Positions 1-64,000 of a stretch of DNA of 64,000 nucleotides are shown in pieces. The notes below the pieces were generated by a model. It was not told the origin of the DNA. It did not search any database and worked only from the letters and a program-made list of their open reading frames with translations. Made by a program: the position numbers and the translations under genes. How positions within the stretch are numbered: position 1 is the first letter of the stretch; the number at the start of each line of letters is the position of its first letter. The stretch is from an uncultured Syntrophaceae bacterium (GTDB taxonomy: Bacteria; Desulfobacterota; Syntrophia; Syntrophales; UBA2192), in NCBI GenBank assembly GCA_964619035.1, contig CAZUBX010000005.1, positions 2,643 through 66,642 of the forward strand. Direction: 5' to 3'.

Positions 1-479
1 CCCCGCTCTACGTGGTGGCCACGGACATCCAGTCGGGAGAGGAAGTCGTTTTCGCCTCGGGCAACACGGGCATGGCGGTCCGGGCGAGCTGCTCCATCCC
101 GGGGATCTTCCGGCCTGTGAAGATCGGCGCAAATACTTACGTCGACGGGGGCCTCGTGAGCCCCGTGGCCGTCGATTATGCCAGGAAGATGGGGGCCGAC
201 CTCGTCATCGCCGTAGACATCTCCACGGGAGCCGACAACGCGCCGCCCCAGACGACGATGGAAACGATCATGCAATCCGTCAGCATCATGTACTCCAAGA
301 TCTCCCAGAACCAGCTTGGCCGTGCCGATGTCGTCATCCGGCCGAAGGTGAGCCACATCGGCGCGACGGACTTCTCCAAGCGTCACGAGGCCGTCTTGGA
401 GGGGGAGAAGGCGGCGCTGGAAGCGATGCCGGCGATTAAGACGGCGTTGGACAGGCTGAGGGCAGAAGGAAGGCTGTAA
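1..479 (+). CDS. patatin-like phospholipase, C-terminal part (5' end outside window)
   Basis: ORF 12..479 stays open to the window edge. ASCSIPGIFRPV and YVDGGLVSPVAV (DGG catalytic Asp box) are typical of patatin/RssA lipases. Confidence 0.8.
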   Translation, partial: PLYVVATDIQSGEEVVFASGNTGMAVRASCSIPGIFRPVKIGANTYVDGGLVSPVAVDYARKMGADLVIAVDISTGADNAPPQTTMETIMQSVSIMYSKISQNQLGRADVVIRPKVSHIGATDFSKRHEAVLEGEKAALEAMPAIKTALDRLRAEGRL

Positions 480-485
480 AAAAGA

Positions 486-528
486 GGGTACTGGGAAAAT
501 GGGAATTGGGTAATGAAAAAGGAAGGGG
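486..528 (+). repeat. G-tract array (GGG every 7-8 nt) just after the patatin stop
   Basis: gggtactgggaaaatgggaattggg, with GGG runs at 486, 493, 501 and 508, then ggaagggg. Same periodic style as the other gene-end arrays. Confidence 0.5.
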
Positions 529-596
529 AGTTTCACCCTCACCTCGGTGCTCTCCCCTCAAGGGAGAGGAAGATTAAGGAAAAGTTTGCTTTAGGC

Positions 597-636
597 AAAA
601 AAAATTGGTGGATGACGGACGGCTCATCCACCAATT
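597..636 (-). terminator. intrinsic terminator (minus strand)
   Basis: Read on the minus strand: 13-bp stem aattggtggatga/tcatccaccaatt (603-615 with 624-636), 8-nt loop, then a U-run (plus-strand A-run 597-602). Confidence 0.7.
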
Positions 637-863
637 CTATGTTAAAAGAGAGGTTGTTCCCCAACCCCCTCCCTTTTCTAACAGGGGGTCGGCGGATGGA
701 AAGGAGGGAACCAAAAACCATCCGCCGATTTACAAACCTAAAGCACGATCCTTGCTGCTAGATATTTATTTTATGAGACCTTTGGAGAGGATCTACCTTT
801 CCGGTTAGATAAAATCTTTATCTCTCTTTTATGTTAAAGGTTCCGTCGTCTAAAGGTCTCGAC
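597..863 (-). ncRNA. candidate sigma54-dependent small RNA, copy A (about 265 nt, no credible ORF)
   Basis: Bounded by the sigma54 promoter 874-889 and the terminator 597-636. Contains a hairpin at 690-727 (10-bp stem) whose loop on the transcribed strand reads UUUUUGGUUCCCUCCUUU. Confidence 0.4.
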
Positions 864-873
864 ATTGTTATAG

Positions 874-889
874 AGCAATAACGATGCCA
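874..889 (-). promoter_or_regulatory. sigma54 (-24/-12) promoter
   Basis: Minus strand reads TGGCATCGTTATTGCT, which matches TGGCAC-N5-TTGCW at TGGCA and TTGCT with exact spacing. 15 of 16 nt are identical to the site at 12298-12313. Confidence 0.55.
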
Positions 890-1021
890 AAAAATAAAAG
901 TTAATTATTGCAGATATTTATGAATTTATCGGCTGATCTTGCGCCAGCCAGACGTTCGCTTATCGCACAAATTGAGGGGGTATTGCCGTGACAAGTGCGG
1001 AAAATCGATGCTTCGCCGGAT

Positions 1022-1056
1022 GTGCCTTATTCGCACGTCATGTGCGAATAAGGCAC
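1022..1056. promoter_or_regulatory. perfect 15-5-15 palindrome (candidate enhancer/UAS; could also act as a transcript-end hairpin of the activator gene)
   Basis: gtgccttattcgcac-gtcat-gtgcgaataaggcac, all 15 pairs complementary. It lies 8 nt after the stop of gene 1064..3241 and about 150 bp upstream of the sigma54 promoter at 874-889. Confidence 0.5.
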
Positions 1057-1063
1057 TATTATA

Positions 1064-3241
1064 TTAAGTACCCGTATCTCCGCCTTTTCCAACCTTTTTC
1101 AATTCACGAATCAGTGCGTACCGGGAGATATTGAGCAGAGCCGCAGCTTTTGTCTTATTGCCTCCGCTCAACTCCAGGGCCCGCTCAAGAATCCGCCCTT
1201 TGATCTTTCCGGTGAGTTTTTCGACGGCACGTTTGTAATCCATCCTGTCCGTTGCCGATATGAGAGGGAGCAGCTCATCGGCGGGAGCGACGGGATCCTG
1301 GGCGGCCGACACTTTCATTTCTGCAGGGATGTTCTCCGGTGTGATGTGACGGCCCACATCGCGAAGGATCATGATCCGCTCGATGATGTTCTTCAGTTCG
1401 CGGACATTCCCGGGCCAGGTGTACCGGCGGAGGATTTCCTCGGCTTCCTTGGTAACTCCCTTGACCTTCTTGTTGAACTTCCGGTTGAACTCCTCCACGT
1501 AGTTGCGTGCCAGCAGCAGGAGATCATCGCCGCGTTCGCGAAGCGGCGGCAGAATGATCGGCACGACACTGATGCGGTAGAAGAGGTCCTCGCGGAATGA
1601 ACCTTCGGCCACCATCTTCGAGAGATCCCGGTTCGTCGCAAAGATGAACCGCACGTCTACAGGGATGGACTCGTTTCCCCCGAGGCGGCGGATGTATCCG
1701 TCCTCGAGCATCCGAAGAAACTTCGCCTGCAGCGGAGGGCTCATGTCGCCGATCTCGTCGAGAAAGAGCGTCCCCCCGCTGGCATACTCGAGAAGACCGA
1801 GTTTGCGCTTCCGGGCATCGGTGAAGGCCCCCGCCTCGTAGCCGAAGAGTTCGCTTTCCAGGAGGGTCCCCGGGATGGCTGCGCAGTTCACGTCGACAAA
1901 GCGTTTCTGGCTCCGGTGACTCTGACGGTGAATGGCGCGGGAAACGAGCTCTTTTCCAGTGCCACTCTCCCCCTGGATGAGGATATTGGTGTCGTGCTTG
2001 GCCACCTCTTCGATGACGTGGAAGATACCGACCATTTTCTTTGACTTGCCCAGGATGTTGTGAAACCCGAGAAGGATGTCTTCCCGCTCCTTGAGCTTCT
2101 CCACCTCCGTCTTGAGCGACTTCGCCTCGATGGAGAGGATGGAGTGCATGATGGCGCTGTCATAGGACGTGGCGGCATTATTGACGAGAATGTCGAGAAC
2201 GTTGATCTGGTCCTGCGAATAGATGCCCGTCCGCATTCCCAGCAGAAGAACCCCCTTGAAGCGGTCTTTCACTTTCAGGGGAATCGCGACCTCCGAGGGA
2301 TAGCCTTCGTAGAGGGGCACGACGGCATCTGAGTCCTCCACGGAGTCCTCATCGGGCTCCTCATCGGGCTTCTGCACCGTGATGGTTTCGCTGTCGAGGG
2401 CCCTGCGGATTATTGTCCGGTCAATCCGGACACCATACTCGCTCTTGTCGTCGATGAACCCCCGCTCCCCGTCATTGATGAAGACGCGGTTCTTCACGAT
2501 GTCGAGGAAATAGATGAGGGCCTTTTCGGCCTTCCCGATCCGAAGGGCGCTTCGGATCAGGATCTCGTGGATCCGCTCGATCGAGTAAGTCGAATTCAGG
2601 TCGGAAACGGCCTCCTGAAGGATGAGCAGCTGTTCGATCTTCTCCCGGTTGATCTCGAAGAGGCGCGTAATGTGGATGATGATACTCACCTGGTTTGCAA
2701 AGGTGAGCAGAATGTCGATCTCGTCGGGGGAAAATCTGGTTTTTTCCTTGGTCCAGACGGCGATGATGCCGATGACGTCGTCTTCGATTTTCAGGGGCGC
2801 ATAGAAGGTGGAACCGCGCTTGTAGAAGGCGGAGATCTTTCGATCCGTCTCCGTCGTGCGGGGGTCCTTCTCCGAGTCCTCGAGAGCGATGTAATGGCCG
2901 GTCTTGGCCACCCGGGTCTCGAAGCTGTCATGTTTTTTCAGGCTCAGGTGTGACGAGTAGGCCTTCTCGGCCTCTTCGTCGCTGTAATTCTTCACGACCC
3001 GAGTGATCAGGTTCTCCCGGCTTTCATCGAGGAGGAGAATGATGCCCCGGTCGAATCCCATGGAGTCCACGACTTCATCGAGAATCTTTCCAAGGATGTC
3101 CGCAACGCTCGAGGGGGCCGTGAGGAATGTGCTGATCTGGAAGATTCCCTTGATCAGCTTGTCCTTGTCGATGCTGAAGGCCGAAGATGTCCTGACGGGA
3201 GGGGGGGGTATCGTTCCACCCTGTTCTATGATTCGCGCCAT
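1064..3241 (-). CDS. sigma54-dependent transcriptional activator with two N-terminal GAF-like domains
   Basis: 725 aa. AAA+ sigma54-interaction module with GESGTGKE Walker A and ESELFGYEAGAFTDA (GAFTGA-loop variant), plus a C-terminal Fis-type HTH NKTKAAALLNISRYALIRELKK. Confidence 0.9.
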   Translation of the reverse strand: MARIIEQGGTIPPPPVRTSSAFSIDKDKLIKGIFQISTFLTAPSSVADILGKILDEVVDSMGFDRGIILLLDESRENLITRVVKNYSDEEAEKAYSSHLSLKKHDSFETRVAKTGHYIALEDSEKDPRTTETDRKISAFYKRGSTFYAPLKIEDDVIGIIAVWTKEKTRFSPDEIDILLTFANQVSIIIHITRLFEINREKIEQLLILQEAVSDLNSTYSIERIHEILIRSALRIGKAEKALIYFLDIVKNRVFINDGERGFIDDKSEYGVRIDRTIIRRALDSETITVQKPDEEPDEDSVEDSDAVVPLYEGYPSEVAIPLKVKDRFKGVLLLGMRTGIYSQDQINVLDILVNNAATSYDSAIMHSILSIEAKSLKTEVEKLKEREDILLGFHNILGKSKKMVGIFHVIEEVAKHDTNILIQGESGTGKELVSRAIHRQSHRSQKRFVDVNCAAIPGTLLESELFGYEAGAFTDARKRKLGLLEYASGGTLFLDEIGDMSPPLQAKFLRMLEDGYIRRLGGNESIPVDVRFIFATNRDLSKMVAEGSFREDLFYRISVVPIILPPLRERGDDLLLLARNYVEEFNRKFNKKVKGVTKEAEEILRRYTWPGNVRELKNIIERIMILRDVGRHITPENIPAEMKVSAAQDPVAPADELLPLISATDRMDYKRAVEKLTGKIKGRILERALELSGGNKTKAAALLNISRYALIRELKKVGKGGDTGT

Positions 3242-3252
3242 GAATCCACCTC

Positions 3253-3287
3253 TTCAGGGGACAGGGTTTAGGGTACAGGGTTCAGAA
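3253..3287 (+). repeat. heptamer array (NNCAGGG)x5
   Basis: ttcaggg gacaggg tttaggg tacaggg ttcagaa, strict 7-nt period. Confidence 0.8.
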
Positions 3288-3427
3288 TATCGGGATAAAC
3301 ACAGAGAACCCGCCGAGAGGCTCACCCACATTCCCCGGGCTTATCTGTCAGAGACGGGGAGTATCGCGGTTTATAGCAGGGTGCTTGCTCTTTTTCAACC
3401 TTTTCCGTGCGAAACGTGCACACACGG

Positions 3428-3560
3428 AAGAGGGTTCAGGGGACAGGGTTCAGGGTCCAGGGAATGAGGGACGAGGAAGAAGTGCCTGAGTGCCGGAGAA
3501 AAGAAGTGGCTAGTGGTCTGTGTCTAGTAAAAAAGAGGGATTGAGGATTCGGGTTTCGGG
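3428..3560 (+). repeat. mosaic of several array flavours
   Basis: CAGGG heptamers at 3432-3462. Next come ggaatgagggacgagg, gaagaagtgcctgagtgcc (3476-3494), gaagtggctagtggtctgtgtctagt (3503-3528) and gattgaggattcgggtttcggg. Each has homologs at other loci in the window. Confidence 0.75.
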
Positions 3561-3561
3561 T

Positions 3562-3598
3562 GAAAGAAAAAGCCCCTGAACCGAAACGGCCGGGGCTT
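3562..3598 (-). terminator. probable intrinsic terminator of the EF-G gene
   Basis: Minus strand: agcccc/ggggct stem with an inner ccg/cgg helix, followed by uuuucuuuc. It sits about 60 nt after the EF-G stop. Confidence 0.45.
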
Positions 3599-3603
3599 TG
3601 CTG

Positions 3604-3652
3604 ATTCTATTTCTATTTCTTCCCTGTACCCGATACCCTGGACCCTATGCCC
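3604..3652 (-). repeat. heptamer array, reverse orientation (GGGNNNN on the minus strand)
   Basis: Plus strand tcttccc tgtaccc gataccc tggaccc tatgccc. It starts 4 nt after the EF-G stop codon. Confidence 0.8.
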
Positions 3653-3655
3653 GTT

Positions 3656-5686
3656 TCAGGCCGTGTCGTATCGGAGGAACTGCATGGTGAAAATCGCCCT
3701 CCCCTGGGTGGCGGAGCGCAGCTCCGTCGAATACCCGAAGAGTGACCTCAGAGGCACATGCGCCCGGATCTCGGTGACGGGCCCCTTGGGCGCAACGGAA
3801 TCCACTTCCCCCTTCCGGGCATTGATGTCGCCGATGACCTCGCCCATGAAGTCCCTGGGGGTGAGGATGTCGACGCGCATGATCGGCTCCAGGAGAACCG
3901 GGTCTGCCTTGGCGCAGCCATCCTTGAAAGCCGTTGCCGCAGCGATCTTGTACCCCACGGGTGAGGCTTCCCCTTCCTTGAAGGACCCTCCGGTAATGCG
4001 TATTCTCACGTCCAGCACGGGATAACCCGCAAGGACACCGCTGAAAACGGCCTCCCCGAGAGACTCCTCGATGACGGGATGGAATTCCACTGGAATGGTC
4101 TCGGGCGCAAGCTCGTTTCGGATCTCGATCCCGGTGCCCCGCGGCAGGGGCTCCAGGATGAGCTTCACATGACCGAAATGCTTCTTCTCGCCCAGCTCGC
4201 GTTCGAAGCGCCCGTCGATCTCGACCGTTTTCTGAATCGTCTCGCGGTAAACGACACGCGGCTTTCCCACGTTGACATGGATGTTGTACTCGCGCAGGAG
4301 CCTGTCCACGACAATCTCGAGATGAAGCTCACCCATCCCCGAAATGATCGTCTGGGCCGTCTCCTCGTCATACTTCACCTTGAGGGTGGGGTCTTCCTCG
4401 GAGATCTTGGCGAGCGCCTCGGGCAGCTTGTCCTGATCGGCAGGGGTCTTCGCCTCGATGGCCTGGCCGATGACGGGGTTATAGAACTCGATGGACTCCA
4501 GGATGATGGGCTTGGACTCCTGGCAGAGCGTGTCCCCGGTGGTGCTGTCCTTGAGCCCCGCGATGGCGATGATGTCCCCCGCGCCGGCCACGTCGATGCG
4601 CTCGCGCTTATTGGCGTGCATCTTCAGCAGCCGGGCCACCTTTTCCTTTTTCCCTTTCGTGGCGTTGAAGACTTCGTCGCCTGCTTTCAGGAGCCCCGAG
4701 TAGATGCGGGCATAGATGATCTTGCGACCCTCCATCATGGACACCTTGAAGGCCAGCGCCGAAAAGGGCTCCCTGTCGTTTGCCGCTCGGCTCTCCTCGG
4801 TCTTGGTGACGGGGTTGAGCCCCTTCACGGGCGGTACGTCCTCCGGCGACGGGAGGAAATCGATGACGGCATCCAGGATGGGCTGGACCCCCTTGTTTCG
4901 CAGCGCCGCCCCGCACAGGACGGGCACGAGCTTGAGCGACACGGTGGCCTTGCGGATGGCCCGGAGCAACTCGGCATCGGGGATGGGAATCTCTCCCAGG
5001 TATTTATCGGCGATTTCGTCGTCGACCTCGGCAAGCGTCTCCAGCAGCTGTTCCCGCCTGGCCTGCGCTTCGTCACGGACATCCCCCGGAACCTCGGACA
5101 CATCGAAGGCAGCCCCCAGGGTGCCTTCCTGCCAGGTAATGAGCCGCATGCGGATCAGATCGACGATGCCCCGAAAATTCTCCGCCTCGCCGAGGGGAAC
5201 CTGGACGGGCAGCGGCCTGGACGCAAAGCGCTCCTGCATCATCGCGATGGCCCCGAAGTAGTCGGCGCCGATGCGGTCCATCTTGTTGATGAAGGCGATC
5301 TTGGGGACCCCGTATTTGTCGGCCTGGTGCCATACGGTCTCGGACTGGGGCTCGACTCCGTCCACGGCCGAAAAGACGACCACGGCTCCATCGAGAACCC
5401 TGAGGCTACGCTCCACCTCGATGGTGAAGTCAACGTGCCCCGGCGTGTCGATGATGTGGATCTCGTGGTTTTTCCAGTCGCAGGTGGTCACGGCGGAGGT
5501 GATCGTGATGCCGCGTTCCTGCTCCTGGGGCATCCAGTCCATGACGGCCTCGCCGTCGTGCACCTCGCCCATCTTGTAGGACTTGCCCGTGTAGAATAGA
5601 ATCCGCTCCGTCACGGTTGTCTTTCCCGCATCGATGTGGGCGACAACGCCGATGTTACGGATTCTTGACAGCTTCACTCTTGCCAT
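3656..5686 (-). CDS. fusA: elongation factor G family GTPase (short EF-G paralog)
   Basis: AHIDAGKTT (G1), DTPGHVDF (G3) and NKMD (G4), with EF-G domains II-V recognisable. ATG at 5686 is preferred over TTG at 5692. Confidence 0.9.
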
Positions 5687-5772
5687 GGGCAAAACCAGTC
5701 CTGTCCGGTTGTAACCATCGTTTCGGCTTCTGCAGGGCGGGCATTCCTTCGCAACCCGTCGTGGAAGGCCCC

Positions 5773-6390
5773 CTAACCGCCGGCTGCCGTCTGCTTCACG
5801 AGATCCTTGTTCGGGGAAATGGGTTCCCGGAGATCGACATGCCCCTTGAGGGTCGTGACGTCCTTGCCGCCGACCTGGAACCGGACCCTCTTGATCTCCG
5901 TGAGATTCTGGGTGAGCGTGTTTGCCAGCGAGTAGACCGTGGCCACTTCGCTGGCCGTCCCGCCGGGGTGTTGCTCGATGAAGGGGTTGTCGAAATTCAG
6001 GGTTGCCGTGCCATCGGTGATGCGAATGCCCTGCAGCCTGGTCCCTGCCGGAATCGTCCGGACCTGCCCCATCTTCGGCCCCTCGATGAGGGCCCTCACG
6101 ATTTCCTCGGCCTGGGCGGCCGTGTTCTTCCCCTTGGGGACAAGCCGCTTTTCCGCGACGAGGAACCGCTCGTTGGCATCGGAAAAGTAGAGCACCACTT
6201 CCTTCCTCTCCCGTTTTGCCGCCGCTTCTTCGGCGTCAGGCGGAAAGATGGTATCCGAGAGCGCCCAGAACATAAATGCCAGGAATCCGCCGCCGATGAG
6301 GACGGCGCCGAGAATGAAGAACACCCTGAAGGTCTTCTTTTTTTTCCGCGTCTTGAATTCGTCGGTTCGTCGCTGTCTCTTGCTCGCCAT
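5773..6390 (-). CDS. GerMN domain-containing membrane-anchored protein
   Basis: Basic N-terminus plus one TM helix, then a GerMN-like core (VVLYFSD...ALIEGP...IPAGTRL...TATLNF...VRFQVGG). Confidence 0.7.
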
Positions 6391-6425
6391 ATCCGCTCAG
6401 TTCCGCCGGCCCGCTCTCATCGGGG

Positions 6426-7193
6426 CTACAGCCTTTTGAGATTCTCCCTGGATTTCACCGCCCAGTCCGACTCGGGGGCCAGCTGGATGACCTTCTTGAA
6501 CGACTCGGCGGCCTCCTTTCGCTTGCTCAACTGCATCTGGGTCATTCCGAGCCAGTAATGCGTCTCGGCGATATTGGACGCCCGTTGAATGGACCGGGTC
6601 AGATGCTTTTCCGCTTCCTGGTATGAACCCTCCTGGTAATCGATGACCCCCAGGTTGAGCTCCAGCGCAAATATCAGATGGCCGTTGGGCTCTTTCCGGA
6701 TGGCCTCGCTGAAGCTGGCGTAGGCCCCCTTCAGGTCCCCCTTTGCCTTGTAGGCCCTGCCCCTATTATAGAGAGGCACGGACGGAGTCTCGTATAGAGG
6801 GTTGACCAGCGCCCGGTTGAAGGACACGATGGCCTCATCGTATTCTCCCCGCGACAGGTAAATCGTCCCCAGGAAGTTGTTCGCCTCTGAATAATCGGGC
6901 TTCAGGGCAATGGCCTTCTGGAACTCCCTGAAGGCATCATCGACAAACCCCTTTCGCTCGTAGGCGATCCCCATGTAGTAGTGCACCTTGGGGTCATTGG
7001 GGGTCAGCTTTTCGGCCTCCATGAGCTCCTTCAACGCCTGCGTGTACTGGCCGGCCTGGATGTTCGCCTCCCCGATGCGGAGGAACCCACCGGCCTTTTC
7101 CTTGAGTTCCGCATCCGTGGTGCAGCCGGCAAAAACAGTTGCCAGGAGCGCAAGCCCGGCGAGTCCCGTCTTCCATGAAAGGGTTCTTTTCAT
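6426..7193 (-). CDS. TPR-repeat lipoprotein (PilW/PilF-like)
   Basis: Signal peptide with lipobox VFAGC, followed by about 6 TPR repeats (AYERKG, LGTIYLSRGEYDEA and others). Confidence 0.7.
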   Translation of the reverse strand: MKRTLSWKTGLAGLALLATVFAGCTTDAELKEKAGGFLRIGEANIQAGQYTQALKELMEAEKLTPNDPKVHYYMGIAYERKGFVDDAFREFQKAIALKPDYSEANNFLGTIYLSRGEYDEAIVSFNRALVNPLYETPSVPLYNRGRAYKAKGDLKGAYASFSEAIRKEPNGHLIFALELNLGVIDYQEGSYQEAEKHLTRSIQRASNIAETHYWLGMTQMQLSKRKEAAESFKKVIQLAPESDWAVKSRENLKRL

Positions 7194-7208
7194 TTCTTTT
7201 TCCTCATC

Positions 7209-7784
7209 TTATTTCCGGTTGCCGTTGACCCACCAGTCACTCTTGTCCCTGAACCACCACTGTGTCCAGTCCGTCTGGAGGATCGTGTCGGCCAGCTTTC
7301 TCCCCTGATCCGTGCAGAGCCGGCGGACGGCGATGTTCAGCCATTCCTGGCTGTACTGGTTGCCCAGATCCCCGTACTCCTTGAGCTGCAGGATGAGGCC
7401 GAGCTGATCGGCATCGTGAGCCAGCAGGGCTTCCCTCGTCTTTTTCTCGTTGAACTCCTCGAGGACGGCCCGGATCTCGCCGCCGAAGGGCAGGTGTTCC
7501 GTCAGCTCCCGGACGGCCTTCTCCTCGTCGACGGTGACGTACTTCTTGTACATGTAATTCTGGTCGCCCGTCCTTGCCTCGGGAAGGTCGTGAACAAGGC
7601 ACATCCGGAGCACCTTCAGCTCGTCCGCGGCGGGATCGAGCTTGCAGAGCGAATAGCCGATGAAGAGAGTTCTCAGGATGTGCTCTGCGACGGACTCTTT
7701 TCCTGAACCGAGAAACCGAAACCCCGTGCGCGGGGTCTTGTTCAGCATGCCTACTTCGAATAGAAAGTTTGCGATTTCCTCCAT
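7209..7784 (-). CDS. HD-domain phosphohydrolase (YfbR-like 5'-deoxynucleotidase family)
   Basis: ESVAEH...LVHDLPEARTGD...HDAD metal-binding HD signature, 191 aa. Confidence 0.8.
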   Translation of the reverse strand: MEEIANFLFEVGMLNKTPRTGFRFLGSGKESVAEHILRTLFIGYSLCKLDPAADELKVLRMCLVHDLPEARTGDQNYMYKKYVTVDEEKAVRELTEHLPFGGEIRAVLEEFNEKKTREALLAHDADQLGLILQLKEYGDLGNQYSQEWLNIAVRRLCTDQGRKLADTILQTDWTQWWFRDKSDWWVNGNRK

Positions 7785-7785
7785 C

Positions 7786-7995
7786 TCATCCCTTCTTCAA
7801 GGTACTGACCCGGTTTGCCATGTTCTCGGAGAGCTTGCGGATCTCGAGCTGCAGCGGGGCGATCCCCTCGGGCCTCATGGCATAGATCCGGTCCAGGCGT
7901 TCCCTCCAGTGCTCGATCACGGAGATCTCGTGTTCCCTGAGCTTCTGTTCGAACTTCTTCTGCACTTCCTTCACGAACTCGGCGTCTCTGGACAT
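7786..7995 (-). CDS. small hypothetical helical protein (69 aa)
   Basis: Internal ATG at 7995 of ORF 7786..8244. Its stop abuts the HD gene start (7784). The long upstream extension is Arg/Ala-rich and implausible. Confidence 0.4.
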   Translation of the reverse strand: MSRDAEFVKEVQKKFEQKLREHEISVIEHWRERLDRIYAMRPEGIAPLQLEIRKLSENMANRVSTLKKG

Positions 7996-8390
7996 GGAAC
8001 CCCTTTCTCCGTCTCCGGGCGAATCCGCCGCCCACGGTGCAAGCCGGGTGCTAATCCTAGATACTATACCAGCAACACCCCATCTTGCAAGCTGGAATCT
8101 GGCAACGGGGGAGGTACGGACAGGTGCTTTCACGGACAGAGGACCGCCGCAGCGGACCGAATGTGCACGAAGGCCGAACGCCGCGGAGCACCCCGCCGAT
8201 CCTGCAGCTTCAGTTGCGCCCGTACACGACCGAGCGCCGCTCACAGAGCGGCCTCTGCATGAAATCCCCGCTCATAATTTCATTGACAAAGAGAGGTCTT
8301 TTATGCAAGTGTCGCCACTTAGCGAACCGCCCTTCGGACTTTCCCGGGGCGTGCCACGGAGATCGCAGAGACAGGAGATCAACCCACACC

Positions 8391-9092
8391 GTGAATCCGG
8401 ATCTGCTGGGACATATCAGCTTCAGTTGGGAGTTCGTCGTCGCCCTCCTGAGTATCGTCTTGATCGACCTCATCCTCGCAGGGGACAATGCCGTGGTCAT
8501 TGCCATGGCGGTGCGCACCCTTCCCCGCAAGCAGCGCCAGAAGGGAATCATGCTCGGCGCCGGCGCCGCGGTTCTCCTGCGGGTCGTTCTCACCTTCTTC
8601 GCGGCCCAGCTCCTGCAGACCCCCTACGTGAAGTTCATCGGGGGTCTTTTCATCCTATGGATCGCCGTGAAGCTCTTTGTCGAGGGATCGCCGGGAGAGG
8701 AAGTCCACCGGGAGGCCAGCACGGTCTGGCAGGCCCTGTGGGTCATCGTCGTGGCCGACATCACCATGTCCGTCGACAATGTGCTGGCCGTGGCGGGAGC
8801 ATCGAAGGGCAATCTCTTCCTGCTCATTTTCGGACTCGGGCTGAGCATCCCCTTCGTCGTCTTCACGAGCAGCCTGCTGTCCATGCTGATGGACAAGTAC
8901 CCTTACATCATCTATATTGGGGCTGCCATCCTCGGCAAGGTCGGGGCGGAAATGATCTTCACGGACCCCGTCATCGTGGAGCATTTCAACCCCTCGGTGT
9001 TTTTCCAGTACGCGATGGAGGCCCTCTTCGCAGTCGGGGTCATCGGCATCGGAAAGCTCTGGGTTCACTGGAAGATCTCGTCGAGGAAATGA
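8391..9092 (+). CDS. TerC/YjbE family integral membrane protein
   Basis: Duplicated DNAVVIA / DNVLAVA motifs in a TM-rich protein. GTG at 8391 follows aggag (8373-8377). The N-terminal 102 codons of the ORF look non-coding. Confidence 0.8.
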   Translation: MNPDLLGHISFSWEFVVALLSIVLIDLILAGDNAVVIAMAVRTLPRKQRQKGIMLGAGAAVLLRVVLTFFAAQLLQTPYVKFIGGLFILWIAVKLFVEGSPGEEVHREASTVWQALWVIVVADITMSVDNVLAVAGASKGNLFLLIFGLGLSIPFVVFTSSLLSMLMDKYPYIIYIGAAILGKVGAEMIFTDPVIVEHFNPSVFFQYAMEALFAVGVIGIGKLWVHWKISSRK

Positions 9093-9160
9093 CCGCCCCA
9101 CGCATTTCGGCGCCATCCGTATCATGCACATCCACCCCCAACCTGCAGGGACTCGCAGCC

Positions 9161-9964
9161 ATGGCAATACTGACCATATCCAGGGAATTCCGCAGCGGCG
9201 GACAGGAAATCGGGACCGCCGTCGCCGAGCGCCTGAGATACGAGTACGTGGGCAAGGAGCGGATCCTTTCCGACCTCAAGGGTCAGGGCGAGCGCTGGAG
9301 CGAGCTTCTGAACCAGGTGGACGAGGACAGGCCGACGATCTGGGACAAGTTCGATTGGGAGTACCAGGGGCTGATGGCGCTCATGGATTCCTACATCTAC
9401 GATCGTGCCATGGACGGCCGCGTCGTCCTCGTCGGCCGTGGTGCGAATTTCCTTCTCCAGGGTATTCCCCATGCCCTGCATGTGCGGCTCACGGCGACCA
9501 TCGAGCAAAGGGTCGATCGCGTCATGCGCAAGGACAATGTGAACCGGAAAAATGCCGTGCTGCTCATCGAGAAAATGGACAACGACAGGGCGGCCTTCAT
9601 CCGGGCAAATTTCCATCGGGACTGGTACGACCTCACCGCATACGACATGATTTTCAACACGACCGTACAGTCATTCGAGGAGATCACGGACATCGTTTGC
9701 AATGCGCTTCAGGAAAAAAACGCAAAACGTACCCTGGAGGCATGGGAGCTGCTGCGCGGGCGAATGCTCGCAGCCCGAATCAAGGCCCACATCGCAACCA
9801 GCCCCAGCATCAAGGCCCCGACGCTCAAGGTATTCTTCGAAGGCAACACCATCATCCTCCAGGGGGTCGTGCGCCGGATGGCAGACCTGCAGGCGATCGG
9901 CGAGATCGTGACGGTCTCGGCCCAGGGAACACCGGTACGCAACGAACTGCGCTACGGGAGATAA
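9161..9964 (+). CDS. cytidylate kinase-like family protein with a possible BON-like C-terminus
   Basis: ILTISREFRSGGQEIG P-loop-like start typical of the family. It is the only plausible part of the 656-aa ORF 7994..9964. Confidence 0.65.
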   Translation: MAILTISREFRSGGQEIGTAVAERLRYEYVGKERILSDLKGQGERWSELLNQVDEDRPTIWDKFDWEYQGLMALMDSYIYDRAMDGRVVLVGRGANFLLQGIPHALHVRLTATIEQRVDRVMRKDNVNRKNAVLLIEKMDNDRAAFIRANFHRDWYDLTAYDMIFNTTVQSFEEITDIVCNALQEKNAKRTLEAWELLRGRMLAARIKAHIATSPSIKAPTLKVFFEGNTIILQGVVRRMADLQAIGEIVTVSAQGTPVRNELRYGR

Positions 9965-9993
9965 GGCTCGAGGTTCGAGGAAATACATAGGAC

Positions 9994-10027
9994 AAAAAAA
10001 GGCGCCGCAATTGCGGCGCCTTTTTTG
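9994..10027. terminator. bidirectional intrinsic terminator between convergent genes
   Basis: aaaaaaa-ggcgccgcaattgcggcgcc-tttttt, a GC stem flanked by an A-run and a T-run. Confidence 0.85.
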
Positions 10028-10042
10028 TTCGGATTGCCCGTG

Positions 10043-11452
10043 TTACTTCATGGGCGCTAAATACGGAATGGTCAGTGCGAAGTACCAGCACAGGAAGAAG
10101 ACGAGCGGGATGTGGATGAGCATCTGCAGGACGGAGTAACCGACGAGATCCCTCGCCTTCATGTGCAGGATCCCCAGCAGCGGCAGCATCCAGAAGGGGT
10201 TGAGCAGGTTCGGGAGCGCCTCGGCGGCATTGTAGATCTGTACGACCCAGCCCAGGTTCACGCCGTGCTGCACGGCTGCCGACAGAACGTAGGGCGCCTC
10301 GATGACCCACTTGCTGCCGCCGGAAGGGATGAAGATCCCGAGAACGGCCGAGTAGAGGGCCACCAGCAGCGAGTAAGTCTCTTTCGTCGAAATGGCGACA
10401 AAGAGATCCGTCAGCCACTTGTTGATCCCCGTGCCGGCGATCATGCCGAAGATCACGGCGTAGAAGGGGAACTGGATCAGCACGCCACCGGTGGCGGGCA
10501 CTGCCTGGGCCACGGCCTTGAGGAAGCGCTTGGGCCGCCAGTGCAGCAGCATGCCCACGGTGATGAAGATCAGGTTGTAGTTGTTGAGATCCAGCGCCGC
10601 GATGGGCCCGCGGGGCTCCTTCTGGAAGAAATCAAAGAGATACCATACCAGGAGACCTCCCACGAGGACGATCAGGGCCGGGCTGTACTCGAGCCACTCG
10701 CCGGGCTTCTGCCGGGGCTCCAGGCTCGTGTCGATGGGGTCGAACTTCAGGCCGTAGTCCTCGACCGTCTTGGCCCGTTCGGGCTTGGGCGCGGAGAAGT
10801 ACGCAATGAGGACGGAAACGACGATGAGGGAAACCGCCGTCCAGAATGTCGGCCAGATGAAGAGGGTCTGCGTCAAGGGGATGAGGCCGCTGATCTCGTA
10901 GAGCTTGGGAGGGATGGAGCCCTTGGTGGCCATCATGAGGGCCGCCGAGGAGGATAGCCCCAGCGCCCAGACGGCGCCCAGCCCCAGGTAAGCGGCGGCA
11001 CCGGCGGCACGGAAGTCCATGCCCTTGATCGTGCGCGACATCTCGCGGACGAGCAGCCCGCTGAAGATGAGGCTCAGGCCCCATGAAATAAGCGACGTGA
11101 TCATCGAGAAAAACGCGATCCAGGCGATCGCCGCCCGGGGGTTCGTCGTGATACCGGCCACCTTCCTGATGACCCAGTAAACGGCCGGCGTGGTCGCCAC
11201 GACGTAGCCGCCGATGATGATCAGGGCCATCTGCATCGTGAAGGGAATCAGGATCCAGAAAGACTTTCCTCCCTCCCAGACCAGTTTCTGGGGACTCTCC
11301 CCGATGAGAAGACCGAACACAAAGACGAAGACGATGCCGACGAGAGCGAAGACCCACGCATCGGGAAACCACTTCTCACTCCAGGCTGCCAGCCAGAGAC
11401 CGAAACGCTCGAGGGCGGTTTCGTTCTGCTCAGTATTTTTGTTCTCTGCCAT
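10043..11452 (-). CDS. atoE: short-chain fatty acid transporter
   Basis: Matches E. coli AtoE as I recall it (FTMQMALIIIGGY, LIQFPFYA, IPSGGSKWV). ATG at 11452 is preceded by aaaggagggagaa. Confidence 0.85.
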   Translation of the reverse strand: MAENKNTEQNETALERFGLWLAAWSEKWFPDAWVFALVGIVFVFVFGLLIGESPQKLVWEGGKSFWILIPFTMQMALIIIGGYVVATTPAVYWVIRKVAGITTNPRAAIAWIAFFSMITSLISWGLSLIFSGLLVREMSRTIKGMDFRAAGAAAYLGLGAVWALGLSSSAALMMATKGSIPPKLYEISGLIPLTQTLFIWPTFWTAVSLIVVSVLIAYFSAPKPERAKTVEDYGLKFDPIDTSLEPRQKPGEWLEYSPALIVLVGGLLVWYLFDFFQKEPRGPIAALDLNNYNLIFITVGMLLHWRPKRFLKAVAQAVPATGGVLIQFPFYAVIFGMIAGTGINKWLTDLFVAISTKETYSLLVALYSAVLGIFIPSGGSKWVIEAPYVLSAAVQHGVNLGWVVQIYNAAEALPNLLNPFWMLPLLGILHMKARDLVGYSVLQMLIHIPLVFFLCWYFALTIPYLAPMK

Positions 11453-11735
11453 GCCGATTTCTCCCTCCTTTCGTAGATTCCATAGAGCATTCAGATAAAT
11501 TGCATGTTTACATGAATGGCCGCAACGCCGATCAACGCGACCCCTCGGCGCACGGCACTGCCTATTCTGATTGCATGTTGAATCTTCCGGGAGACCCAGG
11601 ACTGTCCGCGGGATATCAGGATATAAGGACAAAGAGTAAAAGTTCTTCGCCCGGCAGGAAACACAATAATAAAAGCGGATCCGATCCGGCCCCCCCTGAG
11701 GCATCACCCCCTTTCCGAAAAGGATTGCATTACAG

Positions 11736-11773
11736 AAAAAACCCCGCTCACATGTCCGTAAACGGGGTTTTTT
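11736..11773. terminator. terminator-like hairpin with A/T flanks
   Basis: aaaaaaccccg-16 nt loop-cggggtttttt. It lies in a gene-free region, so its partner transcript is unknown. Confidence 0.35.
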
Positions 11774-12160
11774 CTTTTGTCCGTCTCATGGCTGCAACAC
11801 CACGTCTGATTGTTATTTTGATCTCTTCCTCATTCCAGCATGGCTATAACAGATCGATCCTTTTTATACAATAGGATTGGGATAATTATTTTCCATCCCA
11901 TCAGACCGGTTACGAAGCACAAAGAATGCAAGGCGGCCTGGGATCGTAACAGGATCGTAAAATGACTTCAAAAGGGGTTCGGATCGAAATAAATCAGAGG
12001 GCCTTTGTCGCCCAGGAGGGCAAGATGTCCTTCGACGGTTTTGAGGACGAGGAAGAGAGGTAGACCAACGCAAGGACGAGGATTGCCGGGTTTGTGAGGC
12101 AGCGCTTGATCCGTTTGTCCATGTATCGTTGCAGCATTGACATGATCGAACTTCCTGTTT

Positions 12161-12287
12161 GAAAAAGGTATCGGTGGATGGAAAGGAGGGACCAAAACCA
12201 TCCACCGATCAACCTCTTTCAAATGAGCGCCGGGAAATATTGGGGTCTGTCAGGGTCTTGGGTATTTCCCGGGACGTCTCAGTTGTT
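12161..12287 (-). ncRNA. candidate sigma54-dependent small RNA or leader, copy B
   Basis: Lies downstream of the sigma54 promoter at 12298-12313. Hairpin at 12170-12209 (stem cggtggatgg/ccatccaccg, transcribed loop UUUUGGUCCCUCCUUU), followed by uaccuuuuuc. Confidence 0.35.
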
Positions 12288-12297
12288 AGATATGATT

Positions 12298-12313
12298 AGC
12301 AATAACGATGCCG
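12298..12313 (-). promoter_or_regulatory. sigma54 (-24/-12) promoter
   Basis: Minus strand reads CGGCATCGTTATTGCT, with GG and GC elements at consensus spacing. Identical to the 874-889 site except for the first base. Confidence 0.5.
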
Positions 12314-12731
12314 GGTGATGCTTCATTTCGATAAAAATGTGAGCGGTGACAAATTCGCAAATAACTAAATAATTTCAGTATATTAAAACAGTGCTGCCCG
12401 GCAGTGGCAAAGAATCTCCTTGCCCCGGCCGGACGCGGAACCGCACAAAACGTGCGATTACTGAACGAATTACGTATATTTATTGCAAACACGCTGTTGG
12501 AAGCCGCTCACTAGGCGTGCGACTAATGAACTGCTAGTGCTATTAACGAACACTCTGTCCTGTCGGGCGACATTCGCCTGCTCCGGTGGCTGACCGGTGC
12601 AGGCCGGGGCGCTGACCGAGAGCAAGGATCCTCTGCGGGGCAGAAGCGCCCCTGGGCGTGCGGCATTGAGCCGCGGCATCGGATGCAGCGGCAGAAAACC
12701 CCAGCCTTTGCCCGAAAATACGTTTTTAACC

Positions 12732-12760
12732 TTGACAGAACGACGGCATTTATGTATATC
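12732..12760 (+). promoter_or_regulatory. sigma70-like promoter upstream of the acyl-CoA dehydrogenase
   Basis: TTGACA-17 nt-TATATC, about 200 nt upstream of the start codon. Confidence 0.35.
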
Positions 12761-12964
12761 TCACGCGTTTTATTAAAGGCGCTTGGGACCTGAAAATCAG
12801 CCCGCGAGCACCCTTCCCCGCCGTTCTTTTGCCACGCCTGAGACAGAGAGATAGAGAGGTTCACCCCGGGCGAGTTGATTCATGAGACTCACGCTATGCG
12901 CTTGCACAGGAAAGTCCGTCATTCGCGCTTTGGGGCCAAATTTTAGAAAGGGAGGTAGTTGGTT

Positions 12965-14155
12965 ATGGCGTTAAGTTTCAATTTCACCGATGAACAGAAG
13001 ATGCTCGAGGACAGCGTTTACAAGTGGGCGCTTGCGTGGCTCGAGCCCCAGATGGAGCATGCGTACGAACTGGACGTGATGCCCGAGGGTCTCTTCAAGC
13101 AGACAGGCGACCTGGGTATCAACGGTATCGTGTTCGAGGAGAAGTACGGCGGAGCCGCCATGGGCTACATTGAAACCCTGCTGGCCTATGAGACGATCGC
13201 CCGCGTGAGCAACGCGCTCTCCATGACCGTCGGCGCCAGCCAGACGCTGTGCTTCGACAACTTCCGCCGCAATGCGACGGAAGCGCAGAAACTGGAAATC
13301 CTTCCCAAGTCCTGCACCGGCGAGTTCATTGGCTGCCTGGGCATCACCGAGCCCAACGCCGGCTCCGACGCCATGAGCATGGCGACGAAGGCCGTGAAGA
13401 AGGGCGACAAGTGGATCATCAACGGCAGCAAGATCTTCATCACCAACGGTCCGCTCGCCGACTTCATGGTGTTCTACGCCAAGACGGACCCCGAGAAGGG
13501 CCCCCACGGCATCTCCACCTTCATGTGCTACCCCAAGAAACAGAAGGGCTGGTCCTGCGAGAAGATCAAGAAGTGGGGCATGAGAACCTCTCCCACGGGT
13601 CTCGTGACCTTTGAAGACATGGAGGTTCCCGAAGAGTACCTCATCGGCGGCCTGAACAAGGGCGTCGCCGTTCTGACCTCCGGCCTCTGCACCGAGCGCA
13701 TCACGTTGTCCGGCTGCACCCTCGGATCAATGAGAAGCTGCCTCGAGCTCTCCCTGAAGTACTCCCAGGAGAGAGTCCAGTTCGGCAAGCCCATCGCCTC
13801 CTTCCAGTCGATCCAGGAGAAGCTGGCGAATATGTACTGCGGCTACAAGGCCTCCCGCTGGATGGCTTACAGCGCCGCCGCCTATTGCGACACGCTGAAG
13901 AACAAGTCCGGCGGCAAGGGAACGGACCTCGACCGTATGGCCGCGGCCTCCCTGCTGTACTGCGGCGAGATGGGCACCAAGATCGGTCTGGATGCCGTCC
14001 AGATCCACGGCGGCTACGGCTACTGCACCGAGTACGGTGTGACCCGTCACTTCCTGGATCAGAAGCTGTGGGAAATCGGCGCCGGCACTTCCGAAATCCG
14101 CCGGATGATCATCGCCCGCGAGCTCATGAGGGACAACTTCAAGAGCGGTCTGTAA
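12965..14155 (+). CDS. acyl-CoA dehydrogenase
   Basis: GCLGITEPNAGSD, WIINGSKIFITNG and C-terminal IHGGYGY...EIGAGTSEI motifs. RBS agggagg lies 9 nt upstream of ATG 12965. Confidence 0.9.
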   Translation: MALSFNFTDEQKMLEDSVYKWALAWLEPQMEHAYELDVMPEGLFKQTGDLGINGIVFEEKYGGAAMGYIETLLAYETIARVSNALSMTVGASQTLCFDNFRRNATEAQKLEILPKSCTGEFIGCLGITEPNAGSDAMSMATKAVKKGDKWIINGSKIFITNGPLADFMVFYAKTDPEKGPHGISTFMCYPKKQKGWSCEKIKKWGMRTSPTGLVTFEDMEVPEEYLIGGLNKGVAVLTSGLCTERITLSGCTLGSMRSCLELSLKYSQERVQFGKPIASFQSIQEKLANMYCGYKASRWMAYSAAAYCDTLKNKSGGKGTDLDRMAAASLLYCGEMGTKIGLDAVQIHGGYGYCTEYGVTRHFLDQKLWEIGAGTSEIRRMIIARELMRDNFKSGL

Positions 14156-14182
14156 TCCTTCAGCGCCTAGCGCAATCCACAG

Positions 14183-14218
14183 GAGCCGTGGCTCGTAAAG
14201 AGCCACGGCTCTTTTTTT
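14183..14218 (+). terminator. intrinsic terminator
   Basis: gagccgtggctc-gtaaa-gagccacggctc followed by ttttttt. Confidence 0.85.
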
Positions 14219-14229
14219 CCTTCCCCGGT

Positions 14230-14258
14230 TTGACAATCATGCCTCCCTCAAGTAGTAT
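14230..14258 (+). promoter_or_regulatory. sigma70-like promoter
   Basis: TTGACA-17 nt-TAGTAT, about 40 nt before ATG 14297. Confidence 0.35.
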
Positions 14259-14296
14259 ACGGCACGCTTGAGCACGCTCAGGGAGGAACCCGTACC

Positions 14297-15940
14297 ATGC
14301 AGTCACGGACGTTGAGTGTCGTTTTTATCGCCTTCTTCCTTGTCGGACTCGCCTCTCTTTGCCTGATTGCAGCGGCACAGGCCCAGGAGGATACGGCTCA
14401 CCTCGTCTTGCGAAAAAAGGTTACGGCGAAAGACAGGCCCTCCGTCTACATCGTGCAGAAAGGGGACAACCTCTCGACGATCATCCGCCGCAAGCTGGGA
14501 AAGCCGGCCTCCGAGTCCTCCTCGGTCTCCCGCCTCGTGAGGAAGCTCAACCCGCAGATCCGTGATGTCAACCGGATCTACCCGGGCCAGAAGATCGCCC
14601 TGCCCCGGCTTGCCGCCGAGCCCGGGAAAACCGGCTATGTCGTCAGGAAGGGCGACTCTCTTTCGGCCATCCTCCACGAAAGGCTGGGAGTCCCCGCGGC
14701 AGAAATGGCCAGGTGGATCGGGCTCACGAAGAAGCTAAACCCGGGCCTCGTCAACGCAAACCAGATTTATCCGGGCCAGGCGCTGATCCTGCCGGACAGG
14801 GGCCAACCGGCTTCCGGGCCCGTCGAGCAGGCCGCCGGCCCGGCGCAGACCGATGCGCCGCAGATGGACGCACGTATGTTCCGGCCCACCGAGCGTGATC
14901 TCGACATTATCGCGGCTCTCGTCAGGCAGTCCGGTGGGGCGCTCGTCCGCGAAGGGAAGGTCTTCATCCCGCTCACCGAAGAGGAGCACCTGGCCGTCGA
15001 CTGTGCCGACATCCCCATGGTCGAGCTCAAGGACGGCAGCCGGATTTTCCTGGACTTCGGACGCCGGATTCCCGCCGATACGGCAAGCCTGCTGCGGTCG
15101 CGCTGGGGGAACTATACAGTACTAGCCGATGGAGGAAACGACGGCGTCTTTTCCGCGCTTGCGGGCATCTTCGGGGCCTCGCGGGACTACACCTTCCGCA
15201 GACACGAAGGGGTTCTGGACATCGGGGGGGCACCGGCGCTGAAACTGCGTGTGGACTGGATCCTTTCCCGCAAGGGACCCGACGGGCAGGAAAACACCCT
15301 CTACGGCATCTGCAGAACATCCGGCCGATCCGCGCCGATCCCGGAGCCCGTCACCCGGTTTGCCGAGAAAAAAGGATATGCCGTCTTCGAGATCGACGAG
15401 GAAACCGGCAACCTTCGCGTCAGGCAGACGTCACAGGCCGCCCCCGACATTCCCGCCCTTGATGCCGGCGGCAACCGGGCCTTTGTCGGTTCGCTGCTGG
15501 ATACACTGGGGTACACGTACACGAAAGACCAGCGGATCCCTGTTTCTGATGCCGCGCAAGACGGCTCCCCGCTTGCGATCCGAACGGACTATTCCGTGAG
15601 AATCGGTGCCCGGACAGTTGTCATCCACTTCGGGGACCTGCCGGCGCCTTTCCAGGCCAAGCTGAAGGAAAGAGGCATGGGCCTTGTGCAGATCGCCGGC
15701 GACGACGAACGAAGGGCGGTTCTGGAGAAGGTCCTCAAAGGGCTCGACATCCCCTACGTGCCGGAGACCGCCGAATTCAGGCCGCCCGAAGACGGCAGCC
15801 CGTCCCGATGGATCCTGACGCTTGGCGTGATCCGGGTCACATCGGAAAAGGGCACGCTCTATCTCGTCCCCTCCGATGCGGACCGGGATCTCTGCGCATT
15901 CATCCGCGAGCGCTGGAACCGCCAGCTCGTCCGCTACTGA
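14297..15940 (+). CDS. secreted LysM-domain protein with a large uncharacterised C-terminal region
   Basis: Signal peptide, then two LysM-like units (YIVQKGDNLSTII..., YVVRKGDSLSAIL...). About 350 further residues have no motif I recognise. Confidence 0.7.
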   Translation: MQSRTLSVVFIAFFLVGLASLCLIAAAQAQEDTAHLVLRKKVTAKDRPSVYIVQKGDNLSTIIRRKLGKPASESSSVSRLVRKLNPQIRDVNRIYPGQKIALPRLAAEPGKTGYVVRKGDSLSAILHERLGVPAAEMARWIGLTKKLNPGLVNANQIYPGQALILPDRGQPASGPVEQAAGPAQTDAPQMDARMFRPTERDLDIIAALVRQSGGALVREGKVFIPLTEEEHLAVDCADIPMVELKDGSRIFLDFGRRIPADTASLLRSRWGNYTVLADGGNDGVFSALAGIFGASRDYTFRRHEGVLDIGGAPALKLRVDWILSRKGPDGQENTLYGICRTSGRSAPIPEPVTRFAEKKGYAVFEIDEETGNLRVRQTSQAAPDIPALDAGGNRAFVGSLLDTLGYTYTKDQRIPVSDAAQDGSPLAIRTDYSVRIGARTVVIHFGDLPAPFQAKLKERGMGLVQIAGDDERRAVLEKVLKGLDIPYVPETAEFRPPEDGSPSRWILTLGVIRVTSEKGTLYLVPSDADRDLCAFIRERWNRQLVRY

Positions 15941-15950
15941 GACATTCCCA

Positions 15951-15985
15951 CAAGAAGGTAAGAACGTGAGAAGGTGAGAAGGTTG
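15951..15985 (+). repeat. short-period array (GTGAGAAG type)
   Basis: caagaaggtaagaacgtgagaaggtgagaaggttgg, 10 nt after the LysM gene stop. Related to the array at 47415-47440. Confidence 0.6.
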
Positions 15986-16054
15986 GATAGCCGAAAGGAA
16001 CTATCCATGAATCGTAAGTAATCCAACAAAAATAATGAGAGGATCAGATTTTTC

Positions 16055-17056
16055 TTGTCTATCACAGAAACAAAAAAAACCGTTAGAGCCCTATCCCTTT
16101 TTTCGGGCGGCCTCGACAGCATCGTCTCGGTCAAACTGATCCGCGAACTGGGAATCGAGGTGCTGGGGCTCAGCTTCCGCACCCCCTTCTTCGAGGCTGA
16201 AAAACCGAGAGCGGCTGCCCGCATGATCGAGTTGCCGCTCGAGGTCCTCGACATCACCGAGGTGCACCTCGCCGTCGTCAGGGCCCCGCGCTATGGCTAC
16301 GGGAAGAACATGAATCCCTGCATCGACTGTCACACCCTCATGCTCAAGATCGCGGGGGAAATCATGCAGGAGAGGGGATACGATTTCATCTTCACCGGCG
16401 AAGTCCTGGGGCAGCGGCCCATGTCGCAAAGCCGCCAGATGCTGCGCGTCGTGGCGAAGAACTCGGGCTGGGCCGACTATATCCTCCGGCCGCTCTCCGC
16501 GAGGCTCCTGCCCGAAACCCTTCCGGAGCAGGAAGGCAAGGTGGACCGGGAGAAACTCCTCGACATCTCGGGCCGGGGCCGGAAGCGGCAGATGGAGATG
16601 GCCGAGCGCTACGGGATCACGGAATATTCCAACCCCGCAGGGGGATGCCTGCTGACAGACCCCATGTTCTCGAGGCGCCTCAAGGACCTCTTCGCCCACC
16701 ACCCCGATTTCACACCGCGGGACCTGGAGCTCCTGAAGGTGGGGCGGCACATCCGGCTCGATGAGCGGCACAAGGTCATCGTCGGGAGAAACAAGCGGGA
16801 CAACCAGACGCTGGAAACCCTGATCGAGGATCGTGACGCCGTTTTCCAGATGAGAGATTTCCCGGGTCCACTCTGCGCGCTCCCCGCAGACGGTCCGGAG
16901 GAGATGCGCCGGGAGGCGGCCGCCATCTGTGCCGCTTATGGAGACACCCCGAAGGACGCGGAGCAAGTGACCGTGAAGTGCCGGCAGGGAAGCGAGACGA
17001 GTCTTATCGTCGTCAAACCGGTGAATCGGGAGGAGCTGCAGGAGAGGATGATTTAA
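16055..17056 (+). CDS. PP-loop (adenine nucleotide alpha-hydrolase) ATPase, ThiI/MnmA-like tRNA thiolation family
   Basis: SLFSGGLDS PP-loop and a PCIDCH cysteine motif. The start (TTG 16055) is uncertain. Confidence 0.7.
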   Translation: MSITETKKTVRALSLFSGGLDSIVSVKLIRELGIEVLGLSFRTPFFEAEKPRAAARMIELPLEVLDITEVHLAVVRAPRYGYGKNMNPCIDCHTLMLKIAGEIMQERGYDFIFTGEVLGQRPMSQSRQMLRVVAKNSGWADYILRPLSARLLPETLPEQEGKVDREKLLDISGRGRKRQMEMAERYGITEYSNPAGGCLLTDPMFSRRLKDLFAHHPDFTPRDLELLKVGRHIRLDERHKVIVGRNKRDNQTLETLIEDRDAVFQMRDFPGPLCALPADGPEEMRREAAAICAAYGDTPKDAEQVTVKCRQGSETSLIVVKPVNREELQERMI

Positions 17057-17060
17057 AGAA

Positions 17061-17078
17061 GTGACCAGTGACCAGTGA
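17061..17078. repeat. heptamer array, CACTGGT flavour in reverse orientation
   Basis: gtgacca gtgacca gtga, 5 nt after the stop codon. Confidence 0.7.
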
Positions 17079-17122
17079 AAAAAGAAAAGGATCGAGATAA
17101 AAAATCTCGATCCTTTTCTTTT
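17077..17122. terminator. bidirectional terminator, conserved AGGATCGAG hairpin module
   Basis: Perfect 16-bp stem agaaaaggatcgagat/atctcgatccttttct (17083-17119), 5-nt loop, A-run before and T-run after, between convergent genes. Confidence 0.85.
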
Positions 17123-17123
17123 A

Positions 17124-17158
17124 TCCTTTGACCTTTACCCTTTAACCTTGAACCTCGT
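17124..17158. repeat. heptamer array (CCTTTNN)
   Basis: cctttga cctttac cctttaa ccttgaa cctcgtc, ending 2 nt before the DUF4301 gene stop. Confidence 0.7.
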
Positions 17159-17160
17159 CT

Positions 17161-18699
17161 TCAGGGAAGGTGTGTCGGGCGCAGGAGATCCTCGATGGTT
17201 TTTACGGGGTTGAAGGTCTCGACGGGGACCTCGACAAAGACAGTGTGCCAGTGGGCCATCGATCCGTTCCAGAGCCCGGGGAGCTCGAGCGCCTTGATGT
17301 CGCAGCCCTCGTGGGATTTCGTCGAGATGAAGACCTGCTCTGCGTCGACGAACCGCTCGAGATCGAATTTGCGCCCCCTGAAATCGCGGATGCCGCAGAC
17401 GAGATCGACGGGGTTGAAGTGAGTCGACGACGCCCAGAGGGCCGCCTGGTTGCCCCGGCTTTTGTCCACCTGGACTTCCTCAACGATCTGCAGGGAGCAG
17501 CTGCCGTCAATGCCCGTCACCCAGAAAGGCCCGCCCCCCGGTTCCCCCTCGTTTTTCACCATCCCGCAGACGCGAAGGGGCCTGTTGAGCTGCCCGATCA
17601 GGACCTGCCTGCGCTCTTCGAGCGGCCGCCCCTCGAAGCCGGGCGGCAGAGCGCAGCTCAGCCGATCCGTGGAAAAGCGGGCAGCCGCGCCGATTACGCT
17701 TTCCCCCGCTGAGCGCTCCGACAGCGCCCGCAGGTGACCGAAGAGCTCGCGCTGCAGCCCTACCAGGTAACCGCCGAGAATTTTCTTGTACAGGACCGTC
17801 GTGTCCTTGAGCCGGTCGGGGACGATATTGTCGATGTTCTTGATGAATACAATGTCCCCGTCGATGCCGTCCAGATTGTAGAGCAGGGCGCCGTGCCCTC
17901 CCGGCCGGAAGAGAAGCCGGCCATCGCGGTTGCGGAAGGGACGGTTTTCGAGATCCACGGCGATCGTGTCCGTCGATTCGCTCTGAATGGAAAGCCCGAT
18001 CTCGAAGTGCACGCCGAGGCGCTTCTCATAGATACCGGTGACCCGGCCCAGGAGTTCTTTCACCGGTTCCAGGTGCTCTTCCGAAACGGTGAAGTGGATT
18101 CGGCAAAGGCCGTTGCCGTCTTTCGCGTAGAGGGCCGCCTCCACGAGGTGCTCCTCGAGGGCCGTCCGTGACCTGTCATCGTATTGGTGGAATTGCAGGA
18201 GCGCCTTGGGCTTCCAGGCGTAATGAAGTCCCTTTTCGTTGAGGATGAAATCGAGGGTCTCCAGTCCCCGGCCCCGGCCGACAAGATCCCCCGGATCATG
18301 GCCGGCCCCGTAAAGCGCTGCAACCAGGTCCCCGTAAAAGGCATAACGGGACAGGCTTGCCGCAAAGGCCTCGAGATCCTCGCGGCTTTCGAATCCGCCC
18401 CGATTGAAAACACTGTGCCACTCCTTGAACATGCGCGTGGCGGCACCCGAAGCAGGGACAAACTTCAGGCATCGCCCGGCCCTCGCCGCCTCGTCATGGA
18501 GGGCCACAAGGCTCTCCCGCTCAACGTCAGCGACCCGGATGATCCCGTCACCGACCGTCGCCGGCCTGTCGAGGGTCACGGTCACCGCCCCAAGCCGGCA
18601 GAGATCGATCTGACGCAGGACCTTCTCCTGCGTGGTACCCCGTGCCCGGATGTGTTCGATGTCGGATGCACTCAGTATCTTATCGGCCACCTGTGGCAC
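17161..18699 (-). CDS. DUF4301-like protein (predicted nucleotidyltransferase-like fold; function unknown)
   Basis: 512 aa. The N-terminal pattern (SDIEHIRARGTTQEKVLRQI...GDGII...KFVPASGAATRMF) matches my memory of DUF4301 proteins. The family assignment was not verified by a search. Confidence 0.55.
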   Translation of the reverse strand: MPQVADKILSASDIEHIRARGTTQEKVLRQIDLCRLGAVTVTLDRPATVGDGIIRVADVERESLVALHDEAARAGRCLKFVPASGAATRMFKEWHSVFNRGGFESREDLEAFAASLSRYAFYGDLVAALYGAGHDPGDLVGRGRGLETLDFILNEKGLHYAWKPKALLQFHQYDDRSRTALEEHLVEAALYAKDGNGLCRIHFTVSEEHLEPVKELLGRVTGIYEKRLGVHFEIGLSIQSESTDTIAVDLENRPFRNRDGRLLFRPGGHGALLYNLDGIDGDIVFIKNIDNIVPDRLKDTTVLYKKILGGYLVGLQRELFGHLRALSERSAGESVIGAAARFSTDRLSCALPPGFEGRPLEERRQVLIGQLNRPLRVCGMVKNEGEPGGGPFWVTGIDGSCSLQIVEEVQVDKSRGNQAALWASSTHFNPVDLVCGIRDFRGRKFDLERFVDAEQVFISTKSHEGCDIKALELPGLWNGSMAHWHTVFVEVPVETFNPVKTIEDLLRPTHLP

Positions 18700-19855
18700 C
18701 TCCCTTGTTTCCGCCTGGCTTCTTCCTGACCAGTTCGATCACCGTGACCTCAGGCGGCGCGAGGAATCGGATGGGGGGTCCCCACGTTCCCGAGCCGCGG
18801 CTCACGTAAACATGCGAGTGGCCCAGGTCGTGGAGACCGCTTTCTGTGGGAAAATACAGTCTGACGATATGGTTGAACGGAAAGATCTGCCCCCGGTGGG
18901 TGTGGCCGGAGAGCTGCAGATCGAAGAGCCCCAGGGATTCCTCCTCAACGACCGGCCGGTGCTTGAGAAAGAGGACGAACCGGTCACGGGGCAGTCCCTC
19001 GAGGACATCCTTTTCCCCGTTGCTGCGGCCTCTCAACTCGAAACCCCTGCCCGCCGGGTCGTCGACGCCGGCAATCGTCAGCACGCCGCCGACATCGCGG
19101 CTCTCCCCCCGCAGGATTTCGAAGCCGGCATCCTTCGTGAAGGCAAGCGCCTTATCGAGACCCACATAGAACTCATGATTGCCCGTCACGGCGTACTTGC
19201 CTCGGGCGGGTTTGATTTCCCGAAACTGATCCAGAAGCCCCGGCAGTTGATCCAGCGACCCGTCGACGAGATCCCCCGTGGAGACGAGCATGTCAGGGTT
19301 CTCTTTTTTCACAACGTCGAGCATCCGCGCGAGCCTTTCCTCGCGGATGAGGAGGCCGAGGTGGACATCGGTGATCTGGCAGATCTTGAGGCGATCGACG
19401 CCGTCCGGGAGCCGGTCCGTCTCGATCACGACCCGCTCCGCCCGGACATGAAGGGCCTCGTAATATCCGTAGGCCGTCGCCGCAAAGGAAAAAATGAGCG
19501 GGACGAGGAATGCAACCCTCGCCCCCGGCACGAAACCCGAGAGGTCCTTCCGGGCGACAAGCCCGGCAAGGGCAATCAGGCCACGGTACAGATCGAAGGA
19601 CAGCAGCGCCATGACCAAAAGAAACAAAAACGCCAGCCAGAGATATCCTCCCCAGGAAAGGGCCCTTGCAACCGCATCGGCTCCCTGTCTTTCCAGAATG
19701 CGGGTCCCGACCGGGGCCAACATCATGAAAAGCGCGAAAAGCGCAAGCGGGATGCCCACGGCGGGGCCGAAGGGGAAGGCGGCCCTTGCCTTGAGAATGA
19801 CATATCCCTGCATCAGGCCGTATATCAAGAAGAAGCTGAGCAAAAACAGCGTCAT
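18680..19855 (-). CDS. membrane-anchored metallophosphoesterase (calcineurin-like)
   Basis: Four N-terminal TM helices, then DVHLG, GDLVDG, GNHE and GHTH motifs. ATG at 19855. Overlaps the next gene by 20 nt. Confidence 0.8.
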   Translation of the reverse strand: MTLFLLSFFLIYGLMQGYVILKARAAFPFGPAVGIPLALFALFMMLAPVGTRILERQGADAVARALSWGGYLWLAFLFLLVMALLSFDLYRGLIALAGLVARKDLSGFVPGARVAFLVPLIFSFAATAYGYYEALHVRAERVVIETDRLPDGVDRLKICQITDVHLGLLIREERLARMLDVVKKENPDMLVSTGDLVDGSLDQLPGLLDQFREIKPARGKYAVTGNHEFYVGLDKALAFTKDAGFEILRGESRDVGGVLTIAGVDDPAGRGFELRGRSNGEKDVLEGLPRDRFVLFLKHRPVVEEESLGLFDLQLSGHTHRGQIFPFNHIVRLYFPTESGLHDLGHSHVYVSRGSGTWGPPIRFLAPPEVTVIELVRKKPGGNKGGATGGR

Positions 19856-19979
19856 GGAATTCCGTTCTATCCCCGGGGATGGCGACGCTTCGCGAGAGGC
19901 ATCGGCGGCAATTGCAATCTTTCTATAAACTAATAACGTACTCCCGCTTTTGCAAATAGATATTCCGGAAGGGGTGCCG

Positions 19980-20954
19980 TCAGTCGAAAAACCTTCCCGG
20001 TGCAAAAAACCGCAGGGACCCGCCGGGGCCGAAACCGAGGGACGGGTCCACCGGGGGAAGGCTCCAGTCTCCCTGGGCAGAGCTCCCCGCCCCGAGCGCG
20101 GGCTCGAGCCCCAGGCAGAACTCGACACTGCGGTCAACAGCATCCTGAAAGAGCACGCCGATGCTTTGGCTGCGAACCTCCCCCGTCGAGGGGTGCCGGC
20201 AGGGGATCGCCCCCTCGATCCTCCAGCAATGGCCCATCAGCCGCGGCGAATAGACGAGGGCGAGGACTTCCCGGAGCTGCGGCGGAGAGACGGCCAGAAG
20301 AGACGGGGCGAGGCGCCCGGCCAGGCGGCTCCGGTAGAGGGACTGCATGAAGGAAAACAGCCGGAAGGATGACAACAGGCCCTCTGCAAAGCGCTCCGTG
20401 TCCTCGTCGCGAAGCCAGGTTTTTTCCAGGTGATCGTGCAGCTCAAGCAGGGGCATCTCCGCATCCCGGATGTAGGCGGCAAGTGAATGACCCCGCACCC
20501 TGTGATAGCCGCCTGCCAGGCACATGTCGATGAGCGTCTCCAGCCTCCGGTGATCCTGCCGCGCGGCGCTCCTGCGCTTGAGGTCCCGCGCATCATAGGG
20601 CCCGGTGAGATAAAAGATCAGGGGGTGCATCAGCGCGTCGGCATAGAGGTGGGTGATGAGTCCGACCAGGAAGGCAGTCAGCTGCTCCTTCAACTCTTCC
20701 GGAAGCCCCAACAGGTATCGCAGAAGCGACTCGATCAGTTCGACGGCATCTTCAACGGTTCCATGAAGCTTGGTCGGAAGGGAACCGAATCTGGAATCGA
20801 AGTCGCCTTTCAGATAGTAATAGGGGGCATCGTGGATAATGGCCCCGATGTGCAGAAGGTTTGGGTTGCGGCGCAGGGGCTCCTCGAAAAAGCTCCCCTC
20901 GAGTCGCTTGCATACGGCTTCGGCAACAAGCCAGTGGGTGATCTCTTTCGGCAT
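19980..20954 (-). CDS. zinc-dependent phospholipase C-like family protein
   Basis: The N-terminal ITHW..., IIHDAPYY and HLYADALMHP histidine pattern resembles the Zn_dep_PLPC family. Confidence 0.6.
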   Translation of the reverse strand: MPKEITHWLVAEAVCKRLEGSFFEEPLRRNPNLLHIGAIIHDAPYYYLKGDFDSRFGSLPTKLHGTVEDAVELIESLLRYLLGLPEELKEQLTAFLVGLITHLYADALMHPLIFYLTGPYDARDLKRRSAARQDHRRLETLIDMCLAGGYHRVRGHSLAAYIRDAEMPLLELHDHLEKTWLRDEDTERFAEGLLSSFRLFSFMQSLYRSRLAGRLAPSLLAVSPPQLREVLALVYSPRLMGHCWRIEGAIPCRHPSTGEVRSQSIGVLFQDAVDRSVEFCLGLEPALGAGSSAQGDWSLPPVDPSLGFGPGGSLRFFAPGRFFD

Positions 20955-20985
20955 GTCCTTTGGCAGTCTTACCTCTGGCGGAGTT

Positions 20986-22062
20986 TTAAATCAAGGTATT
21001 GAAGGGCGTGCACTCGCCCCTCAGGGCGAAGGGGTAGAGGATGACTTTGATGGCTTCGCCGGCTTCGGCCACGAGCCTGAATCCGAGGCCTGCCTCGGCA
21101 AGGGGCAGGCGGTGGGTGATCATTTTTTCGACGGGCACGCGGCCCGAGCGGATCAGCTCAATCGCCACAACGGCGTCATGGGGGGCATTGCCGTAAGAGG
21201 GAAGCACCCGGATCTCGTTGCGCCAGAAATCGTTGACCGGCACGGGCAGCTCGATGTCGGGATCCGTAGGGGCAAAGCACAGGATGGTGCCGCCCCGGTC
21301 AACCGAGAGCAGGGCCTGCCGGTATACGGAAAGGGCGCCTGCGCAGACTATGACCAGGTCGGCGGGTCTGCCTCCGTTCAGGGCCCTGAATCGGGCGGGG
21401 ACGTCCTCGGAGGCGTGAATCGCCGCATCGGCTCCGAGACTCATTGCCGCGCGGAGACGATGCTCGCTGATATCGGTCGTCACGATCCGCCCGGCGCCGA
21501 GGGCCTTCGCCAGCATGAGATGCAGAAGCCCCGAAATGCCGCTGCCGAGAATGAGCACGCTCTGAGCCGGCTGCAGCCCCGCGAGCCTCTGGCCGCGCAC
21601 AACGCAGGCAAGGGGCTCGACAAATACGCCCTGATCGAACGAGACATCGTCGGGGAGGATGAAGACTCCGCGGTCTACATTCAGGGCGGGGACGCGCAGG
21701 TACTCGCTGAACCCCCCCGGGTCGTAATTGGTCGAGTGCAGCGTCTCACAGGCCGTGTGGCTCCCCCTGAGGCAGTAATGGCAGGTATTGCAGGGGATGT
21801 GATGGGAAACGAAAACACGCTCGCCGATCCGATAGCGCTCCACACCGGCGCCCTTTTCGACGATGACCCCGCTGATCTCATGTCCGAGGACGATGGGGGC
21901 CTTCTTGATCCGGTACCACTCCATGACGTCGCTGCCGCATATGCCGCTGGCCATCACCCTGACGAGCAGCTCCCCCGCTGCGATCCGGGGAACGGGCCGT
22001 TCTTCGACGCGGATGTCATGGTTGTTGTAGTAGACGGCGACCTTCATCCCTTCTCGCATCAC
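20986..22062 (-). CDS. zinc-binding medium-chain alcohol/polyol dehydrogenase
   Basis: GICGSD, GHEISG and CNTCHYC (structural Zn) motifs plus a GSGISG Rossmann motif. The start is ambiguous (22062, 22059 or 22047). Confidence 0.85.
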   Translation of the reverse strand: MMREGMKVAVYYNNHDIRVEERPVPRIAAGELLVRVMASGICGSDVMEWYRIKKAPIVLGHEISGVIVEKGAGVERYRIGERVFVSHHIPCNTCHYCLRGSHTACETLHSTNYDPGGFSEYLRVPALNVDRGVFILPDDVSFDQGVFVEPLACVVRGQRLAGLQPAQSVLILGSGISGLLHLMLAKALGAGRIVTTDISEHRLRAAMSLGADAAIHASEDVPARFRALNGGRPADLVIVCAGALSVYRQALLSVDRGGTILCFAPTDPDIELPVPVNDFWRNEIRVLPSYGNAPHDAVVAIELIRSGRVPVEKMITHRLPLAEAGLGFRLVAEAGEAIKVILYPFALRGECTPFNTLI

Positions 22063-22109
22063 CTCATTAATTGTATTGTCTTTGTCGTGCCACAGCCGGA
22101 GTAACGGGC

Positions 22110-22192
22110 GACAGGCTGCAGGCTACAGGCCTCAGAAAACTTTGAAAGCACGATTCTGTTGCCTGTGGCCTGTGGCCTGCGGCCTGTAGCCT
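22110..22192. repeat. inverted pair of CAGGCNN heptamer arrays (long imperfect hairpin)
   Basis: Left arm gacaggc tgcaggc tacaggc ctcagaaaac (22110-22140). Right arm gcctgtg gcctgtg gcctgcg gcctgta gcct (22161-22192) in the opposite orientation, abutting the aldolase stop. Confidence 0.75.
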
Positions 22193-23000
22193 ATTTTTTC
22201 TTCCGTGCCTTTCCCGCATCGGCTTTCACCGACTGGAAAAGATCAAGCGCCTGCTTCACCGACGCCTTCTCGTGGATGATCGCACCGAGGGCCCGGATCA
22301 TGGGCACGGGATTCGGGCTCTGCCAGATGTTGCGCCCCAGGTTGACGCCGACGGCGCCCCGCTTCATGCCGTCGTGAACGAAGGAGAGCACCTCCATCTC
22401 GGTCTCGCACTTGGGCCCGCCTGCCATGACGACGGGAACGGGGCAGCCTTCCACGACCTTGTCAAAGTTTTTGCACCAGTAGGTCTTGACGACTCGGGCC
22501 CCCAGCTCGGCGGCAATACGGCTGCTCAAGGCCAAGTAGCGGGCCTCTCTCTGCTCGAGCTCCTTGCCGACGGCGGTGACGGCCATCACGGGGATCCCGA
22601 AGTCCTCGCAGTCGTTCACCAGATCGGCCAGGTTCATCAGCGATTCGTGCTCGTAGTCGCTGCCCACGAAGATCGAGACCCCGACGGCTGCCGCATTGAG
22701 CCGCAGGATCTCCTCGATGGAAGTGGTCAGCGCCTCGTTGGCAAGGTCCTGACCGATGATGCTCGTGCCTCCGGAGACCCGGAGGATGATGGGCTTGCTT
22801 CCCGCGGGGACGACGCAATTTCTCAACACGCCGCGCGTGACGAAAAGGGCCTCGCACCAGGGCAGAAGCGGCGCGATGGTCTCCCCCGGCCTCTCCAGGC
22901 ATGACGTAGGCCCCTGGAAATAACCGTGGTCAATCGGCAGGAACAGGCAGCGCCCGTTGCGGAAAAGCTGAGACATCCGGTTCTTCATTCCCCAGTCCAT
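22191..23000 (-). CDS. class I aldolase, DhnA/LsrF/FbaB-like (DeoC/LacD superfamily)
   Basis: LPIDHG..., VKTYW (Schiff-base Lys region) and GVNLGRNIWQ are typical of the family. Confidence 0.75.
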   Translation of the reverse strand: MDWGMKNRMSQLFRNGRCLFLPIDHGYFQGPTSCLERPGETIAPLLPWCEALFVTRGVLRNCVVPAGSKPIILRVSGGTSIIGQDLANEALTTSIEEILRLNAAAVGVSIFVGSDYEHESLMNLADLVNDCEDFGIPVMAVTAVGKELEQREARYLALSSRIAAELGARVVKTYWCKNFDKVVEGCPVPVVMAGGPKCETEMEVLSFVHDGMKRGAVGVNLGRNIWQSPNPVPMIRALGAIIHEKASVKQALDLFQSVKADAGKARKKK

Positions 23001-23072
23001 ATCAACTCTCCTCGATATCTTTCATGTCTTTGATGATTCGTTTGCGGTATCCGGTTCCCGCGGTACTCTTCG

Positions 23073-23093
23073 AAGGCTGCAGGCTTCAGAAAG
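23073..23093 (+). repeat. CAGGCTT-flavour array, short copy
   Basis: aaggctgcaggcttcagaaag. It ends in the TCAGAAA shared by the other copies. Confidence 0.6.
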
Positions 23094-23120
23094 ACTTTTC
23101 CCCAAACCTGAATTCTTGTC

Positions 23121-23158
23121 CTTCACAAATCACAAGCCACTAGCCACTTCTTCACCGG
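23121..23158. repeat. heptamer array (GTGGCTA flavour, reverse orientation)
   Basis: cttcacaaatcacaagccactagccacttcttcaccgg is the reverse complement of the type seen at 3503-3528 and 42050-42079. It overlaps the stop codon of gene 23152..24150. Confidence 0.7.
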
Positions 23159-24150
23159 TTCTGCTCGCCCAGCTGCTCAGCCAGACAGTCAAACACCGCA
23201 GTCCCCTCTTCCCAGGCGCAGGGAATGACACGGATTCCAAGTTTCTGAAACATCTCATTCTGTTCGCGTCCGAGCTCTCCCGGAACGACTAGAATCCGCC
23301 GGGGCACCTGCTCAAGCCTGACGCCCCTGAGCAGAAGCCTTGCCACGCCCCGCTCCAGGTCCGCCGGGACTGCCCCCGGGACAACCTCAAAGATAGCGGA
23401 GATCTGGCCGGCCGGATCGCGGGTGAAGATTTCTCCGCCGGGGCCGATCCCCACCCGGGCCCCCATGTCCTTCAGCCGGTGGGCCAGGTCGAGGGCGGCG
23501 AGGTCACGATCACATTCCGCGACATAATCCCGCCTCTCATGGACATACCGGCCGCCGATGAATTCCCCTCGAAAACGCTCATCATCGAAAAATATCCGCG
23601 CCTGCGGATCGTCATCGTCCCCCAGGTCCTTGATGGCATCGACCTTCCGGACGAATTGTGCAAGCTGCCTGACGAAGAGATGGGACTGCAGAGCGCCGAT
23701 CACCACGACGGCGCTGCGGGTGTTGCCGTCCTCGACTTCGCTCCAGACACCCCGGTAATGGGCCTCGAAGAGGAATTTCCCGACACCTCGTCTGCCCCCG
23801 ATCTTGCCGCGGTGGATGAGGAACACCCTCCCCGCATCATCCTGGGCAAAGGCCCCGCCGATCTTGCGGTCGAGGCTGCCCGTCGGTATATTGATTTCGA
23901 TCGTGCTGGAAACTGCGCCGCCGTCGGAGGGCCTGCCGAGCCCGAAGGCATTCAGGTAACGGTCGCCGGCGATGGTTCGCGCGTGAAACCAGATGCCGTG
24001 CTCGCCGGCCCAGGATACCTTCGCCCGCAAACTCTCGCCGGGGTGGCCGATCTTCACGGCAATCCGGCAGGTCACAAAGGGCCGCAGCGCCCGGATGAGC
24101 TGACGCTGGCAACGGCGGATCGTCGATTCATCGTCCAGGATTTTGAGCAC
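23152..24150 (-). CDS. hypothetical cytoplasmic protein, 332 aa, no recognised family
   Basis: Long ORF whose antisense partner has shadow-ORF composition. Its start overlaps the upstream gene by 23 nt. Notable segment IGGAFAQDDAGRVFLIHRGKIGGRRGVGKFLF. Confidence 0.55.
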   Translation of the reverse strand: MLKILDDESTIRRCQRQLIRALRPFVTCRIAVKIGHPGESLRAKVSWAGEHGIWFHARTIAGDRYLNAFGLGRPSDGGAVSSTIEINIPTGSLDRKIGGAFAQDDAGRVFLIHRGKIGGRRGVGKFLFEAHYRGVWSEVEDGNTRSAVVVIGALQSHLFVRQLAQFVRKVDAIKDLGDDDDPQARIFFDDERFRGEFIGGRYVHERRDYVAECDRDLAALDLAHRLKDMGARVGIGPGGEIFTRDPAGQISAIFEVVPGAVPADLERGVARLLLRGVRLEQVPRRILVVPGELGREQNEMFQKLGIRVIPCAWEEGTAVFDCLAEQLGEQNR

Positions 24151-24793
24151 CCGGAAGCCCCCTGATCTTGCCTGGATCCGCTCGTTGCTCCAGGTCCTGT
24201 ATCTTCATGTCGGCGCCGATCTGCCCGTAAACCCGGTTCCATTTCCGGAACTGGTTATCCAGATCGCTGAATGCTTTCACCATCGGAAGCTTCTCCGGCT
24301 TCTCCCCGTTAAGCCCGCGACCGATCGACACCAGCTGTTCGTTGAGCTGAAGTTGAAGCGCCATGATCTCCTGCAGCGGCCTCTCCCACCATGATCGCTG
24401 CCCGTTGTTGAGGCCGAGGGCAAACATCTCGTGTTTTTCCGTGAGTTGCGCAAACCCCCGATTCAGGTCCTCGGACTGGGCAGCAATTTCTTTCCATTGG
24501 GTATCGGTTGCGATCAGCATCTTCCGGATTTCCCGTGAATGAAAGGCGAGCAGTGCCGAGAGACGATAACATCCCACGAGCTGTTCCTGCTGCTGCTCAT
24601 CACCCTGAAGCCACGCATTGCGCTGGATCTGCCTCTCCTCCTGCTGTTCCGGCGGCCCTTTCGTGCCCGTGGGACCGATGGGTCTCACCCGGTCCTTGGA
24701 CGAGCTTCCCATCTGGGCCTCGGCCGTCAGCACAGACAGAAACCCCAGCAGCACAAAAACCATGGTAACAAGCCACACCGCTGCTTTCTTCAT
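24128..24793 (-). CDS. secreted hypothetical Gln/Glu-rich helical protein
   Basis: Signal peptide MKKAAVWLVTMVFVLLGFLSVLTAEA. ATGA start/stop overlap with the carboxypeptidase gene. Confidence 0.55.
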   Translation of the reverse strand: MKKAAVWLVTMVFVLLGFLSVLTAEAQMGSSSKDRVRPIGPTGTKGPPEQQEERQIQRNAWLQGDEQQQEQLVGCYRLSALLAFHSREIRKMLIATDTQWKEIAAQSEDLNRGFAQLTEKHEMFALGLNNGQRSWWERPLQEIMALQLQLNEQLVSIGRGLNGEKPEKLPMVKAFSDLDNQFRKWNRVYGQIGADMKIQDLEQRADPGKIRGLPGAQNPGR

Positions 24794-25743
24794 GAATCCC
24801 CGGATCCTCCCGTCGATTTCCGGCCCGACTCCACTGCCGATCCCGCTCGCGTCCCCTCAATTCCGGCCATGCGTTTCGCCGAGACGTGTGCCTGCACCGC
24901 CTTGAACCCCTGCTCGAGCAGGTTTCGGGCTTCGCGGAAGCGGGCCCCGGAACTGCGCGACCCCAGCACGATCGCCACGACGCGCGTGTTGTTCTTTCTC
25001 GCCGTCACGACGAGGTGATACCCCGATCCCGCCACATGACCCGTCTTCAGGCCGTCTACGTAATGATTCGTTTCGAGCAGGTGATTCGTGTTGCTGCGGA
25101 CTCTGCGGCCATATTCAAAGACGGGCAGGGAATGCATCTGAAGCGACTGGGGAAAGCGGTTGATGTAGGCGCAGGAGAGAGTCAGGATGTCCCTGGCCGT
25201 CGTCACCTGGCCTTCTTCCCGCAGCCCGCTCGGATTGCCGAAATGGCTGCCGGTCATGCCAAGCTCCAGTGCTTTCACGTTCATTCTCCTGACGAATTCG
25301 TCCACGTCGCCGCCGATGTATTCGGCCGCCGCGACAGAGGCATCGTTGGCCGACATGATGGCCATCCCCTTCATCAGATCCTCCAGCGCGATTTGCGACC
25401 CGGGTCGGATCCGCATCCGGGAACCGTTCACCTGGCTGACGGTTGAGCTGACGTGAACGATATCAGACGTACGGACCCTTCCTTCGCCAAGGGCCTCGTA
25501 AATCAGGTAAAGGCTCAGGATCTTGGTGAGCGATGCCGGCGCGATGGGTTCGTCGGGATTTTTCGAAAAGAGGATCTCTCCGGTGGTCATATTCATGACC
25601 AGGGCGGATTTCGCCGTGAGCCCTGCCTTGGCCTTCGGCTTTGGCTTAGCCTTTCGGGAAGCGGCCAACAGACCATCGGGCTGGAGAAACTGAATGGCCA
25701 GGACTGCCGCAAGCAGCAGAAGACTTCTTTTGAGATGCACCAT
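24790..25743 (-). CDS. D-alanyl-D-alanine carboxypeptidase (PBP5-type, peptidase S11)
   Basis: SLTK (SxxK), SAND (SxN) and KTG motifs are all present, with a signal peptide after ATG 25743. Confidence 0.85.
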   Translation of the reverse strand: MVHLKRSLLLLAAVLAIQFLQPDGLLAASRKAKPKPKAKAGLTAKSALVMNMTTGEILFSKNPDEPIAPASLTKILSLYLIYEALGEGRVRTSDIVHVSSTVSQVNGSRMRIRPGSQIALEDLMKGMAIMSANDASVAAAEYIGGDVDEFVRRMNVKALELGMTGSHFGNPSGLREEGQVTTARDILTLSCAYINRFPQSLQMHSLPVFEYGRRVRSNTNHLLETNHYVDGLKTGHVAGSGYHLVVTARKNNTRVVAIVLGSRSSGARFREARNLLEQGFKAVQAHVSAKRMAGIEGTRAGSAVESGRKSTGGSGDS

Positions 25744-25977
25744 GCGTATAAGTGATTTTCTCCAATCGGTTCTCGGACGGACCAGTGCCTCCGGCACGGA
25801 AGCCCGCCGCCCGATCACGGGAACGATAAGGGAAAACGAAAGGTCCCGTCAAGCAATTTATCTGCCCGCAACCGGGCAAATTACAGGTAACGGCAGCGCG
25901 GCGGCAAGCGGAAAGTGGTTCATGAATGGCTGGTGCCAAGGTTCGAGGATCGGTTCTTCGTTCCTCGGACCTCGTTC

Positions 25978-26547
25978 CTATTTCAGGATGCCCAGGATGA
26001 CCGGCTCGCTGCGTTCGGACGCCTCCGGGATCGCCTTCGGGTATCCCAGGATGATCGGGGCCACGATCTGCAGATCTCCCGTGATCCCCAGATCCTTCAG
26101 GATGGAGGAGTCCCGGAGGTGAGCCCCCAAACCGATCCAACAGGTGCCCAGGTTTCTTGCAGCAGCGGCAAACATGAAATAACAGGCCGCCAGTGAGCAG
26201 TCCACATCCAGGCTTCCCAGCCCCGACGGGCCGCAGATGTAAACGACGCAGGGGGCATTGTAGAAGACGTTGAACCCGGGATTGCGGAGAATGTCCTCGT
26301 AGCGCTTGATCGGGGAGGACGGGTCGGCTTCCAGGTCCGAGAGGAGATTTTTCTTGCTCTCGTCGGAGAGCTGCCTGACCTTCTCCCGGTTCGTCACAAT
26401 CGAAAACCGCCAAGGCTGTCCGTTCATGGCGCTCGGCGCCAGGCAGGTCTCCCGGATGATCTCCCGGACAAGATCCAACGGCACCGCCCTGTCCTGGAAT
26501 TCGCGGATGGAGCGCCTCGTGCCAAGAAGGGCCTGAAAGTCTTTCAT
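25978..26547 (-). CDS. nitroreductase family protein
   Basis: RRSIREF...APSAMNGQPWRF signature. ATG at 26547 overlaps the upstream stop (ATGA). Confidence 0.85.
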   Translation of the reverse strand: MKDFQALLGTRRSIREFQDRAVPLDLVREIIRETCLAPSAMNGQPWRFSIVTNREKVRQLSDESKKNLLSDLEADPSSPIKRYEDILRNPGFNVFYNAPCVVYICGPSGLGSLDVDCSLAACYFMFAAAARNLGTCWIGLGAHLRDSSILKDLGITGDLQIVAPIILGYPKAIPEASERSEPVILGILK

Positions 26548-27449
26548 GTTGCCGGCTCCTTTTTCTCCTTCGAGCTGTTTAGCTGCTTGAGGGCGAGCAT
26601 CAGGGCCTGCGTGCCCGATTTCCCGTGCCCCTGAGCCTTCACGGCCACGTAGAGCTGGTGCACCAGGGCAAGCCCCGGCAGGGCGAGGCCCATGGCCGCA
26701 GCCTCTCTCAGGGCGATGCCCATGTCCTTGATGAAGTGCTCGACGTAGAAACCGGGTTTGTAATCCCCCTGAACGATCCGCGGTCCCAGTGTGTTGAGGC
26801 ACCAGGATGTGGCGGCCCCTTTGCCGACGATGTCGATCACGGCCTGTTCGTCGAGGCCGGCTTTCGATGCATAGACCAGCGCTTCGCACACACCGATCAT
26901 CGACCCCGCGATCAGGATCTGGTTGCACATCTTCGTGTGCTGTCCTGCACCCGCGGCGCCCATGAAGGCAATCGTTTTCCCCAGGTGCTGGAACAGGGGC
27001 AGGATATCCTCGTAGACCTTCCGGTCCCCGCCGACCATGATGGCCAGGGTGGCGTTTCTCGCCCCCACGTCGCCGCCCGAAACGGGAGCATCGAGGCTGG
27101 CGATGCCCTTTTTCGAGGCGGCCTGCGCGATGCGTTTTGCCAGTGCCGGTTCACTGGTCGTCATGTCGACGACGACCCGGCACTTGGGCTCCCCGGACAG
27201 GATTCCCTGCGGTCCCAGATAAACTTCCTCCACATCGGACGGCATCCCAACCATGGAGAAGACAACCTCCGTCTCGGCCGCTACGGCCGCAGGCGTGGGA
27301 CACCAGTGTCCTCCCCGGTCGATGAGCGGTTTGGCCTTGTCGCGGGCCCTGTTGAAAAGGGACAGTTCGTGCCCCGCGAACTGCAGATGACCTGCCATCG
27401 ACGCTCCCATGATCCCTGTACCAATCCAACCGATCTTCATCGTGCTCAC
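26544..27449 (-). CDS. NAD(P)-dependent beta-hydroxyacid dehydrogenase (3-hydroxyisobutyrate/tartronate semialdehyde reductase family)
   Basis: IGWIGTGIMG Rossmann motif, DAPVSGG and the family-typical C-terminal helical domain. Confidence 0.85.
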   Translation of the reverse strand: MSTMKIGWIGTGIMGASMAGHLQFAGHELSLFNRARDKAKPLIDRGGHWCPTPAAVAAETEVVFSMVGMPSDVEEVYLGPQGILSGEPKCRVVVDMTTSEPALAKRIAQAASKKGIASLDAPVSGGDVGARNATLAIMVGGDRKVYEDILPLFQHLGKTIAFMGAAGAGQHTKMCNQILIAGSMIGVCEALVYASKAGLDEQAVIDIVGKGAATSWCLNTLGPRIVQGDYKPGFYVEHFIKDMGIALREAAAMGLALPGLALVHQLYVAVKAQGHGKSGTQALMLALKQLNSSKEKKEPAT

Positions 27450-27679
27450 CTCATGAACCTGTGATTGCTGACAGACAGCCTGGCTCGCTCCGGGCGTATC
27501 GACGGGACCCCCGGAATAAACCGATCATCCCATGCGATAACATCTCGGAAGCTTTGCCCATTCACTTTAAGTAAAGAGAGGCGCCCCTGTCAAGTTCCTC
27601 CTTTCCAACCGAACCGTTTTATAGTAAGGAAGGGGCCGTTGAGGCCATGCTGGACATGATCCTTCAAAGGAGGGGATTT

Positions 27680-28039
27680 ATGCTTCGTTTCGCTCTGGCC
27701 GCCGCCGTGCTTTTCCTTTCCGCACACTCTCTCTTCTCTGGAGGCGTCAGCCCGGCCTTTGCCGAGGATACGATTTTCCGCTGTGGGGCGGAGAGCGTCT
27801 CCATCGGGGACTCCCGATACACCGTGCAGAAGATCTGCGGGAAGCCCTCACGCAGCGAATCGGTCGGCCAAACAAGCAAGGAAAAAAAGCAAAAGCAACT
27901 GCAGGGATCGACTTCAAAATCCTATTCGGGGAAAGTTCAGAAGTTGTATTACGATCGGGGCTACGGAGATTTCGTCTACGCCCTCACCTTCGAAAAAGAT
28001 ATCCTGAAAAAAATCGAAAAATCCGGTCGGGCACGCTGA
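27680..28039 (+). CDS. small secreted protein, DUF2845-like
   Basis: Signal peptide, then C...SIGDS...V...CGKP and YDRG..F pattern. RBS aaggagggg lies before ATG 27680. Confidence 0.5.
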   Translation: MLRFALAAAVLFLSAHSLFSGGVSPAFAEDTIFRCGAESVSIGDSRYTVQKICGKPSRSESVGQTSKEKKQKQLQGSTSKSYSGKVQKLYYDRGYGDFVYALTFEKDILKKIEKSGRAR

Positions 28040-28046
28040 AGGACCG

Positions 28047-28156
28047 GGAAGCAAGGAACTTAGGAAGAGCAGAAGAGCGGATAGGAAAAAACGGACCGTT
28101 ATGGTTGTTTTTATTCTCTTGCCGATCTTCCGATCTTCCTCGCTTCCGATCTTCGC
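28047..28156. repeat. inverted 8-nt-period arrays (GGAANNNN / TTCCGATC)
   Basis: Left arm ggaagcaa ggaactta ggaagagc agaagagc ggatagga (28047-28090). Right arm cttgccgatc ttccgatc ttcctcgc ttccgatc ttcgcg (28118-28156). Confidence 0.7.
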
Positions 28157-28203
28157 GAAATCAAGGCTGAATGCCTTCGGGTGATTGACAGCTCCCCGGG
28201 AGC

Positions 28204-29988
28204 GTGGTCCTCATGTTGCAGACGATAGACTGGGTCATCATCGGGCTCTACTTCCTGCTGAGCGCCTCAATCGGCCTCTACTACACCCGCCGCGCCGGTT
28301 CCAGCATCCAGGAGTTCTTCCTCTCGGGGCGCAATCTCCCCTGGTGGCTTGCCGGCACCTCCATGGTCGCCACGACCTTTGCGGCCGACACGCCGCTGGC
28401 CGTAACGGAGCTCGTGGCGAAACACGGTATCGCCGGCAACTGGTTCTGGTGGAATTTCGTTCTCGGTGCCGTGCTGACCGTCTTCTTCTTTGCCCGGTTG
28501 TGGCGGCGCGCAGGCATCCTCACCGACGTGGAGCTCATCGAGCTGCGCTACTCCGGCAAACCCGCCGCGTTTCTGCGCGGGTTCCGTGCCCTCTATCTCG
28601 GCCTTTTCATCAACACCGTCATCATCGGCTGGGTGAACCTGGCCATGGCCTCCGTCCTCGAGGGGATGTTCGGCATACCGCCGGGACAGGTCATGATCTA
28701 CGTGGCCCTGTCCCTGGGTTTCACGGCCCTTTACTCGGCCCTCTCCGGTCTCTGGGGAGTAGCCGTCACCGACGCCTTCCAGTTTGTCCTGGCCATGGCC
28801 GGGACGATCGTCCTGGCCGTTTTGGTCCTGGATCTTCCCCAGATCGGGGGTTTGGCGGGGCTCGTGGAGAAAGTGCCGTCCTGGTCGCTCTCTTTCGTCC
28901 CTGCAATCTCGGGCGGCACAGCCGCCGACTCGACGGGCACGCTCACCCTGGGCGCAGCAGCCTTTTTCGCCTTCATCGGCATCCAGTGGTGGGCCTGCTG
29001 GTACCCCGGGTCGGAACCCGGCGGGGGCGGTTACGTGGCCCAGCGGATGATGTCGGCCAAAGACGAGCGACACTCTCTTTTTGCAACCCTCTGGTTCACC
29101 GTGGCCCACTACTGCGTGAGGCCCTGGCCGTGGATTCTCGTGGGGCTTGCAACCCTTGTGCTCTATCCCGACCTGGGACCCGCGGAAAAGCGGCTGGGCT
29201 ATGTCTACGCGATGCGCGACTTCCTGCCGCCGGGCGTCAAGGGCATGCTTGTCGCCGCCTTCTTTGCCGCCTACATGTCGACGATCTCGACCCAGCTCAA
29301 CTGGGGCACCTCGTACATCATCAACGATTTCTACCGGCGCTTCGTCCGGCCCGACGCGGGCGAGAGGCACCTCGTTGCCGTCTCGCGGGTCGGCACGCTG
29401 GCCATGATGGCTTTTTCGCTCTACGTCACCTCGATCCTGGAAACGATCTCCGGCGCCTGGGCCTTCATCATCGAGGCCGGCGCCGGGCTGGGGCTTGTCC
29501 TGATCCTGCGCTGGTTCTGGTGGCGGATCAACGCCTGGAGCGAGATTGCCGCGATGGTGACACCCCTTGCCGCCTGCGGCTGGCTGCGTATCGCCACGGA
29601 TATCCGTTTCCCGGAGACCCTGTATGCCATCGTGGCGGCCACCACCGTCGCCTGGGTCCTGGTCACCTTCCTGACAGAACCGACCGATGCACAAACGCTC
29701 GAGCGTTTCTACCGGCGCGTGCACCCGGGCGGCCCAGGCTGGGCCTCCGTGGCAAAGAGGATCCCCGATGTGAAAGGGGACAGCGGCTACGGGAGGCTCC
29801 TTCGGGACTGGCTCTGCGGGGTGATCCTTGTCTATTCCGTGCTCTTCGGAACGGGGAAGATCCTTCTGCTGCAGACAGGAGAAGGGCTGATCTTTCTTGC
29901 CGTTGCCGGGGCGGCGGCGTGGGTGATATCATGCGACCTGGCAAAACAGGGTACAGGGCATAGGGTACAGGGTATAGGGGGAAAATGA
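28204..29988 (+). CDS. sodium:solute symporter (SSS) family transporter
   Basis: About 13 TM helices and an N-terminal FFLSGRNLPWWLAGTSMVATTFAADTP motif. The start is 28204 (GTG) or 28213 (ATG). The last 14 codons are encoded by a heptamer array. Confidence 0.85.
   Translation: MVLMLQTIDWVIIGLYFLLSASIGLYYTRRAGSSIQEFFLSGRNLPWWLAGTSMVATTFAADTPLAVTELVAKHGIAGNWFWWNFVLGAVLTVFFFARLWRRAGILTDVELIELRYSGKPAAFLRGFRALYLGLFINTVIIGWVNLAMASVLEGMFGIPPGQVMIYVALSLGFTALYSALSGLWGVAVTDAFQFVLAMAGTIVLAVLVLDLPQIGGLAGLVEKVPSWSLSFVPAISGGTAADSTGTLTLGAAAFFAFIGIQWWACWYPGSEPGGGGYVAQRMMSAKDERHSLFATLWFTVAHYCVRPWPWILVGLATLVLYPDLGPAEKRLGYVYAMRDFLPPGVKGMLVAAFFAAYMSTISTQLNWGTSYIINDFYRRFVRPDAGERHLVAVSRVGTLAMMAFSLYVTSILETISGAWAFIIEAGAGLGLVLILRWFWWRINAWSEIAAMVTPLAACGWLRIATDIRFPETLYAIVAATTVAWVLVTFLTEPTDAQTLERFYRRVHPGGPGWASVAKRIPDVKGDSGYGRLLRDWLCGVILVYSVLFGTGKILLLQTGEGLIFLAVAGAAAWVISCDLAKQGTGHRVQGIGGK
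29945..29981 (+). repeat. heptamer array (NNCAGGG/NNTAGGG)x5 inside the 3' end of the SSS gene
   Basis: aacaggg tacaggg catagggg-type units: aacagggtacagggcatagggtacagggtataggggg. Confidence 0.8.
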
Positions 29989-30680
29989 AGAAAGAACTAA
30001 AGAGGGTATTGTCGTTCGGAACGCATCCCGATGACATCGAGATCGGCTGCGGAGGGACAGAGGCGCTCCTTGCACGGAAGGGCTGCGAAATTACCCACGT
30101 GATTCTGACCTCCGGCGAGGCGGGCAGCGACAAGACCCCTCCCTGGGAGCTGGGGCCCATTCGGGAAAAGGAGGCCATCGAGGCGGCGAAGGTGATCGGC
30201 GCGGGCAACGTGGAATTCCTCCGATACCCCGACGGGCTGACGGGCTTCACCCGTGACATGAAGGTCGACATCATCCGAATCGTCCGGAGGCTGCGCCCGC
30301 ACATCCTGTTCATCCACGAGAGAAACGAGTCGTCCCTGGGGCACCGGGTGGCGAGCGAACTGGTTCTCGAGGCCGTGCAGGCCGGCTCCGGCCCCTGGTT
30401 CCAGGAGGCCGGCGGCGGGCCCTGGTCCCCCGATGTCATCCTGGGCTACGAGGTATGGCACCCGCTCGGGCGCTGCGAGCTTGCCGTCGACATCTCGCCG
30501 ACCCTGGAGACAAAGATCAAGGCCCTGGCGTGCCACCGCTCGCAGACGGCGGCCCTCCGCTACGACGAGGCCGTCCGGGGGCTTGCCCGCTGGCGCGGCG
30601 TCATGAGCCTTTCGGGCGGGGACGCCGAGGTGTTCGAAGTCATCAAGGCGTCACAGGATACCGTTTTAGGTTTTACGTGA
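29985..30680 (+). CDS. PIG-L/LmbE family N-acetylglucosaminyl deacetylase
   Basis: THPDDIEIGCGG motif and a later HRV..E pattern. ATGA overlap with the upstream gene. Confidence 0.8.
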   Translation: MKKELKRVLSFGTHPDDIEIGCGGTEALLARKGCEITHVILTSGEAGSDKTPPWELGPIREKEAIEAAKVIGAGNVEFLRYPDGLTGFTRDMKVDIIRIVRRLRPHILFIHERNESSLGHRVASELVLEAVQAGSGPWFQEAGGGPWSPDVILGYEVWHPLGRCELAVDISPTLETKIKALACHRSQTAALRYDEAVRGLARWRGVMSLSGGDAEVFEVIKASQDTVLGFT

Positions 30681-30692
30681 TTAGGTTTTAAG
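30663..30692 (+). repeat. heptamer array (GTTTTAN) spanning the PIG-L stop codon
   Basis: gttttag gttttac gtgatta ggtttta ag. Confidence 0.6.
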
Positions 30693-30706
30693 TCAACGGC
30701 GATTCG

Positions 30707-31915
30707 ATGGGTTCAAAGAATATGAATGCAGAAAACAAAAACAGGCAGGCGGTAACGGCGAGTTGCGGGGTGGAGGGCTTGAGCCACCTCAAAACCTTTT
30801 ACTCCATCCCCAACTTCCATATCGGAGGGACCTACAACCTCGACGACCCCTCGTCGTGGGAATCGGGCGGTATGGGAGGCGTGACCTTGGAGTCTCTCGG
30901 AAAGGCCCCCCTTCGCACAGCCTGCATCGCCGTCGGGACCCCTCACCGGGACGCAGACGGCTTCATCGACAACGCCGTCCTCTTCAGCCCCTTTTACTCC
31001 GGCGATGCGGCTCTGATGTACTTCTACTGGTACCGCGGCCAGGGAGCAAACGACTTCTGCGGCGGCCCCGTTGTGGGCCCCGGAGAGCTGATCGACACGG
31101 AGCGCCACTACGTCATCTTCCTGGATGCCCTCGGCCTCTGGGGCGCCAGCAAGCCGAGTGACGGGCTTGGCCTGAAGTTCCCGCAATACAGCATCGAGGA
31201 TTGTGTCCAGGCCAACTACCGGCTGCTTCGGGACCACCTGAAGGTGAGCCGCGTGAAGCTTGCCATGGGATGCTCCATGGGGGCCATCCAGAGCTATCTC
31301 TGGGCCCTGATGCACCCGGGGTTTGTCGAGGCCATCATGCCCATGGGAGGCGTCACGGAGACGGACGCCAATCTGCGCTGGCTCTTCCGGCTCATGTCGG
31401 CGGCCATCGAGAGCGACCCCGCATGGAGAGAGACGGGGGGCGATTACTACCACCTGCCAAAAGAGCAGCACCCGTCCCGGGGCGTCATGTTCGGCTGGTC
31501 CATCCTGTTCCACTCGGCCATGAGTTTCGACCATCGAATCCAGATGGGGTGGGACGAGGTCCAGAAGGAGGCCTTTGCCTGGGAGCCCCACGGGAAGGAA
31601 GGGATTCTTCTCGTTCCCTACGGCCGCAATTACGACGCCATCGACCTGCTGTACCGCAATCGGGCGGGAGAGACGCTCAACGTGACACAAGAGTTGCACC
31701 GCATCCGGGCAAGAACCCTCATCCTGCACGTGGCCAACGATCACTGGGTCCGGCTGTGCATGGCTCAACAAGCCCAGGAGCGCATTGCCGGCGCGAGGCT
31801 CTGCTCCTTTGAACACCCCCTGGGGCACTATGCCCTTTTCCGGGCGCCGAATGAGTTCCGCGACACAATCAAAACGTTTCTCGAAGACTCCAACCCGACT
31901 GCGACAGGGGGATAG
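30707..31915 (+). CDS. alpha/beta hydrolase, homoserine O-acetyltransferase (MetX)-like family
   Basis: Nucleophile elbow GCSMGA and MetX-like length and layout. The substrate is unknown. Confidence 0.65.
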   Translation: MGSKNMNAENKNRQAVTASCGVEGLSHLKTFYSIPNFHIGGTYNLDDPSSWESGGMGGVTLESLGKAPLRTACIAVGTPHRDADGFIDNAVLFSPFYSGDAALMYFYWYRGQGANDFCGGPVVGPGELIDTERHYVIFLDALGLWGASKPSDGLGLKFPQYSIEDCVQANYRLLRDHLKVSRVKLAMGCSMGAIQSYLWALMHPGFVEAIMPMGGVTETDANLRWLFRLMSAAIESDPAWRETGGDYYHLPKEQHPSRGVMFGWSILFHSAMSFDHRIQMGWDEVQKEAFAWEPHGKEGILLVPYGRNYDAIDLLYRNRAGETLNVTQELHRIRARTLILHVANDHWVRLCMAQQAQERIAGARLCSFEHPLGHYALFRAPNEFRDTIKTFLEDSNPTATGG

Positions 31916-31917
31916 CC

Positions 31918-33219
31918 GTGAACCACGATGTTTTCACCATCTTCACTGCGGCGCTTGGCGCCGTCGACCCTTACGCCGCCGTGAAGAATTACGTCGGCCT
32001 GATCCGCGAGATCTGCCGTGAGGCGGGGCTCAAGAAGATCTATGTCGCGAGCTTCGGCAAGGCGGCCTACGCGATGAGCCGCGCGCTGGCCGACGCGCTG
32101 CCGGATCGGATCGTCCGGGGTGTCGTCGTCACCAAATACGGCCACGTCTCCGCAGAACCTCTTCCCGGAACATTCGAGATTCACGAGGCGGGGCATCCCG
32201 TGCCCGACGAACAGGGCGTCGCCGGAACCGAAAGGATGATTGACCTCCTCAAGCAGGCTGACGGCGAGTCGCTCGTCGTCTGTCTCATCTCGGGGGGCGG
32301 ATCGGCGCTCCTCGTCGCCCCTTCCGAAGGAGTCTCGCTTGACGAAAAGCAGCAATTGACCCGGACGCTTCTACAGGCGGGCGCCGATATCGTGGAGCTC
32401 AACACGGTGCGAAAGCACCTCTCGCGCGTCAAGGCGGGCAGGCTCGCCGAGGCGGCCCGCCCGGCCAGGGTGCTCTCCCTCATCCTCTCGGATGTTATCG
32501 GCGACAGGCTCGACTCCATCGCCTCGGGGCCCACCTCGCCGGACAAGACGACCTGGGCCGACGCCCTCGACGTGGTGACCCGCTATGACCCGGACGGGAA
32601 AATCCCGCCAACGATCATGCAACTGATCCGGGACGGCGCGGTCGGACGCATCCCCGACACCCCGAAGCAGGGCAATCCGGTCTTCGAGGGCGTGGAGAAT
32701 ATCATCATCGGCAGCAACCGCATCGCCACGGAGGCCGCCAGGCAAAAGGCACTGGGGATGGGATTCGAGCCGGTCGTCCTCACATCGGGGTTGCAGGGCG
32801 AGGCCCGCGAGGCCGCCCTGAGACTCTACCGCCAGGTCCTGGAGTCGCAGTCCTGCCTCGCCTCGGGCAGGAAAAAGATCTGCCTCATCGCCGGGGGCGA
32901 AACAACGGTGACTGTCCGGGGGAAGGGTCTCGGCGGGAGGAACACGGAAATGGCCCTCGCCTTCGCCATGGCCATCGAGGGAACCTCGGGGATCACGTTT
33001 CTCTCGGCGGGCACCGACGGGACCGACGGCCCCACGGATGCCGCCGGTGCCGTCGCCGACGGTGAGACGATCCCGAAAGCCAGGGCCCTCGGTCTCGACC
33101 CGCAGTCCTTTCTCGACGACAACGACTCCTATCACTTCTTCGAGAAGACGGGCGGCCTCTTCAAAACAGGGCCTACGGGGACAAACGTGATGGACCTGCA
33201 GATCATCCTTATTGAGTAA
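31918..33219 (+). CDS. glycerate 2-kinase / hydroxypyruvate reductase family (DUF4147 + MOFRL)
   Basis: SFGKAAYAM, GHPVPDE, LISGGGSALL and C-terminal AGTDGTDGPTDAAGA motifs. GTG start. Confidence 0.85.
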   Translation: MNHDVFTIFTAALGAVDPYAAVKNYVGLIREICREAGLKKIYVASFGKAAYAMSRALADALPDRIVRGVVVTKYGHVSAEPLPGTFEIHEAGHPVPDEQGVAGTERMIDLLKQADGESLVVCLISGGGSALLVAPSEGVSLDEKQQLTRTLLQAGADIVELNTVRKHLSRVKAGRLAEAARPARVLSLILSDVIGDRLDSIASGPTSPDKTTWADALDVVTRYDPDGKIPPTIMQLIRDGAVGRIPDTPKQGNPVFEGVENIIIGSNRIATEAARQKALGMGFEPVVLTSGLQGEAREAALRLYRQVLESQSCLASGRKKICLIAGGETTVTVRGKGLGGRNTEMALAFAMAIEGTSGITFLSAGTDGTDGPTDAAGAVADGETIPKARALGLDPQSFLDDNDSYHFFEKTGGLFKTGPTGTNVMDLQIILIE

Positions 33220-33244
33220 CCACAAGCCACAAGCCTCAAGAAAG
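33220..33244. repeat. heptamer array (CCACAAG type)
   Basis: ccacaag ccacaag cctcaag aaag, directly after the stop codon. Reverse complement of the GTGGCTT flavour. Confidence 0.7.
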
Positions 33245-33259
33245 AAAATCCCCCTCTTT

Positions 33260-33287
33260 CCCCCTTTGTTAAAGGGGGGTTTGTCTT
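33260..33287 (+). terminator. intrinsic terminator
   Basis: 8-bp stem cccccttt/aaaggggg, 3-nt loop, followed by gtttgtctt. Confidence 0.6.
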
Positions 33288-33378
33288 ATCCGTCTTCTCT
33301 TGTCCCTACACCCTCGTCCCCGGTCCCTTCTTTCTCCTTCACCGGTCACTGGCCACTGATCACTGGTCACTTCTTTCT
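33288..33378. repeat. heptamer arrays (GTCCCTN then CACTGGT flavours)
   Basis: 33302-33330 gtccctacaccctcgtccccggtcccttc is 28 of 29 identical to 56621-56649. It is followed by cttcaccggtcactggccactgatcactggtcacttc. Confidence 0.85.
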
Positions 33379-33429
33379 CGCCGGCCAGTTTTTCCTTGAC
33401 AAAAAGACGAGGAAACGATTTAGTGATTT

Positions 33430-33443
33430 TTGCATACAATATT
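33430..33443 (+). promoter_or_regulatory. candidate GntR operator
   Basis: TTGCATACAATATT lies 36 nt before the gntR-type gene. A related TTGCATACAAAATACAATATT occurs on the minus strand at 41188-41213 upstream of the TRAP operon. Confidence 0.4.
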
Positions 33444-33478
33444 CAATCTTCGAACCCCTGCCCCGCGGAGAAGAAGCC

Positions 33479-34216
33479 ATGAGAAAGCTGGGTACACGCC
33501 ACGAGAATCTGGACCGGAAGGTGTACCGTGAGCTCAAGTCGATGATCGTCGACCGCAAGCTCAAGCCGGGCGACAAGATCCTGCAGGAAAAAATCTCCCA
33601 GGAATTCGGCGTGAGCCGCACGCCCCTCATGTGCGCCCTGAAGAAGCTCGAGCAGGAAAAGCTCGTTCAGGCCATCCCGCGCCGGGGGTTCTACGTCAGG
33701 CGCTTCACGAAGGAAGAGATCCTCGAGGCCTTCGAGCTGCGTGAGATCCTGGAGGGCCTTGCGGCCCGGCGCGCGGCGATGATCATCACAGCAGTCCAGG
33801 CCGAAAGACTCCGGGCCTTCTTCCGGGAGGTCGACATCTCCGACAGCGGCCAAAGCATCAAACGCTATTCCGATGAGGACCGGCGCTTCCACAACTTTCT
33901 CATTGAGTTGGGCGGCTTCGACCTGCTCAACGACATCCTGGAAAACTACAACATCATCGCCGTGAGCTACCGCATTGACGTCATGGAGGGCCTCGTGAGA
34001 CACCCGAAGGAAACCCTGCCGGAGCACCGTTCGCTCATCGAGGCGATCGCATCCGGCAAGCCTGACCTGGCGGAAAAACTGGCCCGGCAGCACTTCGCCC
34101 GGTCGCGGCAGCAGCTTCTGCACGAGATGGAGCATGAAAAAACAAGACAGACCGGAAAGCCGGCTGCCGGCAAACTGCGGGCTTTCAAGGTGCACCAGAT
34201 GGAACCCGGCCAATAA
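33479..34216 (+). CDS. GntR/FadR-family transcriptional regulator
   Basis: Winged HTH (ISQEFGVSRTPLMCALKKLEQEKLV) plus an FCD-like helical C-terminal domain. Confidence 0.85.
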   Translation: MRKLGTRHENLDRKVYRELKSMIVDRKLKPGDKILQEKISQEFGVSRTPLMCALKKLEQEKLVQAIPRRGFYVRRFTKEEILEAFELREILEGLAARRAAMIITAVQAERLRAFFREVDISDSGQSIKRYSDEDRRFHNFLIELGGFDLLNDILENYNIIAVSYRIDVMEGLVRHPKETLPEHRSLIEAIASGKPDLAEKLARQHFARSRQQLLHEMEHEKTRQTGKPAAGKLRAFKVHQMEPGQ

Positions 34217-34238
34217 AGGAAAGAAACGGAGGGGAATT

Positions 34239-35099
34239 TTGACAGCGGCAGTACGAGCCCATCGGGCACTCACCCTGGGGGAACGGGCGGTCTTTCTCGC
34301 CGAGAAGGCAAAGGAGGTCCGCTCCCGTATCCTCTCCATGATCTTTAAGGCCAAGTCGGGGCACCCGGGAGGGGCCCTCTCGGCGGCCGACATCGTGACG
34401 GCCCTCTACTTCGACATCCTGCGAGTAGACCCGGCCAACCCTCGCTGGCCCGACCGGGACCGTTTCCTTCTCTCGAAGGGCCACGCCTGTCCCGTCCTTT
34501 ACACCTGCCTTGCCATGCGGGGCTACTTCGGGCTGGAGCACCTGGACACTCTGAGGCAGTTCGAGAGCATCCTCCAGGGCCACCCCATCCGGAAAACACC
34601 CGGGATCGACATGTCGACGGGCTCGCTGGGCCACGGGTTGAGCATCGGCCTCGGAATGGCCCTCGACGGGAAACTTCGCGGAAAAGACTACACCGTCTAC
34701 GTGATGCTGGGCGACGGCGAGATCAACGAGGGTCACGTCTGGGAGGCCGCCATGGCGGCGGCGAAATACAAAGCTGACAACCTCATCGCGATTGTCGACC
34801 GCAACCGCCTGCAAATGGACGGCTGCTGCGACGACATCATGCCCATGGGCGACATTGCGTCGAAGTTCAAGGCCTTCGGCTGGAAGACCTTCGAGATCGA
34901 CGGTCATGACATGACACAGATCCTCCGGACGATCGGGAAGGCGCGCAGGGTGCGCAGCAAGCCCGCCTGCATCATCGCCAACACGGTGAAGGGCAAAGGG
35001 GTGAGCTACATGGAGGATCGATTCGAATGGCACGGCAAGTGCCCCGACGCGGATCAGCTCGCCTGCGCCATGCAGGAGATCTGGGGGGAGGACTCATGA
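34239..35099 (+). CDS. transketolase, N-terminal (TPP-binding) subunit
   Basis: SGHPGGALS, SKGH and GDGEINEG motifs. TTG at 34239 after ggagggg is the best start, but it is uncertain. Confidence 0.8.
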   Translation: MTAAVRAHRALTLGERAVFLAEKAKEVRSRILSMIFKAKSGHPGGALSAADIVTALYFDILRVDPANPRWPDRDRFLLSKGHACPVLYTCLAMRGYFGLEHLDTLRQFESILQGHPIRKTPGIDMSTGSLGHGLSIGLGMALDGKLRGKDYTVYVMLGDGEINEGHVWEAAMAAAKYKADNLIAIVDRNRLQMDGCCDDIMPMGDIASKFKAFGWKTFEIDGHDMTQILRTIGKARRVRSKPACIIANTVKGKGVSYMEDRFEWHGKCPDADQLACAMQEIWGEDS

Positions 35100-36052
35100 G
35101 ACCGCATGCCATGACACCAGCCATCGTTCCCACCCGGCGGGCCTTCTCCGAGCGAATGGCCGAATACGGAGCCATCGACGGCGACTTCGTCGTCTTCGAG
35201 GCCGACATCGGCTATTCCACCTTCTCGCATCTGTTCGGCGACCAATACCCCGCACGATACTTCAACATGGGCATCGCCGAGGGCAACATGGTAAGCGCCG
35301 CCGCGGGCATGGCCGCCGATGGCCGCACCGCTGTGGCGTCGAGCTACGGCGTATTCATCACCATGCGGGCCCTGGAATCGGTCCGGACCTTCGTCTGTTA
35401 CCCGGATCTGAACGTGAAGTTTCTCTCGTCGCACGGCGGGTTCACGCCGGCCATCGACGGCGTGTCCCACCAGGCCACTGAGGACATCGCCAACATGACG
35501 ACGCTGCCCAACATGAAGGTCCTCGTACCGGCCGACACGTGGGCCGCAAAGAAGCTCTTCGACGTGGCCCTGCAGACACCGGGGCCCGTATTCGTCCGCC
35601 TCATGCGCGACCCCATCCTCGAGCTCTACGAGCCGGACGACAGCTTCCGCATGGGCGGAAGCCACGTCGTCATCGAGGGGACCGACGTGACAATCGCCAC
35701 CTACGGCGACATCGTTTTCGAGGCCATCGAAGCCGCAAGGCTTCTCGCAACGGAGGGCATCCGGGCCGAGGTCATCGACATGTACTCCGTGAAACCCTTC
35801 GACCGGGAGACCCTCGTGCGGTCCCTGGACAAGACGGGCGCCCTCGTTGTCGCCGAAAACCACCAGAAGCGAAACGGCCTGGGCTACGAACTTTCCAACT
35901 TCTGCATCAAAAACAAGGTGGTTCCTTTCGACAACCTGGGCCTCGAGGACACCTTCGCCGAGAGCGGAAGCTACGGGAAGCTTCTCGAGAAATACGGTCT
36001 GTCGAAGACCCATATCGCCGGGGCGGCCAGGCGCCTCCTCAGGAGGACATAG
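35096..36052 (+). CDS. transketolase, C-terminal (pyrimidine-binding) subunit
   Basis: FNMGIAEGNM and HQATEDIA motifs. ATGA overlap with the N-terminal subunit gene. Confidence 0.85.
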   Translation: MRPHAMTPAIVPTRRAFSERMAEYGAIDGDFVVFEADIGYSTFSHLFGDQYPARYFNMGIAEGNMVSAAAGMAADGRTAVASSYGVFITMRALESVRTFVCYPDLNVKFLSSHGGFTPAIDGVSHQATEDIANMTTLPNMKVLVPADTWAAKKLFDVALQTPGPVFVRLMRDPILELYEPDDSFRMGGSHVVIEGTDVTIATYGDIVFEAIEAARLLATEGIRAEVIDMYSVKPFDRETLVRSLDKTGALVVAENHQKRNGLGYELSNFCIKNKVVPFDNLGLEDTFAESGSYGKLLEKYGLSKTHIAGAARRLLRRT

Positions 36053-36053
36053 A

Positions 36054-37019
36054 ATGGTCAAAATGGGGATCATCACCGGCTTTCTCGGACAGACCAAAGA
36101 CCGGTTCCACCTCTACAACGAACCGAAGAGCGTCGAGGAAAAATTCGCCCTCATGGCAAAGATCCGGGGCTACGACGGCGTCGAGATCGTCTACCCCTAT
36201 GAGGTAAACGACGCGGCCTTCACGCGAGGACTGCTGAAAAAGTACAGGCTGAAGGTCGCGGCGGTGAACGTGAATGTCAAGGCGGAGCCGGAGTTCCTCA
36301 ACGGCGGCCTCACCTCGACGAAGAAGGCGGTGCGCGAAAAGGCCGTGCGCTTCATCAAGGAGTCGAAGGATTTTGCCGCGGCCATCGGCGCCGACAAGGT
36401 CACCTGCTGCCCCCTGGGCGACGGGTTCGAGTTTGCCTTCCAGTGCGACTACCGGAGGATGTGGACGTACCTCGTCGACGCCTTCGGCGAGTGCGGCTCC
36501 TACCGCGAGGAGATCCCCCTGTTCATCGAGTACAAGCCCAGCGAGACGCGGGGAAAGTGCTTCGTCGATTCGGCGGCCAAGACGCTCTGCCTTCTCCACG
36601 AGATCGGGCTCGCGACCATGGGCGTCACCATCGATTTCGGCCACTCCATCTACGGCGGGGAGCAGCCCGCCGAGGCGGTGGCCCTCGTGGCAGGCAGTCC
36701 CTGGCGTCTCTACATCCACATCAACGACAACGACGGGAGGTGGGACTGGGACTACTTCTGCGGCACGAAGCATTTCCTGGAGTACGTCGAGTTCTTGTAC
36801 TACCTGAAAAAAATCGGCTACGAGGACTACCTGACCTCCGACACCTCGCCGACGCGCTGGGACGTTCGGGGGACCTTCGAGGCCAACAGCCGGATCACAA
36901 ACCGCATCTGGGCCCTGCTCGAGCGCATCGACGACAGGACCTTCTCGAAGCTCGTGTCGGGAGGCGACTACCTGAAGACGTGGAAGTTCATCGAGAAGGA
37001 GATCCTGGGTCTGCGCTAG
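36054..37019 (+). CDS. sugar phosphate isomerase/epimerase (xylose isomerase-like TIM barrel)
   Basis: TIM-barrel pattern with IEYKP, DFGH and HINDN metal-ligand motifs. RBS aggagga. Confidence 0.75.
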   Translation: MVKMGIITGFLGQTKDRFHLYNEPKSVEEKFALMAKIRGYDGVEIVYPYEVNDAAFTRGLLKKYRLKVAAVNVNVKAEPEFLNGGLTSTKKAVREKAVRFIKESKDFAAAIGADKVTCCPLGDGFEFAFQCDYRRMWTYLVDAFGECGSYREEIPLFIEYKPSETRGKCFVDSAAKTLCLLHEIGLATMGVTIDFGHSIYGGEQPAEAVALVAGSPWRLYIHINDNDGRWDWDYFCGTKHFLEYVEFLYYLKKIGYEDYLTSDTSPTRWDVRGTFEANSRITNRIWALLERIDDRTFSKLVSGGDYLKTWKFIEKEILGLR

Positions 37020-37046
37020 AGAAGGAATGAAAAGGAGGAGAGACTC

Positions 37047-38021
37047 ATGTCCAAGTTCAATGTCTATGTCACCCGCCTCATCCCCGTGGAGGGCCTGACC
37101 CTGCTGAGGGAAACCTGCACCGTGGAGATCAACCCCGAGGACCGTCCCCTCACCCGGGAAGAGCTGCTGAAGAACGTGAAAGGCCGCGACGGCGTGATCT
37201 CCCTTCTCAGCGACCGGATCGACGGCGAGGCCATGGAGGCGGCAAAGGGAATCAAGGGCTTTGCGAACTACGCCGTGGGTTTCGACAACTTTGATGTCAA
37301 GGAGGCGACGAAGCGCAAGATCCCCATGTCCAACACACCGGGCGTTCTCACGGATGCCACAGCCGAGATGGCCTGGGCCCTGCTCTTCGCCATCGCCCGT
37401 CGCGTGGTGGAAACGGACAAAATCATGCGCACCGGTACCTGGCCAGGCTGGGGCCCTATGCAGTTCATCGGCGGCGATGTGAAGGGAAAGACGCTGGGCA
37501 TCGCGGGTGCCGGACGCATAGGCACTGCCATGGCCCTCATGTCCAAGGGGTTTGCCATGAAGGTTCTCTACACCGACGAGATGGCCAACCCGGTCCTCGA
37601 GAAGGAGCTGGGGGCGAAAAAGGTTTCTTTCGAGGAGCTGCTCAGGGAATCGGACTTCCTGAGCATCCATGTCCCTCTCATGCCATCCACGCGGCACCTG
37701 TTCAACGCGAAGGTCTTCGCCATGATGAAGCCGACGGCCTATCTCATCAACACATCCCGGGGACCCGTGATCAACGAGGCAGAACTGGTCGATGCGCTGA
37801 AAAAGAACGTCATCGCCGGCGCGGCCCTTGACGTCTTCGAGTTCGAGCCGAAGATGGTTCCCGAGCTTGCCAACCTGGTGAATGTCGTCGTCACACCCCA
37901 CACGGCCTCGGCAACCATATCCTCGCGCACGGGAATGTCCGTGAAGGCAGCAACCAACCTGCTGGCCATGCTGAAGGGCGAGCGCCCCCCCGACTGCCTC
38001 AACCCGGAGATCTACGGCTGA
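37047..38021 (+). CDS. D-isomer-specific 2-hydroxyacid dehydrogenase (glyoxylate/hydroxypyruvate reductase-like)
   Basis: GIAGAGRIG NAD motif, catalytic R...E...H region (NTSRG, ALDVFEFEP, PHTAS). Confidence 0.85.
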   Translation: MSKFNVYVTRLIPVEGLTLLRETCTVEINPEDRPLTREELLKNVKGRDGVISLLSDRIDGEAMEAAKGIKGFANYAVGFDNFDVKEATKRKIPMSNTPGVLTDATAEMAWALLFAIARRVVETDKIMRTGTWPGWGPMQFIGGDVKGKTLGIAGAGRIGTAMALMSKGFAMKVLYTDEMANPVLEKELGAKKVSFEELLRESDFLSIHVPLMPSTRHLFNAKVFAMMKPTAYLINTSRGPVINEAELVDALKKNVIAGAALDVFEFEPKMVPELANLVNVVVTPHTASATISSRTGMSVKAATNLLAMLKGERPPDCLNPEIYG

Positions 38022-38042
38022 GAGCCTTGCATCGATAAAGCG

Positions 38043-38074
38043 AAAAGGGCTTCCCGAACCGGGAAGCCCTTTTC
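38043..38074. terminator. bidirectional terminator between convergent operons
   Basis: aaaa-gggcttcccg-aac-cgggaagccc-tttt. Confidence 0.75.
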
Positions 38075-38123
38075 ATTGAAAGAGGGAATTGCTCCCTCCC
38101 CTTCCTTCTCTTGTATTTCTTTT

Positions 38124-38157
38124 CCCTGATACCCTATACCCGATACCCAATACCCGG
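38124..38157 (-). repeat. heptamer array, G-rich on the minus strand (GGGTATN)x5
   Basis: Plus strand ccctgat accctat acccgat acccaat acccgg, 15 nt after the dctM stop on the sense strand. Confidence 0.8.
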
Positions 38158-38171
38158 CGACGTCAGTCGCC

Positions 38172-39458
38172 TTACCCCATGAGCAGCCGGAAAATAACCT
38201 GCGTCAGCTGCGGCACATAGGTGATGATGAACAGGACCACGACAGCCGCCGCCATCATCGGGATCAGGTGGCGCGTGACGGCCCCGATGCCCGCCTTCGC
38301 GAGGCTCGCCGCGACAAAGAGGGTGCCTCCGACAGGCGGCGTGTAGAGGGCAATGGCGAGATTGGCCGTGATCACGACCCCGAGGTGGACGAGGTCGATA
38401 TTGAAGGCCATCGCCATGGGGAGAAACAGCGGGGTGGTCAGGAGCATGGCCGGCAGCGGCTCGATGAAAATACCAATAAGCAGGAGCGAGATATTGAGAA
38501 GAAGCAGAAATACCCAGGGCTCGTGCGCCACGCTTTGGACCCATTGCGAGAGCTGCATCGCCACCTGCTCCACCGTGATCAGCCAGGCCAGGCAGCCGGT
38601 TGCACCGATGACGAGAAGCACGACCGCGCTGGTCTGGAAGGCCTTCAGGATGATCGGCGGCAGGTCCCGCCATGTGATGTCCTTGTACAAAAACAGGGAA
38701 ATCAGCAGCCCGTAGACCACGGCGACCGAGGCCGCCTCGGTGGGGGTGAACTGCCCGGACCAGATGCCGCCGACAATGATGACGGGCATGAGGAGCGCAG
38801 GGCCCGCTGCCTTGAAAGCCGCCCAGATCTCAGCGGCCGAGGCCCGTTTGTCGCCGTTGTCACAACCGGTCTTCTTCCCATACCATATGCAGACACCGAT
38901 CAGGGCCAGTGCCATGATGAAGGCCGGGATGACGCCGGACATGGAAAGCTGACGCATCGAAACGCCGGAGATGTAGGCATAGACGAGAAACGGAATGGAC
39001 AGGGGCATGAGCAGTGCAAGCGTACCCGCCACGGACAGCAGTGCCGCGGTGAATGCCGGGGGATAGCCGCGCTGGACCATCATGGGGATGACCAGTGAGC
39101 CGATGGCTGCCGTATCCGCGATAGCCGATCCCGATATGCCGCCGAACATGAGACAGGAGACGACGGTGACGACGCCGAGCCCTCCGGGCAGAAAACCGAA
39201 TAGGGTGCGCGCGAATTCCACGATCCGCTTGCCCACGCCGCCCCGGGACAATAGCTCGCCGCCGAAGATGAACAGCGGCACGGCGATAAGAATGAAAGGC
39301 TCCACGCCGGAGATGAAGCTCAGGAAAATCGTCTCCAGCGGGTGGCCGAGACCGTTCGCCCAGATCATCCCGACCGTCGTCGCAAGCAGGGCGTACATGA
39401 GAGGTACACCCGCCAGTGCGATGATAAAAAAGACGACGAAGATGGTCAGTGCGAACAT
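38172..39458 (-). CDS. dctM: TRAP transporter large permease
   Basis: 428 aa, about 12 TM helices, typical DctM start MFALTIFVVFFIIALAGVPL. Confidence 0.9.
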   Translation of the reverse strand: MFALTIFVVFFIIALAGVPLMYALLATTVGMIWANGLGHPLETIFLSFISGVEPFILIAVPLFIFGGELLSRGGVGKRIVEFARTLFGFLPGGLGVVTVVSCLMFGGISGSAIADTAAIGSLVIPMMVQRGYPPAFTAALLSVAGTLALLMPLSIPFLVYAYISGVSMRQLSMSGVIPAFIMALALIGVCIWYGKKTGCDNGDKRASAAEIWAAFKAAGPALLMPVIIVGGIWSGQFTPTEAASVAVVYGLLISLFLYKDITWRDLPPIILKAFQTSAVVLLVIGATGCLAWLITVEQVAMQLSQWVQSVAHEPWVFLLLLNISLLLIGIFIEPLPAMLLTTPLFLPMAMAFNIDLVHLGVVITANLAIALYTPPVGGTLFVAASLAKAGIGAVTRHLIPMMAAAVVVLFIITYVPQLTQVIFRLLMG

Positions 39459-39461
39459 GAT

Positions 39462-39974
39462 TCAGGCTCCGTAGCGCTCTTCGGGTGTTTTGCCTTGCAG
39501 GATCTGGACGAGATCGTAGGTCACGAAGACAAGGGAAGCCCCGGCGCCGATGGGGAGGGCCATGTACTGCAGGGCCATGGGCCAGTCGAGGACCGTGAGG
39601 ACGTTGCCCCAGCTTGCCATGACGATGCCCACGCCGTACCAGACCAGCAGCGCCAGGACGGCAAGCGCGACGAACTGGATGGCCGCATCAGCCCATTTTC
39701 TCGGCAGGCCGTGGAGCATGTCGATGAATTCGGTGATCGTCATGTGCGCGCCACGCCGGCAGGCCGCGGCCCCTCCCAGGAAAGACGCCCAGACCATCAT
39801 GAATTCGCAAAATTCGATCGTCCAGGCGATATCGTGGTGAAAGACGTGCAGGACCACGTTGATGAAGACCAGCACCACCATGGCGGCGCCGATCAGCACG
39901 ACGGCGTGATCAACGAGCGCCGAAAGAAAGCGGATCGGCGCAGGCCCCGGCGGTCCGGGGGGCAGAAGAGGCAT
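39462..39974 (-). CDS. dctQ: TRAP transporter small permease
   Basis: 170 aa, 4 TM helices, 3-nt gap to dctM. Confidence 0.8.
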   Translation of the reverse strand: MPLLPPGPPGPAPIRFLSALVDHAVVLIGAAMVVLVFINVVLHVFHHDIAWTIEFCEFMMVWASFLGGAAACRRGAHMTITEFIDMLHGLPRKWADAAIQFVALAVLALLVWYGVGIVMASWGNVLTVLDWPMALQYMALPIGAGASLVFVTYDLVQILQGKTPEERYGA

Positions 39975-40042
39975 CGGGGTACTCCTGAAAGACGCCGGCC
40001 CCCTTGCGAGGGCCGGCGCTGTGCTTCAAATCCGGGTGATCG

Positions 40043-41083
40043 TTACTTCTTCTTCGGCGCTGCCTTTGCCGGGGCCTTTGCGGGCGCTTTCCGGACGGTC
40101 TCGGCATCGGCCAGGAATTCGTCCACCTCGGCCTTGCCGTATTTCTCGCTCGCCTTGGCATACACGGGCTTTACCGCCACACGGAATGGCTCGAGGGAGG
40201 GAGAGGTCACCGTGGCTTTCCTTTCCGCCATTGCCTTGAGCTGCTTGTCCTCGGTGGCGACGATCTCCTTGCGGCTCCAGTCCGCGGCTTCCTTTGCCGC
40301 CTTGGTCACGGCAGCGCGGTCGGCCGGCGAAAGTTTCTGCCAGGTCTTCTCCGAGATGGCCAGCGGGATCGGGCTGTATACGTGCTTGGTCAATGTCACG
40401 TAGGGCGCCACTTCATAGAACTTGTTGGAGTAGATCGTGTCGATGGGGTTTTCCTGTCCGCTCACGGTACCCTGCTGGATGGCCAGGTAGACTTCGGGCA
40501 GCGGCATGATCTGGACGGTGAACCCGACGGCCTCCAGGGTCCAGCGCATCATCTCGTTGGGGAAGGTGCGAAGCTTCTTGCCCTTGGCATCCTCGGGCGT
40601 GCGCAGCGGGTCCTTCGTGGTCATGCAGCGGAAACCGGCCTCGAAGGTGGACAGGAAGCGGAACCCCTTGGCCGGGGCCTTGTCGAACTGCTTCTGGAGC
40701 CACTTCGACGTGTCGTAAAGCTTCCAACCCTGTTCGTAGTTGTCGACAAGGAAGGGCAGCATGGTGAGGTTGAGCGTATCGACGTGGGGCGCGTAGGATC
40801 CGGTACTCGACACGGTGAAATCGATTCCGCCCAGGGTGAGCTGCTCGATGTTCTTCGGATCGTTGCCCAGCTGGCCGCAGCAAAACACCCGGACTTCATA
40901 GCGGCCCTGGGTGTACTCATTGACCTTCTTGGCGAACAGTTCGGCGGCCGCCTGGCGGGCCCCCTGCATCTGGTCCGTGTGGCTGAATTTCAGTATCGTC
41001 GCGGCCTCGGCGTTCCATGCCCCGAACGCAGCAGCTGCGACCATGAGAACCACAAACATCCTGAGAACCGACCTGCCGTTCAT
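40043..41083 (-). CDS. dctP: TRAP transporter substrate-binding protein
   Basis: Signal peptide after ATG 41083 (RBS ggaggg). DctP-family pattern LKFSH..., FRCMTT and QENP. Lys/Ala-rich C-terminal tail. Confidence 0.85.
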   Translation of the reverse strand: MNGRSVLRMFVVLMVAAAAFGAWNAEAATILKFSHTDQMQGARQAAAELFAKKVNEYTQGRYEVRVFCCGQLGNDPKNIEQLTLGGIDFTVSSTGSYAPHVDTLNLTMLPFLVDNYEQGWKLYDTSKWLQKQFDKAPAKGFRFLSTFEAGFRCMTTKDPLRTPEDAKGKKLRTFPNEMMRWTLEAVGFTVQIMPLPEVYLAIQQGTVSGQENPIDTIYSNKFYEVAPYVTLTKHVYSPIPLAISEKTWQKLSPADRAAVTKAAKEAADWSRKEIVATEDKQLKAMAERKATVTSPSLEPFRVAVKPVYAKASEKYGKAEVDEFLADAETVRKAPAKAPAKAAPKKK

Positions 41084-41187
41084 GTCACCCTCCTGTCTGG
41101 TTGCTGGCTGATTTTTCCTTCGACCCGAAACCGGCAAGAACCGGCGCCCGTTGATTTTCCCCCTCCGGGCAGGCCCCTTTTGCGCGG

Positions 41188-41213
41188 TGCAAAATATTGT
41201 ATTTTGTATGCAA
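41188..41213 (-). promoter_or_regulatory. candidate GntR operator upstream of the TRAP operon
   Basis: Plus strand tgcaaaatattgtattttgtatgcaa, with TGCA...TGCA dyad ends. Shares TTGCATACAA..ATATT with 33430-33443. Confidence 0.4.
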
Positions 41214-41318
41214 TCCTCTCTATCACATCGGCGACTCATGTCAAGCAAATAAAATGCGCCCCGGCGGGCGGCGGCGGGGCGGGTCCGCAGTGGCTCTGCG
41301 ATCCGCGCCGCAGCCTCT

Positions 41319-41993
41319 TTAGAGGGTCAGCAAGTGTTCATTGTCCCTGAGCCACTTCCGCCGCTGGGCGTAATCGGGAAGGATGCGCCCCACCCGCCCC
41401 CAGAACCTCCGGGAGTGGTTCATCTCGACGAGGTGGGCCAGCTCATGGACGATGACGTAATCGATGACGGGCGGGGGGGCCATGACGAGGCGCCAGGCAA
41501 AATTCAAGCTCCCCGCGGCGTTGCAGGAGCCCCATCGCTCTTTCGCATCGGTGATCCGCACGGACCGGCAGGTCAGCCCCATCTGCAGGGCGAATTGCGC
41601 CACCCGGTCCTCGAGAATCTCCCGGGCCCTGGCCCGATACCAGGTGCGGAACAGATCCCCTGCCCTGGCAGACAAATCGGCGCCCAGGAGGAATTCCCCG
41701 TTCTCCTTCAGCAGGTATTCCCCGCCCGCAACGTAGCGCAGGCGGTGCTGCTCGCCCAGGAAGGGAAAGGGCTCCCCCTCCTGGAACCGCCTCGCCGTTC
41801 TTTCTTCCTGCAGCACCCTGGCCTGGGCGAGCTTCCGGGCGATCCAGCCGCGGTTCTGATGCACAAAGGCCAGTACCTCGCGGCGGGCGAGCTTCAGGGG
41901 CGCACGGACGAGGATTCCCCCCTCTTTCGTGATCTCCACGGCGATCGTTTTTCTTCGTGAGCGGATGATGTCGAAGTCCATGGGTGATGCCAT
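41319..41993 (-). CDS. YgjP-like metal-dependent hydrolase (DUF45/M48 superfamily)
   Basis: WGSC and HELAHLVEMNHS (HExxH) motifs. ATG at 41993. The upstream extension of the ORF runs into a repeat array. Confidence 0.8.
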   Translation of the reverse strand: MASPMDFDIIRSRRKTIAVEITKEGGILVRAPLKLARREVLAFVHQNRGWIARKLAQARVLQEERTARRFQEGEPFPFLGEQHRLRYVAGGEYLLKENGEFLLGADLSARAGDLFRTWYRARAREILEDRVAQFALQMGLTCRSVRITDAKERWGSCNAAGSLNFAWRLVMAPPPVIDYVIVHELAHLVEMNHSRRFWGRVGRILPDYAQRRKWLRDNEHLLTL

Positions 41994-42049
41994 GGTTACG
42001 ACGGATTGCAGAGATTTGCAACTGCAGATGAGGGGGGAGCGCGAGTAAA

Positions 42050-42079
42050 GAAGTGATTCGTGGCTTGTGGCTAGTGTAG
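42050..42079. repeat. heptamer array (GTGGCTT/GTGGCTA flavour)
   Basis: gaagtgattcgtggcttgtggctagtgtag. Its tggctagtg is the exact reverse complement of cactagcca at 42158-42166. Confidence 0.75.
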
Positions 42080-42124
42080 AAAATAAAAAACAAAGGAATT
42101 CGAAGATCAATGACCCGATTGATT

Positions 42125-42175
42125 CTTTCACTGGTCACTGGTCACTGGTCACTGGTCACTAGCCACTGGTCACTG
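42125..42175. repeat. heptamer array (CACTGGT)x7
   Basis: ctttcactggtcactggtcactggtcactggtcactagccactggtcactg, the longest and cleanest array in the window. Confidence 0.9.
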
Positions 42176-42188
42176 CCGCGAAGCGGCT

Positions 42189-43139
42189 TTACATCTTTTT
42201 CTTCGCGCCGTTCCGGGGCGTCTCCTGCGAGAGGTACTTCTCGAAGTTGGCCCGGAAGTCTTTTGCCGTCCCCGTGGGGACCTTCAGGCTGTAACGGCCC
42301 GGAGGGAGGGATTCGCATTTGATCTCCGGGTTCATCTCACGGATGGTCTTGTAGGTTGTCCCGCAGGCACGGGCAATCACGTTGATATGCACTTCCCGGT
42401 GCGAATGGATCTCGATGCGGTCGGTCTCGACGACAGGATATACGCGCATGGCCGAGGTCCGGTAGCCGTAGCGCTCGGGATTGGTCAGGATGACTTTCGC
42501 CGAGAGCATGCGGAAGATGTATCGCTCCGTTTCCTGCGGGAGATCCACGTCGTAATAATTGGCTGCCCCCTGCATTTCCATGCTCTTCGCCATCCGGTCC
42601 TCGCCACAGTTGTAGGCCGCAATAGCAAGCCCCCAGTTGCCGAACAGGCGGTAGAGTTCTTCCAGGTAGTTGAGCGCCGCCTCGGTGGCCTTCTCGAAGT
42701 TAAGCCGTTCGTCAATCGTGCTGTCGACACGCAGGCCGAAACGCTTGGCCGTCTTTTCCATGAACTGCCAGGGCCCCGTTGCCTTCGCCGAGGACACGGC
42801 ATAGGTCCTGAGCGAGCTTTCCACGACGGCCACATACTTGATGTCGTCGGGCATCTTCCGCTCGCGCAGTCGTTTTTCGATGTAGGGGAAGTAGCGGTTT
42901 GCCCGCTTGAGCCAGAGGATGACCTGTTCCTGATTGTAAACGGACAGAACGAAGGCCTGGTCCATCATCTCCCAGACATCCTGCCTCTCCAGGGGAACCT
43001 TCTCCCCGCAGAGCTGCAGCGGCTGCGGAAATTCATGGATGGGGACGGGCATCATCTGCGCCCCGGCAGCGGCCGGGAGCAGTGCGGAAGCGAAGAAAAA
43101 AAAGCTTCCCATCAGGAGCAACACCCTCCGGGAAGTCAT
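42189..43139 (-). CDS. lytic transglycosylase (SLT domain) with signal peptide
   Basis: VAVVESSL catalytic Glu motif, GPWQFM and AYNCG. ATG at 43139 gives a signal peptide. Confidence 0.8.
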   Translation of the reverse strand: MTSRRVLLLMGSFFFFASALLPAAAGAQMMPVPIHEFPQPLQLCGEKVPLERQDVWEMMDQAFVLSVYNQEQVILWLKRANRYFPYIEKRLRERKMPDDIKYVAVVESSLRTYAVSSAKATGPWQFMEKTAKRFGLRVDSTIDERLNFEKATEAALNYLEELYRLFGNWGLAIAAYNCGEDRMAKSMEMQGAANYYDVDLPQETERYIFRMLSAKVILTNPERYGYRTSAMRVYPVVETDRIEIHSHREVHINVIARACGTTYKTIREMNPEIKCESLPPGRYSLKVPTGTAKDFRANFEKYLSQETPRNGAKKKM

Positions 43140-43419
43140 CGAAAACCGTCTTTCTGTTTTTGAAACCAATTTTCAAACTCCTTCGCCCCCGGAATCGCGC
43201 GATCCGCAATGCCGGGAACGCTCACAACGCCGCGGGACCAAACCTGTCCCGCTCAACGAACCGGTCAGCAACCGGCAAGAGCGAGAAAGACAACAAGCAT
43301 CAGCAGCCAGAACATGATGTTGCGCATAACCGTTGTCCGTTTCCTTGCGGGCATTGTGAACAGAACTACCCCGATAAGCAAGCAAAAAATGTACCCGTTG
43401 CGGCGTCCCTGGACGCCGC

Positions 43420-43454
43420 AGGCATCAGGCTTCAGGCATCGGGCTTCAGGAAAA
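43420..43454 (+). repeat. heptamer array (CAGGCWT flavour)
   Basis: aggcatc aggcttc aggcatc gggcttc aggaaaa. Confidence 0.8.
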
Positions 43455-43493
43455 AAGATAGGATCGAGGGAATGTCCCCCGATCCTATCTTCT
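43450..43493. terminator. bidirectional terminator, conserved AGGATCGAGG hairpin module
   Basis: agataggatcgaggg-aatgt-ccccgatcctatct, a 15-bp stem with one mismatch, an A-run before and a T-rich tract after. Confidence 0.75.
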
Positions 43494-43511
43494 TGTCCTC
43501 TTCTTTTTCTT

Positions 43512-43551
43512 CACTCAGACACTTAGACACTCAGGCACTCAGGCACTTTAC
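43512..43551. repeat. octamer array (CACTNAGR)
   Basis: cactcaga cacttaga cactcagg cactcagg cactttac. It overlaps the RidA stop codon. Confidence 0.75.
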
Positions 43552-43940
43552 TCTTCCAAGATGGCAATTGCGTCAATCTCGATCAGCGCCTCCGCATTGA
43601 CCAGTGCCTTCACGACAACGCCCGTTGCGGCGGGAAAACCGTTCTTAAAATATTTTCTCCGAACGGCAGCCGTTTCCCTGTAGTGCTCCAGGGTCGTCAC
43701 ATAGTCCGTGGTCTTCACGACATCGTCGAAGGACCCGCCCGCGGACTCGAGGATCTCCCCGATCTTGCGAAAGATGAAATCGGCCTGAGCGACGATATCG
43801 CCTTTCCCCGCGACCTCGCCCGTTTCCGGGTCCCGGGCGATCACCCCTGAAATGAAGAGGAAGGGCCCCCGCCTCACCGCCGTGGAGAACGTGCAGCGCT
43901 CGCCGAGGCGCCAGGGATCGATGATGTCAAACTTCCTCAT
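43548..43940 (-). CDS. RidA/YjgF family reactive-intermediate deaminase
   Basis: 130 aa with the typical ...FISG...G...AQ...KTT.Y...R..Y......PA....V..L......EI pattern. Confidence 0.85.
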   Translation of the reverse strand: MRKFDIIDPWRLGERCTFSTAVRRGPFLFISGVIARDPETGEVAGKGDIVAQADFIFRKIGEILESAGGSFDDVVKTTDYVTTLEHYRETAAVRRKYFKNGFPAATGVVVKALVNAEALIEIDAIAILEE

Positions 43941-43967
43941 AGCCGATCCTTGACAACAGCACATTGC

Positions 43968-44450
43968 TCATTCGTCGTCTTTTTTCTTACCACCTTTCGG
44001 CTTCTCCCCCGGAGTCTTGGGGAAAAGGTCGAACACATTCGCAAAGGGGTTGAATGGGGGAACTGCCTGCTGGGTCTGCTGGGACAACTGGGCCCCGAGG
44101 TCGAGCCACTTGGAGAATTGCGCATCAACGGAGCTCTTGTAGGCCAGATAGTTTTTGACGACCTGCTGCAGGTACTTCTCGAAGAATTCGGCGAGCACGG
44201 TCTCGCCGAACTGGATCATGAGGTGAAGAAGCGGGACGGGCAGGAGGAAACTTTTCTTCCTCGCCTCCTCCAGGATGATCTGGGTGAGGGTGAAGGCCGT
44301 CACGTCCTCTTTCGTCTGGGCATCGACGACCTCGATCTGCCTGCCCTCCTTGATCATCTCCGCCAGGGCGGCAAGGGTCACATAGGCGTTCTTTTCCGTG
44401 TCGTAGAGACGCCGGTTGTTGTACTTCTTGATCACCACGGTGTCAGCCAT
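43968..44450 (-). CDS. phaR: polyhydroxyalkanoate synthesis repressor
   Basis: The N-terminus VIKKYNNRRLYDTEKNAYVTLAALAEMIKEG is the hallmark PhaR DNA-binding region. Confidence 0.85.
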   Translation of the reverse strand: MADTVVIKKYNNRRLYDTEKNAYVTLAALAEMIKEGRQIEVVDAQTKEDVTAFTLTQIILEEARKKSFLLPVPLLHLMIQFGETVLAEFFEKYLQQVVKNYLAYKSSVDAQFSKWLDLGAQLSQQTQQAVPPFNPFANVFDLFPKTPGEKPKGGKKKDDE

Positions 44451-44580
44451 ATTTCATGTGCTCCTGAACTGATCGCTTACAGGTTGATGTAACGCCGCAA
44501 CAAATGCAGCGCATCATGGTTCGACCTGCTTTCTTATAACAGATAAAACATTGAAATTCAATAGCTTAAAATTCATCAGC

Positions 44581-44618
44581 CTGCAAACAGGATCATCTTG
44601 CAGATATTGCACTGCAAC
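44581..44618. promoter_or_regulatory. candidate PhaR operator cluster (TTGCA-type repeats)
   Basis: CTGCAA-11 nt-TTGCAG dyad (44581-44603), then TTGCACTGCAAC (44607-44618) just upstream of a -35 box. TTGCACTGCA recurs at 46512-46521. Confidence 0.4.
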
Positions 44619-44625
44619 ATCGTCC

Positions 44626-44654
44626 TTGACAAAACGCAACAGGAAGCATAAATA
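44626..44654 (+). promoter_or_regulatory. sigma70-like promoter of the first mini-phasin gene
   Basis: TTGACA-17 nt-TAAATA. Confidence 0.35.
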
Positions 44655-44715
44655 AAGGGCTCGAAAAACGAAGGATCCCGTAAACGGGGATCCCACACAC
44701 GTGGAGGCCCATAAC

Positions 44716-44973
44716 ATGGAAACAAACCTCATTGCAAAGCAAACCCTTCAGCTCTATCATGCCGCGCTTACACAGACTCTCGACGCAACATTGGCCGTCC
44801 AGGACCAGTCGCAGAAGGCGCTCGAGAGCCTGCTGGATCAGACACCGGGAATCCCCGCAGAGGGTAGGCGGGCGATCAACGATTGGATCGAGGCCTGCCG
44901 CCATCAGACGGAAGCCGTGAAAAGCGTTATCGACGAGGGGCTCAGGCCCTTTAATCTCTCTTGCGAGGAGTAA
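44716..44973 (+). CDS. small phasin-like protein, paralog 1 (85 aa)
   Basis: Aligns by eye with the proteins at 46849 and 47155 (LQ.QSQK......DQT.G.P.EG+.A...WI......). ggagg lies 8 nt before ATG 44716. Confidence 0.6.
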   Translation: METNLIAKQTLQLYHAALTQTLDATLAVQDQSQKALESLLDQTPGIPAEGRRAINDWIEACRHQTEAVKSVIDEGLRPFNLSCEE

Positions 44974-45046
44974 CCGTCGCAGGGTCTTCGTACGACCACT
45001 CTGTACCGATTACGCACCACGACACCCGAAAAGCGGAGGAATCCTC

Positions 45047-46435
45047 ATGCCCAATACCATCAACACGCTAGCCCCGACAGTCGCCGCATCCATGAAGTCC
45101 GTCCGGTCCTCGCTCGAGATGTCCGCCGACGCGGTCGTCCTTGGCAACGCCTGGTCCCTGCCCTGGCTCGACTCGCTCAACGCCGCCAGCAGTATCGGCA
45201 TGGAGATGTGGCGGTTTCTCCTCACCGGAACGCCTGTCGAGCGTCCTGTCAAGGTCCTGGCGGACAGCCTCGAAGGCATGGAACGGGGGATGGCCAAGGC
45301 CATGGCGGACGTGCTCTCCTTTCCTGCCAAACGCTATGAGCGCAAACGCCACGGCGAGTCTGAATTTCTGAAGCTCTTCTGCGAGGCCCCCCCCTGCCAG
45401 TGCTTTGACGAGCAGGGAGCCGTTCTCGCAGATCTCCCCGGCATGCGCCTGATCGACATCTCCAGGGACGAGGCCCATCGTATCCAGAACTACACCGTCG
45501 TCTTTGCCCCGCGGGCCGGGCACCACTCCAACATCGCCGAGCGCGTCGCCCTCTATATGCGAGACCATGGGCTCACCCGCATGGCGATCGTGGAGCAGAA
45601 ATGCGCCCAGGAGATCCCCCTCTACGTGGGTGAAGAGAGGCATCACGAGGGGTTTGACGGGCAGGTGGAGCAGTACCGTACGATCCTCGAGATCCTGAAA
45701 GAGAAAACGGGGCAACCGGCGCATCTGGTGGCCGTCTGCCAGCCGGGCCCTCTTCTGATGGCAACACTCATCCTGAACCCTCACCTGGGAAGAACCTTCG
45801 GCTCCGCGGGGGCGCCCATGAACACGGATGCCGAAAAGGGGTTCCTCTCCGATTTCGCGCGGGCCATGGGCGAGCCCTACATCGATCTGCTCACCCGGGC
45901 ACTGGGAAGCCGGGTCCCGGAAGGTCTGCCCGGTGAAGGCCGTGCAATCTACGACGGCCGCCTGCAGGTCCTCGGCTTCTACATCCTGGGCATGCCCCAG
46001 CACTATGATAATCTGAAAAAGCTCCTCACGGATCTCCGGGACGGCAACGAGGAAACCGCCGGCCGCCAGATGGCCTTCTACCAGTGGTACAACTACAGCC
46101 ATGATTTCCCTGCGAGCTTCCTGAGGGACACCTTCAAAAAGGTTTTTGTCCGCAACGAGCTGATCCGCGGCACGATGACGATCCAGGGCAGGCGGATCGG
46201 GGTGAAGGACTACCCTGCATCGGTCCCCATATGGGCCCTGGGCGGCACGCAGGACAACATCGCCCCCTGCGGCCAGGCCATCGGCCACGTGGAGCTCATC
46301 GAGGGAGTTGCGCCGGAGGACAGGCTCGTCCTTTGCTGCGATGCCGGCCACATGGGACTGTTCCGGTCCGGCAGGGTGCTCGACACCTACTACAGCCAGA
46401 TCGCCCGCTTTCTCATGGAGCGCAGCGACCGGTAA
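45047..46435 (+). CDS. phaZ: intracellular PHB/PHA depolymerase (PhaZ, Cys-nucleophile type)
   Basis: VFAPRAGHH and HLVAVCQPGPLLMA match the APLSGHH and ISVCQPTVPVLAA motifs of Ralstonia PhaZ1 as I recall them. Confidence 0.7.
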   Translation: MPNTINTLAPTVAASMKSVRSSLEMSADAVVLGNAWSLPWLDSLNAASSIGMEMWRFLLTGTPVERPVKVLADSLEGMERGMAKAMADVLSFPAKRYERKRHGESEFLKLFCEAPPCQCFDEQGAVLADLPGMRLIDISRDEAHRIQNYTVVFAPRAGHHSNIAERVALYMRDHGLTRMAIVEQKCAQEIPLYVGEERHHEGFDGQVEQYRTILEILKEKTGQPAHLVAVCQPGPLLMATLILNPHLGRTFGSAGAPMNTDAEKGFLSDFARAMGEPYIDLLTRALGSRVPEGLPGEGRAIYDGRLQVLGFYILGMPQHYDNLKKLLTDLRDGNEETAGRQMAFYQWYNYSHDFPASFLRDTFKKVFVRNELIRGTMTIQGRRIGVKDYPASVPIWALGGTQDNIAPCGQAIGHVELIEGVAPEDRLVLCCDAGHMGLFRSGRVLDTYYSQIARFLMERSDR

Positions 46436-46759
46436 GTTGCGCCCTTTTTCGTTGCCATGCAGCACCGGTTTCATGTATGCTTGCTATGGGAACGGCAGCG
46501 ATCGCTTGATGTTGCACTGCACTTGCGCCAGCCCGCTTCTGCGTGTACGCTTTTCTCGCCCTTCACGCTCATTCTCGACCGTTGCTGCACGAGACTTCCT
46601 GCCTGCCCCGTTCTCCGAGCCGATTGAGTGCAAGGCCGCGTCGCATGTCACAGTGCGACATAAACCGACATGAAAAGAGAAATTAATTCGGCATATATTC
46701 AAATAACATATTGAAATAATATGTAATTAATGAAATGCAGCCTCCGGGCAAATCTTTTT

Positions 46760-46772
46760 GTTGCAATGCAAC
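46760..46772. promoter_or_regulatory. candidate PhaR operator (palindrome)
   Basis: GTTGCA-A-TGCAAC palindrome, 8 nt upstream of the -35 box. Confidence 0.4.
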
Positions 46773-46780
46773 ATTTTTAC

Positions 46781-46809
46781 TTGACAAGCCGCCACGGGTG
46801 TAATATATT
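46781..46809 (+). promoter_or_regulatory. sigma70-like promoter of the phasin/PHA synthase operon
   Basis: TTGACA-17 nt-TATATT, 40 nt before ATG 46849. Confidence 0.55.
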
Positions 46810-46848
46810 CGCTTTACAAATTTTAATTCACCCAAGGAGGAATTACCC

Positions 46849-47124
46849 ATGGACCCGAAGAAAGTAACCCAGCAGACCTTTGATTTCTACAAGTCAACCT
46901 TCGAGAACACCTACAACGCCATGAACATGCTCCAGGAGCAGAGCCAGAAGATGGTCGAGATGTACCTGGGCCAGACGCAGGGTTTCCCCGAGGAAGGCAA
47001 GAAGGCCGTGCAGGAGTGGATCAAGGCCTACAAGAAGGGCGGCCAGGAATTCAAGTCCGCCGTGGACGAGAGCTTCAAGAAGGTTGAGGACTTCTTCGTC
47101 GAGGCGGCGAAGGCCGCGAAGTAA
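46849..47124 (+). CDS. small phasin-like protein, paralog 2 (91 aa)
   Basis: Strong RBS aaggagg. Helical, Lys/Glu-rich. Paralogous to the proteins at 44716 and 47155. Confidence 0.7.
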   Translation: MDPKKVTQQTFDFYKSTFENTYNAMNMLQEQSQKMVEMYLGQTQGFPEEGKKAVQEWIKAYKKGGQEFKSAVDESFKKVEDFFVEAAKAAK

Positions 47125-47154
47125 CCCCCAGATCCGTCAAGGAGGGATGACAAG

Positions 47155-47418
47155 ATGCAGCCCAAAGACATGCTCAAGCAGATGATCGATTTCAACAAGG
47201 CCGCTTACGAGAATGCCTTCAAGAACATGAACATGCTCCAGGAGCAGATGGAGAAGGTGATCAACACCTCCATCGACCAGACCGCGGGCATGTCCGACGA
47301 AGGCAAAAAGGCCGCAAAAGAGTGGTCATCGATGTACAAGAAGGGCTTCGACGACTTCAAGAAGCTCGTCGACGACAACTTCAAGAAGATGGATTCCTTC
47401 TTCCAAGAAAAGAAATGA
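47155..47418 (+). CDS. small phasin-like protein, paralog 3 (87 aa)
   Basis: RBS aaggaggg. NMNMLQEQ and EGKKA..EW motifs shared with paralog 2. Confidence 0.7.
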   Translation: MQPKDMLKQMIDFNKAAYENAFKNMNMLQEQMEKVINTSIDQTAGMSDEGKKAAKEWSSMYKKGFDDFKKLVDDNFKKMDSFFQEKK

Positions 47419-47440
47419 GAAGAAGTGAGAAGAAGTAAAT
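47415..47440 (+). repeat. 10-nt-period array (GAGAAGAAGT)
   Basis: atgagaagaagtgagaagaagtaaat, spanning the stop codon of paralog 3. Confidence 0.6.
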
Positions 47441-47483
47441 ACAGGTTCGGGGACCCGGATCGATCTGAAGGAGGATGGGGTCG

Positions 47484-49067
47484 ATGATGTATCCGTTCGT
47501 GCACGTTCCTTCGAAGGACCTCGTGGGGTCCCTTCTCAACCTGCCGCTCAAGCCCGCCCAGGTGGGCCTGAAGATGGTCCTGTCCTCGGCGGAGATGGTG
47601 AAGACCTCGCAGACTTACGCAAACGGGGTCTTCAGCTACTATTTCGACTTCATGGCTCCGTACTGGGTGGCGCTCAACTCCTTCCAGCGCACCGAGAAGA
47701 CAAAGCTCGTAAAGCACCAGCCGCATGAGACGGCCCAGGATTACCTCGAGCTCCTGCATTTCAACATGGAGATCGCCCGGAAGGGTTTTCTCAGCACCGT
47801 GCGCTCGATGAACCAGTTTCACGCCCGCGAGATGCAGAGGCGGCATTCCGCGTGGCTCAATACCCTGTTTGACCGTGAGGGAGAGGATATCTCCGAACAT
47901 GCGGAGCGCCTCTCCCACCTCGTGAAACTGATCATGCACCAGTACCCGAAGGCCATTCAGGACATCGAGCCTCATTTCGGTTTCCACTTCGACGACGGCG
48001 GGTACGTGAAGGCGGCCGAGACGGACCGGTTCACCCTCTACCAGGTCCTTCCCTGGAAGAAGTGCACGGAGGTCCGGCAGAACGGAAAGCCCGTTCTCAT
48101 CATCCCGCCCTATGTGCTCGGGGCGTCGATCCTCGGCTTTCTGCCCGGCGAGAACAAGAGCTACTCCCACTGCTTCGCCAACCAGGGCATCCCGACGTAC
48201 ATCCGCATCATGAAGGACATCAACGAAAACCCGGCCGTCCAGACCATGACGGGCGAGGATGACTGCCTCGACATGAAACATTTCTGCGAGGTCATCCGCG
48301 AGCGCCACGGCAAGCCGGTGACCCTGAACGGCTTCTGCCAGGGCGGGTTCGTTGCGGCTCTCAACCTCATGTCCGGCGAGCTCGACGGCCTCGTGGATGC
48401 CTTCATCACCTGTGTGGCGCCCATGGACGGCACCCGCAGCAAGGCCCTCGTGGAATACCTCGAGCACATACCGGCCCGCTTCCGCGACCTCGGCTATGCC
48501 GGCAAGACGCTGCCCAATGGCAACCGGATCGTCGACGGCAAGGTAATGAGCTGGGTGTACAAACTCAAGAGCATGGAGCGTGAAGCCCCCATCTTCACCT
48601 ACTACCGCGACCTCATGATGTTCAACCGCCCGGACATGGAAAACATCAAGATCACCCCTACGGCCGCGGCCCTCAACTACTGGCTCATCTATGAGCGCAA
48701 CGACCTGCCCATCGGCATTACCCAGCTGAGCTTCGATTCCTTCACCAAGCCGATCGCAAAGGACGGCACACTGCCGGTGACCCTCTTCGGAAGGCCCCTG
48801 AACTTCAAGCGACTCAAGGAGAAGGGCATCAAGTGGCTTCTGTGCTATGCCGAGGAGGATGACCTGATCGACCGGGAAGCGGCGCTGGCGCCTGCGGATT
48901 TCATCGACGTCGAGGTAACCGTGTTCCCCAAGGGGCATGGCGCCATTGCCACGTCCTGGTCCCTGCCGACCTCCGAGTGCGCCCTGCACAGGCGCTTCAA
49001 AGACGGATACCGCGGACCCGTCCGCTACCAGCTCGACCTCGACGGCTTGACCGAAGGCTTCACCTGA
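47484..49067 (+). CDS. PhaC-like alpha/beta-hydrolase (long PHA synthase paralog, 527 aa)
   Basis: Lipase-box-like GFCQGG with Cys nucleophile, preceded by PVLIIPPYV. ATG at 47484 lies 9 nt after gaaggagg. Confidence 0.65.
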   Translation: MMYPFVHVPSKDLVGSLLNLPLKPAQVGLKMVLSSAEMVKTSQTYANGVFSYYFDFMAPYWVALNSFQRTEKTKLVKHQPHETAQDYLELLHFNMEIARKGFLSTVRSMNQFHAREMQRRHSAWLNTLFDREGEDISEHAERLSHLVKLIMHQYPKAIQDIEPHFGFHFDDGGYVKAAETDRFTLYQVLPWKKCTEVRQNGKPVLIIPPYVLGASILGFLPGENKSYSHCFANQGIPTYIRIMKDINENPAVQTMTGEDDCLDMKHFCEVIRERHGKPVTLNGFCQGGFVAALNLMSGELDGLVDAFITCVAPMDGTRSKALVEYLEHIPARFRDLGYAGKTLPNGNRIVDGKVMSWVYKLKSMEREAPIFTYYRDLMMFNRPDMENIKITPTAAALNYWLIYERNDLPIGITQLSFDSFTKPIAKDGTLPVTLFGRPLNFKRLKEKGIKWLLCYAEEDDLIDREAALAPADFIDVEVTVFPKGHGAIATSWSLPTSECALHRRFKDGYRGPVRYQLDLDGLTEGFT

Positions 49068-49148
49068 GACGGCAAAAAAAAGCCCCGGGCGTGACCCGGG
49101 CACAATTTCTGCAGTCCAAACTCCCTAAAAAATAAGGAGGAACGGACC

Positions 49149-49694
49149 ATGGACAGGAAATTTCTCGAATTCTGGGGAAACGCTCTGCTCAATGCCGCCA
49201 AGGGACAGGAGCAGGTCGAAAACCTGAACCGCCTGGCCCGGGATGGATTCAAGACCTTCGAGCAGCAGTTGAGCCTTTTCCAGAAGCTCTATGACCTCGA
49301 CAAAAAGCCCGACCCCAAAAAACCCGACCCCGCCATCCCCTATGCGGACATGTGGGCAAAGGCCGCCTCGGATTTCACGAAGTCCTACCAGGAATTTCTC
49401 GGGTTCATGGGGGTGGTGCCGCGGGAAGACTACGAAGCGCTTTCCAAGGAACACGAGGCCCTGAAAAATAAGTTCGCCGCCCTCGAGGAAAAACTTCGCC
49501 ACGGCAGGGCAAAATCCGCCGGCAAAGAGATCGATCCCTCCGAGGTCGTCAAGGGGTTCGAGGGGCTCATGAAAGAGCAGGCGGAGCAATTTCAGGCCCT
49601 GATGGCATCCTACGGCAAGCTGTACGAGGAAAAGAAACCCGCCAAGAAGTCAACCGAACCCCATCCCCCCGAACAGCCGAGCAAGAAAGGTTAG
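49149..49694 (+). CDS. hypothetical coiled-coil protein, probably granule-associated (181 aa)
   Basis: RBS aaggagg. Helical Lys/Glu-rich sequence with a PDPKKPDP linker, immediately upstream of phaE. No family recognised. Confidence 0.5.
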   Translation: MDRKFLEFWGNALLNAAKGQEQVENLNRLARDGFKTFEQQLSLFQKLYDLDKKPDPKKPDPAIPYADMWAKAASDFTKSYQEFLGFMGVVPREDYEALSKEHEALKNKFAALEEKLRHGRAKSAGKEIDPSEVVKGFEGLMKEQAEQFQALMASYGKLYEEKKPAKKSTEPHPPEQPSKKG

Positions 49695-50594
49695 ATGATG
49701 AGCGAAAAGGAAAAGACATCGGACGTCACGCAGAATGTTGTGTTCGAAGACTGGGTCAAAGGCCAGGTCGGCGCCTGGGAGGATGCGATGAAGCAGACGG
49801 CCCAGGTCTGGCAGGCCCCCTCGGCCAATGGGGAGCCCGGGAAGGGACCGAATCCCGAGGAAGTCGGGAAGGGACTTTTCGAATTTTTCCAGGCCCTTTC
49901 CTCCATGGCCGGCACGCCGAAGCCCGGGGACTTCCAGTCCGCGAAATCCGTCCCGGACATGATGCTCAAGATGCTTCAGCCGCTCTGGGGGTATTCCATC
50001 AAGATCCAGAAGCAGTGGGCGGAGATGACGGGAGCCACGGCCACGGGAGAGCCCGAGAACATGGCGGAGCTCATGAAGCAGATGACGAAATCCTTTTACG
50101 ATTCGCAGGGGGAGGATTTCCGGAAGATCCTGAACGTTCCCCAGCTGGGCCTGAATCGCTACTACCAGGAACGCTCCAACAAGGCGATCGAGAAGGCGTC
50201 GGAGTTCCAGTCGGCCCTGACGGAGTTTCTGCAGATGCTCATGATCCCCCTGGAAAAGGCCCACTACGGCGTCCAGGAGGAAATCGCCAAGATGGAGAAG
50301 GAGGGCAAGGCGGCGATCAAGGATTCCAAGGCCCTCTACCAGCTCTGGATTCAGAAGCTCGAAGATCACTACATGGCGCTGCTGCGATCCGACGAGTACA
50401 TGAACACGCTCCGGGGAACGCTCAATTCCCTGCATGATTTCCGGGCGGCCCGGGCGGAGTATTTCATGGATCAGTTGCAGAATCTGCCCATCCCGACCAA
50501 CAAGGAGATGGACGAATTGTACAAGGATCTGTACCTCCTGAAAAAGAGGGTCAAGGAGCTCGAGAGGAAGGTGAAGCGAGATGCAAAGCGATAA
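49695..50594 (+). CDS. phaE: class III PHA synthase subunit PhaE
   Basis: LGLNRYYQER and C-terminal LPIPTNKEMDELYKDLYLLKKRVKELE match the PhaE pattern. The position directly before phaC also fits. Confidence 0.75.
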   Translation: MMSEKEKTSDVTQNVVFEDWVKGQVGAWEDAMKQTAQVWQAPSANGEPGKGPNPEEVGKGLFEFFQALSSMAGTPKPGDFQSAKSVPDMMLKMLQPLWGYSIKIQKQWAEMTGATATGEPENMAELMKQMTKSFYDSQGEDFRKILNVPQLGLNRYYQERSNKAIEKASEFQSALTEFLQMLMIPLEKAHYGVQEEIAKMEKEGKAAIKDSKALYQLWIQKLEDHYMALLRSDEYMNTLRGTLNSLHDFRAARAEYFMDQLQNLPIPTNKEMDELYKDLYLLKKRVKELERKVKRDAKR

Positions 50595-51777
50595 GAAGCC
50601 CCAACTCTCCGAAATGATGGCGCCCTACATCATGGCGGGCGAGCTGATCATGGCTCGCGTGGCCGGCGACACGGCGAAGTTCCACGATCAGGTGCGAAAG
50701 GCCAAGGAGGTCCTCCTGAGCCCGATGCAGACGGACATTGCCGTCACCCCCTACGACGTCGTCTGGGAGGAAGACCGCGTCAAGCTGAAGCACTACCGGC
50801 CCACGACGGAACCGTCGCTCAAGACGCCGCTTTTCATCGTCTACGCCCAGGTGAACCGGGAGACGATGCTCGATCTGCAGCCGGGCCGCAGCGTCGTGGA
50901 GACCTTCCTTGCCGCCGGCCTCGACATCTACATGCTTGACTGGTGGTACCCGACCCGCAAGGACCGCTACCTCACCCTCGACGATCACGTCAACGGCTAC
51001 ATCGACGGTGCCGTCGATTTCATCCTGGAAAAACACGGCATCGATCAGCTCAACATGATGGCGATCTGCCAGGGCGGAACCATGAGCGTCATGTACGCGG
51101 CGCTGCACCCGGAAAAGGTCAAGAACCTGATCCTGACGGTGACGCCGACAAACTTCGACCACGACGCGGGACTGCTCAACGTGTGGGCCCGCTCGCTCGA
51201 TCCGGACAAGCTGGTCGCGTCCTACGGGAACATCCCCGGCGATATCATGAACCTGGGGTTTTTGCTTCTCAACCCGGCACGGCTCATGATCGACAAGTAC
51301 GTGGGGCTTCTGGAAAACATCGACAGCAAGGACTTCGTGGAGAACTTCGTCCGCATGGAGCGCTGGATCTTCGACAGCCCCGATCTGCCCGGGGAAACCT
51401 TCCGGGAGTTCCTTCAATGGATGTTCCGGGAGAACCGGCTCATCAAGAACGAGCTCGTCCTGGGCGGGAAAAAGGTGGACCTGAAGAACATCACCATGCC
51501 GGTGCTCAACATCTACGGCAAGTACGACCACCTCGTGCCGCCAGCAGCCTGCGATCAGACCACGAGCAAGATCGGCAGCACCGACAAGGAGGACCTCTGC
51601 CTCGACACGGGGCACATCGGCATCTACGTGAGCTCCAAGATGCAGAGACAGTTCGGCCCCAAGATCATCCGGTGGCTCACGGAACGCGATGAGGCGCCGG
51701 AGCCGGTAAACGATGCACCGAAAAAGAATGCCGCAAAAAAGGGAAAGGCCGGGCAAACGGCCGTGAAGGGATCCTGA
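50581..51777 (+). CDS. phaC: class III PHA synthase catalytic subunit PhaC
   Basis: MLDWWYP, the AICQGG lipase box with Cys, and a downstream Asp/His region (YGKYDHLVP, GHIG). 14-nt overlap with phaE. Confidence 0.85.
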   Translation: MQSDKKPQLSEMMAPYIMAGELIMARVAGDTAKFHDQVRKAKEVLLSPMQTDIAVTPYDVVWEEDRVKLKHYRPTTEPSLKTPLFIVYAQVNRETMLDLQPGRSVVETFLAAGLDIYMLDWWYPTRKDRYLTLDDHVNGYIDGAVDFILEKHGIDQLNMMAICQGGTMSVMYAALHPEKVKNLILTVTPTNFDHDAGLLNVWARSLDPDKLVASYGNIPGDIMNLGFLLLNPARLMIDKYVGLLENIDSKDFVENFVRMERWIFDSPDLPGETFREFLQWMFRENRLIKNELVLGGKKVDLKNITMPVLNIYGKYDHLVPPAACDQTTSKIGSTDKEDLCLDTGHIGIYVSSKMQRQFGPKIIRWLTERDEAPEPVNDAPKKNAAKKGKAGQTAVKGS

Positions 51778-51839
51778 AAAAGAGGGGAAAAGCCTTCAAC
51801 ACAGACTGAACCTATTCTGAAAGAAAGAGAGAGATAACT

Positions 51840-52889
51840 ATGAGCGAGCGAAATGACTACATCAAGGCGATCAGCACGGTCGGCCGGGCCCTGGGCACGA
51901 CGATCGAGCGGGACACGCTTCTGCAGATGATTGTGAAATCCGCCGTCGACACGATGGATGGCAAGGCGGCCTGCCTTTTCCTGGCCACCGACGAGACGAA
52001 AGACCAGTACGCTGCCGTAGCCCAGACGGGGCTCTCCAAGAGCTATGTCCACGCCGCGCCGAGCCGGATGCTGCCCGTCATGAAGATGCTCAAGAAGGAC
52101 GGGTTCATCCACTACCGGGACGCCGCGAAGGACGAGCGCGTCCAGAACAAGGATGCCAAGGTCAAGGAGGGGATCGGATCCATCCTCGTCGTCCCCGTCG
52201 TCGTGAGGGACGAGATGATGGGAAGCCTTGCCCTCTATACGGAAAATATCCGTGATTTTTCGGAGAAAGAGATCGAGTTCCTCACGGTGCTCGCCGAGCA
52301 GGGCGGAATGGCCATCGAGAAGGCCCATCTGATCGAGAAACTGCGGAACAATACGCGGATCTTTCGCGATATCGCGACACACATCACGGCCAGCACGGAC
52401 ATCAAGACGATCCTCCAGACCCTCACGGAGGACGTGGCGAAGGCCATCGGTGTCAAGGCGGCAACACTGCGCCTGCTCGATGACAACCGCGTAACACTTC
52501 GGCTTGCGGCAAGTATCGGCCTCTCGGAGAAATACCTGAAGAAGGGCCCCATCTCGGCGGAAAAGAGCATCGCCCAGGCCCTCCAGGGCAAGCCAGTGGT
52601 GGTGAAGGATGCCGCCACCGACGCCGGCGTCCAGTACCGCGACGAGAAAAAAGAGGAAGGCATCGTCACGATCCTCAGCGTCCCCATCAAAACCCGTGAA
52701 GAGGTGATCGGCGTGCTGCGCCTTTACAGCGCGACCGCCCGGGAGTTCACGGAGGACGACATCCAGTTCGTGACGGCCATCGCCTACATGGGCGGGGTGG
52801 CCATCCAGAACATGAGCCTGTTGTCGATGCTGAAGGATGACGTGAAGGATTTGAGAGACAACGTCTGGATCTTCAAAAGCTGGTTCTAG
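51840..52889 (+). CDS. tandem GAF-domain protein without an output domain
   Basis: Two GAF-like repeats (each ending ...IGVLRLYS / ...MGSLALYT..F..E.I.FL). No HTH, kinase or cyclase region. Confidence 0.7.
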   Translation: MSERNDYIKAISTVGRALGTTIERDTLLQMIVKSAVDTMDGKAACLFLATDETKDQYAAVAQTGLSKSYVHAAPSRMLPVMKMLKKDGFIHYRDAAKDERVQNKDAKVKEGIGSILVVPVVVRDEMMGSLALYTENIRDFSEKEIEFLTVLAEQGGMAIEKAHLIEKLRNNTRIFRDIATHITASTDIKTILQTLTEDVAKAIGVKAATLRLLDDNRVTLRLAASIGLSEKYLKKGPISAEKSIAQALQGKPVVVKDAATDAGVQYRDEKKEEGIVTILSVPIKTREEVIGVLRLYSATAREFTEDDIQFVTAIAYMGGVAIQNMSLLSMLKDDVKDLRDNVWIFKSWF

Positions 52890-52890
52890 C

Positions 52891-52937
52891 GGCTTCGCCG
52901 CAGGCTTCAGGCTTCAGGCTACAGGCTTCAGAAAAAA
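52891..52937 (+). repeat. heptamer array (CAGGCTT)x4-5
   Basis: ggcttcgccgcaggcttcaggcttcaggctacaggcttcagaaaaaaa, between the GAF gene and phaJ, with no hairpin module. Confidence 0.85.
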
Positions 52938-52954
52938 ACAAAAAGGGGGATAAC

Positions 52955-53383
52955 ATGCTCGGGAAGACGATTGACGAGATGAATGTGGGTGATGCGGCGG
53001 AAATGGCCAAGACCGTCACCGAAACGGACGTCTACCTCTTTGCCGGGATCACGGGGGACTTCAACCCTGCCCACATCAACGAGGCCTATGCAAAGAATAC
53101 CTTTTTCAAGGGCAGGATCGCTCACGGGATGCTCTCGGCGGGATTCATCTCGGCGGTGCTCGCCATGAAACTGCCCGGCCCGGGGACCATCTACCTGAGC
53201 CAGTTCATGGAATTCAAGGCTCCCGTGCGCATCGGCGACACTGTCACGGCCCGCGTGGAGGTCAAGGAAAAGGTGACGGAGAAAAACCGGGTGAAGCTCC
53301 GGACGACCTGCGTGAACCAGGACGGCACGCTGCTCGTGGATGGCGAAGCCCTGATCATGCCGCCCAAGGCACCCAAAAAGTAA
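52955..53383 (+). CDS. phaJ: (R)-specific enoyl-CoA hydratase (MaoC-like hot-dog)
   Basis: FAGITGDFNPAHIN and RIAHGM hydratase motif, 142 aa. Confidence 0.8.
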   Translation: MLGKTIDEMNVGDAAEMAKTVTETDVYLFAGITGDFNPAHINEAYAKNTFFKGRIAHGMLSAGFISAVLAMKLPGPGTIYLSQFMEFKAPVRIGDTVTARVEVKEKVTEKNRVKLRTTCVNQDGTLLVDGEALIMPPKAPKK

Positions 53384-53420
53384 TTTCTCCCTGTGTAGTT
53401 CTACCGCCTCCCTCTCTCGC

Positions 53421-53444
53421 CCCCCCGGGGATATCCCCGGGGGG
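53421..53444 (+). other. very stable GC-only hairpin after phaJ (no U-tract)
   Basis: ccccccgggg-atat-ccccgggggg, a 10-bp stem. Confidence 0.5.
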
Positions 53445-53690
53445 CAGCCTGCTTGAGCCCTGACATAAAACCCTTTGCCCGAAGTTCGAAAAAGTGTTAC
53501 GTTAGTTACAGTTATCCACTGTTCTGTTTTCGGCTTTTCCCGTTACGGCCTTACAAACTGCGGCAGGACACGACGCGACTTGACCGGGGAGATTTCCCCG
53601 GATGCAGTTGAGGCAAGTCCGACCCGTCGGACCCGTTCAGCGGTCAACACCCCTTTTAACCGATCACCCAACAAGCCAGGGCAGCATGCC

Positions 53691-54524
53691 ATGAAGACGG
53701 CAGTCCTTCACCGCCTGTGGAAAGAGCCCGTTCAGCTATCAGGGGTTGCGGAGACCCTGCTCATCCCCCTATGGGCCAGGGCCGTCGAAACCAGGCGTCC
53801 CGATGCGATCATCCGGGACCCGATCGCCCTGGAGATTTTCGAGAACCTCGATTACGACTTCTCCAAATTCGAGGGAGCCTGGATGACGCAGACTGGAATC
53901 GCCATCCGCACGAAGCTCCTCGATGAGGCAACATCGGTCTTTATTCGCGCAAACCCCAGGGCCGTCGTCATCAATCTGGGTGCCGGCCTCAGCACCCGGT
54001 TCTCCCGGCTCGACAACGGCACCGTCCGCTGGTACGAGGTCGATCTGCCGGAGGTTATCGGGCTGCGGAAGCTCTTCTTCCGGGAAACGAAACGTTACCG
54101 CTCGATCGCAGGGTCGGTGACGGAGCCTTCCACCCTGGAGCGCCTGATCGCAGGCAGGCAGCCCGTCCTGATCCTTGCCGAGGGCCTTTTCATGTATTTT
54201 GCCGAAGAGGACGTCCGGTCCGTCTTCGGGTGCCTGTCGAGACGCTTTCCGGGGGCGCAGATGCTCCTGGAGATGCTGGCCCCCTGCGCCCTGGGCATGG
54301 GAAAATACGACCCCTGCCTGTCGAAAATCGCCGGCGGTTGCCTCGACTTCCAGTGGACCCTGGGCGACTGTCGGGACTTGGAGTCCTGGGCTTGCGGCCT
54401 TCATATTCTCAGCGAGTGCAACGTCTTGGAGCATCACCGCGAACGCTGGGGATGGCTCAACTTCTTCGCCCCCCAGGCAATGTCCATGCTGGGAAACCGG
54501 ATTGTCCACCTGTGCTTTGCGTAG
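53691..54524 (+). CDS. class I SAM-dependent O-methyltransferase (LCM/TcmP-like)
   Basis: VVINLGAGLSTR SAM motif, WYEVDLPEV and ILAEGLFMYF. ATG at 53691. Confidence 0.7.
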   Translation: MKTAVLHRLWKEPVQLSGVAETLLIPLWARAVETRRPDAIIRDPIALEIFENLDYDFSKFEGAWMTQTGIAIRTKLLDEATSVFIRANPRAVVINLGAGLSTRFSRLDNGTVRWYEVDLPEVIGLRKLFFRETKRYRSIAGSVTEPSTLERLIAGRQPVLILAEGLFMYFAEEDVRSVFGCLSRRFPGAQMLLEMLAPCALGMGKYDPCLSKIAGGCLDFQWTLGDCRDLESWACGLHILSECNVLEHHRERWGWLNFFAPQAMSMLGNRIVHLCFA

Positions 54525-54593
54525 AATTGCTCACAGGAACACCCCCTGCCCGTCCACCCCTCCCGACGCGATACCACTGCAGTCGGGCCGGGT

Positions 54594-54609
54594 TGGTCGG
54601 GCTTTTGCA
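54594..54609 (+). promoter_or_regulatory. weak sigma54-like promoter candidate
   Basis: TGGTCGGGCTTTTGCA. GG and GC are at consensus spacing, but the -24 box is degenerate. About 100 nt before ATG 54713. Confidence 0.25.
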
Positions 54610-54712
54610 TGATAAAGGAAGTGGTCGTCTGTCTCTCGTCCCCTCACCGAGGATGCCGTGCTGAGGGAGTGGCCCATGGCGTGATGTTGCTTTGACCTGC
54701 AAGGAGAGGCCC

Positions 54713-56494
54713 ATGAAAAAGCAGAGCGCGGAGCGAATCTCCCCCAACGAACTTCTTGCCCTGATCGGGATAACCCCGGCAGACAACGCGGAAGGCTATC
54801 ACAACGCCGTCCCGTGGAAAAGCAAACTGGCGGGCGGGCAGGTCCGGTCGCTCTTCCGCTATCAGGAGCTGATGAAAACGGTGGCGGGCGAGCCCCTTCT
54901 TTTCGGACCCTGGGCCACGCTGGCGGGATGGCAGGCTACCCTGATGGAGTCTTACGTCACGGGGCCCATCAAGACGCAGGCGCGGACCGCCACGAGGGCG
55001 GGCCGCAACCCCGATGTCTTCGCCGAGATGAACAGCTGGATCTACCAGACCTATGCGAGGCTCCTCCAAAATCTCTGCAGCGGCTTCATCAAGAACGGGA
55101 AATTCGACCGGCAGGCGGCACTGGAGATCTCCTCGTCGGAAGACGGCAAGCAGCTCCTGCGCAACTACATGAAGGAGTTCCGGTCGCTCGAGATGTCCTA
55201 CAATTCCCGGGGGCTCACACGCCTCAAGGCCATGAAGGACCTCCTGAAATCGCTCCTGGTCCTCATCACGGAGCAACCGATCGAAGACATGCCCTTCATG
55301 AAGAAAAATCCCGACGGCAGCGACGGCATGTCGCTCGGCGCCTACCTGGAGGAAGGCCGGGCACGCATCGACGCCCTGTGGCGTCACAACGCCTTCGACA
55401 TCCGCGATTTCGCCGATCGCTTCATGGGGGGCAAAATCGGCTTTCTGCCCTACGAAGTGATCCAGGGCTCCCGCCTGCACTCGGTGACCCTTCGCTACTA
55501 CCCCCTCCCCAAGGGAATCGAGCCCAACGGTAAGGTCGTCTACCTGGCCACGCCGATGATCAACAGGCCTGAGATCTTCGATCTCGCCGAGGGGAAGTCC
55601 GTCGTCGAGGGCATGCTCAAGGAAGGCTATCACGTCTATCTCGTGGACCACGGCGACCCCGGTCCCGGGGAGACGAACCTGGGACTGGATTTCTTCGGCA
55701 AGACCGTCCCCGACACCTACTTCGAGATCATCCAGAAGCAACACCCCAGAGCTGAAATCTACATCATGGCCTACTGCATGGCAGGCACGCTGATGCTTCC
55801 ATGGCTTGCCCGCCGCGCCGAGGAGCGCATGGCCCGCGGCGAGCCGATGGATATCTGGAAGATCGCCGTCATGGCATCGCCGGTGAAATTCGACGACGGG
55901 GAGAGCGGACATGCCGCCATGCGCAAGATCATCCGCGAGGCCTACGACCCCCTCTTGATGAAGGAGCTCTACGGGGAAGTGAACGTCCCGGCCTACCTGA
56001 TCGAGGCGGGCATGAACGAGATCCAGCCCGGCGTCCAGCACACCGTGTCGATGGGTTTCTACGGCCGTGCTTACTGGCCCAATGCCATCGAGGACGCCGC
56101 GCCATTTTTGTACTGGCTCACCCACGGCACCAAGTTCCCCGCCCGGGCCCACCGGGAGTGGCTCGACCAGTTCTTCATGGGCAATGCCCTCGTCAAGGGC
56201 ACCTACACCCTGCCCTCCTCCGTCCCGGAGCTGGACGGCAAACCCGTGCGGATGGGAGCCCTGGACCAGGCCGGCGTCCTCATCTTCTGTTACCGCGGCA
56301 CCCGCGACCCCATCGCGCCTACGGGCTCCTGCGTATCCTGCGAGCTTTGGGGCGAGATCGGAAAAAACGTCGGCGTCTCCCGAGGGGGACTGAATCGACT
56401 CATCGAGAAGAACGTGGGCCACATCTTCGTGGTAAGCAAGGTCCTGCTGACGGAGTACCTGACGCTGGTCAACGACTTCTTCAAATCGTCGTGA
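54713..56494 (+). CDS. PhaC-like alpha/beta-hydrolase (long divergent PHA synthase paralog, 593 aa)
   Basis: Box AYCMAG with Cys in the nucleophile position, after VYLATPMINR. RBS aaggagagg before ATG 54713. Confidence 0.6.
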   Translation: MKKQSAERISPNELLALIGITPADNAEGYHNAVPWKSKLAGGQVRSLFRYQELMKTVAGEPLLFGPWATLAGWQATLMESYVTGPIKTQARTATRAGRNPDVFAEMNSWIYQTYARLLQNLCSGFIKNGKFDRQAALEISSSEDGKQLLRNYMKEFRSLEMSYNSRGLTRLKAMKDLLKSLLVLITEQPIEDMPFMKKNPDGSDGMSLGAYLEEGRARIDALWRHNAFDIRDFADRFMGGKIGFLPYEVIQGSRLHSVTLRYYPLPKGIEPNGKVVYLATPMINRPEIFDLAEGKSVVEGMLKEGYHVYLVDHGDPGPGETNLGLDFFGKTVPDTYFEIIQKQHPRAEIYIMAYCMAGTLMLPWLARRAEERMARGEPMDIWKIAVMASPVKFDDGESGHAAMRKIIREAYDPLLMKELYGEVNVPAYLIEAGMNEIQPGVQHTVSMGFYGRAYWPNAIEDAAPFLYWLTHGTKFPARAHREWLDQFFMGNALVKGTYTLPSSVPELDGKPVRMGALDQAGVLIFCYRGTRDPIAPTGSCVSCELWGEIGKNVGVSRGGLNRLIEKNVGHIFVVSKVLLTEYLTLVNDFFKSS

Positions 56495-56502
56495 CGCGCT
56501 TC

Positions 56503-56540
56503 GCGCAGGCTACAGGCTTCAGGCATCAGGCTTCTGGAAA
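56503..56540 (+). repeat. heptamer array (CAGGCWW flavour)
   Basis: gcgcaggc tacaggc ttcaggc atcaggc ttctggaaa, 9 nt after the stop. Confidence 0.85.
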
Positions 56541-56542
56541 CA

Positions 56543-56577
56543 AGAAAGGATCGAGGGATTGTCCCCCGATCCTTTTT
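56543..56577. terminator. bidirectional terminator, conserved AGGATCGAGG hairpin module
   Basis: agaaaggatcgaggg-attgt-cccccgatcctttttct. Confidence 0.75.
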
Positions 56578-56596
56578 CTTTGCCTTGCTGCCTTTT

Positions 56597-56684
56597 CTTC
56601 ACTCAGGCACTTGTTTACCGGTCCCTACACCCTCGTCCCTGGTCCCTTCTTCCACTGGTCACTGGTCACCGGTCACCGGTCACT
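56597..56684. repeat. array mosaic (CACTCAGG, GTCCCTN and CACTGGT flavours)
   Basis: cttcactcaggcac, then gtccctacaccctcgtccctggtcccttc, then ttccactggtcactggtcaccggtcaccggtcact. It ends 6 nt before the HPP stop. Confidence 0.85.
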
Positions 56685-56690
56685 ATTTTT

Positions 56691-57182
56691 TCAGGTCAGA
56701 TCCCGCAGGTAGGGCTTAAAAAAATGGTGGATCAGGGAAAGCAGGACGATGCTCAGGACAACGGTGATCAACACATCCGGATGCATCCCCGTAATGGCAA
56801 CTCCAAGAGCGGTCCCCGAAGCAGGGGGGTGTTCCGTGTCCGTGACGACCATGGTGAAGATGGAGAGACCGACGGCCGCTGAATAGCAGACAAGGCTGCC
56901 GAACAAGGTGGCGTGGGGAATCAGGGAAAACACAAACCCCCAGAAGAGCCCGACGACGTGGCCGCCGATGACATTCCTCGCGTTGGCCGTGAGAGCCTTG
57001 GGCATCGCAAAGACGATGAAGGCCGTAGCCCCGATGGAGGCGATGATGACCGCGTTCTGCAGGGTCAGAAAATAAAGGACAGCAAAAACGGCAACGGTTG
57101 CAAACAGGCTCTGAAAAACGTAGTTCTTCCAGTGAAGCCGGAATTCATCGATCATTTTACGAACGGATCGCTTCATAATCAC
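56691..57182 (-). CDS. HPP family membrane protein
   Basis: 4-5 TM helices and a TDTEHPPASGTAL motif (HPP signature). Confidence 0.8.
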   Translation of the reverse strand: MIMKRSVRKMIDEFRLHWKNYVFQSLFATVAVFAVLYFLTLQNAVIIASIGATAFIVFAMPKALTANARNVIGGHVVGLFWGFVFSLIPHATLFGSLVCYSAAVGLSIFTMVVTDTEHPPASGTALGVAITGMHPDVLITVVLSIVLLSLIHHFFKPYLRDLT

Positions 57183-57227
57183 CCCCGCATGATGGCATCA
57201 AAGGCAGTCAGCATAATCACAGGCGAT

Positions 57228-57315
57228 GAAATGGGCAAGCAAATAGTGCCGGTAGTGAACAAGGTCTTACTGCGGAGTACCACACGTGGTCAACAACTTC
57301 TTCAAATCGTCCTGA
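57228..57315 (+). pseudogene. relic 3' end of a phaC-like gene (frame-disrupted duplicate of 56405-56494)
   Basis: Encodes ..GKQIVPVVNKVLL.. then, after a frameshift, VVNNFFKSS-stop. The intact gene ends ..GHIFVVSKVLLTEYLTLVNDFFKSS-stop. The nucleotide similarity continues into the repeat module. Confidence 0.5.
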
Positions 57316-57323
57316 AGCGCCTC

Positions 57324-57354
57324 GCGCGGGCTCCAGGCATCAGGCTTCAGAAAA
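57324..57354 (+). repeat. heptamer array (CAGGCWW flavour), one unit shorter than 56503-56540
   Basis: gcgcgggctccaggcatcaggcttcagaaaa. Confidence 0.8.
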
Positions 57355-57356
57355 CA

Positions 57357-57391
57357 AGAAAGGATCGAGGAATTGTCCCTCGATCCTTTTT
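57357..57391. terminator. bidirectional terminator, conserved AGGATCGAGG hairpin module
   Basis: agaaaggatcgagg-aattgtc-cctcgatcctttttct, 20 nt from the Usp gene stop. Confidence 0.75.
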
Positions 57392-57411
57392 CTTTGCCTC
57401 GCGGCCGAAGA

Positions 57412-57864
57412 TCAGGCCATGGCAGGCAGCACGAGCAACGGGCACGTGGCCTCTTTGAGCAGCCTGTCCGTGACGCCGCCCAGCAGGTTTTTCAGCATCC
57501 CTTTCCTTGCGTGGGGCTCGATGACGACGAGGTCGATCAGCTTGTCCTTCATGTACGCCAGGATCTGCTCAAAGATCACCCCATGGCGCTCATCGAACTC
57601 GATCTCGACCTCCGTCTGCGATGCCACCTTCCGGAGCTCCTCCATCATCTTCTGCTTTGTGAACAACTCGTCATTTTTCTCGACGGCGTCGATTACCTCC
57701 GGACGAACCACAGATTCCCCAACGGCGAAGGGCACACTCTGGTCCACGTGAAGCATGTAGATCTTCGCGTGGGAGACCGCGGCAATGTCGATCGCCTCCC
57801 TCAGCGCCCGATCGGAATCGTCAGTAAAATCCGTCGGTACAAGGATTCTCCTCGGCATAAACAT
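57412..57864 (-). CDS. universal stress protein (UspA family)
   Basis: ILVPTDFTDDSDRAL and C-terminal GGVTDRLLKEATCPLLVL motifs. ATG at 57864 lies 8 nt after aaggagg. Confidence 0.8.
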   Translation of the reverse strand: MFMPRRILVPTDFTDDSDRALREAIDIAAVSHAKIYMLHVDQSVPFAVGESVVRPEVIDAVEKNDELFTKQKMMEELRKVASQTEVEIEFDERHGVIFEQILAYMKDKLIDLVVIEPHARKGMLKNLLGGVTDRLLKEATCPLLVLPAMA

Positions 57865-58199
57865 CACTAACACCTCCTTTCAGGAATGGTTCTTAGACCC
57901 GGGGTGAATTCCCAGGTACCGGGTGCAGTCCTCTCATGTTTTTGCCGAAGTGACTCACGGTCTCTGGACAAATGGAGGTAGTAAATGAGCATTTCTGACA
58001 CATACCCGGATGAATGACTCGATTTCATTCGAATCACTCTCTTATTAAATATACAGGCGGGTACGGGATCTGTCAAAGGGGGCCTACGGGGTGTCAAGCA
58101 GTCGTTTGAATGCGCTTCGGTTCAGTCAGGTTCCGGTTATAAAAAAGGGGCCCGCCCCTCATCGGAACGAACCCCATCGTTTGTCAAGACAGATTTTGT

Positions 58200-59108
58200 C
58201 TAGTCTTCCTTGGGCGTCATGAAGTCGGGGCGGAGGAACTCGGGGTCGGGGTAGGTGTAGAACCCCTTGCCGCTCTTCACGCCCAGCTCGCCTCGCTTCA
58301 CCATCTGCTGCAGCGCATCGGGTGGCTTGTCATGGGGGAGCTTGGACTCGTTGTAGTAGACCATCTCGATGTCGTAGATGGTGTCGAGGCCCACCTTGTC
58401 CATGAGCCCAAAGGGGCCTTCCTTCATGCCCGTGAAGACTCTCCAGGCCCTATCGCTGTCCCGGAAATCGACAAAGCCGTTGCCCCACATGTAGAGTGTC
58501 TCGCGCTTGACGGCGCGCCAGACGCGGTTGAAGCAGAAGCCGAGGATCTCCTTCTTCACCTTCAGCGGGATGCAGTTGACGGAGATAATCCACTGCACGC
58601 CCGTCTTGAAAACCTCGGGCAGGGTCTTCGAGCCGCCCATGATGTCCACCATGTTCACGCCCTGCAGCGGGAAGTAGAAGTGGATGTTGAGGCAGCGCTC
58701 TGGGCGGCCGCTTGCGGTCTCCATCTTGGAGACGGGAATGGAGGAGCTGTTGGTGGCGATGATGCAGTCCTTCGGGGACTTCTCGCCCAGTTCCTTGAAG
58801 ATCTTGTTCTTCAGCTCGATGTTCTCGAAGACGGCCTCGATGATGAGCTGGGCATCCTTCACGGCCTCGTCGATCGAGCCCACCTGCGTGACGCCCTTCT
58901 TGGCCGCTTCCCACTTCTCCCAGGCGATGAGCGGGGTGACGCCCTTGGCCTTGAGGTCGTTCCAGATCTTGGTGTAGGTGTTCTCGAAGGCCCCCGCGAC
59001 GGGGTCATAGATCTTTGTGGTGTAGCCTGCGTTGGCCGCCAGCATGGCGATCTGCGCGCCCAGGACACCGGCTCCGATGACGGCCACTCTGTCCAGTGGT
59101 CTTGCCAT
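58200..59108 (-). CDS. 3-hydroxyacyl-CoA dehydrogenase family protein (Hbd-like)
   Basis: VAVIGAGVLG Rossmann motif, NSSS and the C-terminal dimerisation-domain pattern. ATG at 59108 lies 7 nt after aaggaggg. Confidence 0.8.
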   Translation of the reverse strand: MARPLDRVAVIGAGVLGAQIAMLAANAGYTTKIYDPVAGAFENTYTKIWNDLKAKGVTPLIAWEKWEAAKKGVTQVGSIDEAVKDAQLIIEAVFENIELKNKIFKELGEKSPKDCIIATNSSSIPVSKMETASGRPERCLNIHFYFPLQGVNMVDIMGGSKTLPEVFKTGVQWIISVNCIPLKVKKEILGFCFNRVWRAVKRETLYMWGNGFVDFRDSDRAWRVFTGMKEGPFGLMDKVGLDTIYDIEMVYYNESKLPHDKPPDALQQMVKRGELGVKSGKGFYTYPDPEFLRPDFMTPKED

Positions 59109-59198
59109 GACATACCCTCCTTTCACGATTCAAATGCACGCATCTCAATGAAAAAAGCGAGGAGGATGACTCTTCATCATCCCCCTCGCATCAGCCAC

Positions 59199-60497
59199 TT
59201 AATGATAATCCGAGCTTCGCTTGTGTGATTCAGCGGCGAAGTACACGGCCACCACCGTGATCAGGGCCAGACAGATCATGTAAACCGAGATGGGCCACGT
59301 CTCGGGCTTGAACGTCATGAGCAGCCAGGTGCCGATAAGCGGGGAAAGGGCGCCGGCAAAGATGGAGGCCATGTTGTAGCCGAGCGACACTCCGCTGTAA
59401 CGGATCTTCGTGCCGAACATCTCGGAGAGGAAGCTTGCCTGCGGGCCGTACATCGCCGCATGGCCGACCGCCAGACCTAAAACGATGCCGATCCACCCCA
59501 GGTAGGCTATCTTCGTACCCATGAGCCAGAAGAGGGGGAAGGACATCACCGCCGAGAACACCGCGCCGAAGATGTACACGGGCCGCCGGCCGATCTTGTC
59601 GGAAAGCAGGCCGAACATGGGAATCGTGAACACTTCGATGGTGGCGGCAATCATGACGCCGTTCAGGATGGACTGACGGGGCATACCCAGGGCCTGCGTT
59701 GCGTACATCATGACAAAGACTGCGTAGATATAGAAGAACCCGTTTTCCGCAAAGCGCGCGCCCATGGCCAGTAAAATCTCTTTGGGATGCTGTTTAATCG
59801 ACTCGATAATGGGCATCCTGACTTCTTGCTTTTTGTCCTTGATCTTCTGGAACTGCGGCGATTCGGCAATTCTGCCTCGAATATACAGGCCGACGACAAT
59901 CAGAACGATGCTGACCAGGAAGGGAACGCGCCAGCCCCAATCCATGAATTCAGCGTCGGGCAGGATTGCAGCAATGACCGTGAAAACCATCGTGCCGAGA
60001 ACGAGTCCCAGGGGCGCTCCGAGCTGCGGCCAGCTTCCGTAGAATCCTCGCCGATTGTCCGGTGCGTGCTCGACTGCCATGAGAACGGCGCCTCCCCACT
60101 CACCGCCAAGGGCGAAACCCTGGAAAAGACGGCAAACGATCAAAAGGACCGGAGCCCAGATGCCTACACTGTCGTAGGTGGGCAGAAGCCCGATGCAGAA
60201 TGTCGCGATACCCATGATCAGCAGGGTCAAATAGAGCATCGTCTTTCGGCCGATCCGGTCGCCATAGTGACCGAATACCAGGCCTCCCAACGGACGGGCT
60301 GCAAAACCGACGGCATAGGTTGCAAATGCCGCAAGCGTTCCGGTCATGGGGTCCATTTTTGGGAAAAACAACTTGTTGAACACGAGTGCAGCGGCAGTCC
60401 CGTAAATGAAGAAATCGTACCACTCGATGGCGGTTCCGATCAGACTGGCCGTTGCGACCTTGACGTGAGATCTCATTCCACCAGTTTGCTCACTCAT
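59199..60497 (-). CDS. MFS transporter, metabolite:H+ symporter (MHS) family
   Basis: IEWYDFFIYG and GHYGDRIGRK motifs, 12 TM helices. ATG at 60497 follows ggaaggaggaaggag. Confidence 0.85.
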   Translation of the reverse strand: MSEQTGGMRSHVKVATASLIGTAIEWYDFFIYGTAAALVFNKLFFPKMDPMTGTLAAFATYAVGFAARPLGGLVFGHYGDRIGRKTMLYLTLLIMGIATFCIGLLPTYDSVGIWAPVLLIVCRLFQGFALGGEWGGAVLMAVEHAPDNRRGFYGSWPQLGAPLGLVLGTMVFTVIAAILPDAEFMDWGWRVPFLVSIVLIVVGLYIRGRIAESPQFQKIKDKKQEVRMPIIESIKQHPKEILLAMGARFAENGFFYIYAVFVMMYATQALGMPRQSILNGVMIAATIEVFTIPMFGLLSDKIGRRPVYIFGAVFSAVMSFPLFWLMGTKIAYLGWIGIVLGLAVGHAAMYGPQASFLSEMFGTKIRYSGVSLGYNMASIFAGALSPLIGTWLLMTFKPETWPISVYMICLALITVVAVYFAAESHKRSSDYH

Positions 60498-60626
60498 TCT
60501 ATCTCCTTCCTCCTTCCTGAGCATTAGATAAAAGCTAAATAATTACAATTAGTTAATATTGTGGATCGAAAAAAGCACCTCCTTTCTGTTTTACTTGTAT
60601 GATACATGAATTCAATGTCCCTATTC

Positions 60627-60641
60627 GCAAATTATGTGCCA
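60627..60641 (-). promoter_or_regulatory. sigma54 (-24/-12) promoter of the MFS/dehydrogenase operon
   Basis: Minus strand reads TGGCAC-ATAAT-TTGC, a full consensus match. About 118 nt upstream of ATG 60497 and downstream of the PAS-sigma54 activator gene. Confidence 0.65.
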
Positions 60642-60723
60642 GAAATGAACACAGCAAACAATCATTCAACTATATGTAATTATTGATACTTTATTATAAA
60701 GTACGCAGCTGCCACAGCAAGTC

Positions 60724-60743
60724 GTGTAGCATATTGTCTACAC
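60724..60743. promoter_or_regulatory. inverted repeat, candidate enhancer site
   Basis: GTGTAG-8 nt-CTACAC, about 85-100 bp upstream of the sigma54 promoter. Confidence 0.35.
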
Positions 60744-60804
60744 ATTGTCGCTCTAAATGAAAAACTGCATTGATAATGGTGTGTTAAGCAACGTGTACCC
60801 AATA

Positions 60805-60818
60805 GTCTATATGTAGAC
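60805..60818. promoter_or_regulatory. inverted repeat, candidate enhancer site
   Basis: GTCTA-TATG-TAGAC. It shares the TGTAGAC/GTCTACA core with 60724-60743. Confidence 0.3.
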
Positions 60819-60830
60819 TTATGTATACAG

Positions 60831-62237
60831 CTATGCGGGTTGTTCATTCAAGGGCAGGTTGAGTTTCTTCATCTTCTTGTAGAGGGCCGTCCGATGGATG
60901 CCCAGGATCCGGGCGGCTTCGTTCTTGTTGTTGTTCGCCACACGAATGGCATGCAGTACGGCGTCGCGCTCGGAGGTTGCGCGGAGGTCTTTGAGGATGC
61001 GGGGCTGTGGGTGCTTCGATCGTTCGCTGAGGCTCCTGAAAAACAGTGGCAGGTGCTCCACGCGGATCGCCTCCTCGCGCTCATCCATCAGCGACAGGGT
61101 CCTCTCCAGGATGTTGGAGAGCTCCCGGACATTTCCGGGCCAGTCGTGATTCTCGAAGATCCTCATCACTTCCGGCGAGATCTCCCTGGGCGACAGACCG
61201 AAATCCCTGCAGAGATTCTGGAGGAGATGTGAAGCGATGAGGGAGATGTCCTCTCTGCGCTCCCGAAGCGGCGGGATGTGCAGGGGGATGACATTGAGGC
61301 GGTAGTAGAGGTCTTTGCGGAACTTCCCTTTCCGGATGCAGTCCTCGAGATTTTCGTTTGTCGCCGCGATGAGCCGAAAGTCGCACTTGACGGGCTTTGT
61401 GGCCCCGAGGCGGTCGACGAGCTTTTCCTCGAGAACGCGTAGCAGCTTGGGCTGCATCTCCAGAGGAAGGTCGCTGATCTCGTCGAGAAAGATCGTCCCC
61501 TGGTGGGCAAGCTCGAATTTGCCGGGCTTGCCCTTGTTGCCGGCCCCCGTGAAGGCGCCCGGCTCGTAGCCGAAAAGCTCCGCCTCCAGGAGATCCTTGG
61601 GGATGGCGGCGCAGTTGAGCCGGATGAAAGGCAGTTTGTGACGGTCGCTCGCCCGGTGGATGGCGTGTGCGAAGAGTTCCTTCCCCGTTCCGCTCTCCCC
61701 GACGAGAAGGACCGGGCTGTTCACCTTGGCGGCCCGCTGTCCCATTTTCCGGAGCTCCTGCATGACGGTGCTTTCGCCCACGATGTTGCGGCAGCTGTAC
61801 TTGGAGGCCCGCAGATTTGCGAGTTCCTTCTCGTAGAGCTGGACCTTGGATTCCAGGATGTTGAGCTTGTCGGCCAGGATCTGGACATCCTTGATGTCCT
61901 CGAACATGACCTGGCCGAAGACGGCGGAGAGTTTCCCGTCGGTGAAGATAGGAATCCGCTGGACGATCTGGTTGCGGCCCATGAGCTGGTGGGGGTGGTT
62001 GATTTCAGGGATACCGGTTTGGGCGACGATGTGCATCCGGGAATTCTCGATGACCTCCGTCGTGTGCTTCCCGATCTGTTTCTTCGGGTTCAATCCGAGG
62101 AACTTCCCATAGGTGTCGCTGAAGAAAATGATATACCCATCAGGGTCGGTGATGAGAACGCCGCTGAGGATGTTGTTCAGCACGCCCTCGTAGAGCTGAA
62201 TCTTCTCGAGCAGTTTCTTGACGTCGGCCGATTCCAC
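60831..62237 (-). CDS. sigma54-dependent transcriptional activator with an N-terminal PAS domain
   Basis: PAS-like N-terminus, GESGTGKE, an intact GAFTGA, and C-terminal HTH NKNEAARILGIHRTALYKKMKK. Confidence 0.9.
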   Translation of the reverse strand: MESADVKKLLEKIQLYEGVLNNILSGVLITDPDGYIIFFSDTYGKFLGLNPKKQIGKHTTEVIENSRMHIVAQTGIPEINHPHQLMGRNQIVQRIPIFTDGKLSAVFGQVMFEDIKDVQILADKLNILESKVQLYEKELANLRASKYSCRNIVGESTVMQELRKMGQRAAKVNSPVLLVGESGTGKELFAHAIHRASDRHKLPFIRLNCAAIPKDLLEAELFGYEPGAFTGAGNKGKPGKFELAHQGTIFLDEISDLPLEMQPKLLRVLEEKLVDRLGATKPVKCDFRLIAATNENLEDCIRKGKFRKDLYYRLNVIPLHIPPLRERREDISLIASHLLQNLCRDFGLSPREISPEVMRIFENHDWPGNVRELSNILERTLSLMDEREEAIRVEHLPLFFRSLSERSKHPQPRILKDLRATSERDAVLHAIRVANNNKNEAARILGIHRTALYKKMKKLNLPLNEQPA

Positions 62238-62420
62238 AGTCTTCGTCTCTTCCGCAGAATATCAGTAGCCAATATTGTATTCAAAATTCCGCTCGCGAAT
62301 GATGTCATCGGAGCACCTGTTCTGTCAAGCGGCTTTACGATCTCTTTTCCTTTGACAAAGGAGCGGCAATTGAGTAATTTCAAAGTACTTGATTATGCAA
62401 AGGAATAATCTCAACAGCCC

Positions 62421-63032
62421 ATGCAGACACCGGCAAGGGAAATACACGTCGGCGTGAAATTCAGGACGGAGTTCCTCTCCGCGACCGTTCCCGCAGACAT
62501 TCGCCTCGAAGAGCTGAAGACTTGGTGCGCCGAGTTTCACAGAAGAAATTTTGCGCCACCCTACGGCGAGTTCTCCCAGGGGAATCTGAGCTTCCGGATC
62601 CGGCCCGGCGAGGATGCCTTCATTATCTCGGGTTCCCAGGTGGGCTGGAAGGACAGCCTCACCGACGACAGGTTCGTCACCGTGCACGGATGCGATATGG
62701 ATAAGGGCATCGTTTTCGCGAGCGGTACCCGGGATCCCTCGTCGGAGAGCATGCTCCACTTCGCTATCTACCGTGCCAGAAAAGACGTCCAGGCCGTCTT
62801 CCATGGGCACAGCAGGGAAATCCTGAAGTGCGTGAACAAGCTGAACCTCCCCGAAACGCGCGAAAAGGCCCCCTACGGGAGCATCGAGCTGGTCCGGAGC
62901 GTCATGGAGGTCCTGGGAGATGCGGATTTTGTCCTGATCCGGAAACACGGCTTCGTCTCCCTGGGTGCGACCATGAAGGAGGCAGGGGAACGGGCGATCG
63001 AAACCCACCGCCTTTGCCTTCAAGACGGCTGA
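62421..63032 (+). CDS. class II aldolase/adducin-domain protein
   Basis: GNLSFR, SGS, ESMLH and FHGHS metal-binding His pattern. Confidence 0.75.
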   Translation: MQTPAREIHVGVKFRTEFLSATVPADIRLEELKTWCAEFHRRNFAPPYGEFSQGNLSFRIRPGEDAFIISGSQVGWKDSLTDDRFVTVHGCDMDKGIVFASGTRDPSSESMLHFAIYRARKDVQAVFHGHSREILKCVNKLNLPETREKAPYGSIELVRSVMEVLGDADFVLIRKHGFVSLGATMKEAGERAIETHRLCLQDG

Positions 63033-63107
63033 AGCAGAGGCATAACACATTTGTGCCTGCATGCGCCGAGACAGGCATTTGAGAAATCTGATGTAAAATG
63101 AAAATGT

Positions 63108-63172
63108 TTGTCATGCCGGACTCGATCCGGCATCCATCCCATTCTGGATTCCCGCTTTCGCGGGAATGACTA
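63108..63172. repeat. double-hairpin intergenic element (the type that translates to ..IPAFAGMT..)
   Basis: Hairpins tgccgga-ctcga-tccggca (63114-63132) and attcccgc-tttc-gcgggaat (63148-63167). Single copy in this window. Confidence 0.5.
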
Positions 63173-63227
63173 AGGCGGTCGGTCACCGGCATAAGTACTG
63201 ATGCATTGCAGTTGAGGAGCTTATGAA

Positions 63228-64000
63228 ATGAAGGACTTTTTCAATCTATACAGCCACGGATTCATCCGGGCCGCTGTTTGCGTCCCCGAGGTCCGCGTCG
63301 CCGACGTGAGCTTCAACACGGAGCAGACGATCGGCCTGGCGAAGGAGGCAGCGGCAAAGAGAGCACTCTTCGCGCTGTTCCCGGAGCTGGGGCTTTCGGC
63401 CTACTCCAACGAGGATCTCTTTCACCAGGAGGCCCTGCTGAGGAGTGTGCACGAGGCGCTGAGCCTTGTCCTCGAGAAGACGAAGAGCCTGAACACGATC
63501 CTCGTCGTGGGGGCGCCGCTCCGTGTCGACTCGTTTCTCTTCAACGGCGCCGTCGTCCTGTACCGCGGCAGGATCCTGGGCGTTGCCCTGAAATCCTACC
63601 TGCCCAACTACCGGGAGTATTACGAGGGAAGACAGTTCCGCCCTGCCGAGGATGCCCTGTCCAGAACGATCAGCCTCTGCGGCCAGGGGAACATCCCCTG
63701 CGGGCCGGACCTGCTTTTCGAGGCGGAGAACATCCCCGGGTTTACGTTCTACACGGAGATCTGCGAAGACCTCTGGGTCCCCGTGCCCCCGTCGAGCTTT
63801 GCGGCACTGGCCGGCGCCACGGTGCTCGCCAATCTCTCGGCCTCGAACATTACGATCGGCAAGTCCGAATACCGGCACAGCCTGGCAGCCAACCAGTCGG
63901 CCCGATGCGTGGCGGCCTACCTCTATGCGGCGGCGGGCCCCGGTGAGTCGACGACGGATCTTGCCTGGGACGGCCAGGCCATGGCCTACGAGAACGGCAC
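63228..64000 (+). CDS. nadE: glutamine-dependent NAD+ synthetase, N-terminal CN-hydrolase part (3' end outside window)
   Basis: My own translation from ATG 63228 is open to the window end (not in the ORF track). [40 protein letters not shown] and [12 protein letters not shown] closely match mycobacterial-type NadE as I recall it. Confidence 0.9.

Follow-up and report, generated by a model that had tools for sequence, protein, structure and literature searches.

The minus strand at 863-597 of the window—the whole 64-kb stretch of DNA analyzed here—very likely carries a real, activator-linked sigma-54 RNA gene, as judged from the sequence and its relatives; all features of the preliminary description were recovered at the positions it gives. 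The predicted product, RNA A, is very probably a previously undescribed small regulatory RNA of the Syntrophales and follows a known design, in which an activator gene lies beside a sigma-54 sRNA gene. The full reading of an activator-driven sigma-54 sRNA that acts in trans via an anti-Shine–Dalgarno (anti-SD) loop is somewhat favored.

The predicted sigma-54 unit and the adjacent activator gene

On the minus strand of the window, the activator gene is followed by a palindrome, the promoter, an ORF-less unit (unit A), and an intrinsic terminator. The parts of this arrangement are:

1064..3241, minus strand: activator gene, 725 aa, GAF-GAF with an AAA+ sigma-54 interaction domain and a C-terminal Fis-type HTH
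1022..1056, strandless: putative upstream activator site, a perfect 15-5-15 palindrome GTGCCTTATTCGCAC ATGAC GTGCGAATAAGGCAC, read 1056-1022
964..968, strandless: second, promoter-proximal half-site, GTGCG at -79, its partner degenerate in the window
874..889, minus strand: sigma-54 promoter A, TGGCATCGTTATTGCT, TGGCAT-CGTTA-TTGCT, with the -24 GG at 888-887 and the -12 GC at 876-875
597..863, minus strand: predicted primary transcript A, approximately 267 nt, non-coding, with the start at about 863 set by promoter geometry

The ORF 1064..3241 features the Pfam domains GAF (two stretches), Sigma54_activat (5e-69), AAA_lid_14, and HTH_8, and a GAFTDA loop at residue 471; it is an AAA+ protein with a GAFTGA-type loop and an HTH, as a sigma-54 unit would demand. 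In the NCBIfam search, no equivalog was reached and no named regulator was assigned. Activator orthologues are numerous within the Syntrophales, and the order EF-G, activator, RNA, and convergent patatin gene is kept across loci. When orthologues were sampled by protein (62-95% identity), promoter and hairpin were found downstream in 8/8, and every type-A match of the pattern scans places the unit 3' of an activator orthologue. From the linkage in 8/8 loci, we infer that the activator 1064..3241 is the protein acting at unit A.

The promoter has 0 mismatches to TGGCAY-N5-TTGCW. The preliminary description had proposed a sigma-54 promoter with exact GG/GC spacing at 874-889, and this site turns out to be the sole zero-mismatch match within the 64 kb. 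The palindrome begins 7-8 nt past the TAA stop codon (1066-1064) of the activator gene and is centered approximately 150 bp upstream of the GG element. It features four GCAC/GTGC-type half-sites in 10-bp phasing, with CGCAC (1046-1042) and GTGCG (1036-1032) forming the core dyad around N5. At the promoter-proximal site, the dyad is complete in relatives (GTGCG-N5-CGCAC, -79/-69). Over the 300 nt that precede the promoters, half-sites of the GTGCG/CGCAC type show a 6.6-fold enrichment and occupy fixed positions, namely -157/-147 in orthologous copy-A loci and -142/-132 in the loci of the paralogous copy B. The dyads (-157/-147 and -79/-69) lie within the range of approximately 70-200 bp upstream that is typical of a sigma-54 unit. 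The palindrome had been proposed as an enhancer-type site; its core dyad is conserved, kept at constant distance, and common to copy B, as would be predicted for an enhancer.

Extent and structure of RNA A

The 276-nt stretch of unit A folds with a z-score of -5.3 relative to shuffles. Among 11 close relatives, a block of conservation extends from 860—12-13 nt past the -12 element—up to the U-run, with the 13 nt from promoter to predicted start being variable. Identity among relatives amounts to 86-94% for the RNA, 79-95% for the activator DNA, and 38-77% for the promoter-to-start spacer; by this measure, RNA A is better conserved than the neighboring coding DNA. From 5' to 3', the predicted RNA consists of:

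775..860, minus strand: SL1, 5'-terminal long stem-loop, GAGACCUUU...AAAGGUCUC
689..728, minus strand: SL-a, 11-bp stem with the 18-nt loop UUUUUGGUUCCCUCCUUU
683..688, minus strand: C-rich linker CCCCCU, directly 3' of SL-a, with alternative pairing to AGGGGG at 670-665
645..676, minus strand: SL-b, AAAGGGAGG (676-668) paired with CCUCUCUUU (653-645)
637..644, minus strand: A/U-rich single-stranded linker UAACAUAG, GUUYAUAUA in relatives
597..636, minus strand: intrinsic terminator, 13-bp stem, 8-nt loop, and U8 at 604-597; hairpin at 636-603

SL1 features compensatory pairs in the RNAalifold consensus of 11 relatives, and its arm begins 12-13 nt past the promoter in 33/34 distinct relatives having the arm, including one with a covariant GAGAUCU/AGAUCUC pair. 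The stem-loop is missing from some lineages (e.g. L003). The loop of SL-a carries the invariant segment GUUCCCUCCUUU at 711-700 with CCUCC at 707-703. Across 36 distinct copies, 98.2% of the stem cells are paired, and 0/500 shuffles equal the observed score. The stem changes comprise nine U-A to C-G and two A-U to G-C exchanges as well as six G-U pairs, and 13 cells hold double changes. In several relatives, a single RNA contains two or three of these loops. The C-rich linker is kept as (A)CCCCC by nearly all members, and locus L017 with ACGCCCCU/AGGGGCGU fits the alternative pairing of this linker.

When 29 relatives are folded individually, SL-b forms with arms that differ between them—CUGAGAGG/CCUCUCAG, CUGGGAG/CUCCCGG, CUGGAAG/CUUCCAG, and CUGAAGAGG/CCUUUUCAG. 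It is less rigorously supported, because it appears in individual folds only and a MAFFT-based RNAalifold consensus for the 3' module does not recover it. The terminator stem GGUGGAUGA/UCAUCCACC resembles that of SL-a and shows covariation at nine pairs; in six loci (L017, L026, L033, L037, L038, and L050), the terminator loop in turn carries CCUCCUUU. The A/U-rich linker and the U8 terminator would be consistent with an Hfq-type 3' module. With regard to the preliminary description, the hairpin with its 18-nt CCUCC loop was found as proposed, with a stem of 11 bp at 728-689, and so was the textbook intrinsic terminator at 597-636 with its 13-bp stem and U8; the SL-b helix is an addition to that fold.

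Coding potential

On the minus strand, unit A contains a single ORF of 30 aa or more, 539..721, which starts in the hairpin stem and crosses the terminator. Single-nucleotide indels among close relatives show that unit A has no conserved ORF; scan and indels agree with the earlier claim that no credible ORF lies between promoter and terminator. This claim holds for the window copy and its close relatives but not for the whole type, since distant type-A relatives have a transcript with an ORF of 65-75 aa (approximately 70 aa) upstream of the hairpin module, which then sits in the 3' UTR. A micro-protein of less than 30 aa as the product of unit A is scarcely credible: an ORF of 15-32 aa can be read from the ATG at 865-863 in the window, L001, L015, and L016, but this ATG coincides with or precedes the predicted start, inside the non-conserved spacer, is missing in L002, L024, L031, L041, L047, L049, and L054, and has no SD, and the frames are disrupted by 1-2-nt indels. 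A micro-ORF in unit A was rejected on the frame-breaking indels and the non-conserved ATG. Unit A has its own promoter, an intrinsic terminator, and no conserved ORF, together with a conserved structure showing transcribed-strand covariation (SL-a, terminator, and SL1), as is characteristic of a stand-alone sRNA gene.

The paralogous copy B

Copy B (12313 to ~11735) is a paralogue of unit A and features:

12442..12456, strandless: putative upstream activator dyad, CGCAC-N5-GTGCG, 133-143 nt upstream of promoter B
12298..12313, minus strand: sigma-54 promoter CGGCATCGTTATTGCT, TGGCAT in relatives
12158..12273, minus strand: RNA leader, a 5' hairpin (12273-12230) followed by an extended anti-SD hairpin (12223-12158)
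11994..12143, minus strand: probable 49-aa small membrane-protein ORF, by codon analysis

The counterpart of the SL-a hairpin lies at 12209-12170. Promoter and hairpin of the second copy are present as had been noted, but it is not a plain sRNA copy: compared with copy A, its 5' hairpin differs and its stem is longer, and most genomes show the probable 49-aa ORF in it. The 5' hairpin carries the invariant loop ACCCAAGACCCUGACAGACCCC and compensatory pairs (RNAalifold, 12 relatives). The ORF shows in-frame indels, a conserved stop codon, and excess third-position variation in 11 relatives, in a codon analysis that is noisy in that the most upstream ATG at times reaches into the hairpin; a family search including NCBIfam gave no match to it. 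The ORF is missing in L006 and L052, and therefore the RNA module and not the ORF is the constant part of copy B. The spacing from promoter to hairpin is 147 nt in copy A versus 90 nt in copy B; the two were compared by motif anchors, since with this difference a global MAFFT alignment put the promoters out of register.

Copy B has the same promoter type without an activator gene upstream. Because promoter type, enhancer dyad, and hairpin are common to A and B, the same activator likely drives both. The position of copy B is fixed beside an acyl-CoA dehydrogenase gene, and an AtoE-like transporter gene forms the other flank in many genomes.

Distribution and strand specificity

In scans by DNA pattern, approximately 140 hairpin copies turned up in Syntrophales genomes and metagenomes, with one to two loci per genome; the metagenome contigs were all at least 1 kb long and showed no transcript-like ends. 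True hairpins make up 44/50 genome matches and 99/110 metagenome matches, all in Syntrophales-type contexts; 17 chance pattern matches had neither hairpin nor promoter (0/17), and the exact-pattern scan gave no match in Syntrophus aciditrophicus. The pattern fixed the loop and the 3' arm of the hairpin, and the invariance of the loop therefore rests mainly on the eight protein-sampled loci and the secondary hairpins. The loop is unchanged while stems vary, the protein-sampled loci included.

A same-strand promoter lies upstream of the hairpin in 40/44 genome matches and 87/99 metagenome matches, and the matches without an exact promoter are mostly truncated contigs or near-consensus promoter variants. 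A lack of co-conservation or co-orientation between hairpin and promoter had been named as a possible refutation; nearly all hairpins share their strand with a sigma-54 promoter. A covariance model of the hairpin, as the preliminary description had suggested, yields only two matches in the window, both on the minus strand (75.6 bits for A and 67.3 bits for B), with the opposite strands scoring 22-25 bits; in related loci, it finds one to three copies per locus and is likewise strand specific. A generic DNA repeat was thus rejected, given two copies in 64 kb, one to three per related locus, and their uniform orientation with the promoter.

The RNA had been suspected to lie outside described families, and comparison with Rfam 15 at gathering thresholds gave 0 matches in the window, copy B included, and in 12 related loci. 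In a permissive search, the best sub-threshold scores were 12-23 bits as against thresholds of 40-100, for families including Qrr, CrcZ/CrcY, GlmY/GlmZ, Pxr, and RsaE.

Proposed mechanism and candidate targets

In the proposed mechanism, the GAF domains of the activator would sense a small-molecule signal. The activator would bind the phased GCAC/GTGC dyads at 1056-1022, plus a weaker site near 968, and thereby start transcription by sigma-54 RNA polymerase from the -24/-12 promoter (889-874); RNA A would end at the intrinsic terminator 636-597. The functional core would be the 3' module—SL-a with its exposed GUUCCCUCCUUU, C-rich linker, SL-b, A/U-rich linker, and terminator. The anti-SD-like loop of SL-a may pair in trans with purine-rich ribosome-binding sites (RBSs) of the type GAAAGGAGGGA(AC) and block translation initiation. 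The signal of the activator would thereby turn into post-transcriptional control, probably of genes of fatty-acid or short-chain-acid metabolism. That RNA A acts by such SD-occluding base pairing is put at about even chances.

One weak candidate target site lies next to copy B:

11462..11472, minus strand: RBS GAAAGGAGGGA of a short-chain fatty acid transporter gene (ATG 11452)

Of the SL-a loop, 11 nt are complementary to this RBS. AGGAGGGA is kept at 10 loci, among them orthologues of 76-78% identity, and in these loci the match between the loop and the transporter RBS beside copy B spans 10-11 nt. The match is statistically indistinguishable from a strong SD, and complementarity to the loop extends to every strong SD. 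Loop-complement sites in the window number 16 versus 10.2 expected (3/100 shuffles reach 16), which is no significant enrichment, and in a duplex-energy scan of the window, the transporter RBS ranks among spurious sites. Other candidate RBSs in the window belong to a 3-hydroxyacyl-CoA-dehydrogenase-like gene and a DUF948 gene. Feedback on the activator's own RBS was considered and discarded, as its SD GAAGAGG does not match the loop.

A more speculative reading, which we regard as improbable, takes the loop (C)CCUCCUUUC as a regulated mimic of the 16S rRNA 3' end and the family as an evolutionary series from mRNA to sRNA. If true, the mimic loop would compete with ribosomes for the whole class of strong, G-extended SD sites and throttle translation globally under the control of a sigma-54 activator that senses a metabolite, and the series would run in one order, from a small-protein mRNA with a regulatory 3' UTR via the dual-function copy B to the pure sRNA A.

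Alternative explanations

Relatives carry the module in the 3' UTR or the 5' leader of small ORFs, so that a cis-acting role would also fit. The module would then be an mRNA-stabilizing or translation-tuning UTR element of small-protein mRNAs, and copy A a remnant after ORF loss, transcribed but without a trans function of its own. The distant type-A transcripts, with their 65-75-aa ORF upstream of the module, and copy B, with its probable ORF just downstream, agree with this explanation, which is nonetheless unlikely in the light of four observations: the ORF-less copy A is under strong purifying selection in many genomes (86-94% identity); the module is found downstream of one ORF family and upstream of a second, unrelated family; it remains where either ORF is missing (L003, L027, L006, and L052); and a 12-nt invariant loop is atypical for a purely structural stabilizer. 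Similarly doubtful is a protein-sequestering sponge RNA like CrcZ or RsmZ, in which loop and C-rich motifs would bind an RNA-binding protein. Here, the design is identical to cbrB-crcZ plus crcY—activator gene, adjoining sigma-54 sRNA, and a paralogue elsewhere—some relatives have two to three loop copies, and CCCUG-type motifs are shared by the loop of copy B, the linker of copy A, and the 5' UTR of the activator gene itself. The motif content of RNA A itself points the other way. Both the Hfq/Crc-type and the CsrA-type sponge misfit, because the AAnAAnAA motif is absent from the 267-nt RNA and GGA triplets number only seven, mostly in stems and not conserved, the sole unpaired AAGGA being likewise not conserved; on these motifs, a CrcZ-type Hfq/Crc sponge and a CsrB/RsmZ-type CsrA sponge were rejected. 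Moreover, the window RNA has a single loop copy, and no candidate protein is known.

A further explanation is the absence of an independent gene, whereby the region would belong to the activator mRNA as its 3' UTR or consist of separate DNA-level sites—a palindrome terminating the activator gene, a repeat hairpin, and a chance promoter. The palindrome does follow the stop codon directly and could fold in read-through RNA, and there is no strong terminator between activator gene and RNA, with read-through documented for cbrB-crcZ (PMC5113210). However, the palindrome has no U-tract on the minus strand, and its half-sites are kept as DNA dyads where the hairpin potential decays (L002 and L003). 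More than 120 loci have kept the promoter, with its distance to the hairpin varying, and it recurs at copy B without an upstream activator gene; the G-U pairs and the strand asymmetry of the covariance-model scores speak for a minus-strand RNA. This explanation is very improbable; the preferred reading remains an activator-linked sigma-54 sRNA gene.

Comparison with known systems

By analogy of layout, the closest design is that of cbrB-crcZ in Pseudomonas, where crcZ lies just downstream of cbrB under a sigma-54 promoter and a paralogue elsewhere, crcY, depends on the same activator (PMC5113210). Shared with the system described here are the sRNA gene 3' of its own activator gene, the sigma-54 promoter, the second paralogue, the link to carbon substrate choice, and possible read-through from the activator gene (PMC5113210). 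In contrast to RNA A, CrcZ sequesters Hfq/Crc by repeated AAnAAnAA motifs; CbrB is a two-component response regulator, whereas the activator here is a one-component GAF-GAF protein; and CrcZ/CrcY have no sequence or structure similarity to RNA A, as judged by the missing Rfam match. Qrr1-5 of Vibrio likewise depend on sigma-54 and an activator (LuxO), occur as multiple paralogues with one qrr beside luxO, and act by Hfq-type base pairing at ribosome-binding sites, which for RNA A is proposed only. Qrr RNAs differ in their length of approximately 100 nt, their fold, and their conserved seed, and the Rfam Qrr model does not match RNA A; LuxO carries a receiver domain and not GAF domains.

Exposed C/U-rich loops that pair with the SD are a feature of AbcR1/2 of Sinorhizobium/Agrobacterium (anti-SD motifs), RsaE/RoxS (C-rich loops), and Staphylococcus RNAIII (UCCC loops and the hld ORF); sometimes there are several, the terminator loop included. 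RNAIII is dual-function, and some relatives of RNA A may be too. These RNAs differ from RNA A in sequence, promoter (not sigma-54), and taxon, and their Rfam families give no match.

Closer in taxonomy, sigma-54-dependent ncRNAs are located downstream of DVU0653 and DVU0679 in Desulfovibrio vulgaris, and a DVU2359 regulon is described as well (PMC4641369). They share with RNA A an origin in the former Deltaproteobacteria and an activator for which the adjacent ncRNA is the main or sole predicted target (PMC4641369). These ncRNAs were predicted by reconstruction of promoters and activator sites in Desulfovibrionales; no Rfam family links them to RNA A. The distant relatives with an ORF recall GlnZ, which is reported to be an sRNA derived from the 3' UTR of the sigma-54/NtrC-dependent glnA mRNA (PMC9731577). 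GlnZ is processed from a large housekeeping mRNA, whereas the window copy A has its own promoter and no ORF.

Significance

A literature search found no described sRNA for the Syntrophales. Members of this order, relatives of Smithella/Syntrophus, play a key part in the degradation of fatty acids and alkanes in methanogenic digesters and sediments and carry many sigma-54 activators without assigned function. With the sRNA gene proposed here, an orphan GAF-GAF activator would gain a concrete, testable output, and a compact RNA family would become available for which a covariance model exists and a candidate seed is clearly visible. The neighbors of copy B and the transporter RBS provide a candidate link to genes of short-chain fatty acid uptake and beta-oxidation. 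The recurring arrangement in which a sigma-54 sRNA gene lies behind the gene for its own activator would be extended to another bacterial order, and the coexistence of ORF-bearing and ORF-less versions of one RNA module may be useful for studying how sRNAs originate from mRNAs.

Architecture of the copy-A unit

Copy A, the predicted minus-strand RNA unit behind the activator gene 1064..3241, very probably belongs to a genuine family of sigma-54 RNA genes in the Syntrophales that is strongly conserved and linked to the activator. Across the 64 kb, its promoter alone fits TGGCAY-N5-TTGCW without a mismatch, and the window ORF scan found no credible ORF between promoter and terminator. The unit described preliminarily—a sigma-54 promoter, no ORF, and a terminator—is confirmed in all its features. 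The elements along the unit are:

889–874, minus strand: sigma-54 promoter, reading TGGCATCGTTATTGCT
860–775, minus strand: long 5′ stem-loop downstream of the promoter
728–689, minus strand: hairpin SL-a with the 18-nt loop UUUUUGGUUCCCUCCUUU
between SL-a and SL-b, minus strand: C-rich linker
676–645, minus strand: probable second helix, SL-b, with the arms AAAGGGAGG/CCUCUCUUU
between SL-b and the terminator, minus strand: A/U-rich linker
636–603, minus strand: terminator, followed by a U8 run

A conserved small ORF, considered as an alternative from the outset, is excluded in the window lineage by sequence comparison, with single-nucleotide indels and a non-conserved ATG.

RNA structure and strand

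Across 36 distinct hairpin copies, 98.2% of the SL-a cells are paired; U-A is swapped for C-G nine times and A-U for G-C twice, and six pairs are G-U. This covariation was reached by 0 of 500 column shuffles, and slid controls collapse. The G-U pairs also argue for the strand, since they become C-A mismatches if read on the other one. A covariance model of the hairpin, an approach suggested earlier, scores 75.6 and 67.3 bits on the window minus strand versus 22–25 bits on the opposite strands, with no further hairpin copies in the window. Applied to the related loci, it picks up all true copies, at 54 bits or more, and 0 chance loci, and it finds second same-strand copies in eight relatives. 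The terminator features compensatory changes at nine pairs. The 5′ stem begins 12 to 13 nt past the promoter in 33 of the 34 distinct relatives having it, and one such relative carries the covariant GAGAUCU/AGAUCUC. Folding the sequences singly gives SL-b in nearly all relatives, with differing complementary arms; because the automatic consensus fold did not recover it, the helix is rated as probable only. The C-rich linker can instead pair with the G-run of SL-b, where one relative has ACGCCCCU/AGGGGCGU.

Conservation across relatives

The host taxon is Syntrophales/Syntrophaceae. Eight activator orthologues of 62–95% identity were taken with their flanks: in all eight loci, the activator gene is followed on its own strand by a sigma-54 promoter and the same hairpin, of which one locus, on a truncated contig, shows the first half only. 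Usually the genes run EF-G, activator, RNA, and then a convergent patatin gene. A search with the 20-mer TCCCTCCTTTCCATCCNCCG matched 50 stretches in species-representative genomes, 44 of them true hairpins, all from Syntrophales or "Deltaproteobacteria" MAGs; the other six are chance matches in other phyla and lack the hairpin. In metagenomes, hairpins were found in 99 of 110 matched stretches, 87 of them with a same-strand sigma-54 promoter at most 560 nt upstream, seven cut by contig ends, and five without a simple consensus match; the 11 chance matches have neither hairpin nor promoter. Genomes thus carry one or two hairpin loci, and the constant co-orientation of the hairpin with a sigma-54 promoter across the sampled genomes and metagenomes argues against a generic repeat present in both orientations.

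Among 11 close relatives, conservation begins at GAGACC (860), 12 to 13 nt past the promoter, and stops after the U-run, while the 13 nt from the −12 element to the predicted start vary freely. The RNA is 86–94% identical where the activator coding DNA is 79–95% identical.

Two further arrangements were observed. In L009 and L028, the convergent patatin gene ends ~45 nt past the hairpin, so that the coding region overlaps SL-b and terminator or these are lacking; the variant may be truncated or terminate differently. L042, L063, and L076 carry the hairpin module (SL-a through terminator) with SL-b and terminator in a different context: a close activator orthologue is absent (39–40% identity), as is any simple sigma-54 consensus within 560 nt. 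They may form a third paralogue class.

The activator and its predicted enhancer

ORF 1064..3241 encodes a 725-aa protein featuring two GAF stretches, a sigma-54 interaction AAA+ domain with the GAFTDA loop, an AAA lid, and a Fis-type HTH; no named NCBIfam equivalog was reached. The perfect 15-5-15 palindrome at 1056–1022 starts 7 to 8 nt past its stop codon. In the 300 nt upstream of these promoters, the half-sites GTGCG/CGCAC are 6.6-fold enriched and occupy fixed positions: CGCAC-N5-GTGCG at −157/−147 plus GTGCG-N5-CGCAC at −79/−69 in type-A loci, and GTGCG-N25-CGCAC at −237/−207 and CGCAC-N5-GTGCG at −142/−132 in copy-B loci. The window palindrome thus consists of four half-sites phased one helical turn apart. 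Relatives keep the palindrome core, also those with a decayed outer hairpin potential (L002, L003). The conserved sites support the proposed enhancer role with predicted activator binding and, being positioned and conserved at both locus types, suggest that one activator serves copy A and copy B. At its 3′ end, the activator mRNA may also contain the palindrome in folded form, but on that strand the palindrome lacks a U-tract.

As a side observation, the activator 5′ UTR (3255–3283, minus strand) carries four tandem (A/C)CCCUG repeats right before the SD, and in L001 and L002 the activator ATG is preceded likewise. Two further places contain CCCUG, namely the copy-B 5′ hairpin, in its invariant loop (GACCCUGACAGACCCC), and the linker of copy A (ACCCCCUG); the motif may serve at all of them for recognition by a protein or RNA, or may be a site of feedback.

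Copy B and the modularity of the family

The second copy was found with its promoter at 12313–12298 and its hairpin at 12209–12170, both on the minus strand; it is not a plain duplicate, since 5′ hairpin, stem, and ORF differ, and the family is modular. Copy-B RNA starts with a different hairpin, the 25-nt loop of which (ACCCAAGACCCUGACAGACCCC) is invariant, and its anti-SD hairpin has a longer stem. In most genomes, this hairpin is followed by a probable 49-aa ORF and then the terminator. In the window, the ORF (11994–12143, minus strand, inside the copy-B sigma-54 transcript) encodes a probable hydrophobic small membrane protein (MSMLQRYMDKRIKRCLTNPAILVLALVYLSSSSSKPSKDILPSWATKAL) without Pfam or NCBIfam match. 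About 10 relatives share it; their indels stay in frame, the stop is kept, and third positions vary more than first and second ones; in L006 and L052 its deletion leaves an ORF-less copy-B RNA. Copy B is always divergent from a highly conserved acyl-CoA dehydrogenase gene (91–100% identity); in many genomes, the gene of an AtoE-like short-chain fatty acid transporter follows it downstream in the same orientation. It is restricted to the clade with activators at least about 87% identical, often on the copy-A contig.

Between the copy-B ORF and the transporter gene lies a ~150-nt conserved element (11735–11905, minus strand), common to L006 and L029. It features a weak sigma-70-like promoter (TTGTAT, 17–18 nt, TATAGC; 11872–11843), a conserved internal stem, and a bidirectional terminator (11735–11775), has no Rfam match, and may be another sRNA or act as an attenuating leader for the transporter.

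In distant relatives, the type-A transcript is 300 to 430 nt longer, with the hairpin module in the 3′ UTR of an ORF for a K/E-rich protein of 65–75 aa that has no family match and shows the motifs FF(V/L)S and, at its C-terminus, SFF(L/V)P(D/E). This ORF lies between promoter and hairpin in L007, L013, L017, L019, L026, L038, L048, L050, L051, L056, and L057, looks degraded in L004 and L033, is absent from the window lineage, and is gone in short variants (promoter to hairpin 62–180 nt). The terminator loop itself carries CCUCCUUU in six relatives (L017, L026, L033, L037, L038, L050), and L013 (3044–3100) and L019 (5456–5513) have an extra upstream loop copy; some relatives hold two or three anti-SD-loop hairpins per RNA. 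The window terminator stem (GGUGGAUGA/UCAUCCACC) looks like a degenerate hairpin copy that lost the loop motif. Since ORFs come and go between copy-B and type-A variants, the constant element is the RNA module and above all its loop GUUCCCUCCUUU, which does not change in the protein-sampled loci, in contrast to the stems.

Proposed mechanism and candidate targets

A trans-acting, base-pairing sRNA is the best-supported reading. The neighboring one-component sigma-54 activator would control its synthesis, and the exposed C/U-rich loop would pair in trans with purine-rich ribosome-binding sites and occlude them; such an anti-SD mechanism is plausible, with even chances of being correct. Rival readings would make it a UTR element acting in cis or a sponge for protein, or explain it trivially; it has neither A-rich motifs like CrcZ nor GGA motifs in loops like the CsrA sponges, which speaks against a sponge of either kind.

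For the base-pairing sRNA, one concrete candidate target is the transporter gene adjoining copy B (ATG 11452), the RBS of which, GAAAGGAGGGA, is complementary to the loop over 11 nt. AGGAGGGA is kept in ten loci, including orthologues at 76–78% identity; its last two positions match the sRNA loop but would mismatch a canonical 16S anti-SD sequence. This is suggestive of, not proof for, the transporter as a target. Loop-complementary sites in the window number 16 versus 10.2 expected—not a significant enrichment—and the duplex-energy target scan is noisy. Ribosome-binding sites with 10 to 11 nt of loop complementarity also mark as candidates a 3-hydroxyacyl-CoA-dehydrogenase-like gene (59115–59124, minus strand; ATG about 59108) and a DUF948 gene in L055 (about 6207–6224, minus strand); this DUF948 gene is convergent to the sRNA in L004 and L055.

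Relation to known systems

Qrr/LuxO is the classic case of an activator-adjacent sigma-54 sRNA, and the RNA resembles RNAIII, RsaE/RoxS, and AbcR in having C/U-rich loops of the SD-binding kind, terminator loops included, and in coexisting with a small ORF. The design is also like that of cbrB–crcZ, an activator gene followed by a sigma-54 sRNA with a paralogue elsewhere: crcZ lies directly downstream of cbrB, its promoter is CbrB/RpoN-dependent, and its paralogue crcY lies elsewhere (PMC5113210). In Desulfovibrio vulgaris, several activators likewise have adjacent ncRNAs as predicted targets (PMC4641369). The 3′ UTR arrangement of the distant relatives resembles GlnZ (PMC9731577). The RNA works like CrcZ, the Desulfovibrio ncRNAs, and Qrr in design, yet belongs to none of them. 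As anticipated, no described family fits: the window, copy B, and 12 related loci have no Rfam 15 match, and literature searches for sRNAs of the Syntrophales yielded nothing relevant. The finding overturns no concept; it assigns a specific predicted output to an orphan activator and adds an accessible new sRNA family from a group that has ecological weight and has been little studied.

What the first reader, a model, noticed from the sequence alone, without database searches (positions are those of the whole stretch)
56503..56690. Dispersed mosaic repeat family at gene ends: 7-8-nt-period tandem arrays in recurring flavours flanking a conserved terminator hairpin
At least 18 intergenic sites in 64 kb carry short tandem arrays with a strict 7-nt (sometimes 8- or 10-nt) period. 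They usually start within 0-15 nt of a stop codon. The arrays fall into recurring flavours. (1) CAGGCTT type: 22110-22140, 23073-23093, 43420-43454, 52891-52937, 56503-56540 and 57324-57354, nearly all ending in TCAGAAAA, with an inverted copy at 22161-22192. (2) CACTGGT type: 33337-33373, 42125-42175 and 56650-56684, with an inverted copy at 17061-17078. (3) CAGGGTA type: 3253-3287, 3432-3462 and 29945-29981, with inverted copies at 3604-3652 and 38124-38157. (4) GTGGCTA/GTGGCTT type: 3503-3528 and 42050-42079, with inverted copies at 23121-23158 and 33220-33244. (5) CACTCAGG type: 43512-43551 and 56597-56613, with an inverted copy at 3476-3494. (6) GTCCCTN type: 33302-33330 and 56621-56649, which are 28 of 29 identical. 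Four sites also share a hairpin module built on AGGATCGAGG...CCTCGATCCT with A/T flanks (17083-19, 43456-90, 56543-77, 57357-91). The shared ends and shared modules show a dispersed, recombining element family in the REP/BIME style, not independent slippage. I do not recognise it as a described family. One speculation concerns arrays of a 7-nt motif in 3' UTRs. They resemble the architecture of protein-titrating RNAs such as CsrB/RsmZ and could be platforms for an RNA- or ssDNA-binding protein.
Basis: seen in the sequence. Interest (0 to 1): 0.65.

Follow-up and report, generated by a model that had tools for sequence, protein, structure and literature searches.

The report
Heptanucleotide repeat arrays at gene ends
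Many genes in this uncultured Syntrophaceae genome are followed, right after the stop codon, by 3-7 tandem 7- or 8-base units built on a shared CAG(G/T) core; these arrays resemble the long-known but unexplained heptanucleotide repeats of cyanobacteria and Geobacter, and their strand rule points to a role in the transcript.

Summary
The window holds 18 tandem arrays of period 7, 8 or 10, against about 0 in shuffles. Almost all are non-coding. The recurring flavours and the four copies of the GGATCGAGG hairpin are at the stated coordinates.

New findings:
- Every flavour shares one unit plan: a conserved core, C-A-G-(G/T)-S, plus two variable junction bases.
- 28 of 30 arrays next to a stop codon carry the core on that gene's sense strand.
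- Opposite-sense arrays come second, after a central hairpin.
- Arrays are kept at orthologous sites in 12 of 13 related species (84-97% protein identity), while unit number and flavour change.
- Two different terminator hairpin cassettes occupy the same site in different species.
- One copy (57260-57406) is a segmental duplication that carries 58 nt of coding sequence.
- No transposase or Rfam family was found.

The closest known things are cyanobacterial STRR repeats and the paired tandem repeats of Geobacter metallireducens, both of unknown function.

Best reading, at moderate confidence: transcribed 3'-UTR and intercistronic elements that offer a multivalent single-strand binding platform. 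HutP, which reads XAG triplets at a 7-nt period beside a terminator, is the precedent. The arrays expand by slippage and spread by recombination. Selfish or neutral repeats remain a serious rival.

The parts
56495..56509 (+). GC mini-hairpin (CGCGC-TTC-GCGC) directly after the TGA stop of the 600-aa gene; its 3' arm runs into the first array unit
   Evidence: Conserved in 12 of 13 orthologous flanks. Similar mini-hairpins precede arrays at 52890, 43395, 42176-42188 (- strand) and 38158-38171 (- strand).
56503..56540 (+). Sense array of 4-5 units of NCAGGCW (CAGGCTA CAGGCTT CAGGCAT CAGGCTT CTGGAAA) in the 3' UTR of gene 54692-56494
   Evidence: Orthologous arrays of 3-5 units occur in 12 species; L001 lacks it.
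56541..56592 (.). Hairpin cassette A (AAGAAAGGATCGAGGG-loop-CCCCCGATCCTTTTTCTT). An A-tract lies before it and a T-tract after it, so it looks like a terminator on both strands
   Evidence: Other species carry a different cassette B at the same site. Alignment with L003 ends at 56587.
56597..56690 (-). Three consecutive arrays that read as sense arrays for the converging HPP gene (56691-57182): AGTGACC x5, AGGGACN x4, AGTGCCTG x2
   Evidence: 56621-56651 is a 97% copy of 33302-33332, and 56647-56685 is a 92% copy of 42123-42161.
57260..57406 (+). Segmental duplicate of 56437-56592 (84% identity): 58 nt of coding 3' end, mini-hairpin, 3 CAGGC units and hairpin A. It now lies next to the stop of the - strand Usp gene (57412)
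52890..52937 (+). Intercistronic sense array (CGGC-TTC-GCCG mini-hairpin plus CAGGCTT x4 plus CAGAAAA) between the GAF gene and the MaoC gene, with no terminator
   Evidence: An array is present at this site in 12 of 13 species, with three flavours and 4-6 units.
43395..43551 (.). Composite: mini-hairpin, CAGGCNN x4 (+), hairpin A (43456-43490), and (AGTGYCTN)x5 read on the - strand directly after the stop of gene 43548-43964
   Evidence: 43417-43524 is an 85% copy of 56504-56612.
42050..42188 (-). After the stop of gene 42189-43169 on the - strand: GCCGC-TTC-GCGGC mini-hairpin and (AGTGACC)x7. The distal GTGGCTN units (42050-42079) are in the opposite sense
38123..38171 (-). GGCGAC-TGAC-GTCGCC mini-hairpin and (GGGTATN)x5 after the stop of the DctM gene (38172-39458)
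33220..33374 (.). CCACAAG x3 directly after the stop at 33219, a cassette-B-like hairpin (33245-33285), then GTCCCTN x4 and CACTGGT x5 upstream of the GntR gene
   Evidence: These are distal opposite-sense arrays in a co-directional spacer.
29945..29981 (+). CAGGGTA-type array x5 that forms the last 13 codons of the symporter ORF and ends at the start of the next gene
28040..28150 (.). Purine-rich 8-9-nt units after the stop at 28039, a short hairpin, then (TCTTCCGA)x4 in the opposite sense
22103..22195 (-). (AGGCCNC)x5 starting in the TAG stop of the DeoC gene (22191-23000), and its inverted partner 22103-22140. The two arms can pair
   Evidence: z = -3.1 and -4.4.
23073..23151 (-). (GTGGCTN / GTGATTT)x4 after the stop of gene 23152-24150, with a distal opposite-sense CAGGCTN x2 at 23073-23093
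17057..17160 (.). Convergent spacer: (AGTGACC)x2.7 for the + gene, a hairpin A variant (GGATCGAGAT...ATCTCGATCC), and (AAGGNTA)x5 for the - gene
   Evidence: z = -5.9 and -4.3. The inner stem differs from other copies at paired positions on both arms.
15950..15990 (+). Period-8 sense array (AGAAGGTG)x4, 9 nt after the stop at 15940
   Evidence: The same flavour occurs in L001, L002, L007 and L008.
3253..3655 (.). 414-nt spacer holding six arrays around a terminator at about 3560-3603. CAGGGNN arrays (3253-3287, 3431-3464), AGTGCCTG (3476-3494) and GTGGCTN (3503-3528) read on the + strand. GGGTAYN x5 (3604-3655) reads on the - strand after the EF-G-like stop at 3656
480..515 (+). Weaker 7-8-nt units (GGGTACT GGGAAAAT GGGAATT GGGTAAT) directly after the stop at 479. 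Similar short runs occur at 9965-9985 and 47403-47446 (period 10)

Best explanation
What it is (shown). This is a lineage-specific family of short tandem 7- or 8-nt arrays, STRR-like, in the 3'-untranslated and intercistronic DNA of a roughly 60% G+C Syntrophaceae (Syntrophales) genome.
- Each unit has a conserved 5-nt core, C-A-G-(G/T)-S, plus two variable junction bases.
- An array starts 0-12 nt after a stop codon, often behind a GC mini-hairpin, with the core on the sense strand of that gene.
- It is commonly followed by one of at least two interchangeable, dispersed terminator hairpin cassettes. After that come arrays of the opposite sense. These belong to the converging gene or precede the next start codon.

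How it changes (shown or directly inferred).
- Arrays gain and lose units by slippage.
- New unit variants spread along an array (concerted evolution).
- Whole array-hairpin segments are copied or deleted by recombination between loci and between the same-sense heptads that flank the hairpin.

What it does (inferred). The arrays are transcribed as unstructured single-stranded RNA. They act as multivalent platforms for an oligomeric RNA-binding protein that reads the CAG(G/T) core at a fixed 7-nt register. The precedent is HutP, which reads XAG triplets at a 7-nt period beside a terminator stem; TRAP reads GAG/UAG repeats in a similar way. Binding would tune termination, readthrough or 3'-end stability of many mRNAs.
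For: - Period-7/8 arrays are far above chance and specific to non-triplet periods 7 and 8.
- They are nearly absent from coding DNA and from divergent promoter spacers, and dense where a gene ends.
- An unbiased register search across flavours converges on N-C-A-G-(G/T)-S-W, with G at 94%.
- Within arrays, 40% and 29% of units vary at the two junction positions, against 0-4% at the GG positions (chi-square p about 1e-18). This is a core-plus-spacer pattern typical of repeated protein sites, not of neutral decay.
- 28 of 30 arrays within 15 nt of a stop carry the core on the sense strand; in the window it is 11 of 11.
- In convergent spacers the two arms have different flavours. The rule is therefore not just the symmetry of one palindromic element.
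- In co-directional spacers, 20 sense arrays lie a median of 6 nt from the stop.
- Single arrays are unstructured (z about 0).
- Position is conserved while sequence turns over. The GAF-MaoC spacer has an array in 12 of 13 species, with three flavours. The 600-aa gene flank has one in 12 of 13, and distant relatives also have CAAGG, CAGGTTA or TAGG arrays there.
- The array-hairpin module is 74-77% identical where four-fold degenerate sites of the adjacent gene are 54-64% identical.
- Metatranscriptome contigs contain the arrays with many different flanks.
- HutP precedent: XAG motifs at U498, U505 and U512 (period 7) on both sides of a terminator stem (PMC2425495).
Against: - No binding protein has been identified; only 64 kb of the genome is available.
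- There are no strand-specific or 3'-end RNA data. The contigs have no direction, and DNA carry-over is possible.
- Opposite-sense arrays just upstream of start codons in co-directional spacers (12 cases) are not explained by a 3'-UTR platform.
- The flavours differ enough (CAGGCTT, AGTGACC, AAGGNTA, GGGTATC) that a single reader protein would need relaxed specificity.
- Two arrays break the sense rule (L004 17662 and L007 17124). By flavour, 33220 does too, although it still reads (AAG-N4)n in the sense direction.
- Concerted evolution or gene conversion among many genomic copies could mimic both the conserved core and the higher-than-synonymous conservation.
- Orthologous arrays are not independent, so the p-values are inflated.
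Confidence: 0.4

Rival explanations
1. Selfish or neutral repeat DNA. Small mobile or recombinogenic hairpin cassettes, with slippage-prone heptad arrays around them, accumulate wherever insertions are tolerated, which is at 3' gene ends. The shared core and orientation would then reflect common descent and the mechanics of insertion and expansion, not function.
For: - Composite segments are copied between loci at 84-85% identity.
- Cassettes A and B replace each other at exactly the same site.
- Same-sense heptads flank the hairpin on both sides, as if it had been inserted into an array, and L001 has lost the entire module.
- Synteny ends at the cassette edge.
- Unit numbers vary and 14-nt super-periods occur.
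- Arrays are rare in the related low-GC Smithella group.
- From memory only, since the paper is not held: Elhai et al. 2008 described very small mobile repeats in Nostoc.
Against: - No transposase in the window.
- One copy carries coding sequence, so it arose by duplication and not transposition.
- Variation is strongly position-specific within units.
- The sense rule holds although the two arms differ in flavour.
- Position is retained across species in which synonymous sites are near saturation.
Confidence: 0.3
2. DNA-level sites. The tandem repeats, often paired in opposite orientation, bind a nucleoid-associated or other DNA-binding protein. IHF/HU was proposed for the analogous Geobacter metallireducens sites. 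Binding would organise or insulate gene ends.
For: - The architecture of paired arrays on opposite strands at variable distance matches the G. metallireducens class 1-3 sites (PMC2700814).
- Opposite-sense arrays near start codons are easier to explain at the DNA level.
- REP/BIME elements set a precedent by binding IHF and gyrase (own knowledge).
Against: - A 7-bp register rotates successive sites by about 240 degrees on B-DNA, which is awkward for cooperative duplex binding.
- The orientation tracks the direction of the adjacent gene.
- Single arrays without a partner are common.
Confidence: 0.12
3. G-quadruplex or R-loop elements. G-tracts on the non-template (RNA-sense) strand form G4 structures or R-loops that slow RNA polymerase and reinforce termination.
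For: Nine of 12 canonical G3N1-7 x4 motifs in the window are intergenic. Seven of those nine lie in arrays listed under parts, and an eighth array motif (29949-29972) lies in the symporter ORF tail. Where an adjacent gene end can be assigned, these motifs are on the sense strand.
Against: - The commonest flavours (CAGGCTT, AGTGACC, GTGGCTN, AAGGNTA) have no G3 tracts.
- CAGGC arrays have a GC skew of about 0.
- The intercistronic array at 52890 has no terminator role.
Confidence: 0.06
4. Rho loading sites for antisense or readthrough transcripts. The complement of a sense array is C-rich (NNSCCTG) and offers YC dinucleotides at regular spacing. Transcripts entering a gene end from the wrong side would then be terminated.
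For: The opposite-strand reading of every sense array gives an unstructured run with one CCUG per unit.
Against: - The Rho primary site needs a spacer of at least 7 nt between adjacent YC dinucleotides, so a period of at least 9 (PMC5314796). A 7-nt period gives only a 5-nt spacer.
- CAGGC-type arrays are not C>G biased on the antisense strand.
Confidence: 0.05
5. CsrA/RsmA-type titration. The arrays would sequester a CsrA-like GGA-binding regulator.
For: Many closely spaced GG-containing units. Some terminal units and the foot of hairpin A contain GGA (CAGGAAA, AAAGGATC).
Against: - The core is CAGG followed by C, G or T. GGA is absent from most units.
- The units are not presented in hairpin loops.
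- The arrays are parts of mRNAs, not dedicated sRNA genes.
- The only Rsm-family Rfam hit is noise (RsmY, 12.8 bits against a 57-bit threshold, E = 0.95).
Confidence: 0.04

Closest known systems
Cyanobacterial STRR (short tandemly repeated repetitive) sequences
   Same: Tandem 7-bp units dispersed over many non-coding sites. They are often near hairpins or between genes of an operon. Their function is unknown, with proposals of transcript stability or translational coupling (PMC2670836). From memory, STRR1 (CCCCAGT) and STRR3 (CAACAGT) can be written with a CAGT core like the AGTGACC flavour here.
   Different: Different phylum (Syntrophales, not heterocystous cyanobacteria) and different unit sequences. 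The stop-codon adjacency, sense-strand rule, core-plus-spacer anatomy and interchangeable terminator cassettes shown here have not, to my knowledge, been reported for STRR. I could not read the primary STRR papers, which are not held.
Geobacter metallireducens multicopy tandem-repeat sites (classes 1-3 and the Gmet_H4 heptanucleotide family; Aklujkar et al. 2009)
   Same: Three to five tandem 7-9-nt units in intergenic DNA, mostly as pairs on opposite strands at variable distance, in tens of copies per genome, in the same broad group of former Deltaproteobacteria. Class 3 (MTYCTGA, whose reverse complement is TCAGRAK) shares the CAG core.
   Different: The consensus units differ (GTTGCTYN, TCTCCGTS, MTYCTGA, GGACCGG). 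The H4 family also occurs inside genes. The authors interpreted the sites as IHF/HU-type DNA sites and reported no relation to stop codons or strand.
REP / BIME / REPIN elements of Proteobacteria
   Same: Extragenic, concentrated at 3' gene ends and between convergent genes. They form a mosaic of recurring modules in both orientations. Hairpin modules can act as terminators or mRNA stabilisers.
   Different: A REP unit is an imperfect palindrome mobilised by a RAYT transposase (PMC3116915). Here the repeated units are unstructured tandem heptads. No RAYT was found in the window. The one clear copy event is a segmental duplication that includes coding sequence.
HutP and TRAP RNA targets (Bacillus)
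   Same: Repeated XAG triplets at a fixed register (7 nt for HutP), read by a ring-shaped oligomer and placed beside a terminator stem (PMC2425495). This is the closest mechanistic precedent for a core-plus-spacer tandem RNA site.
   Different: Those are single, gene-specific 5' leader attenuators with 6-11 triplets. Here there are hundreds of predicted sites in 3' UTRs. No HutP or TRAP gene is seen in the window. This is a resemblance in how it might work, not membership.
Phase-variable simple sequence repeats (for example the 7-bp repeats in Haemophilus influenzae hmw promoters and the neuO heptanucleotide repeats)
   Same: Tandem heptanucleotide units whose number changes by slippage.
   Different: Contingency loci use perfect repeats inside promoters or 5' coding regions of surface or virulence genes. 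These arrays are imperfect, lie 3' of housekeeping genes, and unit number does not affect a reading frame or promoter spacing.

Membership tests
STRR-type dispersed tandem heptanucleotide repeats | Head-to-tail units of 7 bp, several copies per site | tested here: met
   Tandem Repeats Finder and the lag scan: 14 period-7 arrays of 2.7-7 units in the window.
STRR-type dispersed tandem heptanucleotide repeats | Many non-coding sites per genome, with a few recurring unit types | tested here: met
   18 arrays in 64 kb. 49 arrays in 288 kb of window plus related loci, of which 48 are non-coding. Six to eight recurring flavours.
STRR-type dispersed tandem heptanucleotide repeats | The STRR1-3 consensus heptamers and a heterocystous cyanobacterial host | tested here: not met
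   The host clade is Syntrophaceae/Syntrophales. The units are CAGGCTT, CAGGGTA, AGTGACC and others. The STRR consensus sequences are recalled from memory only.
REP/BIME/REPIN | The repeated unit is an imperfect palindrome (hairpin) of about 20-40 nt | tested here: not met
   Arrays alone fold no better than shuffles (z from -0.2 to +0.9 on the sense strand for 52890, L001 and similar). Only the separate cassettes A and B are palindromic.
REP/BIME/REPIN | A cognate RAYT (IS200/IS605-like Y1 transposase) in the genome | tested here: inconclusive
   No transposase domain was found among the window's genes scanned against Pfam. The rest of the genome is not available.
REP/BIME/REPIN | Extragenic location, enriched at 3' ends and convergent spacers | tested here: met
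   Density per kb: 2.16 convergent, 1.41 co-directional, 0.25 divergent, 0.004 coding.
G. metallireducens tandem-repeat 'global regulator' sites | Three to five tandem 7-9-nt units, mostly in pairs on opposite strands at variable distance | tested here: met
   Pairs at 3253-3655, 22103-22195, 28040-28150, 56503-56690 and L004-L007 at about 8.1-8.3 kb. Single arrays also occur.
G. metallireducens tandem-repeat 'global regulator' sites | Consensus units GTTGCTYN, TCTCCGTS(Y), MTYCTGA or GGACCGG | tested here: not met
   None of the window flavours matches. Only the CAG core of class 3 is shared.
HutP/TRAP-type RNA target | XAG triplets at a fixed short register on the transcribed strand | tested here: met
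   A at 76% and G at 94% in adjacent unit positions at a 7- or 8-nt period. Sense strand in 28 of 30 arrays. The HutP period of 7 is from PMC2425495.
HutP/TRAP-type RNA target | A cognate ring protein encoded in the genome, with the site in a 5' leader controlling downstream genes | tested here: not met
   No such gene in the window. The sites are 3' of stop codons.
CsrB/RsmZ-type sponge RNA | Many GGA motifs presented in hairpin loops of a stand-alone sRNA | tested here: not met
   The core is CAGG followed by C, G or T, and the arrays are unstructured. They are continuous with mRNAs. No Rfam match reached threshold.

The most novel reading that the evidence does not exclude
The arrays are the cis half of an unrecognised, genome-wide bacterial 3'-UTR system. 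An oligomeric RNA-binding protein would read CAG(G/T) cores at a 7-nt register immediately after stop codons, at roughly a thousand sites per genome by extrapolation. It would set termination readthrough and 3'-end stability. The same logic might underlie cyanobacterial STRR repeats, the Geobacter tandem-repeat sites and the (CAGGGAA/CAGGGAT)n arrays seen in many high-GC soil and sediment contigs.
Probability: 0.12. Interest if true: 0.85.

Novelty: new member of a known kind. Interest (0 to 1): 0.5.

Why it matters
Dispersed tandem heptanucleotide repeats have been known in cyanobacteria since about 1990 (from memory) and in Geobacter since 2009, and no function has been assigned to them. This window and its relatives add concrete, testable rules:
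- a shared 5-nt core plus a 2-nt spacer;
- the sense strand directly after the stop codon;
- retention of position with turnover of sequence;
- interchangeable terminator cassettes.

These rules favour an RNA-level role. They define simple experiments, such as pull-down with core versus mutated repeats, Term-seq and reporters. If a reader protein exists, it would be a global post-transcriptional or termination regulator in syntrophic bacteria and perhaps beyond. If not, the family is a clean case of how small repeats and terminators are shuffled between gene ends by recombination.

Tried and rejected
- Rfam at gathering threshold on the whole window, and at E<=1 on three array regions, gave only sub-threshold noise.
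- tRNA and tmRNA scan: none found.
- RNA structure as the unifying feature was rejected. Only spacers with a terminator hairpin or a complementary array pair fold better than shuffles. Single arrays do not. There is no consistent sense-versus-antisense energy difference that would reveal G-U-dependent RNA pairing.
- A palindromic MITE was rejected for most sites, because the two arms around a hairpin have different flavours.
- Rho rut sites: the 7-nt period is too short for adjacent primary sites.
- G-quadruplex as a general explanation: only the GGG flavours qualify.
- Orientation analysis of 120 metagenome contigs carrying (CAGGSNN)n was uninformative. The lineages are mixed, some hits are eukaryotic telomere-like arrays, and my ORF calls in high-GC contigs are crude.
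- Exact-protein look-up of the 600-aa product found nothing, probably because of the start-codon choice.
- Metatranscriptome runs are held only as contigs, so no strand or 3'-end information was available.
- The primary STRR and small-dispersed-repeat papers (Vioque 1997, Elhai 2008) are not held. One literature search was wasted on a term that was too loose.
Full report
**Observation**

The sequence at 56495-56690 is the 196-nt spacer between two converging genes. One is a 600-aa protein with no Pfam domain, ending at 56494 on the + strand. The other is an HPP-family membrane protein, 56691-57182 on the - strand.

The spacer reads as follows:
- TGA stop, then CGCGC-TTC-GCGC;
- CAGGCTA CAGGCTT CAGGCAT CAGGCTT CTGGAAA;
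- AAGAAAGGATCGAGGG-ATTGT-CCCCCGATCCTTTTTCTT;
- a run of pyrimidine-rich units: CACTCAGG, GTCCCTN x4 and CACTGGT x5. These reach the stop codon of the - strand gene.

My own lag-match scan (at least 16 of 21 matches) finds 14 period-7, 3 period-8 and 1 period-10 arrays in the window. Markov shuffles give 0.0-0.2, and periods 4, 5, 11 and 13 give none. Periods 6, 9 and 12 appear only inside genes.

**Organism and relatives**

A search with the 600-aa protein returned 37 loci from species-representative genomes. Thirteen are Syntrophaceae or Syntrophales metagenome-assembled genomes with 56-64% G+C and 84-97% protein identity (L001-L013). The other 24 are Smithella-like genomes (40-57% G+C, most 40-51%) with 47-64% identity.

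Period-7 arrays are a property of the first group. It has 26 arrays in about 225 kb, against about 4 in about 400 kb in the second group. The window's genes are ordinary metabolic and regulatory genes, including a polyhydroxyalkanoate cluster. No transposase was found. No Rfam family matches.

**Where the arrays are**

Over the window plus L001-L013, array density per kb is:
- 2.16 in convergent spacers;
- 1.41 in co-directional spacers;
- 0.25 in divergent (promoter-promoter) spacers;
- 0.004 in coding DNA.

The one 'coding' case in the window is 29945-29981, which supplies the last 13 codons of a symporter ORF.

**Anatomy of a unit**

I oriented the 26 period-7 arrays that lie within 20 nt of a stop codon in the sense of that gene. 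I then let an expectation-maximisation search choose the register. All flavours but one fall into a single pattern, N-C-A-G-(G/T)-S-W, with C 72%, A 76%, G 94% and G/T 93%.

Within arrays, units differ from their own consensus at the two junction positions in 40% and 29% of cases. At the GG positions they differ in 0-4% of cases (chi-square p about 1e-18). Each unit is therefore a 5-nt core plus a 2-nt variable spacer. The 8-nt flavours (GAGAAGGT, GAGTGCCT, AAGAGGGT) keep an AG at the same place.

**Strand rule**

Of 30 arrays within 15 nt of exactly one stop codon, 28 have more NAG(G/T) cores on the sense strand of that gene. In the window the count is 11 of 11.

In convergent spacers each gene gets its own sense array, and the two arms usually differ in flavour. 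Examples are AGTGACC versus AAGGNTA at 17.1 kb, and CAGGCTT versus AGTGACC/AGGGACN at 56.5 kb. The rule is therefore not simply the symmetry of one palindromic element.

In co-directional spacers, 20 sense arrays lie a median of 6 nt from the stop. Twelve opposite-sense arrays lie a median of 84 nt from the stop, so they come second and sit closer to the next start codon. The general layout is: stop, optional GC mini-hairpin, sense array, optional hairpin cassette, opposite-sense array, then the next gene end or start.

**Structure**

Spacers with a cassette, or with a complementary pair of arrays, fold better than shuffles (z from -3 to -6). Single arrays do not (z about 0). There is no consistent difference between sense and antisense folding energies. 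Stable RNA or DNA structure is therefore a property of the cassettes, not of the arrays.

**Evolution**

The flank of the 600-aa gene is informative:
- Twelve of 13 species keep TGA, the GCGC-TTC-GCGC mini-hairpin and 3-5 CAGGCNN or CGGNCNN units.
- The hairpin that follows is cassette A in seven genomes.
- It is an unrelated cassette B (AAATCCCCCTCT.TCCCCCTTT..AAAGGGGGA.GAAAGGGGGATTTT) in five. A B-like copy sits at window 33245-33285.
- Behind either cassette come further same-sense units (TGCGGCT TGAGGCT), as if the hairpin had been inserted into an array.
- L001 lacks the whole module.

The GAF-MaoC intercistronic spacer holds an array in 12 of 13 species, in three flavours. These are CAGGCNN with 4-6 units, RGGCTNA, and CAGGGNN plus an inverted CCCGATA array. 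The flavours do not follow the protein tree. The window's GAF gene itself is a divergent allele relative to its flanks (86-89% against 94-97% identity to L003), so recombination between lineages is active here.

More distant relatives have CAAGGTN, TCAGGTTA or TGTTAGGN arrays at the same gene end.

The array-plus-cassette module is 74-77% identical between genomes whose four-fold degenerate sites are only 54-64% identical.

Within the window, 57260-57406 is an 84% copy of 56437-56592 that includes 58 nt of coding sequence. 43417-43524 is an 85% copy of 56504-56612. Alignment with L003 stops at the right edge of cassette A, at 56587.

Taken together, arrays expand and contract in place, new unit variants spread along an array, and array-hairpin blocks move by recombination or duplication.

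**Expression**

Public metatranscriptome assemblies contain the CACTGGT array joined to many different flanks, one of them at very high k-mer depth. These contigs carry no strand information, and DNA carry-over cannot be excluded. The result is therefore only weak support for transcription.

**Interpretation**

Four features point to a multivalent single-strand ligand read in the transcript:
- the core-plus-spacer anatomy;
- the strict 7/8-nt register, with no arrays at periods 4, 5 or 11 even though these would be equally tolerated in non-coding DNA;
- the lack of structure;
- the sense-strand rule and the retention of position.

The best precedent is HutP. This hexamer binds XAG motifs spaced 7 nt apart (U498, U505, U512) on both sides of a terminator stem. 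TRAP does the same with GAG/UAG repeats (PMC2425495). I propose this as how the arrays work, not as family membership. The sites here are 3' of genes and very numerous, and no such protein is seen in the window.

The main rival is that the family is selfish or neutral DNA that survives only at gene ends. This rival is supported by cassette swapping, copying, loss and synteny breaks. It is weakened by the position-specific constraint and the strand rule.

Other ideas fit less well:
- DNA-level binding, as proposed for Geobacter (PMC2700814).
- G-quadruplexes. Seven of the nine intergenic canonical motifs lie in the arrays listed under parts, but only the GGG flavours qualify.
- Rho loading. The primary site needs a spacer of at least 7 nt between YC dinucleotides (PMC5314796).
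- CsrA titration. There is no GGA motif, there are no loops, and there is no stand-alone sRNA.

**Comparison with known families**

Descriptively this is a new member of the class of dispersed tandem heptanucleotide repeats. That class is known as STRR in heterocystous cyanobacteria: 7-bp repeats of unknown function, with suggested roles in transcript stability or translational coupling (PMC2670836). It is also known as the paired tandem-repeat sites of G. metallireducens.

It is not a REP/BIME/REPIN family by the tests I could run. A metagenome scan shows that (CAGGSNN)n arrays occur in more than 120 contigs from many environments. Some of these are bacterial contigs with the same layout of array, hairpin and inverted array (L066, L132, L144). 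Many others are eukaryotic telomere-like repeats. Because the pattern itself imposed the core, this scan does not test whether the core is general.

**Verdict**

This is a real, statistically solid and lineage-wide feature. REP-like mobility and the CsrB analogy are not supported. Function remains inferred. Interest is moderate, because the kind is known but unexplained, and the rules found here make it testable.

Noticed in passing
window 689-729 and 12171-12209: A second, unrelated dispersed hairpin repeat (GGTGGATGGAAAGGAGGGA(A)CCAAAA(A)CCATCC(G/A)CCGAT), 90% identical over 41 nt, in two long gene-poor spacers.
   Followed up: no
window 46849-47124 and 47155-47418; also 47475-49067 and 54692-56494: There are two tandem paralogous small ORFs (91 and 87 aa, about 72% nucleotide identity). 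There are also two large proteins (530 and 600 aa). None has a Pfam hit. All sit inside a polyhydroxyalkanoate gene cluster (PhaR, depolymerase, PhaE, PhaC, MaoC). The 600-aa protein is conserved across Syntrophales and Smithella.
   Followed up: partly
window 51500-53000 versus L003: The GAF-domain gene is a divergent allele (86-89% nucleotide identity) inside a region that is otherwise 94-97% identical to L003. The right edge of the divergent tract falls at the array at 52.9 kb. This suggests a recombination tract bounded by intergenic spacers.
   Followed up: partly
window 56587-56690 versus L001-L004, L007, L008: Gene content after hairpin cassette A differs between close relatives. The window goes straight to the HPP gene. 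L001, L002, L004, L007 and L008 have a 680-aa - strand gene there. L003 and L011 have other genes. The synteny break sits at the cassette edge.
   Followed up: partly
window 56653-56684, run X5: In one sediment metatranscriptome the CACTGGT array region has a contig k-mer depth of about 2,467. The neighbouring genes are at 0-5, and there are many different flanks. Either a highly expressed RNA elsewhere carries this array, or many loci collapse in the assembly.
   Followed up: no
window 29945-29988: The sodium:solute symporter ORF reads through a CAGGGTA array (...KQGTGHRVQGIGGK*). Its stop overlaps the next gene's ATG (ATGA). The array has therefore become, or replaced, the C-terminal tail of the protein.
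   Followed up: partly
window 3288-3431: A 144-nt stretch lies between two + sense CAGGG arrays. It has no ORF with a Pfam hit and no Rfam hit, and it is followed by + sense arrays and a terminator at about 3560-3603. It could be a small + strand transcript (sRNA or small ORF) divergent from the sigma-54 activator gene.
   Followed up: partly
window 11453-12964 and 60477-60830: These are unusually long, AT-richer non-coding stretches (1,512 and 354 nt). The first holds stand-alone terminator-like hairpins. The second lies directly downstream of a sigma-54 activator gene and upstream of an MFS transporter gene. No arrays occur in either.
   Followed up: no
L066, L113, L132, L144 (metagenome contigs, 57-69% G+C): Unrelated bacterial contigs show the same layout. 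A (CAGGGNN)n array is followed by a short hairpin or nothing, then by an inverted or different-flavour array. In L144 it lies between converging ORFs, with arrays touching both stops.
   Followed up: partly
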